From an uncultured Succinivibrio sp. (GTDB lineage Bacteria > Pseudomonadota > Gammaproteobacteria > Enterobacterales > Succinivibrionaceae), in contig LR994470.1 in assembly GCA_905186145.1 (NCBI GenBank), forward strand, positions 1,117,376 through 1,171,544: 54,169 nucleotides of DNA, read 5' to 3'. Under the pieces are notes generated by a model. It worked only from the letters and a program-made list of their open reading frames with translations. It did not search any database and had not been told where the DNA came from. Shown one piece after another: positions 1 through 54,169 of the stretch. A program made the translations under genes and the position numbers. How positions within the stretch are numbered: the stretch's first letter is position 1; every line of letters begins with the position of its first letter.

Positions 1-252
1 AGCTTGTACTACAGCCTCACTCTTAGACTCTTCTGTTTTGGTGGTGTTTTGTGATGCTTGAGGTTTTGCTAAAGCTTTACCTGTTGGTTTGCCTTTTGCA
101 GGAGGGGTTACGATGGTGGCGTGCATGAGATTAGAGCCTGCATCTTGAGGACGTTCAGGCTTATCTAAAGACACATTTACCACCAAAGCAATTATCAACA
201 GAAGATGAATTGCAACGGCAATTGAGAACGCCTTTGTGGTTCCTATCTTCAC
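1..252 (-). CDS. tolA: TolA (cell envelope integrity protein), 5' part; runs off the window edge
   Basis: Not in the ORF track. Manual translation from GTG at 252 gives MKIGTTKAFSIAVAIHLLLIIALVVNVSLDKPERPQDAGSNLMHATIVTPPAKGKP..., i.e. an N-terminal TM anchor containing the S-x3-H motif of TolA/TonB, immediately after tolR. Confidence 0.85.
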   Translation of the reverse strand, partial: MKIGTTKAFSIAVAIHLLLIIALVVNVSLDKPERPQDAGSNLMHATIVTPPAKGKPTGKALAKPQASQNTTKTEESKSEAVVQA

Positions 253-253
253 C

Positions 254-682
254 TTAATCTCCCAGAGGTTCCGTTACAAGACCAACGCTCTTAACGCCAC
301 CTTGCTTTAAAGCATTCATAAGCTGAATTACAGCATCATAGGAAACGTGAGCATCACCTTGAACAACAACTGGACGTGTTGGATCTTTTAAAAGCTCAGA
401 TGAGACATAAGCACTTACATCATCCAAGTTGTCCATTTTTTCATTATTGCTGTCGATACTAACAAAGTATTGTCCTGCTTTATCAACAGTAGCTATGATA
501 GGAGTTCTTTGATCTTCATTCATAGCCTGAGCTTCAGCCTCAGGCAAATCTACAATTACCCCCTGCATGACCACCGGAGCTGTGGCAATAAAAATAACCA
601 AAAGCACCAGCATAACATCAATGTATGGCACCACATTGATCTCAGCTTTAGGCCGACTTTTGCTTCTTCTTATCGACTGCAT
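254..682 (-). CDS. tolR: TolR / ExbD family protein
   Basis: EINVVPYIDVMLVLLVIF TM motif with conserved Asp; lies between tolQ and tolA. Confidence 0.95.
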   Translation of the reverse strand: MQSIRRSKSRPKAEINVVPYIDVMLVLLVIFIATAPVVMQGVIVDLPEAEAQAMNEDQRTPIIATVDKAGQYFVSIDSNNEKMDNLDDVSAYVSSELLKDPTRPVVVQGDAHVSYDAVIQLMNALKQGGVKSVGLVTEPLGD

Positions 683-684
683 AA

Positions 685-1662
685 TTACTCCTGCTTAAAT
701 CCTTGCATGTTATCTCTATTCTTGTGATGACGAGAAACATTCACATCTTGTGAAAAAGGATCACTTATATGCTGTCTTGGATCATAGGATCTTGGAGCTT
801 CTGAGAACTGCTCTCTTCTGTATTGCTGTTGATATTGAGCTTGCTGAAAATCATTTTGTCTTTGGAAATGAGCATACTGAGAACCTTGAGAGAACTGATG
901 ATTTTGATATTGCTCTTGAGGCTGATGCTTAAAGCTCTGTTCGTTAGACTCTTTTGCTTGATTATTGCGATTTTGCTGAGAGCGAACAGTTACCAAACGA
1001 CGGTTTAAAATAGTTGCAAATTCATCAATAAAGTTGATGTAGCGATTTTCCAAAGCTTCTACACGAGAGACAAAACGGTTATAGAACATAACCGCAGGAA
1101 TAGCTGCAAAAAGACCCATAGCAGTTGCAATCAAAGCCTCAGCAATTGGAGGAGCTACCATGGATAAGGTTGCATTTTTTACTGCAGCTAAAGCTACGAA
1201 GGCATGCATAATGCCCCATACAGTACCAAACAAACCAATATAAGGGCTAATAGAACCGATGGTTGCTAGTGTAGCTAAATGACCTTCCAAAGACTCCATC
1301 TCACGTGACTGTGCGACTTTCATCTGGCGGTAAGTACCATCCATAACGACTTCTTGATCGGCCGGGCCCGAATTTACCAAACGCACAAACTCTTTAAATC
1401 CTGCAGTATATATAACCTCAAGACCTTGTAATGAGTCCTGACGTTGCATGCAGTCTTGATAAAGCTTGTTTAAATCAATGCCAGACCAGAATTTGTCTTC
1501 AAACTCATCGGCATTTTTACGGCTATTTTTATAAAGATTGGTTCTCTGAATAATGATAGTCCAGGATATTACTGACAAAGACAGTAAAAAGAACATTACT
1601 ACCTGAACTAAGAAACTGGCATTGAGGATAAGCCCAGTAAAGGAGAGAGTTCCGTTTTCCAT
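685..1662 (-). CDS. tolQ: TolQ with a ~97-aa Gln/Asn-rich C-terminal extension
   Basis: SPYIGLFGTVWGIM and PPIAEALIATAMGLFAAIPAV motifs; ybgC-tolQ-tolR-tolA order. Confidence 0.95.
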   Translation of the reverse strand: MENGTLSFTGLILNASFLVQVVMFFLLSLSVISWTIIIQRTNLYKNSRKNADEFEDKFWSGIDLNKLYQDCMQRQDSLQGLEVIYTAGFKEFVRLVNSGPADQEVVMDGTYRQMKVAQSREMESLEGHLATLATIGSISPYIGLFGTVWGIMHAFVALAAVKNATLSMVAPPIAEALIATAMGLFAAIPAVMFYNRFVSRVEALENRYINFIDEFATILNRRLVTVRSQQNRNNQAKESNEQSFKHQPQEQYQNHQFSQGSQYAHFQRQNDFQQAQYQQQYRREQFSEAPRSYDPRQHISDPFSQDVNVSRHHKNRDNMQGFKQE

Positions 1663-2093
1663 TAAATTTTAACTCCCAAATCTTCTCTCAAAAAGCTTTT
1701 TATATAGTCACGGGCATCCTTTGGCATGGCAATAGGTCGCCCGGTCGTAAAATCGATGTAGGCTAAACTACATTCAAATTCGAAAAGCAATTCCAGACGC
1801 TGATTATATATCTGTTGAAAGATTTTTAAACCACAAGCGCCTACTTTTATCGGAATAACAGTAACTTTTAATAAATCTTCTAAATGCGCAGACTTAATAT
1901 AATGTCCATTTATAGTCCGAATTACAAAACCTTTTTTCTCATTTAAAAGCTTTACCTGACTGATGCCACTTTGCATAAGCCACTCAGTACGAGCTCTTTC
2001 GCAAAACTTTAAGTAGTTGGCATAATAAACAATGCCACCTGCATCAGTATCCTCAAAATAGACTCTACAATTAAAAGAAAACTCTTCACTCAT
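1662..2093 (-). CDS. ybgC: YbgC/FadM family acyl-CoA thioesterase (tol-pal associated)
   Basis: RVYFEDTDAGGIVYYANYLKFCERARTE hot-dog fold motif; canonical position upstream of tolQ. Confidence 0.93.
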   Translation of the reverse strand: MSEEFSFNCRVYFEDTDAGGIVYYANYLKFCERARTEWLMQSGISQVKLLNEKKGFVIRTINGHYIKSAHLEDLLKVTVIPIKVGACGLKIFQQIYNQRLELLFEFECSLAYIDFTTGRPIAMPKDARDYIKSFLREDLGVKI

Positions 2094-2095
2094 AA

Positions 2096-3163
2096 TTAAG
2101 ATCCCTTAGGATATTCTAAATTGAATTTAGCATAAGCTTTGGCTGTTGCAACTCGTCCTTGACGAGAACGTTGCACAAAGCCTTGCTGAATAATGTATGG
2201 TTCAACTACATTTTCTAAAGTATCGCGATCATTACCTAAAGACGCAGCTAAACTTTCAATACCGACAGGACCTCCATTAAAGTCTTCGATAATGCACTTT
2301 AAATAACCTCTATCAAAATCATCAAAGCCGTCATCATCAATTCTTAACATCTTTAATGCAGCTTTTGCTATATCTAAAGTAATATGACCTGAACCTTTAA
2401 CTTCAGCATAATCGCGCACACGTCTTAAAAGACGATTGGCAATTCGTGGAGTGCCACGAGATCTTCGGGCAATTTCCAAAGCACCATCGCCATCAATTTT
2501 AACCCCAAGCTTCTTAGCACTTACATTTACAATAATCTCGAGTTCTTGAGGAGTATAAAACTTAAGTTGCAAAATAATGCCAAAACGCGCTCTTAAAGGA
2601 GAGGTTAAGGTACCTGCTCTTGTAGTAGCACCTACTAAGGTAAATGGATTTAAATTAATTTTTATAGAACGAGCTGAAGGTCCTTCACCGGTCATAATAT
2701 CGACACTGTAATCTTCCATAGCTGGATATAAAAACTCTTCAATTACAGGAGATAGACGGTGAATCTCATCTATAAAAATAACATTGCGTGGCTGTAAATT
2801 AGTAAGAAGAGCTGCCACATCTCCCTTTTTCTCTAATGCAGGTCCTGATGTTTGAGAGATATTTACAGATAGCTCATTGGCAATAATATTAGATAAGGTG
2901 GTTTTGCCCAATCCTGGAGGGCCAAAGATCAATACATGATCCATAGCCTCACCACGTTTTTTGGCCGCCTTAAGTGCAATTGAAAGCTGCTCTTTAACCT
3001 CAATTTGTCCAATATAGTCACAAAGACGTTGTGGGCGTAAGGCTCTATCTTCGAAAGAACGATTATCCTCAGCCTCTTTTTCTAAAGCTGTTTTCTCAGC
3101 TCTTACATCTTCACAAATTTTAAGACTGTCAGCTACAATTCCAATATCTTGATCTAAAGGCAT
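2096..3163 (-). CDS. ruvB: Holliday junction branch migration helicase RuvB
   Basis: Walker [10 protein letters not shown], Walker B FIDEIHR, GATTRAG and [17 protein letters not shown] motifs. Confidence 0.98.
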
Positions 3164-3169
3164 GTTTTA

Positions 3170-3787
3170 TTATTTTCCTTTTGATATTAAAGCTAAAGCT
3201 TGAACAATAAGTTCATCTGTTTGGGCCTCAGGCTTATCTTTAAGAGCTGCCTTTACAAAGCGAATACTCTCATTTTCCTTATAACCTAAGGCAATCATAG
3301 CACTCACAGCTTCATCAAAATGTTCATTTGAGGCAGTAGATGTAGAAGCATTTTCCACACTGTCAAATGGTAATTGAGTTTCATTAAATTTACTTAAACG
3401 ATCAGAAAGCTCTACTATTAATCTTTCAGCTGTTTTCTTGCCAACACCTGGAATTTGCTGTAGCGCTTGAGATCTGCCTGAAAGTACAGTTTGAATGAAG
3501 GATTGCACATCAAAAGTTGATAATACGGCCAATGCCATCTTAGGACCAACTCCTGAAACCTTTATAAGCTCACGAAATAAAGCTCTTGAGGATAAATCAT
3601 AAAATCCATACAAAAGGTGAGCATCCTCGCGCACCACTTGTTGAATATAAACAAAAACCTCTTGTCCTTTTTGAAACTTGGTAAGAGAAGTTACCGGCAT
3701 CTCAACTTCATAACCAACGCCTAGAACCTCAATTAAAGCAGTAACGCCGTCTACCAATAAAAGCTTACCGCGCAAACTTCCTATCAT
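3170..3787 (-). CDS. ruvA: Holliday junction binding protein RuvA
   Basis: MIGSLRG start; HhH motifs KVSGVGPKMA and IPGVGKKTAER. Confidence 0.97.
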   Translation of the reverse strand: MIGSLRGKLLLVDGVTALIEVLGVGYEVEMPVTSLTKFQKGQEVFVYIQQVVREDAHLLYGFYDLSSRALFRELIKVSGVGPKMALAVLSTFDVQSFIQTVLSGRSQALQQIPGVGKKTAERLIVELSDRLSKFNETQLPFDSVENASTSTASNEHFDEAVSAMIALGYKENESIRFVKAALKDKPEAQTDELIVQALALISKGK

Positions 3788-3807
3788 TTGTATCTCCAGT
3801 AATAATG

Positions 3808-4338
3808 CTATTTTCTACGCAGTCTGCCTCTTGAAGATCCGCCATCGGCAACGAATTTACCCATAGCTTTAGTCACAGCATAAGTAAAGCCATGACAAAT
3901 TGCACAAGCTAAAGCATCGGCTGCATCACTTTGAGGATTACCACTTAAATGTAAAATAGTCCTCACCATATACTGCACTTGATATTTTTGAGCCGCGCCA
4001 TATCCTACTACAGCCTGTTTAATTTGCAGTGGAGTATATTCAAAAACATCTAAACCTAAATTGGCACCTGCAACCATGGCACTTGCTCGAGCCTCTGAAA
4101 GCTTAACTGTTGATTGAACATTTTTAGATAAAAATGTCTCCTCAATAGCCATTACGTCAGGTTTAAACTGCTCTACAATTGTAGAGACTCCCATATAAAT
4201 CGTTTTAAGTTTTGAAAATAAAGGTCCTTGTCCTGTTCTAATGCAACCTGAGCCTAAATAATAAGGATTTCCGCCTTCAAAGCGAATAACTCCATATCCT
4301 GTAACACGCGAACCAGGATCAATTCCAATAATAACCAC
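3808..4338 (-). CDS. ruvC: Crossover junction endodeoxyribonuclease RuvC
   Basis: IIGIDPGSRVTGYG, AIEE and DAADALACA catalytic acidic residues; GTG start. Confidence 0.97.
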   Translation of the reverse strand: MVIIGIDPGSRVTGYGVIRFEGGNPYYLGSGCIRTGQGPLFSKLKTIYMGVSTIVEQFKPDVMAIEETFLSKNVQSTVKLSEARASAMVAGANLGLDVFEYTPLQIKQAVVGYGAAQKYQVQYMVRTILHLSGNPQSDAADALACAICHGFTYAVTKAMGKFVADGGSSRGRLRRK

Positions 4339-4346
4339 AGTAAATC

Positions 4347-5075
4347 CTAATAAACAGGCATACCGCCATTTACATCAACTATGGTTCCGGCAACATAAGG
4401 GTTATCACGTAGGAGTAAATGAATTACCTCTTTTGCCACAGACTCAGACGGAATTGTACCCAAAGGCTGTTGCTTTTTAAGCCATTCATCAAACTTGTCA
4501 TGAGCAAATTTTGCCACTTCAAGCATTGGAGTATCCACAAATCCAGGTCTTAGAGCATTTATATAAACATTATTTTCTAATAACTCTTGGCTTGCAGATC
4601 TTACAAATCCCTCAACTGCAGCTTTTGCAGCTGAATATGCCACCATATCTTTCATTGAACGTACCGCAGCTGCAGATGTTACCGCCACTGCGGTAAATAT
4701 CTGACTACGCTCTTTTCTTAAAGTTAAAATGCGTAAAAGCTCCACTAAAGAAAAATAATGGATCTGCATCATCTCCAAGTTACGTTCATAACTTAACTTT
4801 CTAATACTTTCAAAACGAACTATACCGCCACAATGAGCTAAACCGGCAAAAGGTCCGTATTCTTTCATAAGTGGTTTAATTGCTTTTTCTAAAGTTGCGA
4901 TGTTTTGTAAGTCAGCAATTACAGTAACCACACTATCGCCATAACGACTTACGATATCTGAGGCATGATGAGTATCTCGCGTCATTGCAAAAACACGATG
5001 CTGATGTTTGACAAGCTCAGTTACAACTGCTCGTCCAATACCTGAACTTGCACCAGTAACAAGATAATTGGCCAT
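4347..5075 (-). CDS. SDR family NAD(P)-dependent oxidoreductase (FabG-like, substrate unknown)
   Basis: TGASSGIG and YSAAK motifs. Start moved to ATG 5075 (MANYLVTG), which has AAGGA upstream. Confidence 0.85.
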   Translation of the reverse strand: MANYLVTGASSGIGRAVVTELVKHQHRVFAMTRDTHHASDIVSRYGDSVVTVIADLQNIATLEKAIKPLMKEYGPFAGLAHCGGIVRFESIRKLSYERNLEMMQIHYFSLVELLRILTLRKERSQIFTAVAVTSAAAVRSMKDMVAYSAAKAAVEGFVRSASQELLENNVYINALRPGFVDTPMLEVAKFAHDKFDEWLKKQQPLGTIPSESVAKEVIHLLLRDNPYVAGTIVDVNGGMPVY

Positions 5076-5461
5076 ACACAATCCTTTTTCTCTTAAAAGT
5101 GCGCAACAAAAAGCAACTGCAAAATAAAACAAGCTGAATATTTTGAATTTAGATATTTTTTTAATAAATATTAAGAGTATTTAAATATGAAATTTAAAAA
5201 GAGAAAACTTAGTTTTATTGTTTGGAATTTCAAAATTCAAAACCTCTTTCAGCTTCTTTGAATAATTATAGCATTTTTCTTAAAGAGCACTGTAAAATAC
5301 AGACATTTATAACTTTGATATATAGTGTATATATATTATTTATTTTTATTTTTTATAATTTAAGGTTCTTTATCTACTTAAAATTATTCTTTACTTTTTA
5401 ATAAGCAAAATAAAGAAGACTATATAGATAAATAAATATTATTTATATTATTTATATATAA

Positions 5462-5501
5462 AATCCCGTTGCAAATATCTTGAAAAATTTACAACGGGAT
5501 T
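5462..5501 (-). terminator. Intrinsic terminator downstream of the BASS gene
   Basis: AATCCCGTTG...CAACGGGATT 10-bp arms, extendable with a G-U pair on the minus strand, followed by U residues. Confidence 0.7.
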
Positions 5502-5523
5502 AAAAATATTTATTAATTTAAAA

Positions 5524-6399
5524 TTATGCTTGCTGTGCCATCTGCATATTTTCAGATTGATTACGAATTAACTTAATATAAATAAGCAAAATCACATTCA
5601 TAAATAAAGCATAAACAATTGCCGGCATAGCCATAGTTGGATTGTTAAATACCAATGGACTTGATGCTAAGGCTATAGCCTGAGCGGCATTTTGCATACC
5701 TACCTCAATTACAATTGTTCTTCTTACAGCATCTTTGAGCTTAAACAAACGTGCTAATAAAGATGAAATACTAATAGCAGCTAAAATTAAAATTACTACC
5801 GATAAAGAGAGATCTTTGAAGTAGGCTACGATATCTTTAAAGTGCTCAACAAAGAAAATACTTGCAAGTAAGATAAGAGAAGGAAAGGCTATTTTTGATA
5901 AAACCTTATTTATTTTTAAAGCTGCTTTTTTATTAAAGTATTGCAGTAAAAGGCCTAAAGAAATTGGCAAAAACATTAACACTAAGTTTTGTAAAATAAG
6001 CTTTCCTAAAGGCAAATCAAACTCAGATAAATTTAAGCCACTTAATGAAATAGCTCCCTTTAGGCATAAAGGTAAGGTAAACATAGTTGCAATAGTACTT
6101 ACTGTAGTCATAGCAACAGACAGCGCAACATCACCTTTGGCAATTAAAGTAAAAATATTTGAAGAGCTGCCACCTGGGCATAAAGCAATTAATACCAATC
6201 CCAATAAAAGAACTCCCGGAAGATCACAAAAATATGCTAATAAAAGAGCAATTACCGGAAGACATACTAATTGACCAAACATACCCACAAACATTGGTAA
6301 TGGCTTTTTGGCTAACATAGCAAAATCACTAAGCTTTAAATTTAAGCCTAACTCAAACATCAATAAAGTAAGAATTGGTAATACAATCAAAACAGTCAT
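5524..6399 (-). CDS. Bile acid:sodium symporter (BASS/ASBT) family transporter
   Basis: LCPGGSSSN, KGDVALSV and EVGMQNA motifs; multi-TM profile. Confidence 0.9.
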   Translation of the reverse strand: MTVLIVLPILTLLMFELGLNLKLSDFAMLAKKPLPMFVGMFGQLVCLPVIALLLAYFCDLPGVLLLGLVLIALCPGGSSSNIFTLIAKGDVALSVAMTTVSTIATMFTLPLCLKGAISLSGLNLSEFDLPLGKLILQNLVLMFLPISLGLLLQYFNKKAALKINKVLSKIAFPSLILLASIFFVEHFKDIVAYFKDLSLSVVILILAAISISSLLARLFKLKDAVRRTIVIEVGMQNAAQAIALASSPLVFNNPTMAMPAIVYALFMNVILLIYIKLIRNQSENMQMAQQA

Positions 6400-6552
6400 A
6401 ACTACTTCTCAAATACGATAAAAATCAGCGTGCTGACCATTATAAGTCAATAAAGAAAAATAACAAATTTGCAAAAATTTATGGATTTATCTTGAAAAAA
6501 ACACACTTGTCTATCACGTTAATATTTAGATTAGATTTTTTTAGGATTTTTT

Positions 6553-7230
6553 ATGTATTTTGTTAAAGGCGATCACTTAATCTCACCACGTTTGGGATAT
6601 ACCCATCATGGCATATACATTACAGAAGGTTATGTAGTTGAAAACTCTCAAAAAGGCACTAATTTAGTTTCATTAGAAGAGTTTTCTCAAGGCAAAGGTG
6701 TTTACATTCTCTCAAGACCTGACCGAGTATTTTCCCGCGAGGAGACGGTGCAAAAAGCGCTCCTCCACGTAGGTGAGCACAAATATAATGTTATAACTTA
6801 TAACTGTGAACACTTTGTAAATCTGTGCATTATTGGCAAAGCTAAAAGTAAACAAGTAAAAGACACAGCCGCCAATATTGCAGGAATGTGCTTTGTGGCT
6901 GCTGAAACAGTCAGCAAGATCTATAAAGCCTCAAAAAATCCTTATGTCAAAAAAGTATCTGATAAAGCTCTTGATGCTGCCTCTATAGCCACAGGTACTT
7001 ATACTGCAGTTAAAGTTATAAAAACAGCCTTTAATATTGCAGATAAGATAAGTACTGCCAAAAATTTAGCTGATACTATAAAAGAAGGACATGCCGATTT
7101 AAAAACAGCTATAAAAATCGCTTCCGTCACCGCAGGATTTGATCTTGATCTGTCTGACAAAATTGCCAGCAAAGTTGACAGTCGTATTAAAAAAGTCTTC
7201 AAAAAAGATAAAACTACACCCTCCTTATAA
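6553..7230 (+). CDS. LRAT/NC-domain (permuted NlpC/P60) acyltransferase/phospholipase-like protein
   Basis: GDHL...HHGIY at the N-terminus and YNVITYNCEHF (NCEHF signature), followed by a Lys/Ala-rich tail. Confidence 0.85.
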   Translation: MYFVKGDHLISPRLGYTHHGIYITEGYVVENSQKGTNLVSLEEFSQGKGVYILSRPDRVFSREETVQKALLHVGEHKYNVITYNCEHFVNLCIIGKAKSKQVKDTAANIAGMCFVAAETVSKIYKASKNPYVKKVSDKALDAASIATGTYTAVKVIKTAFNIADKISTAKNLADTIKEGHADLKTAIKIASVTAGFDLDLSDKIASKVDSRIKKVFKKDKTTPSL

Positions 7231-7448
7231 AAAATGTGAATAAATCAGCTTTTTCACAAAGTTTTCACATGTAAAAAATGTACTTTTTTAAAAGCTATTT
7301 TTGTTTATTTAAAATCATCTAGTTAAAAATCGACAATTAAATTTTTTTCATAACCTTTGTAAAAAATTTTCATAAAAATTCGTCAAATGTACAAAAAAAG
7401 GCGCATAATTAGATATCCTTAAATTTTGTATATCAGGGAGGCAGCTTC

Positions 7449-8306
7449 ATGGGGATTTTAAAAAGGCTCAGCAGTCCGCAAATTAAACCATCAAAATCAG
7501 ACAACAAGCTTATACGCTATTTTCTCGACAACGGTTTAAAAGCATGTTCGTCCTCTATATCTGAAATTTCATCTGACTGCGATATCTCTCATGCAACTGT
7601 TACTCGCTTTGCACGCAAATTTGGTTTTGATACCTTAAAAGACTTCAAAATCGCTTTAGCACAGGATTTAGGTGCTCAGGATAATGACAATAAAATAAAA
7701 CGTCCTGCAATTAACTTAAAAGAGTCTTGCGAAGCTACTGCCCAAAAGCTATTACAATTAAATCAGACCTTATTGTCACAAACTGCCGCAGAAATGGACT
7801 TTGGTTCTATTAGCAAATTAGTCCAAGAGATTATTTCTTGCCGTCATATGTATTTCTTTGGTATTGGCTCATCAGGTTTCTTAGCTCGTGACGCAGCTCG
7901 TAAAATTGCCCGTATCGGCATTGATGTTCGCTGCTTTACTGACTCTCATGAAATCATGACTCATTCAGCATTAGTTAAAAATACCGATCTTGTAATCTAC
8001 TTATCAAATTCAGGAAGAACTGGTGAGTTAGTAAAATCAGCTATTATGTGTAGTAAAAGAAATGCCATGATCGCTGCAATTACAGCGGAAAGTGCTTCCC
8101 CTTTATACTCATTAACAGATATCACTATTTTGCATGCCGTTCATGATTATGATTTAACTCAAGGCTATGCAGACTCAAGACTCTCTGTATTTTTCATCAT
8201 CGATCTTATTTACATTGAACTTGTAAAAGTCTTAGGTCCTAATGCCATTAAGATAAAACAAGAAACACAAGAGGCTATAGATTCCTTAAACGGCTCTTCT
8301 GATTAG
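7449..8306 (+). CDS. MurR/RpiR family transcriptional regulator
   Basis: HTH_6 motif SHATVTRFARKFGFDTLKDFK plus SIS domain FGIGSSG...SNSGRT. Confidence 0.92.
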   Translation: MGILKRLSSPQIKPSKSDNKLIRYFLDNGLKACSSSISEISSDCDISHATVTRFARKFGFDTLKDFKIALAQDLGAQDNDNKIKRPAINLKESCEATAQKLLQLNQTLLSQTAAEMDFGSISKLVQEIISCRHMYFFGIGSSGFLARDAARKIARIGIDVRCFTDSHEIMTHSALVKNTDLVIYLSNSGRTGELVKSAIMCSKRNAMIAAITAESASPLYSLTDITILHAVHDYDLTQGYADSRLSVFFIIDLIYIELVKVLGPNAIKIKQETQEAIDSLNGSSD

Positions 8307-8313
8307 TGTTGCT

Positions 8314-8345
8314 AAATAAAGCCAGAGGAATCTGGCTTTATTTTT
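8314..8345 (+). terminator. Intrinsic terminator after RpiR
   Basis: AAATAAAGCCAGA-GGAA-TCTGGCTTTATTT hairpin with T run. Confidence 0.8.
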
Positions 8346-8400
8346 GCAAAAACTGCGCAAACTTTTAGAACTCATAAATTTTTCATAAGAAAATTCTCTT

Positions 8401-8916
8401 ATGAAAATAACAACACTCTTTTTCCTTTCGCTAATTTTTTTATCTTCAGGCTTTTTAAATAAAAGTTTTAAACTTCTATATATCAATACTTCAAATTCCC
8501 TTCCACAAGGTCTCTATCTAAATCTTCCTGTTTTTGAACTTAAAAAAAATGATCTGGTTCTTATATGCCTAAATGAAGAAATGGCTAAATTTGCAAAAGA
8601 GCGTAACTATATTAAAAAAGGTGATTGCCCTTTAAATACCGCGCCACTTGGTAAAAAGATTACAGGTATTTTTAATGACAAAGTTATATTTAAAAAAGAC
8701 TTTATTTTGGTAAATAATATAAAAATAAAAAACTCAAAACCGCTTTTAAAAGATAGTTTAGGTCGAAATTTACCAAAAATTTTAGGTGAAATTTTGATCA
8801 AAAAAGGAGAGTATTTACTTTTAAACGAAGTTAACGATTCTTTTGACAGTCGCTATTTTGGCACCATAAGCACCAGTAATATAAAAGGTAAACTTATTCC
8901 TGTTTTTACTTTATAA
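8401..8916 (+). CDS. S26 family peptidase, conjugative TraF/TrhF-type (pilin maturation protease-like)
   Basis: N-terminal TM, then INTSNSLPQGLY (Ser), GKKI (Lys) and DSFDSRYFG motifs typical of plasmid TraF. Very AT-rich. Confidence 0.8.
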   Translation: MKITTLFFLSLIFLSSGFLNKSFKLLYINTSNSLPQGLYLNLPVFELKKNDLVLICLNEEMAKFAKERNYIKKGDCPLNTAPLGKKITGIFNDKVIFKKDFILVNNIKIKNSKPLLKDSLGRNLPKILGEILIKKGEYLLLNEVNDSFDSRYFGTISTSNIKGKLIPVFTL

Positions 8917-8920
8917 GCAA

Positions 8921-8956
8921 AAGCCCCGTTATCAATCACAATCAATAACGGGGCTT
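8921..8956. terminator. Bidirectional terminator between the TraF-like gene and fabF
   Basis: AAGCCCCGTTAT...ATAACGGGGCTT 12-bp arms between convergent genes. Confidence 0.8.
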
Positions 8957-8991
8957 GAATAATTTATAAGACAGTGCTAATTAGCTTGTTA

Positions 8992-10239
8992 TTAGCCAAT
9001 ACGCTTGAAGAGTAATGAACCATTAGTACCGCCAAAGCCAAAGTTATTGGACAGAGCGTACTCAATGTCATGCTTCTGAGCCACATTTGGAACTAAGTTG
9101 AAATCACCTACCTCTTCCTCAGGATTTACGAGGTTAATGGTAGGAGGGCAAATCTGATCAACGATAGACATTACAGTGATGATAGCTTCAATAGCACCTG
9201 CGGCACCTAAAAGGTGACCTGTCATGGACTTAGTAGAACTCATGCAGGTATTCTTAGGAGCATCACCGAAAATAGACTTAGCTGCACGCAACTCAGATAA
9301 GTCACCAACACCAGTAGAAGTACCGTGAGCGTTAACATAGTTAACCATCTCAGGCTTAACGCCAGCATCATTTAAAGCGTTCATTATAGAACGAGCTGCA
9401 CCCTCACCAGTCTCAGGAGTTGCAGTCATATGATAAGCATCACCTGACATACCAAAGCCACAGAGCTCAGCATAGATCTTAGCACCACGAGCCTTAGCGT
9501 GCTCGTACTCTTCTAAAACTAAAACACCAGCACCGTCACCTAAAACGAAACCGTCACGATCACGATCCCATGGACGAGATGCATGCTCTGGATCATCATT
9601 ACGATGAGATAAAGCCTTCATGCAACCAAAGCCACCAATACCCATAGGGGTAGAAGCCTTCTCTGCACCACCGCAAACCATTACATCTGCATCGCCATAA
9701 GCAATAAGACGAGCGGACATACCGATAGCATGAGTACCAGTTGCACAAGCAGTTACCATAGATAAGTTAGGACCACGCAGACCCTTTAAAATAGATAACT
9801 GACCTGAAACCATGTTAATGATGGTAGATGGAACGAAGAACGGGCTAATGCCACGAGGACCGCGAGAGGCAAGACCATTGATGTTCTTCTCAATTAAGGT
9901 TAAGCCACCGATACCAGAACCAATCATAGTACCAATACGATCGGCATTTTCAGGGGTAATCTCAAGAGCAGAATCTTCAAGAGCCATCAGACCTGCTGCG
10001 ATGCCGTATTGAATAAATACGTCCATCTTACGCTGATCTTTGGTAGAAATTCCCCATTTCTCAGGCTCGAAATTCTTAACAAGACCGGCAATCTTTACAG
10101 GGAAATCAGTGGTATCGAAATGATCGATTTTGCTAATTCCGCTCTTACCTGCCAGAATGTTTTTCCAAGATTCTTCGAGTGTACCGCCTACAGGGCTAAT
10201 CATGCCCATGCCAGTCACAACAACCCTACGCATTTGCAC
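8992..10239 (-). CDS. fabF: Beta-ketoacyl-ACP synthase II
   Basis: [15 protein letters not shown] (Cys), HGTST and [12 protein letters not shown] motifs; GTG start with GGAG upstream. Confidence 0.97.
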
Positions 10240-10463
10240 CGTTTATGGTCTCCATAAATATTGAATAATCACAAGTTATAGTTGATTATACAATTTATAT
10301 ATTATTGATGACGTCATACATGCCAAATATAATCATAAATTTTTAAATTGAGCATGTTTTGTATAGATAAATACAGAAAAAAGAAGACGTCTTATTCTTA
10401 AACAGACTATATATTGATAGCTTTAAGTAACTTAAATAAAAATTACTGAGGCTTAAATATTTA

Positions 10464-10482
10464 AGGCGGGATTTTCCCGCCT
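10464..10482 (-). terminator. Hairpin between acpP and fabF (terminator or stabiliser)
   Basis: AGGCGGGA-TTT-TCCCGCCT. Confidence 0.6.
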
Positions 10483-10507
10483 CAATATATATATTAGCTA
10501 TAAAAGA

Positions 10508-10753
10508 TTACTTGCCCTGGTGAGCCTTGATGTAATCGATAGCAGCCTGAACAGTGTTGATCTTCTCAGCTTCCTCATCAGGGATTTCGGTTTCGAAACC
10601 TTCTTCAAGAGCCATTACCAGCTCAACGGTATCGAGAGAATCAGCACCGAGATCATCGACGAAGGATGCCTCAGGTACAACGTCCTCAGGCTTTACGCCT
10701 AACTGTTCGACAATAATTTTCTTTACGCTTTCTTCAATATTGCTGTTGCTCAT
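10508..10753 (-). CDS. acpP: Acyl carrier protein
   Basis: [18 protein letters not shown] phosphopantetheine motif. Confidence 0.98.
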
Positions 10754-10808
10754 TTGTTTCCTTGATCAGTCTGCTGAATGCAGTTACTGTCCTTTGTTTA
10801 TTTAAGAT

Positions 10809-10825
10809 CCTGACATTATGTCAGG
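10809..10825. promoter_or_regulatory. 17-bp palindrome in the acpP leader (possible operator or RNA hairpin)
   Basis: CCTGACAT-T-ATGTCAGG, downstream of a minus-strand TATAAT near 10848-10853. Confidence 0.4.
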
Positions 10826-10954
10826 TACCAAAAAAAATATACTATGTATTATATATGCTTTATCTCTTTTTGAATAGATAGCAACCCAAAAATAGCTTAA
10901 AAAACTAAAGCCAAATGCATATTTGAGAGCTAGCTCCAAAATCGAGCATAAAAC

Positions 10955-11701
10955 TTAATCACAATACATGCCACCATTTACATCAATGCAAGTGCCAGTT
11001 ACATAGCTTGATAAATCAGAAGCTAAGAATAAGCAAGCACCAGCAATATCCTCTACAGTTGCAGCTCTCTTAGCTGGGATTGAGGCAAGCCAAGACTTTA
11101 ACTGCTCTTCAGATAAAGCTGCGGTCATTTCAGTTGCAACAAAACCTGGGCATACACAGTTTACAGTAATACCACGAGAGGCAACTTCTTTAGCTAAGGA
11201 TTTGCTAAAACCAATTAAACCTGCTTTTGCAGCAGCATAATTGCACTGACCGGCATTACCAGTCTCACCTACAATAGAGGAAATGTTAATAATACGACCA
11301 GAACGCTTTTTCATCATTAAGCTTACAAAAGCTTTGCTTAAGCGAACGGCGGCAAAGAGATTGCACTGTAAAACGTCATTCCAGTCTTGATCTTTCATAC
11401 GCATGAAAAGACCATCACGGGTAATGCCGGCATTGTTTACTAAAATATCAGGAACAGAACCGTTCTTCTCTAAAATTAAAGCAACAGCGGCATCGATAGA
11501 GGCATTATCAAGACCGTTTAAAACGAAGCCTTCGCCCTTACCATTTAAAGCCTCAGTAATAGACTGTGCCCCCTTTTCAGAGGTGGCACTACCATAAACC
11601 TTAGCACCTAACTGTGCAAAAGCTAATGCAATAGCCTTACCAATACCACGAGAGGCACCTGTTACAACTACAGTCTTGCCAGTAAAATCGAGTGAGTACA
11701 T
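10955..11701 (-). CDS. fabG: 3-oxoacyl-ACP reductase
   Basis: TGASRGIG, NNAGITRD and YAAAK motifs; fab cluster position. Confidence 0.97.
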   Translation of the reverse strand: MYSLDFTGKTVVVTGASRGIGKAIALAFAQLGAKVYGSATSEKGAQSITEALNGKGEGFVLNGLDNASIDAAVALILEKNGSVPDILVNNAGITRDGLFMRMKDQDWNDVLQCNLFAAVRLSKAFVSLMMKKRSGRIINISSIVGETGNAGQCNYAAAKAGLIGFSKSLAKEVASRGITVNCVCPGFVATEMTAALSEEQLKSWLASIPAKRAATVEDIAGACLFLASDLSSYVTGTCIDVNGGMYCD

Positions 11702-11715
11702 GTAATCTCCTTATA

Positions 11716-12648
11716 TTATGCTAAAACCTGTAAGGCTTTCTCTAAAGTCTCAGCATTGCAAACATTAGCAGAACCTAAAGTCTTATCAATGCGACGATTT
11801 AAACCACATAAAACTTTGTTAGGACCTACTTCAACTAAAGCCTCAACACCGTCTTCCTTTAAAGCTTTAACAGTTTCAACCCAACGAACAGGACCTGTAA
11901 GCTGTGCAATTAAAGCCTCAACTAAATCAGAAGCCTTGGTAAAAGGTTTTGCCTGTGAGTTTACATAAACAGGAACAATAGCATCTTTAAGAGTAATGCT
12001 CTTTAATGCTTCAGCTAATCTGTCAGCGGCACTCTTCATAAGTGGGCAGTGAGATGGAGCGGAAACTGCTAAAGGAACTACACGACGAGCTCCCATTGCA
12101 GTGAACTCAGCACAAGCTCTATCACAAGCATCTTTGCTACCGGAAATTACAACCTGACCTGGGGTATTGAAGTTAGCTGCCCATACAGCATCACCGTCTT
12201 TTGAAACCTTAGCGCAAGTCTCAACGATAACATCATCCTCAAGACCTAAAACAGCAGCCATAGCACCTTTACCTTGAGGTACTGCTTCCTGCATAGCCTG
12301 ACCACGCAGACGAACTAAACGTAAAGCATCAGCAAAATCTAAAACACCTGCGGCAACTAAAGCACTGTACTCACCTAAGCTATGACCTGCAACAGCACAA
12401 GGCATACCGGCTTTTTCTTTTAATACTCTAAAAGCTGCAATGGAGGCAGTTAAAATAGCAGGTTGGGTAACCTCGGTGCGATTTAACTCACTTTCAGGGC
12501 CATTTAAGGTGACGTCTTTCATGTCATAACCTAAAGCCTCAGAGGCCTCTTCATAGGTTTTAGCAACAATAGGATCGTCCATAAAATCCTTGAACATACC
12601 TACAGACTGAGAGCCTTGACCTGGAAATACAGCTGCATATTTTTTCAT
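11716..12648 (-). CDS. fabD: Malonyl-CoA:ACP transacylase
   Basis: FPGQGSQ, TQPAI, GHSLGEYSAL and PSHC motifs. Confidence 0.97.
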   Translation of the reverse strand: MKKYAAVFPGQGSQSVGMFKDFMDDPIVAKTYEEASEALGYDMKDVTLNGPESELNRTEVTQPAILTASIAAFRVLKEKAGMPCAVAGHSLGEYSALVAAGVLDFADALRLVRLRGQAMQEAVPQGKGAMAAVLGLEDDVIVETCAKVSKDGDAVWAANFNTPGQVVISGSKDACDRACAEFTAMGARRVVPLAVSAPSHCPLMKSAADRLAEALKSITLKDAIVPVYVNSQAKPFTKASDLVEALIAQLTGPVRWVETVKALKEDGVEALVEVGPNKVLCGLNRRIDKTLGSANVCNAETLEKALQVLA

Positions 12649-12660
12649 TGTGATCTCCTT

Positions 12661-12683
12661 AAAAAAAGCGCCGCAGCGCTTTT
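12661..12683 (-). terminator. Terminator-like hairpin between fabH and fabD
   Basis: Minus strand AAAAGCGC-TGCG-GCGCTTTTTTT, directly before the fabD SD (AAGGAG). Confidence 0.6.
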
Positions 12684-12699
12684 AGTTAATGAATTCTTT

Positions 12700-13653
12700 T
12701 TAATAACGAACTAAAGCAGAAGCCCAAGTAAAGCCACCGCCAAAGGATTCAAGTAATAAAGTATTGCCACGCTTAATTCGTCCTGAACGAATTCCTTCAT
12801 CAAGAGCTAAAGCAACGGATGCAGATGAGGTGTTACCTTGTTTATCTAAAGTAACAATTACCTGTGACATATCCAAATGCAGCTTCTTCGCAGTTGCTGC
12901 GATAATGCGTAAATTAGCCTGATGCGGTACTAAGAAATCCAAATCCTTATCGGTAAGATTGCCAAGCTCTAAAGTCTTAGTTACAAGCTTTGCTAAGGAC
13001 ACAACAGCGTGTTTGAAAACATCATTACCCTTCATATAAAGATAGCAGCCATCGCCATTACTACCGCGAGGAGGATTCTTTAATGAAAGTAAAGGTCCAA
13101 ATTGTGGATCAGCTGACATATGAACGGCTAAAGTGCCAGGTTCATCAGATGCACCTAAGACCATGGCACCGGCACCATCACCAAATAAAATGATAGTAGT
13201 GCGATCTTTAGGATCACAAGCTCTAGACATCATGTCAGAGCCAATAATTAAAACCTTACGGGCCTGACCTGACATAATCATAGAATGAGCTAAGCAATAG
13301 CCATAGCTAAAACCTGCACACGCTGCAGCTAAATCAAAAGCAGGAACACCATTGATGCCTAAATTGCCAGCAATCTCAACGGCTGAAGATGGAAAAGCTT
13401 TATCGCCTGTAGTAGTTGCACAGATTACAAGATCAATTTCACCAGGATCAGTATCTGCAGCCTCTAAAGCCCGTTTGGCAGCGATGAGGCCCATAGATGC
13501 GACGGTTTCATCAGGAGATGCAATGCGTCTTTCACTTATACCAGTGCGCTCAATGATCCACTCGTCTGAAGTATCGACCATACGTTCCAAATCAGCATTG
13601 GTACGTACCTGTTGCGGCAAGTAGCCGCCGGTTCCAAGAATTTTGGTAAACAA
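12700..13653 (-). CDS. fabH: Beta-ketoacyl-ACP synthase III
   Basis: AACAGF (Cys), PHQAN (His) and GNTSSAS (Asn) triad; TTG start with GAGG upstream. Confidence 0.97.
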
Positions 13654-13745
13654 GGAAGATCCTCAATTATCTAGTCTGACACAATTCTAATATTCTAACA
13701 AAAAGAATCTTAGCTAAACTAGGTAAATTATGCTTATTTTGAAAT

Positions 13746-14708
13746 CTATATAAGAGATTTTAATGAATTAGCTAAATCTACCTGAGAGGCAAAAGCAGCT
13801 TCAACCATTGCTACAGCTAAAGCTTCATCACCTGCGCTGGCATGACTTTTAACCACAATGCCATTAACACCTAAAAGAGGTGAGCCATTATACTGCCAAG
13901 GCAAAAGCCAATCAGGCCATGCCATTTTGGCAAAAAATCTTTTAAGACCTGGACCTTTGGCTAAAATACCGGCAACGCCTTCGGCTGCTTTTAGCGCCAC
14001 ATTGCCTGTAAAACCATCAGTAACGATTACGTCAGCATCACCTGAAAATAAATGATCGGCCTCAACATAACCTTGAAAATAAAGGTTTCTATCAGCATCT
14101 AAAAGATCACGAGTTTCCTTTACAACTAAAGGTCCTTTATTACGCTCAACACCTACGTTTAATATAGATACTCGCGGGGCCTCACAGCCCAAGCAAATAT
14201 TGGCATAAGCGCTACCTAATCGTGCAAAGTCGTAAAGATCTTTACTTGAGCAACTGGCATTGGCGCCTAAATCAAGCATTACAGAGAATCTACCGACACC
14301 TGCTGGAATCTTTTTAGCCAAAGCAGGTCTTATCTTATCTACAGTACCTAAAATATGTCTTGCTAAAGTAACCAAAGGGCCTGTACCACCACTTGAAACC
14401 ATGGCATTAGCCTCGCCTTCTTTAACACTTAACATAGCAAGGCGCATCGCTGCGCGTTGATAGCCTGTTAAAACGCGACGCGGAGTTTCATCTTGAGGAA
14501 TGCTCTGCGGTGCTAATCTGAAGGTATAGTTCTTTTTACTAATACCTGCTCGGCTTAAATCTTGTTCAAGCTCAGATGAGCCATAAATGATCAAATGGAT
14601 AGAAGGATTCATAGCCAGGGCAAAACGAACTGCGCCGACTACTTTATTAGTACTGCGGTTATCACCACCAGTACCATCAAGAGCTATGGTAATAGAGTTT
14701 TCTTTCAA
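13746..14708 (-). CDS. plsX: Phosphate acyltransferase PlsX
   Basis: IALDGTGGD, RPALA, LDLGAN, VIVTDGFTGNVALKAAEG and VVKSH motifs; TTG start. Confidence 0.93.
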   Translation of the reverse strand: MKENSITIALDGTGGDNRSTNKVVGAVRFALAMNPSIHLIIYGSSELEQDLSRAGISKKNYTFRLAPQSIPQDETPRRVLTGYQRAAMRLAMLSVKEGEANAMVSSGGTGPLVTLARHILGTVDKIRPALAKKIPAGVGRFSVMLDLGANASCSSKDLYDFARLGSAYANICLGCEAPRVSILNVGVERNKGPLVVKETRDLLDADRNLYFQGYVEADHLFSGDADVIVTDGFTGNVALKAAEGVAGILAKGPGLKRFFAKMAWPDWLLPWQYNGSPLLGVNGIVVKSHASAGDEALAVAMVEAAFASQVDLANSLKSLI

Positions 14709-14715
14709 GGTATTG

Positions 14716-14746
14716 AAAAGGGCGTTAGGCTTTCGCCATAACGCCC
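14716..14746 (-). terminator. Terminator/attenuator after rpmF, immediately before the plsX start
   Basis: Minus strand GGGCGTTA-T-GGC-GAAA-GCC-TAACGCCC-TTTT (GNRA loop, U tail). Confidence 0.7.
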
Positions 14747-14834
14747 TATCTCCAGAAAGGTTTAAATTCTCAATGAGGGTTTAAATAAAATATACCACCA
14801 TTGCCTTACTGATTAAATATATTAAAGTCGGATA

Positions 14835-15029
14835 TTACTTGTCGGACTTAACTTGGGCCGGGGTAAGATTTAACTTCTCACCGCGATAGTATCCGCTTGG
14901 AGTCATATTGTGACGAATATGAACTTCCTTGGAATTGGAATCAATCGATAACTGCATCGCTGATAAAGCATCATGGGAACGACGCATGTCACGGCGTGAA
15001 CGGGACTTATGAGTCTGTTGAACTGCCAT
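14835..15029 (-). CDS. rpmF: 50S ribosomal protein L32 (Cys-free form)
   Basis: [22 protein letters not shown]; GGAG SD upstream. Confidence 0.96.
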
Positions 15030-15125
15030 TGCTGTCTCCTAAATTTTCTTAAAAAACTGCGGAGAACATCCCCCGCTTGCTGTATAAACCAAATTTCTAC
15101 CACCTCAGGTGGTACTAGACGCAAT

Positions 15126-15154
15126 ATTTTATTCTTAACACGAACTTTTTTCAA
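15126..15154 (-). promoter_or_regulatory. Sigma70 promoter for rpmF-plsX-fab
   Basis: Minus strand TTGAAA-N17-TAAAAT. Confidence 0.7.
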
Positions 15155-15279
15155 TACTTTTGTCTAAATATTCCTAACCATATGATTTTAACCTTTATTT
15201 ATCTTAAAGATAATCTATTTAAAATCTTTCTAAAAATTTATGTTAGAAACTAAAAATATAAGAAAAGAAATTCATTCTA

Positions 15280-15341
15280 AAACTGTTTACAAAATTAAAT
15301 AAAAAATTTAAAAAATAATTTTTTACATTTGTAAACGGTTT
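15280..15341. promoter_or_regulatory. Inverted-repeat operator candidate upstream of the pgm operon
   Basis: AAACTGTTTACAAA (15280-15293) / TTTGTAAACGGTTT (15328-15341), one mismatch, plus the palindrome TTTACATTTGTAAA (15322-15335). Confidence 0.45.
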
Positions 15342-15672
15342 ATATCGCATTTTTTAAAAATATTTTCTAAAAAAAATACAGTTATAAACACAACTGCTTT
15401 TTTTTAAGTTTAGTAGTTTAATTTTAGATTTTATAAAATCTATTTTTTTATAAAAATAAATAGATAACTCATACCAAGTTTTATTTTTTATATAAATATA
15501 TTTTTATTACCTCTCAAACTAAATTTTACGCAATATTATTATCCTACACTTATTATTTACATTTTCTTAACATAAATTTAACAAATATTTAACATTAACT
15601 TTATTTATGGTATAAATAGCAAAATTTTTTACCAGTAACATTTTCAATTCACACTTTCGTGGGTGGATAACT

Positions 15673-17304
15673 ATGTCAAGAGCAGGTATTTTGGCAAGCA
15701 ATTTTCCACTTACCAACATTCAAAGACTTATAAGTCTTTATTATGAGGTTTGTCCTAATTTAAATGATCCTTTAAATCTTGTATCTTTCGGAACCTCAGG
15801 ACATCGCGGAAGCCCAAATAATGGCTCATATACAGTCCATCATATTGCAGCCATATCTCAAGCTATAGCCGATCTTAGAAAAGAATGGAATATTACCGGT
15901 CCTCTTTTTATTGGTATGGATACTCATGCCTTATCTGAGTGTGCTTTACATACAGCTTTAGAGGTTTTATGTGCCAATGGTATTGAGGTGGTTGTTGCTA
16001 AAGATTTTGAATACACCCCAACTCCGGTTATCTCTCGTGAGATCGTAAGACACAATTTTAAGCGTACTTGTAACTTAGCTGATGGCATTATCATCACCCC
16101 ATCCCATAATCCTCCTCACGATGGTGGTTTTAAATACAATCCACCTTTAGGAGGACCTGCTAATCCTTTCTATACCAAACCTATTGCCGATAGAGCTAAT
16201 GAAATCTTAAAAAATGGTAATAAAGAAGTTAAAAAGATTTCTTGGAATGATGCTTTAAAGTGTGAAAACCTGCATTTTAAAGATATGCTCACCCCTTTTG
16301 TAGATGAGTTAAGTTCTGTAATTAACTTAAAGGCAATTAAAGACTCAAAACTTAAAATTGCAGTAAATCCTCAAGGTGGCGCTTCCTTAAAATACTGGGA
16401 TCGTATTGTTGAAAAATACGGTATTGATGTAACCATCATCAATCGCACCATCGATCCTACCTTCTCTTTTATGCCATATGACTATGATGACAATATTCGT
16501 ATGGACTGTATGTCTCCTTACACCATGAAACCTCTTATGGCTTTAAAAGAAAATTTTGATGTATGCATTGCCAACGATCCTGATTCTGATCGCCATGGAA
16601 TTGTCACCAAAGAAGGACTTTTAAACTCAAATCATTATTTAAGCTCCATCATGCACTATTTGTGCCACAACCGTCCTTTATGGCCAAAAAATGGTGCTGT
16701 AGGTAAGACTATTGGCGCCACTATCATGATGGATAAGATTATTGAGGATGCCGGTTATAAAGTTTATGAGACTCCTATTGGCTTTAAGTGGTTCTCTGAG
16801 GGCTTATTTAAACAAGAGCTTGTTTTTGGTTGTGAAGAAAGTGCCGGAGCCTCTTTCTTAGACTTAAATGGCAATCCATTTACCACTGATAAAGACGGCT
16901 TCTTAGCTGGCTTAATTGGCTGTGAGTTATGTGCCATCTCAAAAACCGATCTTGTAACTTATTATAAAGATCTTACCTCCAAATTTGGTGATCCTCATTA
17001 TGGTCGTATTGATGAGATAACCACTCCTGAAGGAAAAAAAGCATTCGTAAATCTCACTGAAAAAAGTGTCAGCCAAGACACCCTGGCCGGACAGAAAATC
17101 TTAAAGGTCATGACTCGAGCCTCTGGCAATAACGCTGAAATTGGTGGCGTTAAGGTCTTAGCTGACAAATGCTGGTTCTCAGCTCGTCCATCAGGCACAG
17201 AAAATATCTACAAAATTTATTATGAGTCTTTCTTAAGTGCTGAACATTTACAGCAAGTTAAAGAAGACGCTGTCAATATCGTAAACCAAGCCATCAAACA
17301 ATAA
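15673..17304 (+). CDS. pgm: Phosphoglucomutase (alpha-D-phosphohexomutase, E. coli Pgm-type, divergent)
   Basis: FGTSGHRG, TPSHNP (phospho-Ser), NDPDSDRHG (metal loop), GCEESAGASF and RPSGTE motifs. Confidence 0.9.
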   Translation: MSRAGILASNFPLTNIQRLISLYYEVCPNLNDPLNLVSFGTSGHRGSPNNGSYTVHHIAAISQAIADLRKEWNITGPLFIGMDTHALSECALHTALEVLCANGIEVVVAKDFEYTPTPVISREIVRHNFKRTCNLADGIIITPSHNPPHDGGFKYNPPLGGPANPFYTKPIADRANEILKNGNKEVKKISWNDALKCENLHFKDMLTPFVDELSSVINLKAIKDSKLKIAVNPQGGASLKYWDRIVEKYGIDVTIINRTIDPTFSFMPYDYDDNIRMDCMSPYTMKPLMALKENFDVCIANDPDSDRHGIVTKEGLLNSNHYLSSIMHYLCHNRPLWPKNGAVGKTIGATIMMDKIIEDAGYKVYETPIGFKWFSEGLFKQELVFGCEESAGASFLDLNGNPFTTDKDGFLAGLIGCELCAISKTDLVTYYKDLTSKFGDPHYGRIDEITTPEGKKAFVNLTEKSVSQDTLAGQKILKVMTRASGNNAEIGGVKVLADKCWFSARPSGTENIYKIYYESFLSAEHLQQVKEDAVNIVNQAIKQ

Positions 17305-17316
17305 AGGAGGCTATTT

Positions 17317-18135
17317 ATGCAAATTAAGTTTATGGGAACTGCTGCATCTGAAGGTATCCCAAATCCTTTTTGCAACTGCAAAGTATGTACCTATGCTCGT
17401 GAAAACGGCGGTAAGAATGTAAGAACTCGCGCATCTTTAATGATTGACGGTCATATTGCTATTGATATGTCACCTGAGTGGTCTTATCAGTTAAAGCGTG
17501 AAAACATGACTGCCCGTGATACTGATATGGTGCTCTTTACTCATACTCACCCAGATCATTTCAACGTAGGTGAATTTGTAAGCCGTGCTAAGGGTTTTGC
17601 TCAGAATATTGAGTTTCCACTGCACGTCTTTGGTAATGACTGTGCCATTAAAGGTGCTTTTAATGCTTTAGATGGTTTACAAGGAGACCGCTTTGTTTTC
17701 CACTTAGTAGCACCATATATCACATGTGAGCACGCAGGATACAAAATTACCCCTACCTTAGCCAATCATGCCAAGATGGAGCTTTGCTACAACTACTTAA
17801 TTGAAAAAGACGGCAAGACCTTCTTCTATGGCTTAGATTCAGGATGGCTACCTGAGAGCACTTTTGAGTTCTTAAAGGGCCGTCATATTGACGTTGCAGT
17901 TCTTGAATGCACCTACGCCTTCCGCGAAGGTGAGAAGACTGCAAACCACTTAAACTTCAAATCCCTTTTTGACGAGGTTGCCTTATTAAAAGAATTATGC
18001 TGCCTTGACAAAACCTCTCGTGTAATTGCATCTCATGTGTCTCACTCTTCAACCTTAAATCACGAAGAGCTTGAAAAACTGATGCAAGAGCACGGCATTA
18101 TTACCGCCTTTGATGGCTTAACTTTAGATATTTAA
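17317..18135 (+). CDS. PhnP-like metallo-beta-lactamase-fold phosphodiesterase
   Basis: GTAASEGIPNPFCNCKVC (structural Zn CxCxxC as in PhnP), THTHPDHF, ANH, LDSG, NHL and SHVSH metal ligands. Confidence 0.85.
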   Translation: MQIKFMGTAASEGIPNPFCNCKVCTYARENGGKNVRTRASLMIDGHIAIDMSPEWSYQLKRENMTARDTDMVLFTHTHPDHFNVGEFVSRAKGFAQNIEFPLHVFGNDCAIKGAFNALDGLQGDRFVFHLVAPYITCEHAGYKITPTLANHAKMELCYNYLIEKDGKTFFYGLDSGWLPESTFEFLKGRHIDVAVLECTYAFREGEKTANHLNFKSLFDEVALLKELCCLDKTSRVIASHVSHSSTLNHEELEKLMQEHGIITAFDGLTLDI

Positions 18136-18160
18136 AATATAATACGGAGACTTATTTAAG

Positions 18161-19372
18161 ATGAAACTTATGATGAGCCGCCTCATGGGTATGATGTTCA
18201 TCCAATACATCGTACAAGGAGCATGGGTATTAACTTTAGGACTTGTTTTAAGTTCTTATGGCATGAAAGAGATCATAGGTACCGCTTATGCTGTATTAGG
18301 TATTGCTACCATCATGTCACCAATGTTCGTAGGCATGGTTGCCGATCGTTTCTTTGCTACTGAAAAAGTATTAGGTATCTTACACTTAATCCTTGCAGGT
18401 GTAATGTATCTGACCTCTACATTCATTGTCAGTGGTCAAGCTACAATGACTCTTGTTGGTATTTTCTTTGTAGGTTTAATCTACTATCCAACAGTAGCTT
18501 TAACTAACTCCATTTCTTTCCATCATGTTGATGGTCCACGCTATTTCCCTGTAATCCGTGTATTCGGTTCTATTGGCTATGTAGTTTTAGGCCTCTTCAT
18601 CGGTCAAATGGGTTGGTCAGGTGACGTTATGACCTGGTATGTTGCTGTAATCTCAGCTTTAGTCATGGGCTTATACAGCTTCACCTTACCCCACACTCCT
18701 CCAAAAAGCGCCGATGCACCTTTCTCTGTACGTGATTTGTTCTGCCTTGATGCCATGGCATTATTTAAAGACAAATACTTCACCATCATGATGATTGCCA
18801 TTTTAATTTTAATGGTACCTAAGACTGCCTACTCTGCATACATTCCTGTATTCTTAAACGCTTTAGGCTTTGACAATGCTGCATCTATGATGCAGATTGG
18901 TGTAGCTATGGAAGTTCTGTTTGTATTCTTCATTCCGTTCTTCTTAACTCGCTTTGGCTTTAAGATTACTTTAATGCTCGGCATGATTTCCTGGGCTATT
19001 CGTTCTGTTCTCTTCTCTGAGGCTGCATTATCTGGCAGTTATGCTATGGTTATTATAGGCCTCGTACTTCAAGGCGTTTGCTGGGATTTCTTCTTCACCG
19101 TTGCAGATATTTATGCTGATAAGAAAGCTGGCGACAATATTAAGTCTCAAGCTCAGTCACTGCGTTTTATCGCCTCAAACGGTGTAGGTCTGTTCTTTGC
19201 CTCATCCGTCTGCGGTTACATCTTCAACAACAATGTAACTGACACTGGTGCTCAAGGCTTAGCTCAGTGGGAAACCTTCTGGCTCTTCCCTGCTGCCATC
19301 GCAGCTGGTGTCTTCGTTGTCTTCCTCTTATGTTTTAAGGATGACACCAAGACCGTTGTTACTTCTAAGTAA
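18161..19372 (+). CDS. MFS transporter, nucleoside:H+ symporter (NupG/XapB/YegT) family
   Basis: MMFIQYIVQGAW, ADRFFATEK, FPVIRVFGSIG and LTLPHTPP-like (FTLPHTPP) motifs; 12-TM profile. Confidence 0.88.
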   Translation: MKLMMSRLMGMMFIQYIVQGAWVLTLGLVLSSYGMKEIIGTAYAVLGIATIMSPMFVGMVADRFFATEKVLGILHLILAGVMYLTSTFIVSGQATMTLVGIFFVGLIYYPTVALTNSISFHHVDGPRYFPVIRVFGSIGYVVLGLFIGQMGWSGDVMTWYVAVISALVMGLYSFTLPHTPPKSADAPFSVRDLFCLDAMALFKDKYFTIMMIAILILMVPKTAYSAYIPVFLNALGFDNAASMMQIGVAMEVLFVFFIPFFLTRFGFKITLMLGMISWAIRSVLFSEAALSGSYAMVIIGLVLQGVCWDFFFTVADIYADKKAGDNIKSQAQSLRFIASNGVGLFFASSVCGYIFNNNVTDTGAQGLAQWETFWLFPAAIAAGVFVVFLLCFKDDTKTVVTSK

Positions 19373-19411
19373 TTTTATTTAACTCAATATCATTAGGAGG
19401 AAAGAGACACA

Positions 19412-21064
19412 ATGAATATAGTTTTGAGCTTATTATCTGGAATTGCGCTATTAGCTTATGGCATTTACGTTACCAAAAACGGTGTGCTTAAAGCCTGCGG
19501 TTCGTCGCTCAATGTCTATGTTGCAAAGTCTCTTTCCTCAAAATTTTGGCCTCTGCGCGCTATTTTGGCAGGACTTTTAACCACAGCTTTAGTTCAAAGT
19601 TCAAACGCTACGGCCATGCTAGTGTCATCATTTTTAGCCAAAGGTCTTATATCACTAACCCCAGCTTTAACCATTATGTTAGGTGCCGATTTGGGCACTG
19701 CAGTAATGGCCAGAATTTTAACATTTGATTTATCCGCTGTATGCCCTTTACTTATAATCGTAGGAGTCTGTTTATTCTTAGGAAAAAGAAAGAAAGCCTC
19801 TAAAATTGGGCGCATTTTTATTGGACTTGGATTAGTTTTAATGTCATTAAAACTTATCGTAAGTTCGACAGCCCCTGTTGCAAAATCAGATGTTGTAATC
19901 TTAATTTTAGATTCTTTAAATGGCGAGATTGCGCTTTCTATTATCTTTGGCACGCTCTTGGCAATTATCTGTTATTCTTCTTTAGCAGCTGTCCTTTTAA
20001 CTGCAGTTATTGCAAGCAGTGGACAGTTAGCTTTTTCAACCGCGCTTTCTTTAGTTATCGGTGCAAATTTAGGTAGTTGTATCTTAGAAATTTTAGGATC
20101 TGCAGGACAAGGCATTGCCGCAAGACGCGTCATGTTTGGTAATACTTTTTTCAAACTTACCATCACAATTTTAGTATTACCTTTTATATCTTATTTAGAT
20201 CCAAATTATTTAAACATGAAGATTCAAGAACAGATTATCTATTTTCATGTTCTATTTAATTTACTTGTTTGTTTTGGTCTTGTAGCCTTTGTACCTTTTT
20301 ATGCAAAGTTATTAAATTATCTTTTCCCAAATCCACCAACACCTTTAGATGAAACTACACCTAAATATTTAGATGAACATGCCTTAGAAAATCCAGCATT
20401 GGCTATTTCCAATGCTGTGCGTGAAAGCGTTAGACTTGGTGGCTTTTTACATGAGATGCTAGGTTACTTCAAAGACAGTTTGACCGGAAAAACTTCATTT
20501 AAAGGTCAAATTGAATATAAGATGTCGCAAATTGAGAATATCAGCTTAAAAACTCGTTCCTATCTTGATCAAATAGAGTTTGACGATGCCAATTTAAATG
20601 CTCGATGGCATCAGATTTTTGCTGCAGTTGTCTCAGCTGTTCATGCAGGCGACTTAATTAAAAGAATGCACTCTGAGGTTAACATCATCAATAAAAGTGC
20701 CGATTACAATTTAAATGCTCATAGCAGAGCCGATCTTATAAAACTCACCCAAATTGTAAATGAAAATTTATCTTTTGCTCTCAATGCTTTTATGACTGGC
20801 AAAGAGTCTGAGATAGAGATTATTTTTGAGCATAAAAGTACCTTTAAGGTATTAACAGATAAATACTCTGTACGACAATTAAATAAACTCTCTCCTGATT
20901 CAAGCGGTGGTAATGATATCGGAGCTTTAATTCTTATTCTTATCTCTGATCTAAGACAGTTAAATGGAATTTTTTGCTCCATTGCAAGTTCTCGTTGGGC
21001 TCAAATTAATGCTCATAACAAGAACAACAAGGTTAAAGATGAAGCTCCATTTATTGAAGACTAA
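19412..21064 (+). CDS. Na/Pi cotransporter family protein (YjbB/NptA-like, PhoU-like C-terminus)
   Basis: TALVQSSNAT, MLGADLGT, CYSSLA and GANLGS repeats; KYLDEHALENPALAISNA linker. Confidence 0.9.
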   Translation: MNIVLSLLSGIALLAYGIYVTKNGVLKACGSSLNVYVAKSLSSKFWPLRAILAGLLTTALVQSSNATAMLVSSFLAKGLISLTPALTIMLGADLGTAVMARILTFDLSAVCPLLIIVGVCLFLGKRKKASKIGRIFIGLGLVLMSLKLIVSSTAPVAKSDVVILILDSLNGEIALSIIFGTLLAIICYSSLAAVLLTAVIASSGQLAFSTALSLVIGANLGSCILEILGSAGQGIAARRVMFGNTFFKLTITILVLPFISYLDPNYLNMKIQEQIIYFHVLFNLLVCFGLVAFVPFYAKLLNYLFPNPPTPLDETTPKYLDEHALENPALAISNAVRESVRLGGFLHEMLGYFKDSLTGKTSFKGQIEYKMSQIENISLKTRSYLDQIEFDDANLNARWHQIFAAVVSAVHAGDLIKRMHSEVNIINKSADYNLNAHSRADLIKLTQIVNENLSFALNAFMTGKESEIEIIFEHKSTFKVLTDKYSVRQLNKLSPDSSGGNDIGALILILISDLRQLNGIFCSIASSRWAQINAHNKNNKVKDEAPFIED

Positions 21065-21080
21065 AATTTTTATTTAAGGC

Positions 21081-21109
21081 AAAAAGTGAGCAAATTTAGC
21101 TCACTTTTT
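21081..21109. terminator. Bidirectional terminator
   Basis: AAAAAGTGAGC-N7-GCTCACTTTTT between convergent genes. Confidence 0.85.
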
Positions 21110-21127
21110 ATTTAACTCATTAAACCT

Positions 21128-21520
21128 TTATGAATTTCTGTAATTTAAGCCATCATCTGCAATCCATTTAACATACTCTTCACCTTCATAGCCGCATTTA
21201 TGGCATACAATCTTTCTTATTTTAACCCTGACTTTAGAGTTAACATTCATAACCATGAAATTAAAAACATCTTTTTCATAAGTTTCAATTTCTTCAACAT
21301 CAGAGCTTTGGCATTTTTTACATCTAGGAGCATTTTTAGGCTCTACATAAAATACAGGACCTGTCTGAACTGGCTCTTCTAAAAAAACATTAGTGTCAGT
21401 TTTTCCACCATCCATTTTTACGATTTCATATCCAGGAAAGCCCTTCTCTGAAAAAAATTTAAAAAAACCTTCTGCAGATTTTTGCTCTTTTATTCTTGCA
21501 AGTTTAGCTCTATTTTTCAT
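21128..21520 (-). CDS. Small Zn-ribbon protein resembling the ISL3 transposase zinc-finger domain, without a catalytic domain
   Basis: CKKC-x36-CHKC followed by EEYVKWI; own AAGGA SD and TAA stop. Confidence 0.6.
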   Translation of the reverse strand: MKNRAKLARIKEQKSAEGFFKFFSEKGFPGYEIVKMDGGKTDTNVFLEEPVQTGPVFYVEPKNAPRCKKCQSSDVEEIETYEKDVFNFMVMNVNSKVRVKIRKIVCHKCGYEGEEYVKWIADDGLNYRNS

Positions 21521-21682
21521 ACAAAATCTTCCTTAAGAAACGAAATTAAAATTCCCTGTATACATAATATATATAAAAAAACTCTCAAAAAATCAAAAAA
21601 ATGATTTTAAGAGAGTTTTGAAAGTAAACTAAGTTTGGATGATAACTAAATATATAGTTATATTATATGTTAAATTTAAATT

Positions 21683-22432
21683 TTATTTTGAGCTACCAAA
21701 CCATTTTTGATAAATTTCTTTATAAGTTCCGTCAGATTTAATTTGCGAGAAGCCTTTATTTATCATATCAATTAACTCCTGATCATTTTTGTTGATAACA
21801 ATGCCATATTGATCAGCTGTAATTAAATCTGGTAATAAAACTAAATTTTTATTGTTAGTTTTGGCCATATAGTACTCAAGTACAGGTCTGTCATTGATGT
21901 GAGCATCACAACCTTTCTTATCAAGTTCTAATAAAGCCTCAGGAGCTGAATTAAATTGAGTAACTGTAGCGTCTTTAACCTGAGAGCTGGCATAAAAAGC
22001 TCCTGATGTACCTATTTGACCACAAATCTTATGGCCTTTAAGATCGTCTACACTCTTAATTTCTTTTTCTAACTCTTTACGAACAATTACACCTAAACCT
22101 GCAGCACAATAAGGCTCTGAGAAAGCAACACGCTTTTTACGCTCATCGGTAATGGTAAATCCTGAAATACCTGCATCTAAGGATCCTGTTAAAATAGCAG
22201 GAATAAGTCCGTCAAAAGGCATGGTATGCATTTCAACAGTAAAACCGCCGGCCTTACCAATAGCATTTATAATATCAATATCGAAGCCACTGAGTTCTTT
22301 ACTATTCTCATCCATGAATTCAAACGGAGCAAATGAAGGTTCTGTTCCTACTCGAACAGTGCGATTACCAGCTACTGCCTGAGAAACTAAAACAGCACTT
22401 AAAGTAATCGCAAATAAATTCTTAAACTTCAT
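21683..22432 (-). CDS. Polar/basic amino acid ABC transporter substrate-binding protein (SBP_bac_3), orphan
   Basis: Signal peptide AVA; VGTEPSFAPFE, GFDIDI, FDGLIPAI, ITDERKKRVAFSEPY and YKEIYQKWFG motifs. Confidence 0.92.
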   Translation of the reverse strand: MKFKNLFAITLSAVLVSQAVAGNRTVRVGTEPSFAPFEFMDENSKELSGFDIDIINAIGKAGGFTVEMHTMPFDGLIPAILTGSLDAGISGFTITDERKKRVAFSEPYCAAGLGVIVRKELEKEIKSVDDLKGHKICGQIGTSGAFYASSQVKDATVTQFNSAPEALLELDKKGCDAHINDRPVLEYYMAKTNNKNLVLLPDLITADQYGIVINKNDQELIDMINKGFSQIKSDGTYKEIYQKWFGSSK

Positions 22433-22461
22433 AACATCTCCTAAAATATAAATAAATATGA

Positions 22462-22477
22462 TGTGACCACAATCATA
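22462..22477. promoter_or_regulatory. CRP-like site upstream of the SBP gene
   Basis: TGTGA-CCACAA-TCATA (consensus TGTGA-N6-TCACA). Confidence 0.4.
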
Positions 22478-22822
22478 AATTTATCTTTTGTTTTTATTCA
22501 ATAAGAAAATTTTTGTGCTCAAAATTTAAGCAGACTGAACCTTTTTTAAAACTTTTATAAGAAGATGATTTAAATGATGTTTATGACTAATTGTTAAAAT
22601 TTTATGCACTTTTTTAATACATGCAGTGGTAACTTTTTGGTTGAAAAAATTTTATAAAATATCCATAGACTATCAAAAAATTTTTTTAATTTGCCTTAAA
22701 GTAAACACAGAAAACACAAATCTTTGTGTGTAACTACATAGTAAATTTTTTTATTTTGCAAAAAATAAAGTGTAAATTTTTATAAAAATAACTTTTTGCT
22801 TTTATAAAAAAAGAGGATTTGT

Positions 22823-23743
22823 ATGCGCAAAATTATTATTGATACAGATATTGGTGTTGATGACGCTTTTGCTGTTCGCTATGGATCGTTGGTATTTGAT
22901 CTTATTGGTATTACGACCGTAAATGGTAACTGCACTGCTAATATGGCTACCCAAAACGCCAAACTATTTTGCTCACACTATAAAAAAAATATAAAAGTAT
23001 ACAAAGGAGCTTCTAGACCTTTAGTGGAGCCACCATCTCCTCCAAGCTTTGATATTCATGGTAAAGATGGCTTAGGCGGTGTTTACGATAATCCTTTTGA
23101 TGATAAAGCCCCTAATGCTATTGAATACCTCATCAATAATGTAAAAGAAAACCCAGGTGAGATTACCGTCATAGCTATAGGCCCTCTTACTAATATTGCC
23201 ATAGCCTTAAATCTTTATCCTGACTTTGCCAAAGATATAAAAGAGCTGGTCATTATGGGTGGTGCTTTTGGCTTTAATGGTCATAACGGTAATATGAGTC
23301 ATTTTGCTGAATTTAATATCTACAGTGATCCTCATGCCGCAGATATTGTTATGCAAAGCTCAATGCCAATTACTATATTACCTTTAGATGTAACCAATAA
23401 AGTTCAAATTACTGCTAAAGAAGTTGCTAATACTAATGATGAGTTTTTAAAAAATATCAGTAAGTTCTATATAGATTTTTCTTTAAAGCAAAAAATTTTC
23501 CATGATATGGCTGTTCACGATGCGCTAACTATTGCCTATCTTGTAAATCCACAAGCTTTTACCACAATTAAAAAGCCTTGCCGTGTCATAACATCAGGTA
23601 TTGCAAAAGGTCAAACTGTAATTCCAAGAGATGAAAGAGTCGCCCCAAACGATTGTTTCTTAGGCTTAAAAGAGCACACAATCTGCATTGATGTTGATGT
23701 AAATGCTGTAAAAGAACACTTACTTAATACATTGAAAATTTAA
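22823..23743 (+). CDS. Inosine/uridine-preferring nucleoside hydrolase family protein
   Basis: IIIDTDIGVDD (DxDxxxDD), GPLTNIA, AEFNIYSDP and HDAL motifs. Confidence 0.92.
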   Translation: MRKIIIDTDIGVDDAFAVRYGSLVFDLIGITTVNGNCTANMATQNAKLFCSHYKKNIKVYKGASRPLVEPPSPPSFDIHGKDGLGGVYDNPFDDKAPNAIEYLINNVKENPGEITVIAIGPLTNIAIALNLYPDFAKDIKELVIMGGAFGFNGHNGNMSHFAEFNIYSDPHAADIVMQSSMPITILPLDVTNKVQITAKEVANTNDEFLKNISKFYIDFSLKQKIFHDMAVHDALTIAYLVNPQAFTTIKKPCRVITSGIAKGQTVIPRDERVAPNDCFLGLKEHTICIDVDVNAVKEHLLNTLKI

Positions 23744-23746
23744 AAG

Positions 23747-23787
23747 AAAACGCCCCCAATATAGAAATCTAAAATTGGGGGCGTTTT
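23747..23787. terminator. Bidirectional terminator between the nucleoside hydrolase and yceD
   Basis: AAAACGCCCCCAAT...ATTGGGGGCGTTTT 14-bp arms. Confidence 0.85.
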
Positions 23788-23808
23788 TACGCTTAAAGTT
23801 GAAAAAAT

Positions 23809-24342
23809 TTATTTTTCTTTATTAAACTTTTCTTTAAGCTCTGCTAATCTTGCAAAAGGATTTTCCTTATCTTGAGCAATTTCACCAAAAGACCAGTTAG
23901 TATTGTCGTTACACTTAGGATCGTCATCATCATGTTTTGGCACATATGGGATCTCAAGCATTAAACAATCTTCCAAATAATTTAAAAGCTCAAATTGACC
24001 ATTAGGATTTAACTCAACAATATCAAGTTTATCCTCAATTCTTAAACTACAAGCTTTCTCCTTATCAGGAGTTGAACAAAATTTTGCAGATAAAGTCTTT
24101 TCAAAAGGCTTACCACAACGCTGACAGACAAAACTTACCTTGCAGCTAATTTCACCTTCGATAGTGTTTAAGCCCTGTAAATCTCTGTAAAAACGAAATT
24201 TTACGTGAGCTTTAGATAAAATCTCACTGCAACACTCTGATAAACGCGGTAATAAGTTTTCGGAAATATTAGTATCATACTGAAGACCTTGTTCTACGCT
24301 TTGAACAAAGTCTACGCAAGGTGAAAAAGCAAGTGCGCACAT
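23809..24342 (-). CDS. yceD: YceD/DUF177 family protein (23S rRNA accumulation)
   Basis: CQRC Zn motif, EDCLMLEIPYVPKH and NPFARLAELK C-terminus. Confidence 0.88.
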   Translation of the reverse strand: MCALAFSPCVDFVQSVEQGLQYDTNISENLLPRLSECCSEILSKAHVKFRFYRDLQGLNTIEGEISCKVSFVCQRCGKPFEKTLSAKFCSTPDKEKACSLRIEDKLDIVELNPNGQFELLNYLEDCLMLEIPYVPKHDDDDPKCNDNTNWSFGEIAQDKENPFARLAELKEKFNKEK

Positions 24343-24404
24343 ATGTAATTTCTCCGCAAAATATCTAATTTTACCGACTCAATAAATGAGTTTTGGTTTT
24401 TATA

Positions 24405-25112
24405 TTATTTTAAATAATCTTTAAGCATTGATGCATAAGGTAAAATCGCATCAGGCTTTAAATTTAATAAAGCATCTCCACTAAAGACTCCGCTTTGCAC
24501 TCCTAAAGAAAAGGCTTTGGCATTTTTAAACATCAAAATGTCCAATTGAGCATCGCCAACCCCTAAAGTATCTTTAGGATCTACGCCTAATCTGTCACAG
24601 ACTTTATACATCATCTGGGGATCAGGTTTTGAAGGAGATTCATTGCCTGAGGCTAAAGCATCACAATAATCACCTAAAAAAGTTGCATCTAAGGTTCTTA
24701 ACATGCCTGTTCTACTTCTGCCTGAAGCATAACCTATCTTAATGCCATGCTCTCTTAAAGCTTTCATTAAGTCTTCACAACCTGGGAAAATCCTATCGAC
24801 AACAAACTCAGGAGTATTGATAAAAATCTCACGATAATGCGCGGTAATTTCCTTTCCTAAGCTTTTTTTATCTTGAGGTAACATGCTGGTAATGCCTTCT
24901 GACAACTCCTTACCAATAGTTCCCATGATAGTTTCATCAGTAGGCTGAGGTAGACCTTCAATTTCAAAAGTTTTATGGGTACACGCTAAAATAGTACCTA
25001 TGCTATCAGTTAAAGTACCATCTAAATCAAAGATAACAGCTTGAACCTTTTTTAAAATATCACAAAGAGTGTCATCTAAAACGACATCGCGTCTACCACT
25101 TGCAAAATTCAT
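24405..25112 (-). CDS. HAD-IA family hydrolase (phosphoglycolate phosphatase-like)
   Basis: FDLDGTLTDS, SKPDP and VGDAQLD motifs; usual position after rluC. Confidence 0.9.
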   Translation of the reverse strand: MNFASGRRDVVLDDTLCDILKKVQAVIFDLDGTLTDSIGTILACTHKTFEIEGLPQPTDETIMGTIGKELSEGITSMLPQDKKSLGKEITAHYREIFINTPEFVVDRIFPGCEDLMKALREHGIKIGYASGRSRTGMLRTLDATFLGDYCDALASGNESPSKPDPQMMYKVCDRLGVDPKDTLGVGDAQLDILMFKNAKAFSLGVQSGVFSGDALLNLKPDAILPYASMLKDYLK

Positions 25113-25114
25113 GT

Positions 25115-26092
25115 TTATAAGACCTCTTCTTTATGAATGCGCAAAGCTTCTACCGCTTTTTGTAGATTGTCAGGTAATGGTGCTTCTACTTTTAAAATAC
25201 TGCCATCAGCTGGATTTTGGAAAGTGACCTTAAAGGCATGTAAAAACATGCGCTTTAACCCCAACTCATGCAATCTTTCATTAAAGTCTTTATCGCCATA
25301 CTTATCATCATTGCCAACAGGATGTTTTAAATAAGCACAGTGAACACGAATTTGGTGAGTTCTACCTGTATGAGGGAATGCTGCAACTAATGTAGCATCA
25401 TCTAAATACTCCACAACCTCAAAACCTGTAGCAGAAGGCATACCGCGGGTGAAATCGACCATAACCATTCTTTCACCTGAACGTAATTCATTACGTACTA
25501 ATGGAGCCTCTAATAGCTTCATTTTTCTATCCCAACGACCAGGAACTAAGGTCAAATAACGTTTTTTGACAATACGCTGACGAAATTGTTCATGCAAATG
25601 GCGTAATGATGAACGACGTTTGGCCACAATAAGGCAACCTGAGGTATCACGATCTAATCTATGAGCTAATTCTAAAAAACGCTGTTCAGGACGCAGGGCT
25701 CTGAGGGCTTCAATTAAACCAAACTCAATACCACTACCACCGTGAGCTGCAAGCCCTGATGGTTTATCTACAACCAAAAGATCATCATTTTCAAATAAAA
25801 TTCTATCTTCTAAATCTTTTACTAAATGTAAATTTGAAGAAGGAATGGTGACAGGTCCTGCACTGACTCTAATTGGAGGCAGACGAATATCGTCATTTTC
25901 AAAAAGCTTATAGGAAGGGCTTACACGCTTGCCATTTACTCTGACCTCTCCTCTGCGCAAGATCCTGTAGATCATGCTACGAGGTACTCCTTTTAAAACA
26001 CGGGCAAGATAATTATCAAGACGCTGACCTTCATCATCAGCACAAGCTATCTTATGGCTTACTCCAAAACTCTTAGTTTCATTTGCAATCAT
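25115..26092 (-). CDS. rluC: 23S rRNA pseudouridine synthase RluC
   Basis: S4 domain GQRLDNYL, HRLDRDTSG catalytic Asp and TGRTHQIRVH. Start set at ATG 26092 (SD upstream). Confidence 0.95.
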   Translation of the reverse strand: MIANETKSFGVSHKIACADDEGQRLDNYLARVLKGVPRSMIYRILRRGEVRVNGKRVSPSYKLFENDDIRLPPIRVSAGPVTIPSSNLHLVKDLEDRILFENDDLLVVDKPSGLAAHGGSGIEFGLIEALRALRPEQRFLELAHRLDRDTSGCLIVAKRRSSLRHLHEQFRQRIVKKRYLTLVPGRWDRKMKLLEAPLVRNELRSGERMVMVDFTRGMPSATGFEVVEYLDDATLVAAFPHTGRTHQIRVHCAYLKHPVGNDDKYGDKDFNERLHELGLKRMFLHAFKVTFQNPADGSILKVEAPLPDNLQKAVEALRIHKEEVL

Positions 26093-26180
26093 GATTATTC
26101 CCTTCTTCGTTAGAGGTATATATTTTAACGTCAAAAGGTCTTTATGTCCTTACAAAAGCGTTTTTTAATCAGAAATAAGC

Positions 26181-26948
26181 TTAAGATTTGTTGTTTTTTT
26201 GTAAAACTTTTACCTGTTTTAAATGTTTTTTTACAATCTCTCTCTTATGAGAGTTACGAACATTCTTTCTAAAAAGCTTGGCGATATTCACATCATCATA
26301 TTTAACTTTATTATGTTCTTTTAAAAACTTTCTCAAAAAACTCACCGTATCTTTTAAATAGATAACATAGGTGTTTTTGGGAATATTGGAGATATTTTTA
26401 AGCACGCACTCCCCATCAAAGACAATTACTGAATATATAGGAATATCGATATCTTTATCTTGAAGTTGTGATCTTATAGCTCGAATATGCCCTTCATTTT
26501 GAAAAACCGGGTTATAAAAATGAAAGCGCTCATTGCCATAGCCTAAAATTTTGGTCCACATCCGCGCTTTACCATCGCCTAAAACCCACCCTGAGTAGTT
26601 TTTAACCTCAAAGACAATAATTCCTGAAGGGTGTAATAAAACTACATCAATTTGGGAGAAAACATTGACGCGCTTTTCTATATAAAGATTTGCAAAGACT
26701 TTGTCTTTGCCAAAAATTTTTTTCAAAATAAGCGCTAATTTACGCTCACCTTCATCTCCCTTTTGAATAGATTCATTTTTTTTGCTTTTAAATTGACTTT
26801 TAACTTTTTCAAAATTAAAAAAGTGCTTTTTTGAAGCTTTAAACTTATTAAATTCTTCAAAAAAGATCTTCTTTACAGCTTTAAAACTTATGTACAAAGA
26901 CAAAAGAGAAAAAAAGAAAATCCATAATGCAGGATCAACTTGTTCCAT
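26181..26948 (-). CDS. NERD-domain (nuclease-related) protein with N-terminal TM anchor
   Basis: GDEGE...SQIDVVLLHPSGIIVFEVKNYSG...NPVFQN PD-(D/E)xK-type motif; very AT-rich. Confidence 0.85.
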   Translation of the reverse strand: MEQVDPALWIFFFSLLSLYISFKAVKKIFFEEFNKFKASKKHFFNFEKVKSQFKSKKNESIQKGDEGERKLALILKKIFGKDKVFANLYIEKRVNVFSQIDVVLLHPSGIIVFEVKNYSGWVLGDGKARMWTKILGYGNERFHFYNPVFQNEGHIRAIRSQLQDKDIDIPIYSVIVFDGECVLKNISNIPKNTYVIYLKDTVSFLRKFLKEHNKVKYDDVNIAKLFRKNVRNSHKREIVKKHLKQVKVLQKNNKS

Positions 26949-27205
26949 AACTATAAAAACGCCTTATCATAAAATAAATATTTTGATTATAACAATATAT
27001 TAGATATATAAAATATTTTATGTATAAATATTCTTTTAATATCTTCATGAAGATATAAATTGATGAGAGAAAAATTTAAAAGAATATTTGATAAAACTTA
27101 AAATAAAATTTTTTATCCCTTAAATCTTTAATTATCAAAATCATATTAAGGCTTGAGCCATCCTAGGTTTATGGATGTTTTTGTTATGATTTTATTTGGC
27201 CTTTG

Positions 27206-27534
27206 TGGCATAATAGCCAAGTCTTAGTACGGTGACCCTTTTTGTTCATGGTTCCTACATAAGATAAGTGAGTAACTTAAGCTCTGCAGGGGATGCCCTG
27301 CAGTCAAAAACTTAAAAAAATTTAAGCAAATTTTGATAAAGAGACAAAGTTACGGTTACCTAAAATAAGCCCCGCCGTTTATAAAGTGACGGTTTGGCGA
27401 GCTGTTTTTAGGCGTTGACAAATAAATGCCCCCAAACTTAAAAATAAAAGCCAAGACCTTTCTTTATGTAAGGCCTTAAACATCAGGCTTATCTTAAATA
27501 AAGTACGGGAGCACTGAAAATAGGAGCTTTTCTC
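27206..27534 (+). promoter_or_regulatory. rne promoter (extended -10) and long structured 5' leader
   Basis: TGgCATAAT at ~27206-27214, then ~315 nt of non-coding, GC-richer, hairpin-rich sequence (e.g. CTGCAGGG-GATG-CCCTGCAG, 27284-27303) before the GTG start. Confidence 0.55.
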
Positions 27535-30090
27535 GTGAAGAGAATGCTTATTAACGCCACGCAAATCGAAGAGGTTCGCGTAGCTCTTGTTGATGGTCAA
27601 AAGCTGTATGATCTAGACATTGAATCTCCACAGCATGCCAATAAGAAAGCCAATATCTACAAAGGAACGATTACTCGCATTGAGCCTAGTCTTGAAGCCG
27701 CTTTCGTTGATTACGGTGTAGAACGCCATGGTTTTCTGCCTTTAAAAGAAATTGCCCGTGAATATTATCCAGCAGGCATTAACTTTAACGATCACGCACA
27801 AGTACGTTCTGCTCTCAAAGAGGGCCAGGAAGTTATTGTTCAGATTGAAAAAGAAGAGCGCGGCCTTAAGGGTGCAGCTCTTACAACTTATATCTCTCTG
27901 GCAGGTAGCTACCTCGTGCTTATGCCAAATAACCCTCGTGCAGGCGGTATCTCCCGTCGTATCGAAGGTGAGGACAGAACCGATCTTAAAGCTGCTTTAA
28001 AGGGACTTACTATTCCTGATGGTATGGGCGTTATTGTCAGAACCGCAGGTGTTGGTAAAACCTCAGAAGAACTTGAGTGGGATCTTTCTATCTTAACTAA
28101 AGTTTGGGACATGATTAAAAAAGCAGCCTCAGGCCGCAAAGCCCCATTCTTAATTCACCAAGAATCTAATATCGCTTTACGCGCTATTCGTGATTATCTG
28201 CGTCCTGACATCGGCGAAATTTTAGTCGACAGTCCTGATAGCTTTGAGCAGATTAAGCACTATGTAGAGCTTGTACGTCCTGAGTTTACCTCCAAAGTGC
28301 ATCTTTACACTGGCAATATTCCGCTCTTTAGCAAATTCCAGATCGAAAGCCAGATTGATACTGCCTATCAGCGTGAGGTTCGCCTCCCTTCAGGCGGTGC
28401 TATCGTAATTGATCCTACCGAAGCTTTAACCTCTATTGATGTTAACTCTGCCAAGGCTACTCGTGGCGGTGACATTGAGGAGACTGCTTTACAGACCAAT
28501 ATCGAAGCTGCAGAAGAAATTGCTCGTCAATTACGTCTGCGCGATGTTGGTGGCTTAGTCGTTATCGATTTTATCGATATGACTCCACTTAAAAACCAGC
28601 GTGAAATTGAAAACAGAATGCGTGATGCTGTACGTCAAGATCGCGCTCGCATCCAGTTTAGTCGCATTTCCCGCTTTGGTTTATTGGAGATGTCCCGTCA
28701 GCGCTTAAGACCTTCTCTTGAAGAGTCAAGCTCTTACGTCTGCCCTATGTGTAACGGCCAGGGTACTTGCCGTGACACCTCTTCTTTAGCTCTTTCCATC
28801 TTAAGACTTATTGAAGAAGAAGCTCATAAGGAAAATATGGGTAATGTTAGCGCTACAGCCTCAGTTGAGGTTGCAACTTTCATGTTAAATGAAAAGCGCT
28901 CTCAGTTAGCTGATATTGAAAAACGTAACAATATCACTATTACCATCATTCCAAACAAATTCTACATGCCACATGAGTATGTAGTTGAGCGTCAGACTGT
29001 AGCTAACGAAACTCATCATAGCTCCTTAGACTCTCTGCGTGAGTTAAATAAGGCCGCTCGTGAAGAGGCTGAAAATGCTCGTGCCAATATCAAAACAGGA
29101 AAAGTAGCTGATGCAACCAAAGACAGCTCCCCTGCTTTAAATACTGACATCTTATCAACCGCTATCACAGCCCCAGCTCCAAAGCCTTCCTCAAAAAGAA
29201 AGCAAAAAGCTGAAGATGAGCATAAAAAAGTAGAACAGCCATCATCCATCATTACCTCAATTAAGAGTTTAATCTCTTCTATTTTTGGCGGTGGTGAGCA
29301 AAAGGATGAACCTGTAAAACCAGCTGAGACTAAAAAGCCACAGCGCTCTAATAACAATCGTCGTAATAACCGTAATAATCAGAAGAATAACTCTGAAAAA
29401 TCTGAGCGTAATGAGAATACCTCAAGACGTCGTCAGAGAAATAATGAGGAAAACTCTGAGAATAACGTAAAAGAGACTAAGAGCCGTCGCAACCGCTCTG
29501 AAAATAAGGTTGAAAAAGCTGAGAATGCAAATGCTAAGCCTCGTCGTAATAGCCGCAAAAATGCTGCTACTGAGGAAAGCTCTGAAAATACTCAGCCCCA
29601 GCCAATACAGCCTAAGAGCCGTCGCAACAACAAGTCTGAAAATGCTGAGGCTCCACAAAAACGTCAGCGCAAGCGCATTTCAAAGCCTGCTGTAGTAACT
29701 CAGGTTAAGGACGAGGAAAATACTGTTGTTTATACTCCTTATGAGTATAAAGAGCGTACCTATACCTTCGCTGAGAGTGCTCAAGGCGAGGACTTAAATG
29801 TTGATTTTACCCAAGAGGTAAAACAACGCAATTTAGATCAAGGCTATGAGTATGAACATGCTCAAAAGACCGGCTGTCTTACTGATGCTGAAATTGCTTC
29901 TTTAGAAGGTATCACCGAGCCTGTAATGTACCCTGTAGATTACACTCAAGTTCCATCCGAGCGCGACAATAACAATCTTGAAGACTTTGACAAGTCAGAA
30001 AGAGCTGGTGGTTTAAATGGTGCTTCTGAAAATGTAGCCACTACCTTCATCAATACCGTAGAAGATGGTGAAACCTACTTAAAAGACTAA
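27535..30090 (+). CDS. rne: Ribonuclease E (851 aa)
   Basis: [10 protein letters not shown] start (GTG), S1 domain, IDVNS and DFIDM catalytic Asp residues, CPMC Zn-link, amphipathic [16 protein letters not shown] membrane helix, Arg/Asn-rich CTD. Confidence 0.98.
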
Positions 30091-30108
30091 TTTGTAAATC
30101 ACACATAA

Positions 30109-30130
30109 AAGGGCAAGCTTAAAGCTTGCC
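30109..30130. repeat. Left copy of the 22-bp direct repeat; also a bidirectional terminator (rne/DeoR)
   Basis: AAGGGCAAGCTTAAAGCTTGCC, identical to 40862-40883. Confidence 0.9.
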
Positions 30131-30151
30131 CTTATTCTTATAGACTTTCAA

Positions 30152-30910
30152 TTAAACCAAAATTAGCTCAACGCCTAGTTTTATAATTTCATTAGCAACA
30201 TCTTTTGATAAACCATTATCTGTAATAATGGTATCTATTTCAGACAATTGTGCAACCTCATAAAGTTGGCTCTTTCCGTACTTACTACTATCTGCAACTA
30301 CAATTTTATGTGAGCTTACTTTCGCTAAATCCCGCTTTAAATTAGCTTTTTCTATTGTTGGAGCAGTAATGCCACAACGTAAATCCCACGCATTACAACT
30401 AATAAAAGTATAAGAAGGATGAATTGCATTAATTACTTCTCTAGCCTTATCTCCAATACAGGATTGAGAGGAGTTATCTATAGTACCCCCTGTTAAGCTC
30501 ACCTCTGACTTTGAATTACTATCTGCAAGCAAAATACCAATATGAAGATCTGTTGTAATAACCTTTAAAGGTACATCTATAAGACACCTTGCAATTTCAA
30601 TTGTTGTGGTTCCTGCATCAAATAAAACACTATCACCAGGTTTAATTAATTCAGCAGCTTTTTTTGCTATACGTAATTTTTGTTCATGATGCATTCTTTG
30701 CTTTTCTGATGTTGTTGGCTGTCTACTTGGAGAATCTTTTAAAGAAACACCTCCATGAACACGATAAACAGCCCCCGCTTTGTCTAATTTTATTAGATCT
30801 CGCCTAATAGTGGCAGGAGATGCCCCTGTTACATCTACAAGATCATCAACTGTTGCCAAACTTTTAGTTTTAAGAAACTCCAATATTTTTTCTTGACGGG
30901 ATACAAACAT
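30152..30910 (-). CDS. DeoR/GlpR (YgbI-like) transcriptional regulator
   Basis: SPATIRRDL, RVHGG and FDAGTTT motifs. Start set at ATG 30910 with GAGGA SD. Confidence 0.93.
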   Translation of the reverse strand: MFVSRQEKILEFLKTKSLATVDDLVDVTGASPATIRRDLIKLDKAGAVYRVHGGVSLKDSPSRQPTTSEKQRMHHEQKLRIAKKAAELIKPGDSVLFDAGTTTIEIARCLIDVPLKVITTDLHIGILLADSNSKSEVSLTGGTIDNSSQSCIGDKAREVINAIHPSYTFISCNAWDLRCGITAPTIEKANLKRDLAKVSSHKIVVADSSKYGKSQLYEVAQLSEIDTIITDNGLSKDVANEIIKLGVELILV

Positions 30911-30984
30911 ATCTAATCCTCGCATCATTATTTTTATTGCCTAATACATATATTATCAAATTTTTACTGCTTTAAGGATTATTT

Positions 30985-31000
30985 TGATTATAAACAATCA
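30985..31000. promoter_or_regulatory. Candidate DeoR operator 1
   Basis: TGATT-ATAAAC-AATCA (TGATT-N6-AATCA). Confidence 0.6.
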
Positions 31001-31035
31001 TTTTTATATTTTTTTTGATTAAATATTTTGAAATG

Positions 31036-31051
31036 CGTGATTATCTTCACG
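31036..31051. promoter_or_regulatory. CRP-like site
   Basis: CGTGA-TTATCT-TCACG with an A-rich left flank. Confidence 0.55.
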
Positions 31052-31063
31052 GTTTATATAATA

Positions 31064-31079
31064 TGATTGACTATAATCA
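31064..31079. promoter_or_regulatory. Candidate DeoR operator 2
   Basis: TGATT-GACTAT-AATCA. Confidence 0.6.
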
Positions 31080-31111
31080 CAAATGATGATTATTTATATA
31101 AGGTAATACAA

Positions 31112-33415
31112 ATGGATCTCAAACTTGCAATCATTGCAGATGATCTTACTGGAGCAAATGATAGCTCAGTACAATTTTCCACAAAAGGATTAAACACAGC
31201 AGTTGCCATTCCTGGAGCCGATATTTCGTGTATAAAAAATATCGAAGTATTGGTTTTAGATTGTGAAAGTAGAGATATTCCAAAAGATAACGCTTATTCA
31301 GCAGTTTTTTCAGCTACAAAAAAATTACTCAAATTAAACAACAAAATTAACATTTATAAAAAAGTAGACTCTACTTTAAGAGGTAATATTGGTGCTGAAT
31401 TAGAGGCCTTATATAAATCTTATGAACCATCTTTTATTGTTTTCGCCCCTGCTTTTATCGAAGGTGGCAGAACCACTATACATGGTTATCAATACCTGCA
31501 TGGAAAAAAACTTGAAGAGACAGAACTTGCAAATATTCCAAAGAGCCCTGTTACAAGTTCTTTTATTCCAGAAATTATTGCTAAACAAACAAATTTAAAA
31601 ACAGCTATATTAGATTTAAGTGTTATAAATCAAGGTGTTCATGCAATAGAAAACAGTTTACAAAAAATAATTAGTAGTGATATAAAAATCGTTATTTCAG
31701 ATGCAAAAAAAATAGAAGATCTTGATTTATTAGTAAATTGTTTACAAAAGTATGAAAAAGTAATTTATGCAGGATCCGCAGGTCTTGCAAAATCTTTATC
31801 AAAATTTATCCAATCTTCAAAAATTGAAGATGTGATTCCAAAAGCAAAAAAGATCTTGGTACTAGCAGGCTCAATAAGTGCAGTAACAAGATCTCAGTGC
31901 AAAAATCTTCTTAATTTAAGAAATGTAAAATTATTTGCCGCCGATCCTGTAGAAACAATAAAAAAAACAAATCTTTATGCTCAAAAAGTTTCACGTCAAA
32001 TAATAAATATGCAAAAAGACACCGATGTTATTTTAGTTTGTGGTGCCTTTAACGAAAATGACGTCCACAAAAGTTCCGAAGCAGGTTCTGAAATTGGGTT
32101 AAATTTCTTTGAATGTGGTGAGCGTATAGCTTGCTTTATGGCATCTTTAATGAATAGGTGCGCTGATTATTTCGATGCTTTTATCTTAACAGGCGGAGAT
32201 ACAGCTATACATGCGTGCAACTCTTGTGACGCAAATATACTAAAAATTTTAAAAGAAATTGAGCCTGGAATCCCACTTTTAAAAATAGCTTACGGCAAAC
32301 AAAAAGAAAAATACGTTATCACAAAAGCAGGTGCTTTTGGCAATCCACTTAGCTTAGTCAACTCAGTAAAAGTTCTATCTAACTCTTTAAAGAGGACCAC
32401 TATTATGAAAAAACCTACCATAGGTCTTACCATGGGAGATCCTGCTGGTATCGGCTCGGAGATTATTATTAAATCACTACAGGATCCCCAAATATATGAA
32501 AAAGCACGCCCTGTTGTATTCGGAGATGCTAAGCAGTTAAAACGTCTAATAAAAATTTTAAAATTGAATATCGACGTTCACAAAATAAACAACATAAAAG
32601 ACGCAAGCCCTTCTATAAATAGAATTGAAGTTGTAGATCTTGATAATGTTCCTGAAGATATTCCTTTTGGTCAAATAAATCCAATTTGTGGTAATGCAGC
32701 ATTTGAATATATTGAAGCAGCAATAAAGGCTCATCTTGCTCATCAAATACAAGCAATAGTTACAGCCCCTCTAAATAAAGAAGCTTTACATGCAGGAGGT
32801 CATAACTTTCCTGGACACACAGAGATTTTAGCTACTTTAACAGGAACTAAAGATTACTCAATGATGCTAGTAAGTCCAAAACTCAGAGTTATACATGTTT
32901 CGACTCATGTTTCTTTACGTGGTGCTTGCGATGCTTGTAAAAAAGAACGTGTCTATAGAGTAATAAAACTAGCTGACGACACCTTGAAACTTATGGGTTT
33001 TGAAAATCCTCGTATTGCAGTATCAGGATTAAATCCTCACTGTGGAGAACACGGATTATTTGGCAATGAAGATATAGAAGAAATTGTACCTGCTGTAGAA
33101 AAAGCTCAAGGTGAGGGCATAAATGTACAAGGTCCAATAGCTCCTGATACAGTATTTCATAGAGCCGCTAATAAAAACGAATTTGATATTGTCGTTGTTC
33201 AATACCATGACCAAGGACATATTCCACTTAAAGTATTAGGTTTTAGCTCAGGTGTAAATATTACAGTAGGCCTTCCTATTATTAGAACATCTGTTGACCA
33301 CGGAACCGCTTTTGAAATTGCAGGAAAAGGTATAGCAGATTCTGAATCAATGACTGCCGCCATGGAGATAGGAGCACAAATGGCTTCTGTCAAATTTGCT
33401 AACGAATTAATTTAA
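31112..33415 (+). CDS. Fusion: DUF1537 four-carbon acid sugar kinase (DtnK-like) + PdxA2 4-phospho-tetronate dehydrogenase
   Basis: N-half IIADDLTGAND, YKKVDSTLRG, TGGDT and TKAGAFG; C-half TMGDPAGIG, GHTE, HVSTH, GLNPH, YHDQGH and RTSVDHGTAF. Start set at ATG 31112 (AAGGT SD). Internal AGAGGA SD and in-frame ATG at 32405. Confidence 0.9.
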   Translation: MDLKLAIIADDLTGANDSSVQFSTKGLNTAVAIPGADISCIKNIEVLVLDCESRDIPKDNAYSAVFSATKKLLKLNNKINIYKKVDSTLRGNIGAELEALYKSYEPSFIVFAPAFIEGGRTTIHGYQYLHGKKLEETELANIPKSPVTSSFIPEIIAKQTNLKTAILDLSVINQGVHAIENSLQKIISSDIKIVISDAKKIEDLDLLVNCLQKYEKVIYAGSAGLAKSLSKFIQSSKIEDVIPKAKKILVLAGSISAVTRSQCKNLLNLRNVKLFAADPVETIKKTNLYAQKVSRQIINMQKDTDVILVCGAFNENDVHKSSEAGSEIGLNFFECGERIACFMASLMNRCADYFDAFILTGGDTAIHACNSCDANILKILKEIEPGIPLLKIAYGKQKEKYVITKAGAFGNPLSLVNSVKVLSNSLKRTTIMKKPTIGLTMGDPAGIGSEIIIKSLQDPQIYEKARPVVFGDAKQLKRLIKILKLNIDVHKINNIKDASPSINRIEVVDLDNVPEDIPFGQINPICGNAAFEYIEAAIKAHLAHQIQAIVTAPLNKEALHAGGHNFPGHTEILATLTGTKDYSMMLVSPKLRVIHVSTHVSLRGACDACKKERVYRVIKLADDTLKLMGFENPRIAVSGLNPHCGEHGLFGNEDIEEIVPAVEKAQGEGINVQGPIAPDTVFHRAANKNEFDIVVVQYHDQGHIPLKVLGFSSGVNITVGLPIIRTSVDHGTAFEIAGKGIADSESMTAAMEIGAQMASVKFANELI

Positions 33416-33455
33416 TTATTTTTAAATTAAATATTTCAAAAATATGGAGTTTTTG

Positions 33456-34337
33456 ATGTTTAAACCATATGGAATAATTACACCTGTTTTAACAGCTTTA
33501 GACGACAAAGAAAATTTTAATAAAGAAGCATATCAAAAATTTATCGATAAACTCATTAAAGCTGGTGTTCACGGAATTTTTGCCTTAGGGACTAATGGTG
33601 AATTCTACGCATTTAATGCTGAAGAAAAAATAGAAATAATTAAAGCAGCTCGCGAGGCTGTAGATGGCCGTGTACCTTTCTATGCTGGAACTGGATGCAT
33701 TACTACTAAAGAAACCATTGAACTTACAAAAGAAGTTGAGGCTTTAGGTGGTGTTGATTGCCTATCAATTATATCCCCATACTTTGTTGGCATTTCGCAA
33801 GACGATCTTTATCGTCATTTTAAGGATGTATCAAAATCAACTTCATTACCTGTTCTTCTTTACAATATTCCAGCAAGAACCGGAAACAATATTGATTATA
33901 AAACAGTAAAAAAATTAGCCGCAGAATGTCCTAATATCATTGGTATCAAAGATAGTTCAGGTAATTTTGACAATACACTCAAATATATTGAAAACACAGA
34001 TCCTCGTTTAAACGTATTAGCCGGATCTGATTCTTTGATTTTATGGACATTACAAGCAGGTGGAACTGGATCTATTTCCGGATGCTCAAATGTTTTCCCT
34101 GAACTTATGGTTTCTATATATAACCTATGGAAAGAAGGCAAATTTGTTGAAGCAAATGAGGCTCAAAAAAAGATTCGTCCATTTAGAAATGTTATGCAAA
34201 TGGGAAATCCAAACTCTGTTGTAAAACGAGCTTCTGATTTATTAGGAAATGGAACTGGTCCTGCTAGATCTCCATCCAATATAAACAATAAAGCTATTGA
34301 TGAGGCTTTACTTGAAGTCTTTAAACTCTACAAGTAA
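33456..34337 (+). CDS. DapA/NanA (DHDPS/NAL) family lyase/aldolase
   Basis: GTNGE, LYNIP (Tyr) and IGIKDSSG (Schiff-base Lys). Start set at ATG 33456 (GGAG SD). Confidence 0.9.
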   Translation: MFKPYGIITPVLTALDDKENFNKEAYQKFIDKLIKAGVHGIFALGTNGEFYAFNAEEKIEIIKAAREAVDGRVPFYAGTGCITTKETIELTKEVEALGGVDCLSIISPYFVGISQDDLYRHFKDVSKSTSLPVLLYNIPARTGNNIDYKTVKKLAAECPNIIGIKDSSGNFDNTLKYIENTDPRLNVLAGSDSLILWTLQAGGTGSISGCSNVFPELMVSIYNLWKEGKFVEANEAQKKIRPFRNVMQMGNPNSVVKRASDLLGNGTGPARSPSNINNKAIDEALLEVFKLYK

Positions 34338-34353
34338 TGGAATGAGGTAGAAA

Positions 34354-35520
34354 ATGTCCATATATTCCCAAACTTCCATTAGACGCATTATTGGCGGAGA
34401 AGGATCTATTTCGCAATCTTACGATATTGCTAAATCTTTTAATGCAAAAAATGTTGTTTTAATAACAGATAAAGTTGTCTACGAATTAGGATTAACTAAA
34501 ACCGCCGAAGAATATTTGGCAAAGGCCGGTTGTAATATACACATAATAAACGATGTTCCACCAGAACCTTCAGTAGCGCAAGTAAACCACATTTATGAAC
34601 AAGCAAAAGCTGTTGATTGTGATTTGTTAGTAGCTATTGGTGGTGGCTCATCCATGGATACTACAAAATTAGTTTCTTTATTATTAACAAACTCTATTTC
34701 TTTGGTTGAAATGGTTAAAGGAGCCAAACCTTCAAACAAAGGAATTCCAACATTATTTGTACCAACAACAGCAGGAACAGGATCAGAAGCTACGCCAAAT
34801 GCCATAGTTTTAGTTCCTGACGAAAATTTAAAAGTTGGAATTGTATGCGATTTTGAGGTTGCTGATGCTGTTATATTAGATCCAAATTTAACAAAAGATC
34901 TTCCTAAACCTATCACAGCAAATACCGGTGTTGATGCACTTTGCCACTTAATGGAATGTTTTATTTCAAAAAAATCAAATCCATTATCTGATGCTTTTGC
35001 TATTGCTGGAATAAAACTAGTTGGGGAAAGTTTAAGAGAATGTTATAAAAACGGCTCCAACCTAGTTGCACGTGAAAAAATGCTATTAGCATCGTGTTAT
35101 GGTGGTATATGCATAGCATCATCATCCACAACAGCAATACATGCTCTATCATACCCTTTAGGGGGACGCTATCACATTCCACATGGTTTATCTAATGCTA
35201 TTTTAATGCCTTTAATAATGGACTTTAACAAAGACTATTGTAAAGAAAAATATTGCATTATGGCTCAAGCTTTTGGATTAGAAACAACCGGTAAAACAAA
35301 AGATGAAATAGCTCAACAATTTGTTGAAGAACTATACTCTCTAAATCGAGATTTAAATATTAAATGCGATTTAAAAGCTGTTGGTGTTACAGAAGATGTA
35401 ATATCATCTTTAGTTGACGGAGCCTCTAAAGTAACAAGATTATTAAATAATAACCCTAAGCCTTTAAGCAAAAGTGATATGTACAAAATTTATGAAAATT
35501 TGTTAAAAGCTAATGCTTAA
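34354..35520 (+). CDS. Iron-containing alcohol dehydrogenase family protein
   Basis: GGGSSMD, PTTAGTGSE, DALCH and HALSYPLG...HIPHG motifs. Confidence 0.93.
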   Translation: MSIYSQTSIRRIIGGEGSISQSYDIAKSFNAKNVVLITDKVVYELGLTKTAEEYLAKAGCNIHIINDVPPEPSVAQVNHIYEQAKAVDCDLLVAIGGGSSMDTTKLVSLLLTNSISLVEMVKGAKPSNKGIPTLFVPTTAGTGSEATPNAIVLVPDENLKVGIVCDFEVADAVILDPNLTKDLPKPITANTGVDALCHLMECFISKKSNPLSDAFAIAGIKLVGESLRECYKNGSNLVAREKMLLASCYGGICIASSSTTAIHALSYPLGGRYHIPHGLSNAILMPLIMDFNKDYCKEKYCIMAQAFGLETTGKTKDEIAQQFVEELYSLNRDLNIKCDLKAVGVTEDVISSLVDGASKVTRLLNNNPKPLSKSDMYKIYENLLKANA

Positions 35521-35526
35521 AAAAAC

Positions 35527-35559
35527 AAACGCCTTGTGATTAATATACAAGGCGTTTTT
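35527..35559 (+). terminator. Intrinsic terminator after Fe-ADH
   Basis: AAACGCCTTGT...ACAAGGCGTTT followed by T run. Confidence 0.8.
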
Positions 35560-35647
35560 CTTACAAATTCATATTAAATCACCTCATTTTAAATAAACTA
35601 CAATAATATCAATATATTAGTGCACGTATTTTTTTATAAATCAATAT

Positions 35648-35663
35648 TGATTTATAATAATCA
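35648..35663. promoter_or_regulatory. Candidate DeoR operator 3 (upstream of the TRAP operon)
   Basis: TGATT-TATAAT-AATCA, same geometry as 30985 and 31064. Confidence 0.5.
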
Positions 35664-35919
35664 TATTTATTATTAAGCAATCATTTTTTCTTAAAAAAAA
35701 CATCAAAAAATATAAAAAAACACATTTTTTTATTAAAAATAGTACTCATTTATACCCATAACTAATAAGAAATCATTACTTATAAATTTGTATTATCTTT
35801 TTAAGATTGTTATTAAACAAATAACAATTTTGTCGTTATAAATTATCAAGTTAATTTCAAACAACAATCACAAAATAACTTTAATTTATAGAAAAAAATA
35901 AATATGAAAAATATTTTTG

Positions 35920-35935
35920 CGTGATATAAATCATA
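35920..35935. promoter_or_regulatory. CRP-like site upstream of the TAXI SBP
   Basis: CGTGA-TATAAA-TCATA; shares TGCGTGAT with the 31036 site. Confidence 0.4.
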
Positions 35936-36048
35936 ATTTAATCATAAAAAATAATTTTTGATTAAAAATACTACTATACTTCTTAACATAAAAGATCAAA
36001 GACATCTTTACTAATAAAATCAAACATTCAAATAGAGGGTATTAAGTT

Positions 36049-37080
36049 ATGGCTTTAACATTAAAAAAAATCTCTGTTGCATGCGCTATTGCTACTTTTT
36101 CTTTATATTCAGGATTTGCCCAAGCCGCACCAGCTCCACTCACAGAGCCTGTAAAATTGACTTTTGCAGCTCAAGAAGTTGGAACAGCTGCTTATAACTA
36201 TGCAAGCGCTCTGCAGGCAGTAATGATTAAAGGATTACCTGAAGGCTCCTCTATCAATATTACAACTTCATCTCCTGGAGCTGTAGGCGCTCCTATTATC
36301 GTAAATGGTGGAAAAAAAGCTGACATCATTATGTCAAACTCTGCCCCTGCTCGTTGGTCTTACGAAACAGGCATTTTAGGCAAAGCTCCTACCAAAAATA
36401 TTGCCTCTTTAGGTGGTGGTTTTGGCCATGATTTTGTAAACGTAATGTTTACTCAAAAATTTGTTGAAAAAACTGGTATCAAAACCATTGAAGATTTAGT
36501 TGCACAAAAATACCCTGTAAAGATTGTTATTAAAAAGAATGGTTCTTTAGGAGAACTTTCTGCAGAAAAGGTCTTTGAAGCTTTAGGTGTCACTTTTGAT
36601 GATATTGAAAAATGGGGCGGTGTAGTTGAAAAAACTGGTGGCGATGCCATTAAATCAGGTCTTCAAGATGATATCTATGATATGACTATTGATCACATTG
36701 GTGCAGGTCAATCAAACACAACAGAATTATGTTTGACACATGATATGTATGACGTTCAATTGGCTGACTCTACTTTACAAAAATTAGTCGATATGGGTTA
36801 CGACTATGTCGAAGTTGCTCCTAATACTTGGAAAGGTCAAGAAACTGCTATTAAATCAGTTGGCTCTCAACAAGAGGTATTAGTTTCTACTTCTATGGAT
36901 GAATCCGTAGCTTATGCTTTAACAAAAGCAATCATCGAAAATAAAGATGAATTATCACAAGCAGTTTCAGCTATGAAATATTTTGCCCCTCAAACTGCCG
37001 GAACTAAAGCTATCACTGGCGTAGATTTACATCCAGGTGCAGCAGCTTACTACAACGAAAAAGGATTACCTTCTAAATAG
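36049..37080 (+). CDS. TAXI family TRAP transporter solute-binding protein
   Basis: Signal peptide AQA; GTAAY-type N-terminal motif and DLHPGAAAYYNEKG C-terminus; adjacent fused permease. Confidence 0.88.
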   Translation: MALTLKKISVACAIATFSLYSGFAQAAPAPLTEPVKLTFAAQEVGTAAYNYASALQAVMIKGLPEGSSINITTSSPGAVGAPIIVNGGKKADIIMSNSAPARWSYETGILGKAPTKNIASLGGGFGHDFVNVMFTQKFVEKTGIKTIEDLVAQKYPVKIVIKKNGSLGELSAEKVFEALGVTFDDIEKWGGVVEKTGGDAIKSGLQDDIYDMTIDHIGAGQSNTTELCLTHDMYDVQLADSTLQKLVDMGYDYVEVAPNTWKGQETAIKSVGSQQEVLVSTSMDESVAYALTKAIIENKDELSQAVSAMKYFAPQTAGTKAITGVDLHPGAAAYYNEKGLPSK

Positions 37081-37089
37081 TAAGTAAAT

Positions 37090-37117
37090 AAAGAAGGTGT
37101 AATTTAACACCTTCTTT
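37090..37117 (+). terminator. Hairpin between SBP and permease (partial terminator or mRNA stabiliser)
   Basis: AAAGAAGGTGT-N6-ACACCTTCTTT; a second hairpin lies at 37148-37184. Confidence 0.65.
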
Positions 37118-37238
37118 CAATTGAAATTTATAGATAAAAATTCTTTTAACGGTATTTAGTAATTAGCCAAATATAAATACCGTTTTTTATCTTCATAAAC
37201 TTTTATTTGTTCATCAAACACTGAAAAAAAGGTTCATC

Positions 37239-39215
37239 ATGTCAGAACAAAAAAGATCTTGGCGCTTTTACGCACTTATTGCAGTAACCATCGCCTTCTT
37301 TGGCTTTCAGATGTATTTAGCACTTGTAAAGCAACTAACACCTATGCTGCAAAGTCCTTTGCACCTTGTATTGGCATTAGCTGTAATATTCTTAGTCTAT
37401 CCTACAGATCGTAAATATCGTGATAATCTCAAGCGCAAAACTGAATTAAACGGCACATCTTTAACTGACGATCTTTTAAATAAATTTAAATGGACCCGTT
37501 TTTTTGACATTTTTTCTTTTGCCGGAATTGCATTGCTTTTCTACTACTGCATCACAGAGTATGAAAGATTGGCAAATTTTACCCCATTTATTGATGAAGT
37601 ATTTCCTTTAGATATAACAGTAATGATTGTTACTATTGTTCTCTTACTTGAAGCTGTAAGAAGAACTTTAGGAAATATTCTTTACTTCTTTATCATTGCA
37701 TTCATTGTATTTGCATGGATTTCTCCTTGGTTGCCAGGAATTTTCTTCACAAAAGGCCTACCTTTTAATGAAATGCTTGACCAATTTACTATTGGTATGA
37801 CCATGGCAGAGCAAGGTGTATTTGGAACTCCTTTATATACTTCAGCCTCTGCTCTTTTCTACTTCATTGTTTTTGGCGTTTTCTTTTCCGAATGCGGTGG
37901 AGGACAACTCCTCATTGACATTGGTATGAAATTTTCAAATAAGTCATCAGGAGGACCTGCTAAAGCTGCCGTTATCTCATCCGGTCTTATGGGCATGGTT
38001 TCAGGCTCTGCCGTAGCTAACGTTTCTACAACCGGAGTTATGACAATTCCAATGATGAAAAAAATTGGTTATCTACCTCAAGAAGCAGGCGCAATTGAAG
38101 CTGTAGCTTCTACTGGTGGACAAATCATGCCTCCTATTATGGGTGTAGGAGCTTTCATCATGGCAGAAATGCTTGGTATACCTTATTTCGATGTTGCTGC
38201 AGCAGCATTACTTCCTGCTTGTGCTTTCTACTTTGGCGTATTCGTTTTAGTTTCTTGTTTAGCCCGCAAGCGTGCTGCCAGATCTAATACTGGAGAAGAC
38301 GTTAAAATTGAAGTAAAACAACCTATATTACCTAGACTTTATCTATTATTACCAGTAATTCTTTTGGTAACTTGGATCATTAGTGGATCTTCATTAATGC
38401 GTTCAGGAATGGTTGGTATTTTTGCCATATTATTATTAAATATTGTCAGCTACTTTGTTGGCAAAAAACAAAACTTTGTAAATATCAAAAGATTAGGAGA
38501 TTGTTGCGTTAGAGGCGTAAAACAAGCTGCTTCTATTGCTATTCCTACTGCAGCTTGCGGTATTATCATCAATGTTGTAACAGGACAAACTTCTTTAGCA
38601 ACAAATCTGTCAGGTTTAATTGGGTCTCTTGGTGTAGACTACCTTTTTGTTGCATTATTAATTGCTATGATTGGTTGTATGGTATTAGGTATGGCCTTAC
38701 CAACTGTAGCAGCTTACTTAGTTGGAGTAATATTATTCGTTCCTGTTATTAGAAGCTTAGGAGTTGATGCTCTTTGTGCCAATATGTTTGTATTTTACTA
38801 TGGCATTATGGCTCAAATTACCCCTCCTGTTTGTGTCGCATCCTATACTGCAGCTGGTATTGCAGGAGCTGATGCAATGAAAACCGGCATCAACGGCATG
38901 TTATTTGCATTAGTTGGATTTATGGTACCTTTCGTATTCATTTACAATCCAGCAATATTACTTGAAGGATCAATAATCGAGATTGTTTTAGGCGGCATCC
39001 AATTGATGATCGGCACTTATTTCTTGGCTATTACTGTATCTGGTTTCTGGAAAACACATATACCTGTTTGGCAAAGACTCATTACATTTGGTGTAAGTAT
39101 TGGCTTCATTATTCCAGAAGCAACATCATCAATTATCGCTCTGATTGTAGGCTTTGGAGTATTGTCATTAAACTTCATAGCATTTAAAAAGTTGCCATCA
39201 AAAGTAGGTGTGTAG
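37239..39215 (+). CDS. TRAP transporter 4TM/12TM fused permease (TAXI-associated)
   Basis: GGPAKAAVISSGLMGMVSGSAVAN, ASTGGQIMPP, GMALPT and ITPPV motifs. Confidence 0.92.
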   Translation: MSEQKRSWRFYALIAVTIAFFGFQMYLALVKQLTPMLQSPLHLVLALAVIFLVYPTDRKYRDNLKRKTELNGTSLTDDLLNKFKWTRFFDIFSFAGIALLFYYCITEYERLANFTPFIDEVFPLDITVMIVTIVLLLEAVRRTLGNILYFFIIAFIVFAWISPWLPGIFFTKGLPFNEMLDQFTIGMTMAEQGVFGTPLYTSASALFYFIVFGVFFSECGGGQLLIDIGMKFSNKSSGGPAKAAVISSGLMGMVSGSAVANVSTTGVMTIPMMKKIGYLPQEAGAIEAVASTGGQIMPPIMGVGAFIMAEMLGIPYFDVAAAALLPACAFYFGVFVLVSCLARKRAARSNTGEDVKIEVKQPILPRLYLLLPVILLVTWIISGSSLMRSGMVGIFAILLLNIVSYFVGKKQNFVNIKRLGDCCVRGVKQAASIAIPTAACGIIINVVTGQTSLATNLSGLIGSLGVDYLFVALLIAMIGCMVLGMALPTVAAYLVGVILFVPVIRSLGVDALCANMFVFYYGIMAQITPPVCVASYTAAGIAGADAMKTGINGMLFALVGFMVPFVFIYNPAILLEGSIIEIVLGGIQLMIGTYFLAITVSGFWKTHIPVWQRLITFGVSIGFIIPEATSSIIALIVGFGVLSLNFIAFKKLPSKVGV

Positions 39216-39216
39216 C

Positions 39217-39660
39217 ATGATTATTGATAAATTAAACAATATCTTATTCTATAAAAGCCTGCTTCCTAATATAGAAAATGGCTTAGAAAAACTCAAAATA
39301 ATTAACTTGGATTCTGTAGGTAAATATGAATTTGATGGAGGTTTTTTAATAATCCAAGAAGGTAATACAAAACCACTTACAGAAGGAACATACGAAGCTC
39401 ATAAAAAATTTATAGACATTCAAATTATGTTAGATGGTAGTGAAGAATTAGCTTGGGACGATCTACAAGATCTTATCGAGTGCATTCCTTATAACGAAGA
39501 AAAAGACGCTACTAGATATAAAGGAAAGCTAGAACATACTATAAAAATTACAAAAGGAATGTTTTACATAGCTTTTCCTCATGATGGACACAAGCCTGTT
39601 TCTCATCAAGAAACTCAGCAGCATTTCAAAAAAATTATTATGAAATTACCTGTAGCCTAA
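39217..39660 (+). CDS. YhcH/YjgK/YiaL (DUF386) family protein
   Basis: EAHKKFIDIQ and FPHDGHKP motifs. Start set at ATG 39217 (AGGTG SD). Confidence 0.9.
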   Translation: MIIDKLNNILFYKSLLPNIENGLEKLKIINLDSVGKYEFDGGFLIIQEGNTKPLTEGTYEAHKKFIDIQIMLDGSEELAWDDLQDLIECIPYNEEKDATRYKGKLEHTIKITKGMFYIAFPHDGHKPVSHQETQQHFKKIIMKLPVA

Positions 39661-39685
39661 GTTCAAACAAATTATGGAGAACAAA

Positions 39686-40846
39686 ATGGAATTACCACAC
39701 TTACAGAGCTTATCGACAGATGGTAAACTTTATATAAACGATGATATGTGCACTATTGAGGCTATGATTCCTCCAGGAAACTACAAATCAGCACACGCTC
39801 CTGCACTTTTAGAAATGCCTTCAGGAGATATTCTTTGTGCTTGGTTTGCAGGATCATTTGAGGGAAGTGCTGATGTAAGTATTGTGTGTGCCCGTTTAAA
39901 AAAAGATACCACCTCTTGGGAAGCTCCTGTAAAAGTATCCGTTGATCCTCACAGATCTGAACAAAATCCTTCTCTGTTTTTAGGACCTGATGGTTTGATT
40001 TGGGCTATGTATACAGCACAATTAGATAGAGTTCCTGGAAAAGATAATATGCAATTCACTTCCCAAGTAAGGCTACAAAAATCATCTGATGGTGGCCAAA
40101 GTTGGAGCGAATTTGAAACAATATTCCCTAAAGAGGGAACTTTCTGTCGCCAGCCAATTCAAGTATTAAAAAATGGTCGTTTTATATTTGGAAACTGGCT
40201 TTGCACTGATTCCCAAAATGGATTAGAAGGGGATCCTTCTGTATTCAAAATCTCTGATGATCAAGGAAAGACTTGGCGTGAAGTTGAAATGCCTGAAAGT
40301 TCAGGTGTTGTACACCCAAATGTTGTTGAACTTGAAGAAAATCATTTAATTGCTTTTATGCGTAGCCGAGCTGCAGACTTTATTTATAAGTCAGAAAGTT
40401 TTGATAATGGAGATCATTGGTCAATACCTGAACCAACTGTTTTACCAAATAACAACTCTAGTATAAGTGCATTAAAGTTAAAATCAGGCAGAATTGCTAT
40501 AGCTTACAATCCTACTCATGCACCTAATGCGCAAAAAGGAAATGTAGCCTGGCCGGGATTGCGATGCCCTGTTGCAGTTGCTTTATCAGAAGATGGTGGT
40601 AATACTTTCCCTATGATTCGTTTAATGGAGCGCGGAGAAGGTTTCTGCGGCAAAGAAAATACAACAAATAACAAACAATACGAATACCCATATCTCATGC
40701 AAAGCAAAGATGGTCGTTTACATTTAGCTTTTGCTTATAAAAACCGCATTGGCATAAAGTATATGAGCTTTACAGAAGAAGATATAACAGGAATAAAACG
40801 TGAAACTGTTGGCTTATATAACCCAACAGCAGCTCAAAGTCGTTAA
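39686..40846 (+). CDS. BNR/Asp-box beta-propeller, sialidase-like fold, cytoplasmic, non-canonical active site
   Basis: Four Asp boxes (SSDGGQSW, SDDQGKTW, SFDNGDHW, SEDGGNTF) and YEYP. No signal peptide, no RIP motif. Start set at ATG 39686 (GGAG SD). Confidence 0.85.
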   Translation: MELPHLQSLSTDGKLYINDDMCTIEAMIPPGNYKSAHAPALLEMPSGDILCAWFAGSFEGSADVSIVCARLKKDTTSWEAPVKVSVDPHRSEQNPSLFLGPDGLIWAMYTAQLDRVPGKDNMQFTSQVRLQKSSDGGQSWSEFETIFPKEGTFCRQPIQVLKNGRFIFGNWLCTDSQNGLEGDPSVFKISDDQGKTWREVEMPESSGVVHPNVVELEENHLIAFMRSRAADFIYKSESFDNGDHWSIPEPTVLPNNNSSISALKLKSGRIAIAYNPTHAPNAQKGNVAWPGLRCPVAVALSEDGGNTFPMIRLMERGEGFCGKENTTNNKQYEYPYLMQSKDGRLHLAFAYKNRIGIKYMSFTEEDITGIKRETVGLYNPTAAQSR

Positions 40847-40861
40847 CAATTTGTTATACAT

Positions 40862-40883
40862 AAGGGCAAGCTTAAAGCTTGCC
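40862..40883. repeat. Right copy of the 22-bp direct repeat; also a bidirectional terminator (BNR / ydfG-like)
   Basis: AAGGGCAAGCTTAAAGCTTGCC, identical to 30109-30130, followed by T8. Confidence 0.9.
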
Positions 40884-40909
40884 TTTTTTTTACCTTATAA
40901 AATATAAGA

Positions 40910-41686
40910 TTATTTTTTCTCTAGATCTAAATTACGAGTAACGCTCAGACCACCAAAGGTTTGGCACACAGGCATCATCTCCATAGTATTAATGTTTAAA
41001 TGAGCTGGGGTGTTAAGTAACCACAGCACTGTATTGGCAATATCCTCAGGTAAGATTGATTCTGTTTTGTCGTAAATTGATAAAACTTTTTCCTTATCAT
41101 TATTTAAACGTACATAAGAGAACTCAGTATCTTGGCAAAGTCCTGGTTTTATAACAGTTACCTTTACAGCACTACCTGCAGTATCACATCTTAAATTGCG
41201 GCTAAATTGCTCCACAAAAGCTTTGGTTGCGCCATAGACATTGCCACCTGAATAAGGCCAATTACCGGCAGTTGAGCCTAAGTTAATAATATAACCACAA
41301 TTGCGCTTTATCATATTTGGCAAAATAGCATTAGTCATAGCTAAAAGACCTGTAATATTAGTCTCAACCATAGTCTTCCAATTTGCCATAGAGCAGTTTT
41401 GAGCCCTATCAACCCCCAATGCAAGACCTGCATTATTAACTAATACATCAATAGTCTTAAATTCTTCAGGAAGAGAGTCTAAAAGAGCTGGAATTTTTTC
41501 AACATCACGCACATCCAAAGCTAAAGGATAAATTTTTCCTGGAAATGCGTTTGCCAAAGATTGCAGTTTCTCTAAACGTCGTGCAAGAGCCACGACTTTA
41601 AAACCATTTGTAGCTAAAGTTTCGCAAATAGCTTTACCAAAACCTGCAGAAGCTCCGGTTACTAAAACTGTTTTGTAATTTGACAT
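40910..41686 (-). CDS. ydfG: YdfG-like NADP-dependent 3-hydroxy acid dehydrogenase (SDR)
   Basis: TGASAGFG, NNAGLALG, GGNVYGATK, PEDIA and PAHLNIN motifs. Confidence 0.82.
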   Translation of the reverse strand: MSNYKTVLVTGASAGFGKAICETLATNGFKVVALARRLEKLQSLANAFPGKIYPLALDVRDVEKIPALLDSLPEEFKTIDVLVNNAGLALGVDRAQNCSMANWKTMVETNITGLLAMTNAILPNMIKRNCGYIINLGSTAGNWPYSGGNVYGATKAFVEQFSRNLRCDTAGSAVKVTVIKPGLCQDTEFSYVRLNNDKEKVLSIYDKTESILPEDIANTVLWLLNTPAHLNINTMEMMPVCQTFGGLSVTRNLDLEKK

Positions 41687-41974
41687 ATAAAAGCTCTCTT
41701 AAGTTAAGTTGATTAAAGATGATTTTAATATTCAAAATATAAAAATTTATAAAACATATTTTTAAAGTATAACTAAAAAAATATATTTTATAAAAAATAT
41801 ATTTTTCAAATAGTTACATTTTAAATTAAATATTTAGTTTTAAAATTTACATAAATAAACAAATATTTTGTTAAGTAGGGTTAATTTTATCTTTATTATA
41901 TTTTTTATCTTGTGAAATAACCTTGCTATTTTGAGTACAATATAACTATCCTAAACTAAAATGTAAGTATCATT

Positions 41975-43852
41975 ATGGATCAATCTTTACTTCCGAATAT
42001 TTACGATTTTATATCGCACACTTATCCTTTCTCCCAACTTGACACTCTTGCCAAAGACGCCGTAGCTACCGCCGTAAAAATTTCCTACCACAGCCCAGAT
42101 GACGTGCTTGATAATGAACAATTAACCGGTGCTGGCCTTTACATGGTGCGTGTTGGTGCTGCAGAGGAAATAAATAAATCAGATAACTCCCTGCGCGCTC
42201 GTTTAGGCGTAGGTGATAGCTTTGGTTATTCCCAAATCAATAAACAAGGCGAAAGTGATTACAAAATCACTTTCCTTGAGAATACCCTTTTATATTTCAT
42301 CAGCAAGCAAATGTTGCAGTTTTTGATTAACAAAAACAAAACTGTTGGTGAATATTTCAACTCCAAAGAATGGGTTAGACTTTCATCTACTCATAAAAAT
42401 AATGAAGAGAGTAATACTATTCCTTCATTTACAGAAAGAACTGTATCGTCTGTATGCTCAACTGATGTGGTAATCATCAATGAAGAGACCACTATTCAAA
42501 ATACAGCCTTGCAAATCTCGCAAATGCATACTGACGTAGCATTAATTAGCAACGATAACAGCACCTTACAAGGTATTGTTACTAAAAGTGATATTACCGC
42601 AAGAGCCGTTGCTACAGGACTTGATATTAAACGCCCGATTCGGGACATTATGTCACGTACAGTTTTAACTGTAGATGGTAAACGCCCAATCTATGATGCT
42701 CTTGAGCTTATGGTTATGCACAACATTAAGTGCTTACCTGTATTAGATGGCAATAAGATCATAGGTACCGTTACTACCCGTCAGCTTTTAACTCACAGCC
42801 AGTTACAAGCTGTTTATTTAAATAAAGATATTCAAAACGCTCCAGATCTTGAAAAACTTATAAAAATCTCAAAACACAAAAAAGAGGTGTTTGAGACTTT
42901 AGTTGAAACTGGTGTTGAGCCACGCATTGTACAAAAGGTAATGTCACACTTTTGTGATCTCTACTGCCAGAGGATTTTACAGTTAGCTGAGGAAAATTTT
43001 GGTAAAGCTCCTTGCGCTTATGCCTTTGCCGCAGCAGGCTCTTTAGCTCGTAATGAGGTTCAGTTCTTATCTGATCAAGATAACTGCATTATCACCGAGC
43101 GCGATCTTACAGAAACAGAACGCAAGTACTTTGCTGATTTAAGCGATTTTGTTTGCAAGAGTTTAGATAAATGTGGCTATCCTTTATGCGATGGTCATTT
43201 CATGGCTTGCAATCCAAAGTGGTGCCAGGGATATAGTACTTGGACTCATTATTATGACTCTTGGATATCAAATACCAATGAAGATGCTATCTTAAATAGC
43301 TCTGTATTCTTAGATATGCGTTGTCTTTATGGAGATGAATTCTTAGTTACTAAATTAAGACAGCATTTAATAAAAGCTGTAGCTTCAAATAGTCGCTTCT
43401 TAGCTACTTTAATGAAGATTTCAGCTAATGTAACCCCTCCTATTGGCACCTTTAGACAATTTGTGCTTACCAAAGATGGTAAGAACAATCCAAGTCTTAA
43501 TATTAAAAAACAAGCAATTAATCTTATTGTAGAGATTGCTCGTTTATATGGTTTGTCTGCAGGTACTTTAAAGTGTGATACTTACTTACGCCTTGAAGAT
43601 GCGGTTAAACATGATTTAATTAAAGAAGATGAGTTCCGTGAACTTTATGAAGCTTATACCTTCTTAAATAAAGTTCGTTTTAAACATCAATTACAATCTT
43701 TAAAATCAGGCTCTCCAATGTCAAATCATTTAGAGCCTTCTGTATTAAGTCAGTTTGAACGCAACCACTTACGCGATGCTTTCCGTATTATTGCAAGACA
43801 TCAACAAGCAGCTTTATTTAGATTTACAGGCGGTATAGGAATTTTAGGTTAA
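41975..43852 (+). CDS. cNMP-binding/CBS-pair/DUF294 putative nucleotidyltransferase (GlnD/GlnE-like NTase fold)
   Basis: N-terminal cNMP-like domain, two CBS repeats (GIVTKSDI, GTVTTRQL), GSLAR.E...SDQDN NTase motif, LDMRCLYGD and DUF294_C helical domain. Confidence 0.88.
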   Translation: MDQSLLPNIYDFISHTYPFSQLDTLAKDAVATAVKISYHSPDDVLDNEQLTGAGLYMVRVGAAEEINKSDNSLRARLGVGDSFGYSQINKQGESDYKITFLENTLLYFISKQMLQFLINKNKTVGEYFNSKEWVRLSSTHKNNEESNTIPSFTERTVSSVCSTDVVIINEETTIQNTALQISQMHTDVALISNDNSTLQGIVTKSDITARAVATGLDIKRPIRDIMSRTVLTVDGKRPIYDALELMVMHNIKCLPVLDGNKIIGTVTTRQLLTHSQLQAVYLNKDIQNAPDLEKLIKISKHKKEVFETLVETGVEPRIVQKVMSHFCDLYCQRILQLAEENFGKAPCAYAFAAAGSLARNEVQFLSDQDNCIITERDLTETERKYFADLSDFVCKSLDKCGYPLCDGHFMACNPKWCQGYSTWTHYYDSWISNTNEDAILNSSVFLDMRCLYGDEFLVTKLRQHLIKAVASNSRFLATLMKISANVTPPIGTFRQFVLTKDGKNNPSLNIKKQAINLIVEIARLYGLSAGTLKCDTYLRLEDAVKHDLIKEDEFRELYEAYTFLNKVRFKHQLQSLKSGSPMSNHLEPSVLSQFERNHLRDAFRIIARHQQAALFRFTGGIGILG

Positions 43853-44559
43853 TGAGTATTTTCGACAATCCCCTTGTCAAACTGCAAAAACAGTGTAAAA
43901 AAGCAGCACAAGATGAAAATCTTAGTAAAGAGCTTAGATCTTTTTATGAAAGAGAAATGCCTAAGCCTGATGCTTTAATCAAAGATCTAAAACTTACGTC
44001 TATTGATTTTGAGACCACCGGTCTCAACTTTCAGGAGGACGTAGTTTTATCTATGGGAGGCATTAGCTTAGATAGCGGTAGAATCGACTTTTCAACATCT
44101 TTTCACAAGATCTTAAGTGTCGATCCTAAAAAGATTAAGTCAAATGCTGCTGTTATAAATCAAATTACTCCTGAACAATTAATTGATGGTGCAACCCCTC
44201 ATAAAGCTTTTATGGAACTTATGGATAAGCTCTCAGGAGGATTGGTTTTAACTCATTGCAAGGTGATTGAAAGTACTTTTTTAAGAAATGCCTTAAAAAT
44301 ACCCGATAAATATCCTTTGCCGATGGTGTTTTTAGATACTATGGCAATTGAGAAATATTTGCTCTCTCACAGAGGCTCATATAAACCTGATGATGTGCGC
44401 TTAAATAAAATTCGTGAACGTCGAGGTCTTCCTGCCTATGAAGCGCATAATGCCTTAGCTGACAGTTTAGCTACAGCCGAAGTTTTTTTAGCGCAATTAC
44501 ACGATATTTTTGGCAAAAATCCACATATTCTCAAAAAAGTTTATAAACTCTGTTGCTAA
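43852..44559 (+). CDS. DEDDh 3'-5' exonuclease (DnaQ-like), translationally coupled to the NTase
   Basis: IDFETTG, HCKVIE and AHNALAD motifs; TAATG stop/start overlap at 43850-43854. Confidence 0.9.
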   Translation: MSIFDNPLVKLQKQCKKAAQDENLSKELRSFYEREMPKPDALIKDLKLTSIDFETTGLNFQEDVVLSMGGISLDSGRIDFSTSFHKILSVDPKKIKSNAAVINQITPEQLIDGATPHKAFMELMDKLSGGLVLTHCKVIESTFLRNALKIPDKYPLPMVFLDTMAIEKYLLSHRGSYKPDDVRLNKIRERRGLPAYEAHNALADSLATAEVFLAQLHDIFGKNPHILKKVYKLCC

Positions 44560-44564
44560 GACAA

Positions 44565-44592
44565 AAAAAATGCTCCTTTAAAGGAGCATTTT
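44565..44592. terminator. Bidirectional terminator between the exonuclease and the autotransporter
   Basis: Perfect palindrome AAAAAATGCTCCTTTAAAGGAGCATTTTTT core. Confidence 0.85.
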
Positions 44593-44604
44593 TTGTATTA
44601 GAGT

Positions 44605-54169: not shown

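Follow-up and report, generated by a model that had tools for sequence, protein, structure and literature searches.

A horizontally acquired Succinivibrio operon combining a PhnP-family hydrolase, an NHS-family transporter and a second phosphoglucomutase: a candidate route for the use of phosphate-linked sugars

Four neighboring genes in an uncultured Succinivibrio sp. raise the question of whether a mutase, a hydrolase and two transporters serve one pathway and, if so, on which substrate. They lie in a stretch of 54,169 nucleotides (contig LR994470.1 of assembly GCA_905186145.1), referred to here as the window. The first encodes a phosphoglucomutase-like protein, PgmL (15673-17304, 543 aa), with PGM_PMM domains I-IV. 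It is followed by a metallo-beta-lactamase-fold protein, the MBL (17317-18135, 272 aa), which contains a Lactamase_B_2 domain (PF12706) and has PhnP as its best NCBIfam match. The third gene (18161-19372, 403 aa) specifies a transporter of the NHS family with a Nuc_H_symport domain (PF03825), and the fourth (19412-21064, 550 aa) a YjbB-type Na/Pi protein (Na_Pi_cotrans, TIGR00704). The initial annotation described four co-oriented genes at 15673-21064 with gaps of 12, 25 and 39 nt, and this is borne out by the ORF coordinates, all of which are on the + strand. Shine-Dalgarno-like motifs precede all four starts (in order GGGTGGA, AAGGAGG, ACGGAGA and TAGGAGGAAAGAG). Upstream of PgmL, an AT-rich leader and promoter region (15171-15672, + strand) harbors one sigma-70-like match (15567-15595) and gave no match in an Rfam search. 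The single terminator that had been proposed for the operon is also found: a bidirectional intrinsic hairpin at 21081-21109, AAAAAGTGAGC-aaattta-GCTCACTTTTT followed by ATTT, stands directly 3' of the last stop codon. It is not in the list from a consensus terminator scan, and none of the gene junctions of the operon contains an internal + strand terminator. Fragments 100% identical to all four genes occur in a gut metatranscriptome, on low-depth contigs for which DNA carry-over is possible, and none of these contigs spans a gene junction of the operon.

The four-gene operon is real and has been horizontally acquired. It resides in an 8.6-kb insertion (15171-23791), recognized because DNA homology with three genomes of the same genus is interrupted between about 15170 and about 23792; in two of them (G005 and G008), and in G002 at the syntenic locus, plsX-rpmF and the homologue of window positions 23809-24342 are immediate neighbors. 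In addition to the cassette, the insertion contains orf130, an orphan GlnH-like binding protein and a RihC-like ribonucleoside hydrolase. Of 11 Succinivibrionaceae species loci, 10 show this gene order, which appears in at least six unrelated flanking contexts, far more often than chance would allow. PgmL is followed by the MBL and then the NHS transporter in every PgmL-clade context found (the window, G002, L014-L021 and L025-L028), with the Na/Pi gene adjacent or within 4 kb.

It might be argued that these proteins share no pathway at all, and that a redundant pgm, a generic hydrolase and two transporters are hitch-hiking on one mobile element. The cassette is indeed mobile, an IS1634-like gene lies divergently upstream of it in three contexts, and the insertion in the window also holds apparently unrelated genes. 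However, the four proteins have drifted apart in parallel, down to 50-60% identity, in hosts that differ widely in GC content (37-56%), and yet the genes keep their order, their orientation and their tight spacing. Moreover, of 80 loci from 29 genera, 78 have the MBL and NHS genes side by side, and the PgmL clade is never seen away from the MBL in the contexts found, making such hitch-hiking very improbable.

The four genes had been taken as the basic unit, and in this respect the initial annotation needs revision. The four-gene unit is conserved and co-inherited within the Succinivibrionaceae, but the evolutionary core is the pair of MBL and NHS transporter, to which PgmL and the Na/Pi protein are Succinivibrionaceae-specific accessories. 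Each accessory is present in 10 of the 11 species loci of the family. An Anaerobiospirillum locus (L050) has MBL, NHS and Na/Pi genes without PgmL, and 69 loci outside the family lack both PgmL and the Na/Pi gene; the mutase step is thus not universal to the module. Outside the Succinivibrionaceae, in Enterobacterales, Orbaceae, Pasteurellaceae and Paenibacillus, the companions of the pair are instead a LacI-SBP regulator and MgtC. The MBL (44-53% identity) and NHS transporter (50-65%) of this sister module are orthologous to those of the cassette and keep the same order and spacing, whereas a 725-aa LacI-SBP regulator with a sugar-type (CUT1) binding domain and MgtC, which occupies the position of the YjbB-type gene, replace PgmL and YjbB.

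E. coli Pgm is the alpha-D-glucose-1,6-bisphosphate-dependent phosphoglucomutase. PgmL is collinear with this four-domain enzyme, shares its phosphoserine loop unchanged, conserves the metal, sugar and phosphate loops, and so retains all four catalytic loops intact (TPSHNPP, DPDSDRHG, GCEESAG and RPSGTEN). It differs in being 48% identical to E. coli Pgm, against 61% for the housekeeping copy of its own genome, and in being operon-linked to an esterase and two transporters. That housekeeping pgm scores 907.7 bits against TIGR01132, while the window copy reaches 691.8 bits, below the equivalog cut-off of 778. As the canonical pgm sits elsewhere in the genome, the window Pgm is a distinct paralog, for which we use the name PgmL. 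The two copies are 52% identical over a gap-free alignment, and the 17 clusters of the PgmL clade separate from housekeeping Pgm with an SH-aLRT of 100 and carry 29 fixed, clade-specific substitutions. Divergence had previously been argued from the motifs DPDSD and GCEESAG, both of which are present. The first does mark the clade, as PgmL has DPD[S/A/G]D where 95 of 101 housekeeping sequences have DPDYD. The sugar-loop argument is wrong, because the Cys of GCEESAG is also found in the housekeeping Pgm of the same genome and in 91 of 101 close housekeeping sequences; GCEESAG is a trait of the lineage, not of the paralog, and is ruled out as a PgmL marker. Three sites next to the motifs carry smaller residues in PgmL (Y to S/A/G, VSS to GAT and W to F), and the hexose-binding EES loop is invariant in 17 of 17 clusters.

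The MBL is predicted to be a PhnP-family binuclear phosphoesterase of the metallo-beta-lactamase fold, on the basis of its sequence and its AlphaFold2 model (pLDDT 95.4). Its top structural matches are 6B9V (the best, E = 7e-20, TM 0.74-0.81) and PhnP itself (3G1P), the E. coli 5-phosphoribosyl 1,2-cyclic phosphate phosphodiesterase, with which it shares fold and length class. The earlier description of the protein as PhnP-like stands. With equivalent positions taken from a separate alignment to PhnP, it retains the HxHxDH, His, Asp and His metal ligands, the general-acid His (H200 in PhnP) and the N-terminal CxCxxC structural zinc site. Residues C19/C21/C24, H76/H78/D80/H81, H151, D174 and H211 are invariant in 57 aligned homologues, and H240 and H243 are nearly so, becoming invariant within the NHS-linked subfamily. 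In contrast, the MBL is only about 23% identical to PhnP and scores 74.7 bits against TIGR03307, for which the cut-off is 272. The absence of C-P lyase genes, first remarked on for the window, extends to the whole 2.04-Mb genome, in which no phnJ or phnM homologue is found; the partner of the MBL is instead always an NHS transporter. The protein of 6B9V is described in PMC7599082 (citing Beaudoin et al. 2018, its ref. 15) as a diphosphatase of the PhnP family acting on FAD photoproducts, and it shows that PhnP-family enzymes are able to cut an ADP-X pyrophosphate to AMP and X-phosphate. The MBL is 23-24% identical to 6B9V, whose genomic context is flavin metabolism, and this analysis gave no evidence of a flavin substrate for the MBL.

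The proposal of a nucleoside-type importer holds for the family but not for a standard nucleoside importer. The transporter scores 254.6 bits against PF03825 and 245 bits against TIGR00889, below the cut-off of 446. It shares the 12-TM fold of the nucleoside:H+ symporters NupG (7DL9) and YegT (8ZOJ), and the closest solved structure is YegT, ahead of NupG (34% and 28% identity, respectively). YegT does not bind standard nucleosides (PMC11979927). By the residue roles assigned in PMC8042404, the ribose-contact triad is retained as R/S/E (R136/T140/E264 in NupG), as is the GxxxD protonation motif of TM10, but the base contacts Q225, N228, Q261 and Y318 are all replaced, with a cavity lysine, K221, at the position of N228 that is invariant in 78 family members. 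From its sequence, this is a distinct, MBL-linked subtype of the NHS-family MFS symporters. An MBL-fold enzyme and an MFS pump are a common resistance pair, and the MBL/NHS module is present on E. coli IncHI1B plasmids, so that the pair could serve in resistance, with the MBL inactivating a toxic natural product that resembles a nucleoside or nucleotide and the MFS protein exporting it. However, the family of the transporter is one of importers, the proton-coupling site of NupG is intact in this protein, and the Pgm paralog, the CRP sites and the sugar-sensing LacI-SBP regulator fit catabolism; we consider a role in detoxification extremely unlikely.

The retained ribose contacts also bear on nucleotide salvage, in which RNA degraded in the gut would supply 2',3'-cyclic NMPs or short NpN phosphodiesters for import, the MBL would cleave these to 3'-NMP or to NMP and nucleoside, the phosphate would be removed and exported, and the nucleoside would be split by RihC. 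In that case the substrate of PgmL would be a ribose phosphate, and the enzyme would be a pentomutase or even a 3'-to-5' nucleotide mutase. PhnP is known to hydrolyze 2',3'-cNMPs in vitro, the smaller residues of PgmL would enlarge its pocket, and deoB and deoA are absent from the genome, which would leave the role of a pentomutase vacant. The RihC-like gene (22823-23743, + strand; PF01156, E = 5e-82) is in the same insertion, and a 71% homologue is co-oriented some 800 nt downstream of the cassette in a Succinatimonas genome (L044). Nevertheless, these are the only two contexts, both from one genus, in which a Rih gene adjoins the cassette, and the hydrolase is possibly a loose accessory outside the core. 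With an invariant hexose-binding loop in PgmL, no nucleotidase or nucleoside phosphorylase in the cassette, and a sugar-type binding domain in the regulator of the sister module, nucleotide salvage appears unlikely.

The phosphate transporter proved to be a full-length, collinear homologue of E. coli YjbB, as had been suggested, with 37% identity over residues 1-540 and a TIGR00704 score of 236.9 bits (cut-off 210.1). It is the sole Na/Pi family member in the genome. E. coli YjbB is annotated in RefSeq as a putative Pi exporter. True importers exist in the Na_Pi_cotrans family, and the operon could instead scavenge phosphorus, taking phosphate from an organophosphate diester and importing Pi through this protein. 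Diesterases of the PhnP-like and GlpQ-like kinds are typical of the Pho regulon, and glpQ lies upstream of the cassette in two loci (L014 and L047), although in L014 a tRNA-Leu gene and some 500 nt come between the two. The YjbB type of the protein, together with a dedicated mutase, which fits carbon flux and not phosphorus release, argues against scavenging. So does regulation: no Pho box is found upstream of any of 17 loci, and in six orthologous loci a site that matches TGTGA-N6-TCACA with at most one mismatch lies 72-90 nt before the ATG (shuffle probability 0.002). The window operon resembles S. hippei-type loci over its promoter-proximal 60 nt or so, and its own CRP-like box is degenerate (4 mismatches), leaving its promoter without a good CRP site. 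The predicted CRP-like sites of the orthologous promoters thus point to carbon rather than phosphorus regulation, and phosphorus scavenging seems distinctly improbable.

The preferred reading is of a catabolic route for a phosphate-linked sugar. It starts from what is observed of the cassette, namely its gene content, intact catalytic motifs, co-inheritance and mobility, and the CRP-type sites in orthologous promoters. In the pathway that we infer (direction of transport, bond cleaved, product and role of YjbB alike), the NHS-type H+ symporter would import a phosphate-bearing glycosyl or ribosyl compound, as suggested by a pocket that keeps the ribose/sugar-hydroxyl contacts and proton site of NupG and is remodelled with an invariant lysine. 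The cytoplasmic PhnP-family binuclear metallo-hydrolase would then cleave a P-O bond (of a cyclic phosphate or phosphodiester) or, on the model of the diphosphatase 6B9V, a P-O-P bond to give a hexose-1-phosphate. PgmL would convert this into the 6-phosphate for glycolysis, and the YjbB-type transporter would export the stoichiometric surplus of phosphate. YjbB-family genes also occur in 7 genomes of the same genus without the cassette, which counts against the pathway. The candidate substrates are, in order of preference, NDP-hexoses (such as UDP- and ADP-glucose), hexose 1,2-cyclic phosphates, and other hexose-1-phosphate diesters. The glucose or ribose 1,2-cyclic phosphate originally proposed thus survives as one candidate, not favored over NDP-hexoses or other hexosyl phosphodiesters. 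We know of no MFS H+ symporter of the NHS family that takes up a dianionic NDP-sugar, a lack of precedent that weighs against the first choice. With a second pgm in the genome and the genes co-occurring elsewhere, the original interpretation is supported in part.

Operons of the ugp/glpQ and agrocinopine acc types carry out phosphodiester catabolism with an importer, a phosphodiesterase and a phosphosugar-processing enzyme. Like them, the cassette would take up its substrate by a dedicated system, cleave a phosphate ester and pass a phosphosugar on to central metabolism, but theirs are ABC importers and GDPD-family diesterases, whereas it combines an MFS/NHS symporter with a PhnP-family MBL, a Pgm paralog and YjbB. 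To our knowledge, no pathway of this kind, in which a cassette imports and breaks down a phosphate-linked sugar or nucleoside-sugar, has been described. We propose, with moderate confidence, that this is a horizontally mobile, catabolite-controlled operon that would allow an anionic sugar or riboside phosphate ester to be used as a carbon source.

The cassette comprises four genes on the plus strand: that of PgmL, a divergent phosphoglucomutase paralog (15673-17304), recognised by Pfam and NCBIfam as a four-domain alpha-D-phosphohexomutase; that of MBL, a metallo-beta-lactamase-fold protein (17317-18135), which matches Lactamase_B_2 and has PhnP as its best NCBIfam match; that of a Nuc_H_symport MFS transporter of the NHS, or NupG/YegT-type, family (18161-19372); and that of a Na/Pi protein of the YjbB type (19412-21064), which matches Na_Pi_cotrans and TIGR00704. 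From these coordinates the intergenic gaps are 12, 25 and 39 nt, in agreement with the initial annotation, and the observation of a co-oriented four-gene cassette is therefore confirmed. Each of the four starts is preceded by a Shine-Dalgarno-like motif, and the single terminator said to close the operon corresponds to a hairpin, AAAAAGTGAGC-aaattta-GCTCACTTTTT, 3' of the final stop codon. A riboswitch or leader RNA was considered and dropped, since an Rfam scan of 14500-22900 (E <= 1) returned no structured RNA in or around the cassette. Among the four proteins, the YjbB-type one alone passes a curated cut-off; the others fall below the PhnP, Pgm and NupG-type equivalog thresholds and are recognised at the superfamily level.

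The association of these genes is not confined to the window. Every PgmL-clade protein with available genomic context is followed by MBL and the NHS transporter, with the Na/Pi gene adjacent or less than 4 kb away, and the co-occurrence on which the original proposal depended is thus borne out. Scanning the GTDB species, each represented by a single genome, gave 80 loci from 29 genera. The 11 Succinivibrionaceae loci hold PgmL in 10 cases and the Na/Pi gene in 10, in the window's order, in species that include Succinatimonas hippei YIT 12066, Ca. Anaerobiospirillum merdipullorum and Ca. Avisuccinivibrio; the exceptions are one contig-cut locus and an Anaerobiospirillum locus (L050:5310-9265), in which MBL, NHS and Na/Pi genes occur without PgmL and FeoB lies upstream in its place. 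Across hosts of 37-56% GC, identity ranges over 86-59% for PgmL, 86-65% for MBL, 89-77% for the NHS protein and 79-50% for the Na/Pi protein, and since the four diverge in parallel across this GC range the cassette must be old and co-inherited.

The evolutionary core is the MBL and NHS pair: the NHS gene directly follows MBL in 78 of the 80 loci, the remaining two being cut contigs. Outside the Succinivibrionaceae, the 80-locus scan never found PgmL or the Na/Pi gene beside this pair, which is accompanied instead by a regulator of about 725 amino acids with LacI-HTH, LacI-core and SBP_bac_1 domains (59 loci, 20 genera) and by MgtC (45 loci, 14 genera). E. coli IncHI1B plasmids and roughly 25 genera carry this sister module (L054-L122), and its hosts encompass the Klebsiella oxytoca group (for example L056), Proteus including P. 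mirabilis (L066), Providencia, Serratia, Erwinia, Pantoea, Gilliamella (L097, G. apicola), Orbus, Frischella, Testudinibacter, Haemophilus parainfluenzae and Paenibacillus (L107, P. chitinolyticus). Its insertion site in Serratia-type genomes lies between cysS and folD. When all neighbours in the 80 loci were clustered de novo, every recurrent one beyond NHS, LacI-SBP, MgtC, PgmL and Na/Pi belonged to housekeeping synteny (for example cysS, folD, efp and holA). The solute-binding domain of the sister regulator finds weak matches in the PDB (E = 0.003-0.05) to binders of maltose, sophorose, sorbitol and trehalose, with UgpB absent from these matches, which hints, not decisively, at a sugar ligand.

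The initial annotation had reported no C-P lyase genes in the window, and this extends to the whole genome, in which no homologue of PhnJ or PhnM is found and the matches to PhnK and PhnL are generic ABC ATPases. A genome without C-P lyase implies that MBL is not an enzyme of the phosphonate pathway, and a true PhnP of that pathway is ruled out on this ground and by the score of MBL against the PhnP equivalog TIGR03307, which at 74.7 bits is far under the cut-off of 272.25. MBL nonetheless has the features of PhnP, namely the CxCxxC zinc site, HxHxDH, the distal His/Asp/His ligands and the general-acid histidine, with H211 as the counterpart of PhnP H200. Across 57 homologues, residues C19, C21, C24, H76, H78, D80, H81, H151, D174 and H211 do not vary and H240 and H243 (SHxSH) hardly do; in a 40-member subfamily these two histidines are invariant as well. 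The structures nearest to the MBL model (pLDDT 95.4) are 6B9V (E = 7e-20) and PhnP itself, 3G1P (E = 2.7e-19), and on motifs and modelled fold MBL can be placed in the PhnP family in the broad sense. A passage in PMC7599082 (its ref. 15) describes 6B9V as a PhnP-family diphosphatase acting on FAD photoproducts. From the precedents of PhnP and 6B9V, the repertoire of the family can extend to ring-opening of cyclic phosphates and to cleavage of diesters or of ADP-X pyrophosphates. Distant homologues of MBL (no more than 38% identity; Marinitoga loci L029 and L030) have no NHS neighbour and uninformative contexts.

PgmL is one of three phosphohexomutases encoded in the 2.04-Mb, one-contig genome, beside GlmM and a canonical Pgm, so that it is not the sole pgm product: the housekeeping enzyme scores 907.7 bits on TIGR01132 and PgmL 691.8 bits, below the phosphoglucomutase equivalog cut-off of 778.05. 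Membership of the alpha-D-phosphohexomutase superfamily is defined by four domains and by TxSHNP phosphoserine, DxDxDR metal, sugar and RPSGTE phosphate loops; PgmL matches PF02878, PF02879, PF02880 and PF00408 and carries TPSHNPP, DPDSDRHG, GCEESAG and RPSGTEN as the respective loops. It aligns without gaps to the canonical Pgm of the genome at 52% identity, with the four catalytic loops intact in both. In a tree PgmL falls within a 17-cluster clade (SH-aLRT 100), and the housekeeping Pgm proteins of the Succinivibrionaceae and other phyla fall outside. Both the metal and the sugar loop had been put forward as signs of divergence, and the metal loop stands as the clearest marker of PgmL, DPD[S/A/G]D replacing the DPDYD of 95 of 101 housekeeping sequences. 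The cysteine of GCEESAG does not, being present in the genome's housekeeping Pgm and in 91 of the 101 relatives, and hence not diagnostic. PgmL has 29 substitutions fixed across its clade, and two changes, VSS to GA[T/S] and W to F, adjoin conserved motifs. That the EES sugar loop is intact argues for a hexose phosphate as substrate; with smaller side chains beside the metal loop and at two further sites next to motifs, the pocket may be enlarged.

The NHS transporter scores 244.8 bits on the nucleoside permease model TIGR00889, under its cut-off of 446.1, and within the genus the cassette type scores 254-262 bits on PF03825 against 316-338 bits for true NupG-type genes. Its nearest solved relative is YegT (196 bits), followed by NupG (144 bits). 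YegT is without the base contacts of NupG and does not bind standard nucleosides (PMC11979927). All cassette orthologues keep, as R/S/E and G...D, the ribose contacts R136, T/S140 and E264 and the GxxxD proton site of TM10, roles that were assigned in NupG (PMC8042404). The nucleobase contacts of NupG (Q225, N228, Q261 and Y318) are not retained: Q225 falls in an alignment gap, N228 is replaced by a lysine (K221) that is invariant in a 78-member alignment, and Q261 and Y318 become V and Q; F322 is also changed, to W. Kept ribose contacts, altered base contacts and K221 together fit a sugar or riboside bearing a negative charge as the substrate.

The final protein of the cassette scores 236.9 bits on TIGR00704, above the cut-off of 210.1. 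With E. coli YjbB, a putative exporter of Pi by annotation, it is collinear at 37% identity along residues 1-540 of 550. A Pfam PhoU match is obtained for E. coli YjbB and, even at E <= 1, none for the window protein, although its C-terminal region still aligns with YjbB. The window genome encodes no other member of this family, and seven same-genus genomes without the cassette also encode a member.

The distribution of the cassette within the genus reflects mobility. MBL is found in 2 of 25 same-genus genomes, and homology of the window DNA to three relatives in the genus (G005, G008 and G002) ends at about 15170 and restarts at about 23792, which places the cassette within an 8.6-kb insertion (15171-23791). 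At the syntenic locus of G002, and likewise in G005 and G008, plsX-rpmF lies directly against the counterpart of window 23809-24342; G002 carries its cassette at another locus. Also encoded in the right part of the insertion are orf130, an orphan solute-binding protein of the GlnH type that lacks permease genes, and a nucleoside hydrolase resembling RihC. Neither deoB nor deoA is present in the window genome, which has a weak deoD-like match only and two Rih-type nucleoside hydrolases, and it probably breaks nucleosides down by hydrolysis rather than phosphorolysis; it also holds two copies of glgC.

Upstream of the cassette in three distinct genomic settings, G002 and loci L017 and L027, lies a divergent gene encoding about 600 amino acids without a Pfam domain, of which the window genome has no copy. 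These genes (minus strand; L010:4306-6102, L017:6161-8023 and L027:7867-9630) share 28-38% mutual identity and weakly match an IS1634 transposase model (34-72 bits, cut-off 100), and TTTTACAAC-like motifs are repeated throughout the intergenic region that they share with the cassette. The gene may represent a transposase, either domesticated or long associated, or else a regulator. At L014 and L047 the cassette lies downstream of a tRNA-Leu gene, a typical integration site; at L014, from Ca. Anaerobiospirillum merdipullorum, the order is glpQ, tRNA-Leu(GAG) (L014:8056-8138) and, about 200 nt on, the cassette. We reject glpQ as a member of the pathway, given the intervening tRNA and the two glpQ copies elsewhere in the window genome. 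Similarly, L019 and L026 have an inositol-type cluster 3' of the cassette (16163-19679) that encodes an IolG-like dehydrogenase, a sugar MFS transporter and an AP_endonuc_2 (IolE/IolI-like) protein. Two small genes and a DDE_3 transposase separate it from the cassette and it occurs in that context only, and these genes, probably unrelated, were likewise rejected.

CRP-type boxes with no or one mismatch are positioned 72-90 nt 5' of the PgmL start in six orthologous loci (L017, at about 8270-8290, L049, L027 and L043-L045; for example TGTGATCTATATCACA), and boxes with two mismatches in four more; the probability of a box with at most one mismatch in a shuffled 250-mer is 0.002. The window promoter retains a CRP-type box only as a degenerate remnant, and control may thus have changed, or disappeared, once the insertion had occurred. 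None of 17 loci has a Pho box. Gut metagenomes, canine ones among them, commonly contain the sequence, and in a gut metatranscriptome each of the four genes is represented by fragments of 100% identity, at low depth and with no contig across a gene junction.

A four-step scheme is the simplest in which every gene of the cassette has a role. The NHS protein would take up an anionic glycosyl or ribosyl phosphate ester by proton coupling; the PhnP-family MBL would cleave the imported ester to give a hexose-1-phosphate; PgmL would turn this into the 6-phosphate; and the surplus phosphate left from burning a phosphorylated compound for carbon would be exported. We see the case for this general scheme as evenly balanced, and consider its specific NDP-hexose or cyclic-phosphate version unlikely. 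NDP-hexoses would account for more of the observations at once than any other candidate, being favoured by a ribose-recognising importer, the precedent of a PhnP-family diphosphatase, glucose-1-phosphate as the cleavage product, RihC nearby in two Succinatimonas contexts and the sugar-type binding domain of the sister regulator. A circumstantial link also exists between the YegT operon and ADP-glucose (PMC10819704). Hexose 1,2-cyclic phosphates, as the initial annotation had proposed, and other hexose-1-phosphate diesters are further candidates, and a substrate of the nucleotide type is a serious rival. That earlier interpretation, of uptake and opening of a sugar cyclic phosphate or phosphodiester with mutase entry and phosphate balance, is partly supported: as a hypothesis it is plausible and is now more tightly constrained. 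In the sister module the equivalent position is taken by MgtC, which may have a related phosphate-balancing role, for which published Salmonella work on MgtC reportedly provides the basis.

A full-text literature search found no paper describing this gene combination, and we know of no characterised member of the MBL subfamily, the NHS subtype or the PgmL clade, nor of any substrate assigned to the MBL and NHS core. The ugp/glpQ and agrocinopine acc operons resemble the cassette in their logic of importer and phosphodiesterase, but the parts of the cassette all come from different families. Additional Pgm and YjbB genes make the Succinivibrionaceae version informative, since they limit what the cleavage product can be, and with a cultured carrier, Succinatimonas hippei YIT 12066, this version is directly testable.

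Should the proposed reading be correct, it would provide a new substrate class for the NHS family, whose member YegT remains an orphan, a physiological role for PhnP-family enzymes outside phosphonate metabolism, and a functionally specialised clade of phosphoglucomutases. It is a doubtful but specific prospect that the MBL-linked NHS proteins are the first MFS importers of phosphorylated nucleoside-sugars and form, with a diphosphatase or diesterase and a Pgm paralog, a new cytoplasmic route for eating UDP- or ADP-hexoses or hexose cyclic phosphates that lysed cells release in the gut. The core pair is found in clinically and ecologically important hosts, among them Proteus mirabilis, the Klebsiella oxytoca group, Serratia, the bee-gut Gilliamella and E. 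coli plasmids, and the nucleotide-sugar reading, if true, would account for an orphan operon in Proteus, the Klebsiella oxytoca group, Serratia, Providencia, Gilliamella and Paenibacillus.

Follow-up and report, generated by a model that had tools for sequence, protein, structure and literature searches.

A 10.7-kb gene island, which from the profile matches of its genes is a cluster for the uptake and breakdown of sugar acids, lies in the 54,169-nucleotide stretch of an uncultured gut Succinivibrio sp. genome analyzed here (the window), between two exact copies of a 22-bp hairpin that are each predicted to terminate transcription in both directions. It is a further case, one that does not carry a restriction-modification system, of a kind of insertion that is known but whose mechanism is unexplained. 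The island has been in its species long enough to be fixed; it is apparently immobile and does not function as a mobile element. It sits just behind the essential rne gene, in the interval between rne and a DUF294/CBS nucleotidyltransferase gene, and comparison of gene content at this locus shows a hotspot where genes have been gained repeatedly within this Succinivibrionaceae clade. In the present species the hotspot was probably filled in two steps. Our preferred reading, which we hold at about even odds, includes a one-off insertion of the cluster at a bidirectional terminator, with duplication of the terminator hairpin.

The duplicated hairpin and its flanks

The 22-mer AAGGGCAAGCTTAAAGCTTGCC, a perfect 10-1-10 palindrome, is present exactly at positions 30109–30130 and 40862–40883, just as the initial annotation reported, and none of 100 shuffles gave a match (0 expected). 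That annotation also placed ACATAA before each copy, which is correct on the left; on the right only ACAT precedes the repeat, because the AA there is already part of the 22-mer, and the two sites thus differ by a 2-nt A-run indel. Counted with ACAT and the A-run indel the repeat is 26 bp long, or 26/28 with the 2-nt indel. Beyond the 22-mer the similarity between the flanks of the two copies is not significant and the edges of identity are sharp, and so a longer degenerate repeat around it is ruled out.

A genome-wide count of the 22-mer had been set beforehand as a check, and it gave two copies rather than many unrelated terminators. Those two are the only exact copies in the whole 2,038,865-bp genome and remain the only ones when 2 mismatches are tolerated; a third, similar hairpin appears only at 3 mismatches. 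Of the distinct hairpins in the genome, about 1,200 in number, no other is a hairpin-only duplicate; all other multi-copy hairpins lie within IS, rRNA, tRNA or gene duplications. With just two genomic copies and no other hairpin-only duplicate, the hairpin is not a REP-like family, and the earlier caveat that it might be one, drawn from a related core at the end of the tRNA operon, falls away: the hairpin there (GCAGCTTTAAGCTGC, at 52775) is a different one. A 20-mer of the hairpin has four matches across the whole metagenome collection, each in an unrelated organism. It is absent from the viral contigs searched, so that a phage or plasmid att site is unsupported. The hairpin was found neither at the corresponding locus of any relative nor in any relative's copy of the cluster.

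By sequence criteria both copies are terminator-like on both strands (4/4 strand/copy combinations), with predicted folding energies of −13 to −21.7 kcal/mol, and no Rfam-type RNA family matched at either. As the initial annotation described, rne and deoR converge on the left copy (TL), and the BNR and short-chain dehydrogenase (SDR) genes on the right copy (TR); each copy is a predicted bidirectional terminator. Metatranscriptome runs contained 0.00 of the sequence words searched for. TL has an A4 tract upstream. Its U-tract on the + strand (CUUAUUCUUAU) is weak, whereas the one on the − strand (UUUUAUGUGUGA) is good. TR is the same in 16 other contigs of the species, with a polymorphic T-run (T7/T8/T9).

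The flanks of the two copies are informative about where the hairpin came from. Those facing the cargo provide weak U-tracts, whereas joining the left flank of TL to the right flank of TR reconstructs AAAA-hairpin-TTTTTTTT, a textbook bidirectional terminator that resembles the sister species' own rne terminators, which are hairpins unrelated to the 22-mer. Because the host-side flanks rejoin into an ideal A-tract/hairpin/T-tract arrangement and the cargo-side flanks are weak, the hairpin looks host-born. Each copy would stop transcription of a host-side gene as well as of a cargo gene, and selection for termination would therefore favor keeping both.

Table 1. Features of the island, its hairpin copies and the flanking genes (window coordinates)
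Feature	Position	Strand	Basis or remark
rne (RNase E), conserved left flank of the hotspot	27535..30090	+	Pfam RNase_E_G, thioredoxin-like domain, S1
Left hairpin copy TL, AAGGGCAAGCTTAAAGCTTGCCCTT	30109..30133	.	Bidirectional terminator, predicted to serve rne (+) and deoR (−)
DeoR/AgaR-type repressor, first cargo gene	30152..30928	−	Pfam HTH_DeoR, DeoRC; NCBIfam AgaR/SrlR-like, below cut-offs
DUF1537 four-carbon acid-sugar kinase + PdxA-type 4-phospho-dehydrogenase fusion	31067..33415	+	Pfam SBD_N, NBD_C, PdxA
DapA/NanA-family (DHDPS) aldolase or dehydratase	33444..34337	+	Pfam DHDPS
Iron-containing alcohol dehydrogenase	34354..35520	+	Pfam Fe-ADH, ADH_Fe_C
AT-rich spacer/promoter region separating two cargo operons	35521..36048	.	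GC 0.247 in bin 35001–36000, which covers most of it
TAXI-family TRAP solute-binding protein	36049..37080	+	Pfam NMT1_3; TIGR02122 above cut-off
Fused TRAP permease (DctQM)	37239..39215	+	Pfam DctM; TIGR02123 TRAP_fused above cut-off
YhcH/YjgK/YiaL (DUF386) protein	39208..39660	+	Pfam DUF386; TIGR00022
BNR_2 (sialidase-fold) protein, last cargo gene	39674..40846	+	Pfam BNR_2, 3e-60
Right hairpin copy TR, AAGGGCAAGCTTAAAGCTTGCCTTT then T-run	40862..40886	.	Predicted terminator for BNR (+) and SDR (−)
YdfG-like short-chain dehydrogenase (SDR)	40910..41686	−	Pfam adh_short; YdfG-like 330 bits vs cut-off 411
AT-rich divergent promoter spacer	41687..41974	.	Last ~60 bp conserved with relatives, the right edge of the insert
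DUF294/CBS nucleotidyltransferase + RNase T-type exonuclease genes, conserved right flank	41975..44559	+	Pfam families

The island and the rne–DUF294/CBS hotspot

Each of the eight cargo genes has a metabolic or regulatory assignment, and Pfam and NCBIfam profiles identify no mobility gene among them, which bears out the initial annotation's statement that no integrase or transposase lies inside. The 528-bp spacer between the two cargo operons likewise contains no notable ORF, no hidden mobility ORF and no Rfam match. The kinase–PdxA fusion matches the NCBIfam D-threonate kinase-like and D-threonate-4-P dehydrogenase-like models, both below their cut-offs, and its two halves are separate genes in two relatives (G019 and G010). 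The enclosed DNA had been described as more AT-rich and different in codon preference; the direction is right but the difference is only mild, with GC at 33.8% (8.6th percentile; genome 36.6 ± 2.4%) and cargo GC3 of 0.18–0.26 against a genome median of 0.277. The tetranucleotide distance of the island is also at the 8.6th percentile, and strong compositional foreignness is rejected on these two measures.

Every strain examined carries the island (8/8, from sequencing runs of five studies), as do all of about 50 contigs of the species. Neither an excision or skip joint nor an island-free contig occurs in the eight runs and about 50 contigs, all of them assembled contigs, which hide rare forms; the earlier suggestion that the island might be excisable is not upheld. 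Both junctions are spanned by single contigs, and polished long-read contigs of 1.9–2.1 Mb have the same structure. The left hairpin is a contig break point in two low-coverage assemblies. The genome encodes no Y1 transposase (PF01797) and no RAYT, and with the hairpin a perfect palindrome, mobilization by an IS200/IS605 element or a RAYT is rejected. It also lacks ComEC, and natural transformation as the route of entry is rejected on that ground.

The rne product is 55–90% identical across 68 family loci. In 35 of 39 family relatives, the sister species G004 and G005 included, rne is followed after a gap of 137–443 bp by the DUF294/CBS gene. Thus the whole span from about 30091 to 41974, including the SDR gene, is lineage-specific in a comparison that is between species, not strains. 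This confirms that the DNA was inserted, but not the empty site that had been envisaged for it: a junction of rne, terminator and ydfG-like gene is found in no relative. There rne adjoins the DUF294/CBS gene (41975), and at the present site the SDR gene is itself foreign. The SDR gene lies outside the repeat-bounded segment and inside the lineage-specific insert. Its product shares 79% identity with the one from a more distant species (G008) and 64–69% with the sister species' copy, which occupies a conserved site elsewhere, a site taken by an IS3 element in the present genome. These identities and the separate site of the sisters' copy mark the SDR gene as a xenolog.

Relatives hold other DNA in the same interval. 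Where 11.9 kb is found here, there is a 12.6-kb different acid-sugar cluster in G008, a 6.9-kb insert in L095 and an IS200 remnant, a degraded IS200-like tnpA in the rne–DUF294 spacer, in the sister species G002. None of these three fillings is bracketed by a repeat or a duplicated terminator, which argues that the duplicated terminator of the present island is a one-off. The cluster itself has a scattered distribution: BNR homologs of 65–75% identity occur in 16 of 43 other genomes of the genus, in clusters of varying gene order, and the cluster is absent from the four closest sister species and from G008. The nearest relative of the cluster is in G088 and that of the SDR gene in G008, and in no relative were the two seen as neighbors. 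Because the SDR gene is a xenolog and unlinked to the cluster in every relative, two separate arrivals are favored.

Origin of the insertion

In the two-step reading, a foreign ydfG-like SDR gene would first have been placed convergent with rne, the two sharing one bidirectional terminator, AAAA-GGGCAAGCTTAAAGCTTGCC-TTTTTTTT. The 10.7-kb acid-sugar regulon would then have been inserted exactly at the shared hairpin in a recombinase-independent (illegitimate) event that left a copy of the 22-bp hairpin on either side of the cargo, perhaps through staggered breaks at the two hairpin feet followed by fill-in or through a replication template switch that copied the hairpin again, and the outcome would be an "insertion with long target duplication." Which step came first, and by what molecular route the hairpin was duplicated, are inferences. 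The initial annotation had already proposed insertion at, and duplication of, a terminator hairpin. The uniqueness of the pair and the rejoining of its flanks into a bidirectional terminator speak for this, while the duplication as such we infer rather than observe, because neither an rne–hairpin–SDR intermediate nor a genome with a single-copy hairpin was found. A search with the DUF294 flanking protein, in 5.8 billion proteins and among the members of its own cluster, yielded nothing between 82% and about 99.7% identity.

Alternatively, the whole 11.9 kb, cluster and SDR gene together, may have come at once, for instance from a donor strain already carrying it, through homologous recombination within the flanking rne and DUF294 genes. 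The hairpin would then have been duplicated either among the donor's ancestors or in a subsequent local event that had nothing to do with the cluster's entry. We consider this unlikely. Both parts are indeed missing at the hotspot in all relatives, flanking homologous recombination is typical of hotspot turnover (PMC5635113), and SNP density is the same in island, SDR gene and flanks. On the other hand, arrival in one piece only shifts the question of how the repeat arose to another place, the SDR gene and the cluster have their nearest relatives in different species and are nowhere adjacent, and the recipient is a genome without ComEC.

We consider it about as unlikely that a circular element integrated by site-specific or short-homology recombination of the Campbell type, with the 22-bp palindrome as the shared att core and with an integrase that acted in trans or was lost, leaving a decayed CIME- or MGI-like element. 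The exact direct repeats around the cargo are of att-like length, and in the circular form of the cluster the BNR and deoR genes would converge on the palindrome. The gene order here is in fact a circular permutation of that in G101, where these two genes converge, but we give this little weight, as cluster order is too variable among species. The genome does contain two non-Xer tyrosine integrases. However, no integrase lies in or beside the island (1147–1158 kb of the genome): the four PF00589 tyrosine recombinase genes are at 347–350 kb, 1866 kb and 2032 kb, the nearest about 750 kb or more away. Tyrosine-recombinase cores usually have an asymmetric overlap region of 6–8 bp, and the perfect 10-1-10 palindrome has none. 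The reconstructed "attP" would be a poor terminator on both strands, and the corresponding "attB" an ideal one. The fixation of the island, the lack of a circle or empty-site joint in the assembled contigs of eight strains, and the absence of the hairpin from viral contigs and from each relative's cluster also stand against such an element.

The hairpin might instead be a small self-propagating or convergently favored terminator module, REP-like or MITE-like, that came to lie independently behind rne and the BNR gene so that the bracket is coincidental; this reading is largely refuted, and we hold it to be very improbable. The similar third hairpin (GGGCAAGCTTAAGCTTTGCCC) is in the ahpC–ahpF spacer (genome position 1300621), where the sisters have a different hairpin, and AAGCTT-based palindromes recur in the genome, both of which would fit a spreading module. 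Nevertheless the exact copies number two, a third copy of this kind is at the background rate because 10 of 43 other genomes of the genus have some hairpin within 3 mismatches, its flank similarity to the pair is marginal (p ~0.02–0.05), no other genus genome has two copies, and no RAYT or Y1 transposase is available. An assembly artefact or chance identity has a negligible probability, given that independent assemblies (eight runs, five studies) and long-read contigs carry the same structure across both junctions, that no shuffle reproduced the match and that the 20-mer occurs only four times in the metagenome collection.

If, as in the two-step reading, the duplication arose at insertion, the acquired operon would fit a tight convergent junction with expression of the essential rne gene undisturbed, and it would have inherited a ready-made terminator on both sides. 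We think it a good deal less likely that the island exemplifies a general and still undescribed route of gene gain, in which DNA lacking a recombinase gene enters at the feet of an intrinsic-terminator hairpin, which becomes duplicated in the process. The cuts could come from a structure-specific nuclease of the host or from an enzyme acting in trans, and their stagger would equal the hairpin length exactly; cargo and both neighbors would automatically retain a terminator, and the present case would be a minimal version in which the duplication is the hairpin alone. A single case does not reveal the mechanism, and nothing seen suggests present-day mobility.

Comparison with known systems

Insertions with long target duplication were reportedly described by Nobusato et al. 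in 2000. As the class is currently understood, the inserts are shorter than 20 kb, lack mobility genes and lie between two copies of a target that occurs nowhere else in the genome and in many cases overlaps the 3′ end of a gene (PMC2853133), and the published screen for them required a duplication of >30 bp (Furuta, Abe and Kobayashi 2010, PMC2853133). The present island is similarly below 20 kb, without a mobility gene and bounded by direct repeats that are unique in the genome and lie at a gene 3′ end, and it is absent from that site in relatives. It differs in its cargo, a catabolic regulon instead of a restriction-modification system, and in that the repeat, at 22–26 bp, is below the >30 bp threshold and coincides exactly with a terminator hairpin. 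Moreover, a genome with an empty, single-copy target is not among the relatives here, and the host is without ComEC, unlike most published cases, which are in naturally competent species. The island thus adds a catabolic, non-restriction-modification example to a poorly understood class.

Short exact direct repeats around cargo without its own recombinase are also a property of CIMEs, mobilizable genomic islands and Xer-dependent IMEX. Here, however, neither a cognate integrase nor a partner element was found and no sign of excision was seen; the insertion is not at a tRNA gene or at dif, and the repeat is a perfect palindrome and predicted terminator. REP/BIME and Correia elements are, like this hairpin, extragenic GC-rich palindromes where convergent genes end, but they number tens to hundreds as opposed to two copies here, where no RAYT is present. 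IS200/IS605 elements and PATEs have imperfect subterminal hairpins with guide sequences and a Y1 transposase, in contrast to the perfect palindrome of this genome, which has no PF01797 gene.

Integration hotspots between core genes have been described that are devoid of mobile elements (Oliveira, Touchon, Cury and Rocha 2017, PMC5635113). The rne–DUF294/CBS interval is comparable in that its accessory content differs between species and includes no recognizable mobile elements, while nothing in the hotspot concept leads one to expect a duplicated terminator. Turnover is seen here across the species of the genus, not among strains and not within the species, and it is on this between-species comparison that the interval is documented as a Succinivibrionaceae gene-gain hotspot.

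The hairpin pair and the genes that it encloses

Two exact copies of the 22-mer AAGGGCAAGCTTAAAGCTTGCC (0 expected, from 100 shuffles) bracket the 10.7-kb island as an exact direct repeat, in agreement with the initial annotation, and the pair is a real, non-random feature. At the left copy, 18 nt separate the hairpin from the stop codon of rne on one side and from that of deoR on the other; at the right copy the distances are 15 nt from the BNR stop codon and 23 nt from that of a ydfG-like short-chain dehydrogenase gene (SDR). The ACATAA said to precede each copy is present at the left copy, whereas the right copy has ACAT only. An indel of 2 nt in the A-run thus distinguishes the two sites, and beyond the 22-mer and this indel neither flank is significantly alike between the left and right sites. 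Both copies are predicted to be terminator-like on both strands and to fold stably (-13 to -21.7 kcal/mol), consistent with the bidirectional termination first proposed; no Rfam family matches the region. The right hairpin itself is identical in 16 same-species contigs and only the T-run 3′ of it varies, being T8 in most strains, T7 in two of the 16 contigs and T9 in sequencing run X47.

The eight enclosed genes (Table), among which there is no mobility gene, as was noted from the sequence, are predicted from profile matches to be a regulon for uptake and catabolism of acid sugars. Homologous modules, 65–80% identical and in several gene orders, occur in 16 of 43 other genomes of the genus and adjoin rne in none of these 16; no BNR-cluster module occurs in the four closest sisters or in the more distant species G008, and gain of the cluster in the window's lineage is the parsimonious reading. 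The island had been thought more AT-rich with a different codon preference; the direction holds, but the deviance is mild, with 33.8% GC vs. 36.6 ± 2.4% for the genome, the 8.6th percentile for GC and tetranucleotide distance alike, and cargo GC3 of 0.18–0.26 vs. a median of 0.277.

The DUF1537 kinase and PdxA-type dehydrogenase, one fused ORF here, are separate neighbors in genomes G019 and G010 (kinase part 47% identical to the window's fusion, PdxA part 75%), and in G088 a PdxA gene with its own start adjoins the TAXI gene. In G084 a BNR gene homolog abuts the distal two-thirds of a Fe-ADH homolog on the opposite strand with a 10-bp overlap, which looks like a remnant of the cluster after deletion.

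Table. Features of the region and of related loci. Positions are those of the window unless prefixed by the window's own genome contig (G000:C1) or by a locus of a relative (L number).
Feature	Position	Strand	Remark
rne, left flank	27535..30090	+	
Island	30109-40883		
Left hairpin copy	30109-30130		
DeoR/AgaR-type repressor			cargo; domain/family profile matches
DUF1537 acid-sugar kinase fused to PdxA-type dehydrogenase	31067-33415		cargo; domain/family profile matches
DapA/NanA-family enzyme			cargo; domain/family profile matches
Fe-ADH			cargo; domain/family profile matches
TAXI-TRAP binding protein			cargo; domain/family profile matches
Fused TRAP permease			cargo; domain/family profile matches
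YhcH			cargo; domain/family profile matches
BNR_2 sialidase-fold protein			cargo; domain/family profile matches
Right hairpin copy	40862-40883		
T-run of right hairpin	40884-40891		
SDR	40910..41686	-	outside the repeat-bounded segment
DUF294/CBS gene, right flank	from 41975	+	
Autotransporter gene	44797-48417 and beyond		
CRISPR-like array	G000:C1:444900-447250		
IS3-family element	G000:C1:512615-514919		inverted repeats TAGTATGAACCCCGTTATTGATCAC
ahpC tandem duplication	G000:C1:1298922-1300641		1074-bp unit
G008 filling of rne-DUF294 interval	L178:3150-15756 (contig C201)		12.6 kb
G002 tnpA pseudogene	L033:13160-13560		
G084 BNR/Fe-ADH pair	L117:4719-6673		

The rne-DUF294 interval in relatives

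The rne homologs place the window in the Succinivibrionaceae, among Succinatimonas/Succinivibrio-like gut and rumen bacteria. In 35 of the 39 relatives with both genes on one contig, the DUF294/CBS nucleotidyltransferase gene and its RNase T-type partner lie 137–443 bp after rne, and the closest sisters G005 and G004 are among those with this direct order. Every species has an rne terminator of its own, of the form A-tract/hairpin/T-tract. Since rne is followed directly by the DUF294 gene in these genomes, the DNA from ~30091 to ~41900 is lineage-specific, SDR included. The predicted empty site, rne-terminator-ydfG, was not observed in relatives, and the SDR, which had been taken for a host-side neighbor, is itself foreign at this site.

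The SDRs of sisters G002, G004 and G005 are only 64–69% identical to that of the window, while adjoining sister genes are 90–95% identical; the nearest match (79%) is the G008 copy, and in no relative does an SDR homolog adjoin rne, the DUF294 gene or the BNR cluster. The sisters' conserved SDR site corresponds to 512.6–514.9 kb of the window's genome, where an IS3-family element now lies. The window SDR is the sole copy in its genome and a xenolog, and its history looks like loss caused by IS insertion together with xenologous replacement.

The rne-DUF294 interval is an ordinary gene-gain hotspot and, in being filled differently across genomes, it fits the description by Oliveira et al. (2017; PMC5635113) of hotspots without mobile elements. 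In G008 it holds a different acid-sugar cluster (LysR, MFS, TIM-barrel isomerase, class II aldolase, DUF1537 kinase, BKACE, DctPQM, racemase, DeoR and a sulfatase fragment), at locus L095 ATP-grasp and transglutaminase genes within 6.9 kb, and in G002 a 1.3-kb spacer with a degraded IS200-like tnpA pseudogene (Y1_Tnp, 29 bits); none of these three fillings is bracketed by a duplicated hairpin. The autotransporter gene adjoining the hotspot differs by strain (products of 1267, 1314, or 980 plus 240 aa), and in some strains (L182, L183) an ISL3 transposase separates it from the inositol-phosphatase gene.

The island in the population

The island is present in eight of eight sequencing runs from five studies at >99.8% identity, and contigs from these runs reach across both junctions; none contains a joint skipping from 30130 to 40884. 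The ~50 contigs encoding an identical SDR or DUF294 protein have the same neighborhood in all that were read, and these assemblies give no evidence of the suggested excisability. Run X20 differs at 4 positions in the left flank, 15 in the island and 4 in the right flank (~1.3–1.4 per kb throughout), and this equal density indicates that the island shares the history of its flanks. Among 5.8 billion proteins none is 82% to ~99.7% identical to the DUF294 gene product, and no intermediate lineage is available for comparison. A contig of run X35 ends at 37499 in the TRAP permease gene, where the sequence changes to an inverted repeat of the same IS3-family element (AAGTGATCAATAACGGGGTTCATACTA); one strain seems to have an IS inserted in the island's transporter gene.

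Proposed origin of the duplicated hairpin

When the sequence to the left of the left copy is joined through the hairpin to that on the right of the right copy, the product is CACACATAAAA-GGGCAAGCTTAAAGCTTGCC-TTTTTTTTACC, predicted to be an ideal bidirectional terminator built like those that follow rne in the sisters, whereas the cargo-side flanks (…TTATACAT and CTTATTCTTATAG…) have weak U-tracts. This gives the hairpin a host-born appearance, and its second copy would be a by-product of insertion. Given the sharp identity edges, the unique repeat, the lack of a recombinase and the apparently host-born hairpin, the best fit is "insertion with long target duplication," a documented yet unexplained class (PMC2853133), although the duplication here is unusually short for that class and coincides with a hairpin. 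What is new is an example of this known kind of insertion within an ordinary gene-gain hotspot. The core idea of the initial annotation, that the DNA entered at a terminator and duplicated it, is the best available reading, but with the empty site unseen, a foreign SDR as neighbor and no evidence of excision.

The SDR would have arrived first, beside rne, and the cluster would then have been inserted at the rne/SDR terminator with duplication of the hairpin, either by staggered breaks at its two feet and fill-in or by a replication template switch that re-copied it. We give these two arrivals about an even chance; they are favored by the SDR and the cluster never being linked elsewhere and having different nearest relatives. 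Arrival in one piece, the repeat having been made elsewhere, we consider unlikely. That a circle integrated by an att-type or Campbell-type event also seems improbable. The genome encodes four tyrosine recombinases, each distant from the island, and neither a Y1 transposase nor ComEC.

That the hairpin is a propagating terminator module is very doubtful. In the genome, a single contig of 2,038,865 bp with 36.6% GC, the 22-mer has these two copies only, at ≤2 mismatches and at ≤4 substitutions, which rules out the REP-like host family raised as a caveat. All other multi-copy hairpins among the 1,224 distinct perfect ones (stem ≥8 bp) lie within longer repeats (IS, rRNA or tRNA gene, or gene duplication). 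A third similar hairpin, GGGCAAGCTTAAGCTTTGCCC, in the ahpC-ahpF spacer was treated as background because hairpins within three mismatches are present in 10 of 43 other genus genomes and its flank similarity to the island hairpin is marginal; sisters have a different hairpin there, AAGGCTTCGCTAAGCGRRGCCTT. This lineage-specific GGGCAAGCTTAAGCTTTGCCC follows a tandem duplication of ahpC with identical 194-aa products.

Artefact or chance can be dismissed. The exact 20-mer occurs four times in a metagenome collection, in unrelated organisms (37–58% GC, without shared genes), and in no viral contig. Hairpins of this kind can therefore originate independently in a collection of that size, but a chance origin of two copies within 10.7 kb of one genome is excluded. 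The repeat scan also detected a CRISPR-like array whose ~36-nt repeats, GCTAATAGCTTTATTAAATTTCTACTTATGTAGAT, recur at a spacing of ~60 nt.

Follow-up and report, generated by a model that had tools for sequence, protein, structure and literature searches.

A conserved gene island in Succinivibrio predicted to degrade a seven-carbon acid sugar, possibly Dha

What substrate would call for a four-carbon acid-sugar kinase, a PdxA2-type dehydrogenase, a Schiff-base lyase, an iron-containing alcohol dehydrogenase (Fe-ADH) and a sialidase-fold protein in one place, beside an importer and a DeoR-family repressor? This combination lies in the window analysed here, a stretch of 54,169 nucleotides from an uncultured Succinivibrio sp. 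An open reading frame check with Pfam/NCBIfam assignment over positions 30152-40846 found all eight genes present and intact at the coordinates listed below, bearing out every family in the inventory of a first-pass annotation. We consider it probable (roughly 0.8) that they form one conserved acid-sugar pathway leading to pyruvate and DHAP via tetronate 4-phosphate. As the substrate of such a DeoR-controlled system we would expect a dicarboxylic 2-keto-3-deoxy sugar acid with seven carbons, most likely Dha (3-deoxy-D-lyxo-hept-2-ulosaric acid), a rare sugar of side chain D of the pectin rhamnogalacturonan-II (RG-II). The identification of the substrate as a Dha-type C7 diacid is a more tentative proposal, to which we give slightly less than even odds. 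The features of the island are as follows.

30109..30133, no strand: palindromic terminator-like repeat, left copy (AAGGGCAAGCTTAAAGCTTGCCCTT), just past the RNase E gene; left island edge
30152..30928, minus: DeoR-family repressor (Pfam HTH_DeoR 57 bits, DeoRC 157 bits)
30985..31079, no strand: divergent promoter region, with exact TGATT-N6-AATCA palindromes at 30985-31000 and 31064-31079
31112..33415, plus: in-frame fusion of a four-carbon acid-sugar kinase (DUF1537; SBD_N and NBD_C) with a dehydrogenase/decarboxylase of PdxA2 type (PdxA)
33444..34337, plus: DHDPS/NAL-family class I (Schiff-base) lyase (GTNGE 49-53, Tyr140, Lys169, Arg145)
34354..35520, plus: Fe-ADH (Pfam/NCBIfam)
35530..35561, plus: hairpin CGCCTTGT-N9-ACAAGGCG, then a T run
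35648..35663, no strand: TGATT-N6-AATCA palindrome, third exact copy, within the gap of 529 bp that precedes the importer genes
36049..37080, plus: TAXI-family TRAP solute-binding protein with a visible signal peptide (TIGR02122 109 bits, cut-off 84)
37239..39215, plus: fused TAXI-type TRAP permease (TIGR02123 533 bits, cut-off 321)
39208..39660, plus: YhcH/YjgK/YiaL (DUF386) protein (TIGR00022 76 bits, cut-off 45.5)
39686..40846, plus: six-bladed BNR_2 sialidase-fold protein (open reading frame 39674-40846; homologues begin at 39686)
40862..40886, no strand: palindromic terminator-like repeat, right copy; right island edge

The DeoR-family gene is transcribed divergently from the catabolic genes, and its product falls below every equivalog cut-off, the closest NCBIfam models being AgaR, YgbI and SrlR. 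Exact matches to TGATT-N6-AATCA number three in the 54-kb window, all within the two promoter regions of the island, and these palindromes are candidate DeoR operators. The hairpin at 35530..35561 was found by direct reading, its nine-nucleotide loop placing it outside the list from our hairpin scan (loop limit 8 nt), and it is probably the terminator of the first transcription unit. Together with the 529-bp gap, this terminator-like hairpin divides the island into two transcription units.

Whether such a set belongs together was addressed by a survey of 36 loci from other genomes, each with at least 7 kb on either side of the BNR gene. Nearby genes included PdxA at all 36 loci, the lyase and Fe-ADH at 35 each and the kinase at 32, with 245 of 254 core genes on the BNR strand, while YhcH was present at 13 and the TAXI importer at 12. 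This grouping is beyond chance, and the core consists of BNR, lyase, Fe-ADH, kinase and PdxA2, with YhcH and the type of transporter variable. A lack of co-occurrence of the families in other genomes had been set beforehand as a refuting result, but they do co-occur (32-36 of 36 for the core), in keeping with the earlier proposal of a single conserved pathway rather than tetronate use plus bystanders. The same proposal had treated TAXI and YhcH as part of the full gene set, which holds for the window, though both are optional elsewhere.

A BNR relative is found in 378 species genomes. The core enzymes cluster, mostly on one strand, in Lachnospiraceae, Oscillospiraceae, Christensenellales and Succinivibrio, in an order that is shuffled among clusters, with BNR frequently between kinase and Fe-ADH; loci from other phyla have them interleaved within single operons, for example kinase-BNR-Fe-ADH-lyase-PdxA. 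Replicons of Sinorhizobium, Agrobacterium and Pantoea carry the same core set, and Rhizobium and Ralstonia plasmids carry BNR homologues (a result for the BNR gene itself, from an unannotated record). Gene fusions join three of the steps, kinase-PdxA2 in the window and kinase-Fe-ADH at locus L053. The hosts are bacteria of herbivore and omnivore guts and plant-associated bacteria, and hundreds of such species have the island in common.

The end of the pathway is the part most readily assigned. The fusion reading frame spans 782 codons (31067-33415) and opens with a TTG at 31067, although the likely start is the ATG at 31112, as previously annotated; an in-frame ATG at 32405 marks where its PdxA2 part begins. 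The kinase half best fits the D-threonate kinase model (262 bits, vs 165 for 3-oxo-tetronate kinase), a ranking that also holds for the Enterocloster and Sinorhizobium kinases, and the PdxA part scores 322 bits against the PdxA2 structure, 306 against that of D-threonate-4-P dehydrogenase and 179 against E. coli PdxA. Both nevertheless lie under their NCBIfam equivalog cut-offs (262 vs 450 for the kinase, 365 vs 583 for the PdxA domain), and sequence does not separate D-threonate from D-erythronate specificity. The Pantoea PdxA orthologue bears the PGAP label D-threonate 4-phosphate dehydrogenase.

For the lyase, the intact GTNGE, Tyr and Lys noted before were located at residues 49-53, 140 and 169. 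It is nearer DapA than NanA (203 vs 118 bits; NCBIfam), its DapA-model score of 203.3 stopping just short of the 206.15 cut-off, and a separate true DapA (308 bits) is encoded elsewhere in the genome; on sequence grounds the island lyase is distinct from this housekeeping enzyme, which shares its YNIPGR motif. Arg145 occupies the position of DapA Arg138, a residue that binds the carboxylate of aspartate semialdehyde, a C4 aldehyde-acid. By alignment to E. coli reference sequences, an Arg stands there in 49 of 50 cluster orthologues; E. coli NanA has a Leu. Second among the NCBIfam models for the lyase ranks a DapA-like aldolase whose substrate is 2,4-dihydroxyhept-2-ene-1,7-dioate, a C7 diacid (TIGR02313; 177 bits for the window lyase and 214 for that of Enterocloster, cut-off 397). 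A Schiff-base lyase feeding a DUF1537/PdxA2 back end, as first suggested, is supported, and C7 = C3 + C4 stands as the simplest carbon arithmetic.

It is the Fe-ADH that requires the earlier scheme to be revised. The enzyme is under all equivalog cut-offs, the nearest models being lactaldehyde, sulfoacetaldehyde and 4-hydroxybutyrate type enzymes. The first-pass annotation had it oxidise a tetrose released from a 3-deoxy-heptulosonate, but Fe-ADHs interconvert only alcohols and aldehydes and make no acid from a tetrose, a conversion requiring an aldehyde or lactol dehydrogenase; comparison of sister loci found no aldehyde dehydrogenase, lactol dehydrogenase or lactonase in the conserved core. 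We therefore reverse the step, from aldehyde-acid to tetronate, and because it runs as a reduction the substrate should be dicarboxylic, a heptulosaric acid of which Dha is one example, in place of the heptulosonate.

The remaining genes would act before the lyase. Characterised TAXI proteins have C5 dicarboxylates as ligands (PMC11574862). Carriers in several sister clusters are of the di/tricarboxylate types DASS, CitMHS and CitT, and together with the Arg138 equivalent and the plant-linked hosts they fit a second carboxylate on the substrate. The YhcH protein, at 76 bits against a NanQ cut-off of 160, is proposed to be an anomerase or ring-opening helper. The BNR_2 protein has four Asp boxes, no signal peptide and an active site unlike GH33, with a His aligned to the catalytic Glu of NanB; we propose that it may be a ulosonidase-like enzyme that works inside the cell on a small glycoside or derivative of Dha. 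Both had been given a preparatory role; BNR, the most conserved and most constant pathway gene across clusters, belongs to the core and is thus no mere accessory.

Family membership and gene context then suggest the following route for every step. Dha, or a small Dha-containing fragment, would be taken up by the TAXI-TRAP system; the cytoplasmic BNR protein would liberate or convert the imported form, and YhcH would accelerate ring opening. The lyase would form a Schiff base at C2 and cut C3-C4, giving pyruvate and D-threuronate (a C4 aldehyde-acid), whose aldehyde the Fe-ADH would reduce with NAD(P)H to D-threonate. The kinase half would produce 4-phospho-D-threonate, and the PdxA2 half would oxidise C3, the resulting beta-keto acid shedding CO2 to leave DHAP. 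The predicted net reaction (Dha + ATP to pyruvate + DHAP + CO2) would be redox-neutral, which fits a fermentative gut anaerobe. By our own derivation the D-lyxo configuration of Dha (C4-C6) leaves D-threo at C5-C6, and cleavage and reduction should therefore yield D-threonate and not L-threonate or erythronate. Part of the chemistry is absent from this scheme, because free Dha needs no glycosidase-like BNR, yet BNR is the most conserved gene, and the plain Dha route gives the esterase-like genes of Firmicutes clusters no role. No DUF1537 gene was found in Bacteroides thetaiotaomicron, a known RG-II degrader, and there is therefore no link to a characterised RG-II locus.

The strongest alternative, though an unlikely one, is a different ulosonic acid, or an as yet unknown acid sugar from plants or microbes (candidates being Kdo, Kdn, a relative of sialic acid, or an anhydro or unsaturated form), with the kinase and PdxA2 acting on something other than a simple tetronate. 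Resemblance to nan systems (sialidase fold, YhcH, NAL-family lyase, organic-acid importer), the sub-equivalog scores that leave exact kinase and PdxA substrates open, and the core status of BNR, which suggests an imported glycoside or derivative, all favour it. Cleavage of Kdo, Kdn or Neu5Ac, however, yields neutral C5/C6 sugars needing isomerases, epimerases or sugar kinases, which are missing from the clusters: neither the eight island genes nor the sister loci examined include one of NanK or NanE type. To our knowledge, characterised DUF1537/PdxA2 pairs all act on C4 acids, and in redox balance and stereochemistry this alternative has nothing as simple to set beside the Dha route.

Less likely still is a monocarboxylic 3-deoxy-heptulosonate (such as 3-deoxy-D-arabino-heptulosonate) or its glycoside, cleaved to pyruvate and a tetrose that is oxidised to D-erythronate or D-threonate and passed on to DHAP and CO2. 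It shares the C3 + C4 arithmetic and the kinase/PdxA2 end, a few clusters have an additional SDR as a candidate for lactol oxidation, and import in the Pantoea cluster relies on a sodium:solute symporter, whose family is not specific to dicarboxylates. Against it, Fe-ADH, the sole conserved redox enzyme before the kinase, is of a type that does not turn aldehydes into acids, aldehyde dehydrogenase and lactonase are both missing from the core, the Arg138-position Arg and DASS/CitMHS/CitT carriers indicate a second carboxylate, and we are not aware of any abundant source of free 3-deoxy-heptulosonates in the environment.

We think it improbable that a C4-C7 sugar acid enters as an ester or lactone (Dha lactone, for instance, or threonate or tartrate esterified with a hydroxycinnamoyl or oxalyl group), with BNR a non-glycosidase that opens, for example, lactones or esters. 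Many Firmicutes clusters do have esterase-like genes, among them cytoplasmic alpha/beta-hydrolases of PHB-esterase and BD-FAE types (up to three per locus), the rhizobial clusters have hydrolase genes on their flanks, and the BNR site departs from GH33. But no esterases were found in the window, in Succinivibrio or among the listed E. coli GR6 genes, and they are therefore accessory; moreover, simple tetronate esters require no lyase, and we know of no lactonase activity in the BNR_2 fold. Finally, a tetronate-use pair and an unrelated nan-like set might have been brought together as separate modules by chance or island assembly, which would accord with the two transcription units of the window but is very improbable given the interleaving in other phyla, the 32-36 of 36 co-occurrence and the identical palindrome in both promoter regions.

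Our literature search found no characterised or published pathway with this gene set, as the first-pass annotation had supposed, and the nearest systems each match the Dha route in part. The DtnK and PdxA2 pair of Salmonella and other Enterobacterales, said in work by Zhang et al. (2016, PNAS) to turn D-threonate into DHAP and CO2, shares the two families, DeoR-type control and an organic-acid importer, with DtnK and PdxA2/D-threonate-4-P dehydrogenase the closest matches to the island domains; in the island, by contrast, they are fused in one polypeptide, score under equivalog cut-offs and are always joined to lyase, Fe-ADH and sialidase-fold protein, so that D-threonate would be an internal intermediate and not an imported nutrient. 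The front end follows the logic, enzyme types and carboxylate importer of nan systems (sialidase, SiaPQM/NanT/SiaT, NanQ/YhcH, NanA), but without NanK, NanE or NagA/B, with C4-acid steps downstream, a lyase nearer DapA that keeps the DapA-type Arg, and a sialidase-fold protein that is cytoplasmic and altered in its active site. The HpaI-like aldolase of TIGR02313 (2,4-dihydroxyhept-2-ene-1,7-dioate / 4-hydroxy-2-oxoheptanedioate) has the DHDPS fold and, from a C7 2-oxo diacid, yields pyruvate together with a C4 aldehyde-acid, as proposed for the island lyase, which scores far under its cut-off of 397 and lies in a sugar-acid and not an aromatic degradation context. Closest in content are island GR6 of E. 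coli B2 strain BEN2908 (CitT, YhcH-like, COG4692 (BNR), DapA-like, Fe-ADH, DUF1537, PdxA2 and DeoR/GlpR), an orthologous set assigned no pathway in a 2026 paper (PMC12928451), and a Sinorhizobium meliloti pSymB cluster with orthologous BNR, PdxA, Fe-ADH, kinase and DHDPS-family genes and an ABC importer. These two differ from the Succinivibrio island in their CitT or PepT-type ABC transporters, in the GntR regulator of the rhizobia and in encoding kinase and PdxA2 as separate genes.

The ORF listing and the family scans agree with the first-pass annotation on every gene it named in the island and on where each one lies. The features are as follows:

30152-30928, minus strand, DeoR regulator (family scan)
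31067-33415, DUF1537 kinase (SBD_N and NBD_C) fused to a PdxA domain, 782 codons (ORF listing and family scan); likely ATG at 31112, PdxA part from 32405
33444-34337, DHDPS-family lyase
34354-35520, Fe-ADH
36049-37080, TAXI binding protein with signal peptide
37239-39215, fused TRAP permease
39208-39660, YhcH/DUF386 protein
39674-40846, BNR_2 protein without signal peptide; homologues begin at 39686

The island comprises two transcription units: the Fe-ADH gene is followed by a hairpin and T run, and the importer genes are preceded by a gap of 529 bp. The palindrome TGATT-N6-AATCA occurs three times in exact form in the 54-kb window (30985-31000, 31064-31079 and 35648-35663), always within the island's two promoter regions, and these copies are candidate DeoR operators. 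A palindromic, terminator-like sequence of 25 nt stands on either side of the 10.75-kb block (30109-30133 and 40862-40886), its two copies identical in their first 22 bases, and the block may have been inserted at them or exchanged by recombination between them. The block looks like an accessory island, because no more than about 12 of the 36 remaining species genomes in the genus have a BNR orthologue (65-71% identity).

Co-occurrence in other genomes, a check put forward in the first-pass annotation, supports a functional unit. Neighbouring genes in fetched loci were found by tblastn with each window protein, and among 36 loci whose flanks reach 7 kb or more on either side of the BNR gene, PdxA is nearby in all 36, the lyase and the Fe-ADH in 35 each, and the kinase in 32; 245 of 254 core genes at these loci share the strand of the BNR gene. 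Gene order differs by lineage, kinase-BNR-Fe-ADH-lyase-PdxA being common, and this shuffling rules out two modules that merely adjoin. YhcH (13/36) and the TAXI-TRAP importer (12/36) are optional, and the transporter varies with lineage: sister clusters include DctQM TRAP and CitMHS/DASS carriers, the Pantoea cluster has a sodium:solute symporter, and those of Sinorhizobium and Agrobacterium have a PepT-type ABC system. The Escherichia coli B2 island, with a CitT carrier, is region GR6, listed without pathway assignment in a 2026 paper (PMC12928451).

BNR homologues with 69-77% identity occur in Lachnospiraceae, Clostridia and Succinivibrio, and a scan of one genome per GTDB species found a relative encoded in 378 of them. 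Many Lachnospiraceae and Oscillospiraceae have the cluster itself, as do Succinivibrio, E. coli B2, Sinorhizobium, Agrobacterium and Pantoea; plasmid-borne BNR homologues are recorded mostly for Rhizobium (128 records), Sinorhizobium (78), Pantoea (27), Ralstonia (21) and Agrobacterium (17). Faecal and gut metagenomes contain the window's own sequence; a search of public RNA data for the region returned only DNA or metagenome runs. From the gut occurrences and the plasmid-bearing genera, we infer a host range that takes in both the animal gut and plant-associated bacteria. Clusters of this kind were also seen on contigs binned as Bacteroidota, from a Prevotella sp. MAG (L019) and a B. thetaiotaomicron MAG (L043), with BNR proteins 70-76% identical to the query, reflecting either horizontal transfer or mis-binning. 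The Bacteroides thetaiotaomicron control genome lacks a DUF1537 gene, and no link to characterised loci for rhamnogalacturonan-II (RG-II) could be made there.

At the back end of the pathway, a single ORF carries a two-domain DUF1537 kinase (SBD_N 196 bits, NBD_C 82 bits) and a PdxA-family dehydrogenase (PdxA 367 bits). Against NCBIfam, the kinase scores higher with the D-threonate kinase model (261.7 bits) than with the 3-oxo-tetronate kinase model (165 bits), and the Enterocloster and Sinorhizobium orthologues rank the models in the same way. Compared with solved structures, the PdxA domain matches 2hi1 (PdxA2, 322 bits) and 6e85 (D-threonate-4-phosphate dehydrogenase, 306 bits) well ahead of E. 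coli PdxA (1ps6, 179 bits), scores that place it in the PdxA2 subtype and not with the PLP-biosynthetic PdxA; a more distant second PdxA elsewhere in the genome is likely the PLP enzyme. Conversion of a tetronate 4-phosphate into DHAP and CO2 is thus a well-supported prediction from these family assignments. D-threonate in particular is a likely rather than an established substrate, because both domains fall below the NCBIfam equivalog cut-offs (261.7 against 450 bits for the kinase, 364.7 against 583 for the dehydrogenase).

At 32341-32420 in the window, kinase and PdxA2 belong to one ORF, but they are two adjoining genes in Succinivibrio dextrinosolvens (L042 2832-5145; L048); an in-frame ATG at 32405 could yield a separate PdxA2 from the fused ORF. 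A Lacrimispora MAG encodes the kinase and the Fe-ADH in a single 804-codon ORF (L053 1725-4139), which could be an assembly artefact. Both fusions fit consecutive steps of a pathway. Outside the window, its own genome has two more DUF1537 kinases (C1:1031640-1032818 and C1:35952-36635), one of them near a DeoR regulator (C1:1034066-1034809), which probably serve other tetronate pathways. In a Succinivibrio sp. MAG (L014 / L038 1-7998), TAXI, TRAP, YhcH and BNR genes follow a divergent Fe-ADH (22% identity) and a dehydrogenase of the Iso_dh family, which takes the place of PdxA2; the contig ends upstream, and this variant may be an alternative back end.

The lyase retains the Schiff-base Lys169, Tyr140 and GTNGE motif that had been described as intact. 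It is not the housekeeping DapA: it scores 203.3 bits against the DapA model TIGR00674 (cut-off 206.15), just short of the threshold, and the genome encodes a better DapA at another locus (308 bits). Positions are given by E. coli DapA, a reference checked against the genome's own DapA, which carries the same YNIPGR motif. Across 50 lyase orthologues from the clusters, neither the catalytic triad of DapA (Tyr133-Thr44-Tyr107) nor its GTTGE motif is complete: the Tyr107 position is Phe in 49 and the Thr45 position Asn in all 50. The Tyr133, Lys161 and Arg138 positions are retained, the last as Arg in 49 of 50. In DapA, Arg138 holds the C4 aldehyde-acid aspartate semialdehyde by its carboxylate; the equivalent residue of E. 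coli NanA is Leu. The second-best NCBIfam model, at a score far under its cut-off, is TIGR02313, which describes a DapA-like aldolase acting on a C7 2-oxo diacid. A third DHDPS-family paralogue in the genome (L017, C1:1323919-1324767), in which YSIPQCSG replaces the Arg-containing motif, is probably a different aldolase.

The sole conserved enzyme between the lyase and kinase steps is the Fe-ADH, which is closest to enzymes of the lactaldehyde, sulfoacetaldehyde and 4-hydroxybutyrate type. The first-pass annotation had it oxidise a tetrose; this step was the weak link of that scheme, because Fe-ADHs interconvert primary alcohols and aldehydes and do not turn aldehydes into acids. If the kinase acts on what the Fe-ADH makes, a 2,3,4-trihydroxybutanoate, then the lyase must release 2,3-dihydroxy-4-oxobutanoate, and its substrate must be a 4,5,6-trihydroxy-2-oxoheptanedioate, a 3-deoxy-heptulosaric acid. 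Dha (3-deoxy-D-lyxo-hept-2-ulosaric acid), a sugar of side chain D of RG-II in pectin, is the one natural compound of this kind that is well known. Working through the Fischer projections, the D-lyxo configuration at C4-C6 of Dha leaves D-threo at C5-C6, so that the lyase would cleave Dha to pyruvate and D-threuronate, and the Fe-ADH would reduce the latter to D-threonate. The DtnK/PdxA2 route acts on D-threonate, and the proposed sum, Dha + ATP -> pyruvate + DHAP + CO2, would be redox-neutral. The earlier reading of the island as one pathway stands, with the Fe-ADH recast as a reductase and a C7 diacid as a more likely substrate than the C7 mono-acid first suggested. The conserved arginine of the lyase, the dicarboxylate-type carriers of sister clusters, and the C5 dicarboxylates bound by characterised TAXI proteins (PMC11574862) all fit a second carboxylate on the substrate. 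We tentatively propose, with a probability of roughly 0.4, that the island is the first known route for the breakdown of Dha, the heptulosaric acid characteristic of RG-II.

Several other substrates were considered and rejected. The C6 acid 2-keto-3-deoxy-glucarate would be degraded through tartronate semialdehyde and then glycerate, leaving the ever-present PdxA2 superfluous. Kdo, Kdn and Neu5Ac would give neutral C5 or C6 sugars, for whose use the clusters have no enzymes, and cleavage of the unsaturated uronate products DKI and DEH would yield a C3 dialdehyde. Feruloyl-esterase-like genes brought chlorogenate-derived quinate or shikimate into consideration, but no enzyme of the set suits the opening of a carbocycle.

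The importer is confirmed as a TAXI-type TRAP system, with 109 bits for TIGR02122 (cut-off 84.35) and 532.7 bits for TIGR02123 (cut-off 320.65), the membrane part being one fused protein; in a phmmer comparison with solved structures, the TAXI protein matched only distant glutamate or unknown-ligand TAXIs, which did not indicate its ligand. The YhcH protein can be placed in the broad YhcH/YjgK/YiaL family (75.9 bits, cut-off 45.5) but no more narrowly, its 75.6 bits for the N-acetylneuraminate anomerase NanQ lying under the equivalog cut-off of 160. Many Firmicutes clusters carry cytoplasmic PHB-esterase-like and BD-FAE esterases, which play no part in the proposed scheme. Loci of Enterocloster, Christensenellaceae and Owariibacterium have a BD-FAE esterase and one to three large, cytoplasmic alpha/beta-hydrolases beside the pathway; the hydrolases are PHB-esterase-like and in some cases give no Pfam match (L098 446-3467; L100 3182-6740 and 12622-14349; L045 16783-20027).

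The BNR protein is always present and is the most conserved of the set, at about 70-77% identity across phyla as against 40-50% for the other enzymes. Its AlphaFold model (pLDDT 84, pTM 0.86) is a six-bladed beta-propeller with four Asp boxes, and its top PDB matches are GH33 sialidases (TM 0.69-0.70, 19% identity). In an HMM alignment to pneumococcal NanB and NanC, invariant Arg226 corresponds to NanB Arg557, the second triad arginine, and invariant His210 to the catalytic glutamate, NanB Glu541; an AHAP motif (His37), placed by eye, is seemingly at the position of the RIP arginine, and a YEY motif (332-334) near the C-terminus is invariant. On this residue pattern the site looks like a rebuilt ulosonic-acid-handling site. 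No signal peptide is visible on the protein, and its gene lies within a cytoplasmic catabolic operon. In rhizobia, uptake of a small glycoside is suggested by their PepT-type ABC importers; a literature search on S. meliloti locus tags for inducers of the orthologous transporter gave nothing usable. Free Araf-Dha, the disaccharide L-Araf-beta1,5-Dha of side chain D, plausibly exists, because that side chain leaves RG-II on brief heating. With low confidence, we suggest that BNR is an intracellular ulosonidase-like enzyme acting on a small Dha glycoside or derivative.

Literature searches of incomplete coverage, on the breakdown of Dha, on RG-II together with threonate, on GH143 and Dha, on DUF1537 and on tetruronate or threuronate, returned no description of such a pathway, tetruronate being found only in plant tartrate biosynthesis. 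The pathway appears undescribed, a new combination of known families, to which the window contributes, from a Succinivibrio-like gut bacterium, the TAXI-coupled version and the fusion of kinase and PdxA2. No plant polysaccharide is more complex than RG-II, and we know of no account of the fate of its rare acid sugars once they are released; a Dha route would fill that gap and explain cross-feeding in the gut between RG-II degraders and scavengers. If correct, the proposal would provide a natural source for D-threonate and the DtnK/PdxA2 enzymes, a new reaction in the form of an Fe-ADH D-threuronate reductase, a Dha aldolase inside the DHDPS family, a new family of intracellular sialidase-fold enzymes with His replacing the catalytic Glu and Arg, and the first sugar-acid importer of the TAXI-TRAP type. 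Assigning the cluster would clear misleading annotations (exo-alpha-sialidase, DapA, PdxA) from thousands of genomes, and the cluster lends itself to work on a new sialidase-fold activity and on the specificity of TAXI transporters.

Some known systems invite comparison. The island lyase differs from the N-acetylneuraminate lyase NanA in scoring below its equivalog cut-offs (118 against 382 bits for TIGR00683, and 135 against 281 bits) and in having no nanK/nanE partners, genes of the NanK/NanE type being absent from the island's eight genes. The DtnK/PdxA2 module for D-threonate consists of the same two families, here with sub-equivalog scores. Finally, BNR has the fold and the Asp boxes of the GH33 exo-sialidases but not their location: those enzymes are secreted or sit at the cell surface, and their substrates are sialoglycans.

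Follow-up and report, generated by a model that had tools for sequence, protein, structure and literature searches.

A sensor nucleotidyltransferase and DEDDh exonuclease gene pair in a Succinivibrio genome: a plausible writer and eraser with a candidate symporter partner in trans

Introduction

The closest relatives of the gene pair analysed here are PA3233/PA3232 of Pseudomonas aeruginosa, Pflu5625 and its neighbour in P. fluorescens SBW25, and PP_0354 of P. putida KT2440. In these, a cNMP/CBS/DUF294 protein with a DnaQ-like partner belongs to the CrbS/R (MxtR/ErdR) acetate regulon. Also close are the COG2905 genes that are cofit with DUF4212/SSS (sodium:solute symporter) genes in Shewanella amazonensis and P. 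stutzeri. Pflu5625 is a verified member of the CrbS/R regulon; expression of the orthologue rises together with actP and acs on acetate under CrbS/R, and deletion of pflu5625 is without phenotype for growth on acetate (PMC5715377). A pair member was found to be cofit with a DUF4212/SSS (lactate/D-alanine) transporter, under the label 'COG2905 (RNAse T domain protein)', which is ambiguous between the two partners (Price et al., 10.1101/072470). CrbS/R induction and symporter cofitness make the pair relevant to carbon-source uptake.

A protein nucleotidylation switch has already been proposed for Pflu5625 (PMC5715377, citing Aravind & Koonin 1999), and this half of the writer/eraser reading considered below is an old prediction, not a new one. 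Orthologues were described in 2021 as 'not functionally characterized in any strain' (PMC8402216), in agreement with the original prediction for this locus, which had called the biochemistry of the pair unassigned. We found no later paper with biochemistry of the pair, and literature mentions of PA3233 and VC0300 consist of lists and expression data, without mechanism.

The gene pair and its signals

The window (the whole stretch of DNA that was analysed) comprises 54,169 nucleotides of contig LR994470.1 of an uncultured Succinivibrio sp. The following features were identified in it:

41912-41941, + strand: weak sigma-70-like promoter match, GTGAAA-18-TACAAT (9/12 matches), a candidate
41975-43852, + strand: sensor nucleotidyltransferase (NTase) gene, 625 aa, COG2905/DUF294 family (ORF and Pfam)
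41996-42349, + strand: cyclic-nucleotide-binding (CNB)-like beta-barrel domain (aa ~8-125) whose phosphate-binding cassette is degenerate
42437-42799, + strand: CBS pair (Bateman module), aa ~155-275 (two Pfam CBS matches)
42881-43282, + strand: DUF294 Pol-beta-type NTase core, aa 303-436 (PF03445)
43037-43081, + strand: G355-S356...D367-Q-D369 motif in the NTase core
43394-43825, + strand: DUF294_C helical 'substrate-binding' domain, aa 474-617 (PF10335; KNTase_C/HEPN-like clan, GlnD/GlnE-type)
43850-43854, + strand: TAATG stop/start overlap (translational coupling), TAA at 43850-43852 and ATG at 43852-43854
43852-44559, + strand: DEDDh 3'-5' exonuclease gene, 235 aa (PF00929; residues D52, E54, E140, H199 and D204)
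44565-44594, no strand: bidirectional intrinsic terminator, a hairpin with a 13-bp stem flanked by an A-run and a T-run

The TAATG overlap and the terminator bear out the reading of these genes as a translationally coupled, closed two-gene unit. The terminator, which ends the unit, is common to the exonuclease gene and a convergent autotransporter gene. The intergenic region 5' of the NTase gene, 288 bp long and very rich in A+T, contains the sigma-70-like match, which is only a candidate because the number of such sites in a scan of this region equals the shuffle expectation.

Sensor nucleotidyltransferase

The catalytic half of the 625-aa protein is identified by Pfam, with DUF294 (E 1e-37, 129.5 bits against a gathering score of 21) and DUF294_C (E 1.4e-36, 125.9 bits against 22.5). 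Two CBS domains precede it (E 3e-17, 63.1 bits against 24), and the CBS region also matches solved CBS pairs. GlnD_UR_UTase scores above its Pfam cut-off as well (24.4 bits against 21); the NCBIfam GlnD equivalogs reach 16-18 bits against cut-offs of 890-1255. The motif GSLARNEVQFLSDQDN is present, and the Pol-beta motif G-S...D-x-D and a third carboxylate (D447) are intact, placing the protein among the COG2905/DUF294 sensor NTases. Across 74 NTase homologues, S356, R359, D367, Q368 and D369 are invariant, and G355, E361 and D447 nearly so. The clan relationship of DUF294_C (KNTase_C/HEPN-like) has been described (PMC3710099).

An AF2 model of the NTase (mean pLDDT 88.8) was compared with solved structures using Foldseek. 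The top matches over the full module are GlnE 1v4a (E 1.3e-8) and GlnE 3k7d, which are the N- and C-terminal domains of GlnE, and the DrrA-Rab8a complex 6yx5 (chain 6yx5_B, TM 0.70 on the target). The matched GlnE and DrrA enzymes are AMP-transferases for proteins, acting on tyrosine-AMP. The relationship to GlnD/GlnE that had been read from the sequence is thereby seen at the level of the fold, and these best matches argue for an NTase of GlnE/DrrA-like kind, for which nucleotidyl transfer is predicted.

The N-terminal domain had been described as cNMP-binding-like, and this stands in part. A CNB-like fold is supported at the level of the family profile, which matches the CNB domains of PKG and PKA. 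The Pfam cNMP_binding model is not reached (19.5 bits, under the cut-off of 27.5), and the Glu and Arg of the canonical cassette (FGE...R[ST]A) are missing in this clade. With regard to the proposed energy/cNMP gating, the degeneracy of this cassette casts doubt on the cNMP part. Sensing of an adenosyl ligand is plausible because CBS site 1 keeps the G-x-x-T-x-x-D stretch, in which G200 is invariant and T203 and D206 are nearly invariant across the 74 sequences.

Partner exonuclease

The 235-aa protein has at its N-terminus a conserved extension of two helices (aa 1-45), followed by a DnaQ-like core (aa 47-220), in which Pfam identifies RNase_T (PF00929; E 1.6e-14, 55.2 bits against 24). Among 28 aligned partner exonucleases, D52, E54, H199 and D204 are invariant, and the ExoII Glu (E140, in HCKVIE) is conserved in at least 90%. 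H135, five residues before E140, is also invariant, and Y196, adjoining the catalytic H199, is nearly so. Pfam and the alignments of 74 and 28 sequences confirm the original prediction in its domain architecture, intact catalytic motifs and ExoII Glu.

The AF2 model (pLDDT 93.1) matches the DinG exonuclease domain, RNase T and epsilon, and all of its Foldseek matches are nucleic-acid or oligonucleotide enzymes. PRK09146 is the best NCBIfam match, over approximately the full length (150.5 bits, under the cut-off of 266). The DnaQ models fail their cut-offs (TIGR01406, 18.2 against 222.7 bits; PRK05711, 29.2 against 196 bits), and the true dnaQ of the same genome was identified at C1:1525603-1526142 (243 bits, over the TIGR01406 cut-off). 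This protein has a generic DnaQ/RNase T fold and is distinct from the cell's dnaQ. In many genomes the partner exonuclease is encoded in a frame of ~700-770 aa with extra N-terminal domains, including PAS in one case (locus L061).

Pairing and distribution

The exonuclease gene lies directly 3' of the NTase gene in 74 of 80 fetched loci, mostly with overlaps of 1 or 4 nt. The two genes have an identical presence/absence pattern in Succinivibrionaceae, occurring in 21 of 61 genomes and adjacent in every one. Both are damaged in a single genome (G054), which has lost the catalytic half of the NTase and carries a frame-broken exonuclease gene. In a sample of 301 Pseudomonadota genomes, 94 of which encode DUF294 sensor NTases, an exonuclease of this kind is encoded within 6 kb of at least 99 of the 131 DUF294 genes, on the same strand and downstream in 94 of the 99; about a quarter of the DUF294 genes are without a nearby exonuclease. 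The pairing is far above chance, and the pair is an obligate unit. This locus is a further member of a widespread, known module.

Fusions of the two proteins were sought by joining both into one query and scoring only the exonuclease portion, a search that needs shared 5-mers, and none were found at 473-1505 aa. DUF294 frames of ~853 aa in the phylum sample are Cache-PAS-DUF294 receptors, in which the catalytic module is placed behind other sensors.

Genomic context and symporter link

The pair had been described as widespread and often beside solute transporters, and this holds: an SSS symporter is encoded within 7 kb in 35 of the 80 loci. These symporters belong to at least three subfamilies (VC_2705 type, YidK type and SGLT-like type). 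The SSS and NTase genes are sometimes separated by a conserved 146-aa gene. The PA3232-3235 cluster includes actP. In general, the neighbourhoods elsewhere consist of metabolic and transport genes, not defence islands.

No SSS gene adjoins the pair at this locus, and the statement that it stands here without an adjacent transporter is correct for SSS. Instead, the pair follows directly on rne (RNase E) in the same orientation, in the order rne-[pair]-suhB, which is the ancestral position in Succinivibrionaceae. This orphan copy shows that the pair is retained as a unit even without a transporter alongside, and its phylogenetic profile singles out one symporter as a possible partner in trans.

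Profiling for the target, as the original prediction had suggested, yielded a 549-aa SSS encoded at C1:404797-406446, 755 kb from the pair. It is ~70% identical to the pair-adjacent SSS of two Vibrio species (L036 and L037). Among the family genomes, which are mostly MAGs, it is present in all 21 that have the pair and in 5 of the 40 that lack it. The split within the subclade is 21/0 versus 4/9 (p = 1.4e-5, phylogeny uncorrected), compared with p = 0.14 (also uncorrected) for a paralogous SSS used as control in the same subclade; the association spans six pair-positive genera with two within-genus co-absences, and so represents few independent events. From these profiles, the 549-aa SSS appears to be the best candidate for a symporter partner in trans.

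We also considered a 592-aa YidK-type SSS encoded 22 kb downstream of the pair (C1:1183018-1184796). It was rejected as partner because it occurs in only 6 of the 61 family genomes, and no other member of the host genus carries it.

Proposed mechanism and alternatives

We infer NMP transfer, a protein acceptor, reversal by the exonuclease, and a symporter or a needed factor as the target. The input-gated, GlnE/DrrA-type NTase would place an NMP on a hydroxyl, most likely one on the side chain of a protein, and the dedicated DnaQ-fold phosphodiesterase would cleave the same linkage with release of 5'-NMP. The CBS pair and the CNB-like domain would sense an adenosyl-type ligand and thereby set the cycle, and the cycle would tune SSS-dependent uptake. 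Here the module is detached from its symporter and would act in trans, with the 549-aa SSS as the best candidate partner. We hold this ligand-gated cycle of NMP addition and removal tentatively, at somewhat under an even chance.

DEDDh enzymes hydrolyse an R-O-P(5'-NMP) diester to release 5'-NMP, and the same bond occurs in a nucleotidylated hydroxyl. Therefore, the exonuclease could cleave the adduct. In the characterised systems, GlnE reverses its reaction by phosphorolysis, and removal falls to an HD domain in GlnD and to a PP2C-like fold in SidD. We know of no protein de-nucleotidylase with a DEDDh fold, so it is the pairing alone that points to an eraser role. Furthermore, the characterised DEDDh enzymes known to us always act on nucleic acids or short oligonucleotides. 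Taken on its own, it is a rather doubtful proposition that evolution has recruited a DnaQ-fold exonuclease to strip nucleotides from proteins, or to trim a protein-linked nucleotide, and that with the CBS-gated, GlnE/DrrA-like transferase it makes up a covalent on/off switch for SSS symporters or an essential accessory factor.

The NTase could instead add untemplated tails to RNA 3' ends that the exonuclease trims, giving post-transcriptional control of uptake genes. The substrate would then be an mRNA, sRNA or tRNA required for symporter expression. The characterised relatives of the exonuclease fold (RNase T, epsilon, DinG-exo and PolC-exo) are all nucleic-acid 3'-5' exonucleases, and the pair lies directly 3' of rne in Succinivibrionaceae, but the latter is one ancestral arrangement in a single family. 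The NTase with its helical domain matches GlnE and DrrA, and no poly(A) polymerase, CCA-adding enzyme or MenT-type RNA nucleotidyltransferase is among its best 50 Foldseek matches. Also, pI values in the exonuclease family (median 6.7, range 5.2-9.5) are not uniformly basic, and an Rfam scan around the pair revealed no conserved RNA element, giving sub-threshold matches only, all on the terminator hairpin. RNA tailing is therefore unlikely.

Production of a linear or cyclic (oligo)nucleotide by the NTase and its degradation by the exonuclease, as a second-messenger cycle acting on the symporter or on regulators, seems quite improbable. No cGAS/DncV-like or OAS-like enzyme is among the best 50 Foldseek matches of the NTase, its fold resembles that of GlnE and DrrA and includes a large helical domain for acceptor binding, the neighbourhoods show no evident receptor domain, and CBASS-like components were not found by PADLOC. 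On the other hand, sensors precede the NTase output, sensor inputs on the catalytic module are varied, and oligoribonucleases belong to the same family as the paired hydrolase (the nanoRNase Orn, for example, degrades pGpG). Transporter CBS domains can bind cyclic dinucleotides, and the OpuCA CBS-c-di-AMP complex 5ks7 was among the fold matches of the NTase model.

The exonuclease may itself be the regulated output, modified or allosterically controlled by the NTase in order to degrade a specific nucleic acid. Strict co-inheritance and coupling of the genes are consistent with this, as is the near-invariance of Y196 beside the catalytic H199. The sensor or scaffold domains that the partner often carries (the ~700-770-aa frames) suggest a controlled effector, but the stand-alone 235-aa form adds only the 45-aa extension, and the symporter linkage is explained no better. 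We regard this as very unlikely.

An ordinary role of the exonuclease in DNA proofreading or repair is extremely improbable and already disfavoured by the data, and so is a function of the pair in phage defence or as toxin and antitoxin, without relation to transport: the DnaQ-family matches are generic and PADLOC reports its generic 'DEDDh, CRISPR-associated' model (E 1e-22), but the canonical dnaQ is encoded elsewhere, the neighbourhoods consist of metabolic and transport genes, and an orthologue is induced on acetate under CrbS/R (PMC5715377). We rejected a defence system as PADLOC has no match for the NTase and no system-specific model for the pair, its generic DEDDh models falling on the exonuclease only.

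Overall, the interpretation originally given for this locus is partly supported, and the writer/eraser reading is plausible. If the nucleotidylation cycle operates as proposed, it would constitute an undescribed form of post-translational control of uptake in approximately a quarter to a third of Pseudomonadota, acting here on the 549-aa SSS. Solving the chemistry would either give protein nucleotidylation a new class of eraser or show that transporters are controlled in a new way, through RNA or nucleotides.

Comparison with known systems

The NTase shares its four-domain architecture and its SSS-adjoining family with PA3233, Pflu5625 and PP_0354. Unlike these relatives of the CrbS/R regulon, the pair is without a neighbouring symporter and is located between rne and suhB, and it belongs to a gut anaerobe with a small genome, a member of the Succinivibrionaceae. 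Identity to gammaproteobacterial orthologues beyond this family is 27-45%. Also lacking in this genome are an SLC5-fused CrbS-type kinase (the five SSF matches lie in frames of only 494-593 aa) and an Acs orthologue, for which the only match is a fragment with 31% identity, to another acyl-CoA ligase.

GlnE, GlnD and Legionella DrrA/SidM, reversible covalent nucleotidylation switches that include the best structural matches of the NTase, have a Pol-beta core with G[GS]...DxD followed by a helical acceptor-binding domain, as does the protein described here. In contrast to GlnE and GlnD, its sensors are CNB-like and CBS domains rather than ACT or PII-binding domains, and it is not a member of either family at the sequence level. 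The opposing activity resides in a second NTase domain in GlnE, in the HD domain of GlnD and in the PP2C-like SidD; here it would reside in a DEDDh fold.

The exonuclease shares its fold and five catalytic positions with Pol III epsilon, RNase T, the DinG N-terminal exonuclease and the PolC exonuclease domain. It differs from these DnaQ-like DEDDh relatives in having Glu for Asp at ExoII and an invariant H135, and in its 45-aa N-terminal helical extension and obligate NTase partner.

The gene pair and its domains

We identified both same-strand open reading frames exactly where the original prediction placed them, as well as the gene junction and every motif that it quoted. The first encodes a sensor nucleotidyltransferase (NTase) and the second a DEDDh exonuclease.

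Genes, signals and domains of the pair (window positions or NTase residues)
41975-43852, same strand as the exonuclease gene: NTase gene, open reading frame of 625 aa
43852-44559, same strand as the NTase gene: exonuclease gene, open reading frame of 235 aa
43850-43854: TAATG overlap of the two genes
44565-44594: hairpin with a 13-bp stem between an A-run and a T-run, a terminator shared by the pair with the convergent autotransporter gene
288 bp 5' of the NTase gene: very A+T-rich spacer, with only a weak promoter-like match
Residues 303-436: DUF294 NTase domain (Pfam, E 1e-37)
Residues 474-617: DUF294_C (Pfam, E 1.4e-36)
Within DUF294_C: GlnD_UR_UTase match (Pfam, above cut-off)
NTase: two CBS domains (Pfam, above cut-off)

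From the overlap and terminator only, we infer that the genes are probably co-transcribed. The exonuclease matches RNase_T/DnaQ-like PF00929 (Pfam, E 1.6e-14), and among NCBIfam models PRK09146 '3'-5' exonuclease' fits it best (150.5 bits, below the cut-off of 266).

Residues S356, R359, D367, Q368 and D369 are invariant in 74 NTase homologues (27-82% identity), and G355, E361 and D447 are nearly so. Across 28 partner exonucleases D52, E54, H135, D162, H199 and D204 are invariant, and E140 is conserved in at least 90%, making the glutamate at the ExoII position a family trait. Because the catalytic residues are conserved, both enzymes are probably active.

The domain originally described as cNMP-binding-like (residues 41-121) scores 19.5 bits against Pfam cNMP_binding, below the 27.5-bit cut-off. 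Its family profile matches the CNB domains of PKG and PKA, and at that level the CNB fold is real. However, in the clade of this NTase the phosphate-binding cassette has lost its Glu and Arg, which makes canonical cAMP or cGMP binding doubtful. CBS site 1 retains G-x-x-T-x-x-D (G200 invariant, T203 and D206 nearly invariant), a stretch that in CBS domains is taken as a sign of adenosyl-ligand binding.

AlphaFold models of the NTase (pLDDT 88.8) and exonuclease (pLDDT 93.1) are confident. Among structures covering the catalytic plus helical module of the NTase, both GlnE domains (1v4a, E 1.3e-8; 3k7d) and Legionella DrrA bound to Rab8a (6yx5_B, TM 0.70 on the target) match best; the other structural matches listed are CBS pairs. 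A sequence search detected no solved structure of any DUF294 catalytic domain. The modelled fold supports grouping the NTase with protein AMP/UMP-transferases. The exonuclease, which has a two-helix N-terminal extension of 45 aa, is about equally like DinG-exo, RNase T, Pol III epsilon and PolC-exo (TM 0.55-0.64 on the query). A role as replicative proofreader is ruled out, as it scores 18.2 bits against TIGR01406 and the genome encodes a separate, true dnaQ (C1:1525603-1526142, 243 bits).

Pairing across genomes

We fetched 80 loci from species-representative genomes; in 74 of them the exonuclease gene lies directly 3' of the NTase gene, mostly with overlaps of 1 or 4 nt. One of the remaining loci stops at a contig edge. 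In another, from a Competibacterales MAG (L061:3653-5770), the small exonuclease is replaced by a 705-aa PAS-fused DEDDh enzyme, adjoined by a sodium:solute symporter family (SSS) gene. In four loci no exonuclease was found within 7 kb of the NTase.

Among 61 genomes drawn evenly from the family to which the window belongs, 21 encode the NTase; the same 21 encode the exonuclease, adjoining in all. One genome of the window's genus (G054; locus L088, G054:C111:18500-22400) retains only NTase residues 1-310, the sensor half, and its exonuclease is broken across two frames. This points to decay of the pair as a unit, with the reservation that the assembly is a draft and the frame break may be an artefact.

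A phylum-wide sample of 301 genomes contains 131 DUF294 genes, spread over 94 of the genomes. A DEDDh gene of the partner type lies within 6 kb of at least 99 of the 131 (same-strand and downstream in 94 of those). Two architectures were found: an NTase of ~620-650 aa with a stand-alone exonuclease of ~210-300 aa, as here (59 cases), and an NTase of ~480-500 aa with an exonuclease of ~700-770 aa carrying extra N-terminal domains (40 cases). No fusion of the NTase with the exonuclease was found in the sampled genomes, by a search with the concatenated proteins that relies on shared 5-mers. These data make the two genes an obligate pair and support the two proteins working together.

In two 853-aa Cache-PAS-DUF294-DUF294_C proteins (L089:1607-4168 and L090:2900-5461) this catalytic module follows an extracytoplasmic sensor; no exonuclease gene was found within 6 kb of either gene. 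The data support the DUF294 module being a signalling output behind exchangeable sensor domains.

Genomic position

The genome of the window is a single 2.04-Mb contig (Succinivibrionaceae). Among named relatives, the NTase is closest to proteins from MAGs of Succinatimonas and Succinivibrio. Gene order in five Succinivibrionaceae loci is rne, NTase, exonuclease, suhB (minus strand) and a 176-aa gene. Two insertions in the window part the pair from its rne and suhB flanks.

Surroundings of the pair (window positions)
27535-30090: rne, flank common to related loci
30152-41686: island of ~11.9 kb between rne and the pair, inserted relative to related genomes
44605-48417, minus strand: autotransporter gene, second insertion, between exonuclease and suhB, convergent to the pair
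48728-49555, minus strand: suhB, flank common to related loci
49701-50222: 173-aa gene, flank common to related loci

The island encodes a DeoR regulator, DHDPS-like lyase, Fe-ADH, YhcH/DUF386, BNR sialidase-like protein and SDR, a 782-aa fusion of sugar-acid kinase (SBD_N/NBD_C) and PdxA, and a TAXI-type TRAP transporter (NMT1_3 and a 658-aa DctM). This gene content suggests a catabolic island of sugar-acid or sialic-acid type.

The autotransporter reading frame (1206 aa) stops at an in-frame TGA (44797-44799). Past this codon, 63 more codons complete the beta-barrel before TAA (44605-44607), and the extended frame ends in ...RVGYRYEF, a typical outer-membrane C-terminus. The TGA probably reflects a nonsense mutation, a sequencing error or read-through. 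Of 928 long open frames in the genome, only 52 stop at TGA.

Association with symporters

Clustering of flanking genes placed an SSS symporter within 7 kb in 35 of the 80 loci, mostly directly upstream. The symporters fall into at least three subfamilies.

Subfamilies of neighbouring symporters
VC_2705/DUF4212-type carboxylate symporters, sometimes with Acs or a sigma-54 response regulator near
YidK-type symporters, in inositol-catabolism clusters
SGLT-like symporters

Because at least three subfamilies adjoin, the pair is linked to SSS as a class rather than to one substrate, and the data support a tie to SSS-dependent uptake. In 12 loci, including L043, L048, L050, L051, L052, L054, L057, L060, L072 and L075, VC_2705-type symporters are accompanied by a conserved ~146-aa protein (cluster 5), which lacks a Pfam match and is sometimes encoded between symporter and NTase genes.

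In Pseudomonas, actP belongs to the PA3232-PA3235 cluster, whose genes show co-regulation on acetate and on propionate (10.1101/2022.08.25.505149). Pflu5625 is a verified member of the CrbS/R acetate regulon; its deletion has no phenotype on acetate, and the authors repeat an earlier prediction for it, the regulation of 'protein activity by nucleotidylation' (PMC5715377). Of PP_0354, one paper says 'not functionally characterized in any strain' (PMC8402216). According to Price et al., a member of the pair is cofit with a DUF4212/SSS lactate/D-alanine transporter, and their guess is that symporter expression requires it; their label 'COG2905 (RNAse T domain protein)' fits either gene (10.1101/072470).

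None of the five SSS genes in this genome adjoins the pair, in agreement with the original view that no transporter is adjacent; that view also predicted a target in trans. The phylogenetic profiling proposed for finding that target, run as presence or absence over the 61 family genomes, gave a 549-aa SSS (C1:404797-406446) as lead. In Vibrio litoralis and V. fujianensis (L036, L037) the SSS gene directly 5' of the pair encodes a protein ~70% identical to it. The 549-aa SSS is present in 21/21 pair-positive versus 5/40 pair-negative genomes. A paralogous control SSS (C1:363850-365355) occurs in 17/21 versus 13/40; thus, a clade effect exists. Within a subclade of 34 genomes with the control SSS in common, the pair and the 549-aa SSS remain associated (21/0 against 4/9, p = 1.4e-5), also when the window's genus is removed (12/0 against 4/9, p = 4.6e-4), in statistics that ignore kinship; the control has no positive association there (p = 0.14). 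Two pair-negative genomes within the genus (G019, G037) keep the control, and both the pair and the 549-aa SSS are absent. With few independent events and kinship ignored, the 549-aa SSS is a candidate partner, a lead and not a result.

The 549-aa SSS gene stands alone. Beside it (C1:401569-404503) are a transposase-like frame with an X in translation (ambiguous assembly base) and an unannotated 383-aa frame; adjoining genes give no substrate hint. A YidK-type SSS 22 kb downstream of the pair (C1:1183018-1184796) was rejected, as it occurs in 6/61 genomes, in no other member of the genus, and does not track the pair.

Possible function and known systems

The most economical model, which we hold tentatively as a little short of probable, is a ligand-gated cycle in which the NTase would put a nucleotide on a hydroxyl acceptor and the DEDDh enzyme would remove it by hydrolysing the R-O-P(5'-NMP) bond. 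A protein acceptor is favoured because of the NTase fold match in the model. We know of no DEDDh enzyme that acts on a protein adduct, and for this reason RNA 3'-end tailing and trimming, or a small-nucleotide signal, are serious rivals to protein modification.

The DUF294 family and the gene pairing are already known, and the protein-nucleotidylation idea is not new, dating from 1999 (as cited in PMC5715377). We found no DUF4212, Acs or SLC5-fused kinase in this genome. Thus, the acetate-switch setting of Pseudomonas and Vibrio, with its Acs and SLC5-fused kinase, does not apply here. The locus adds a new, orphaned member to a known, unsolved module.
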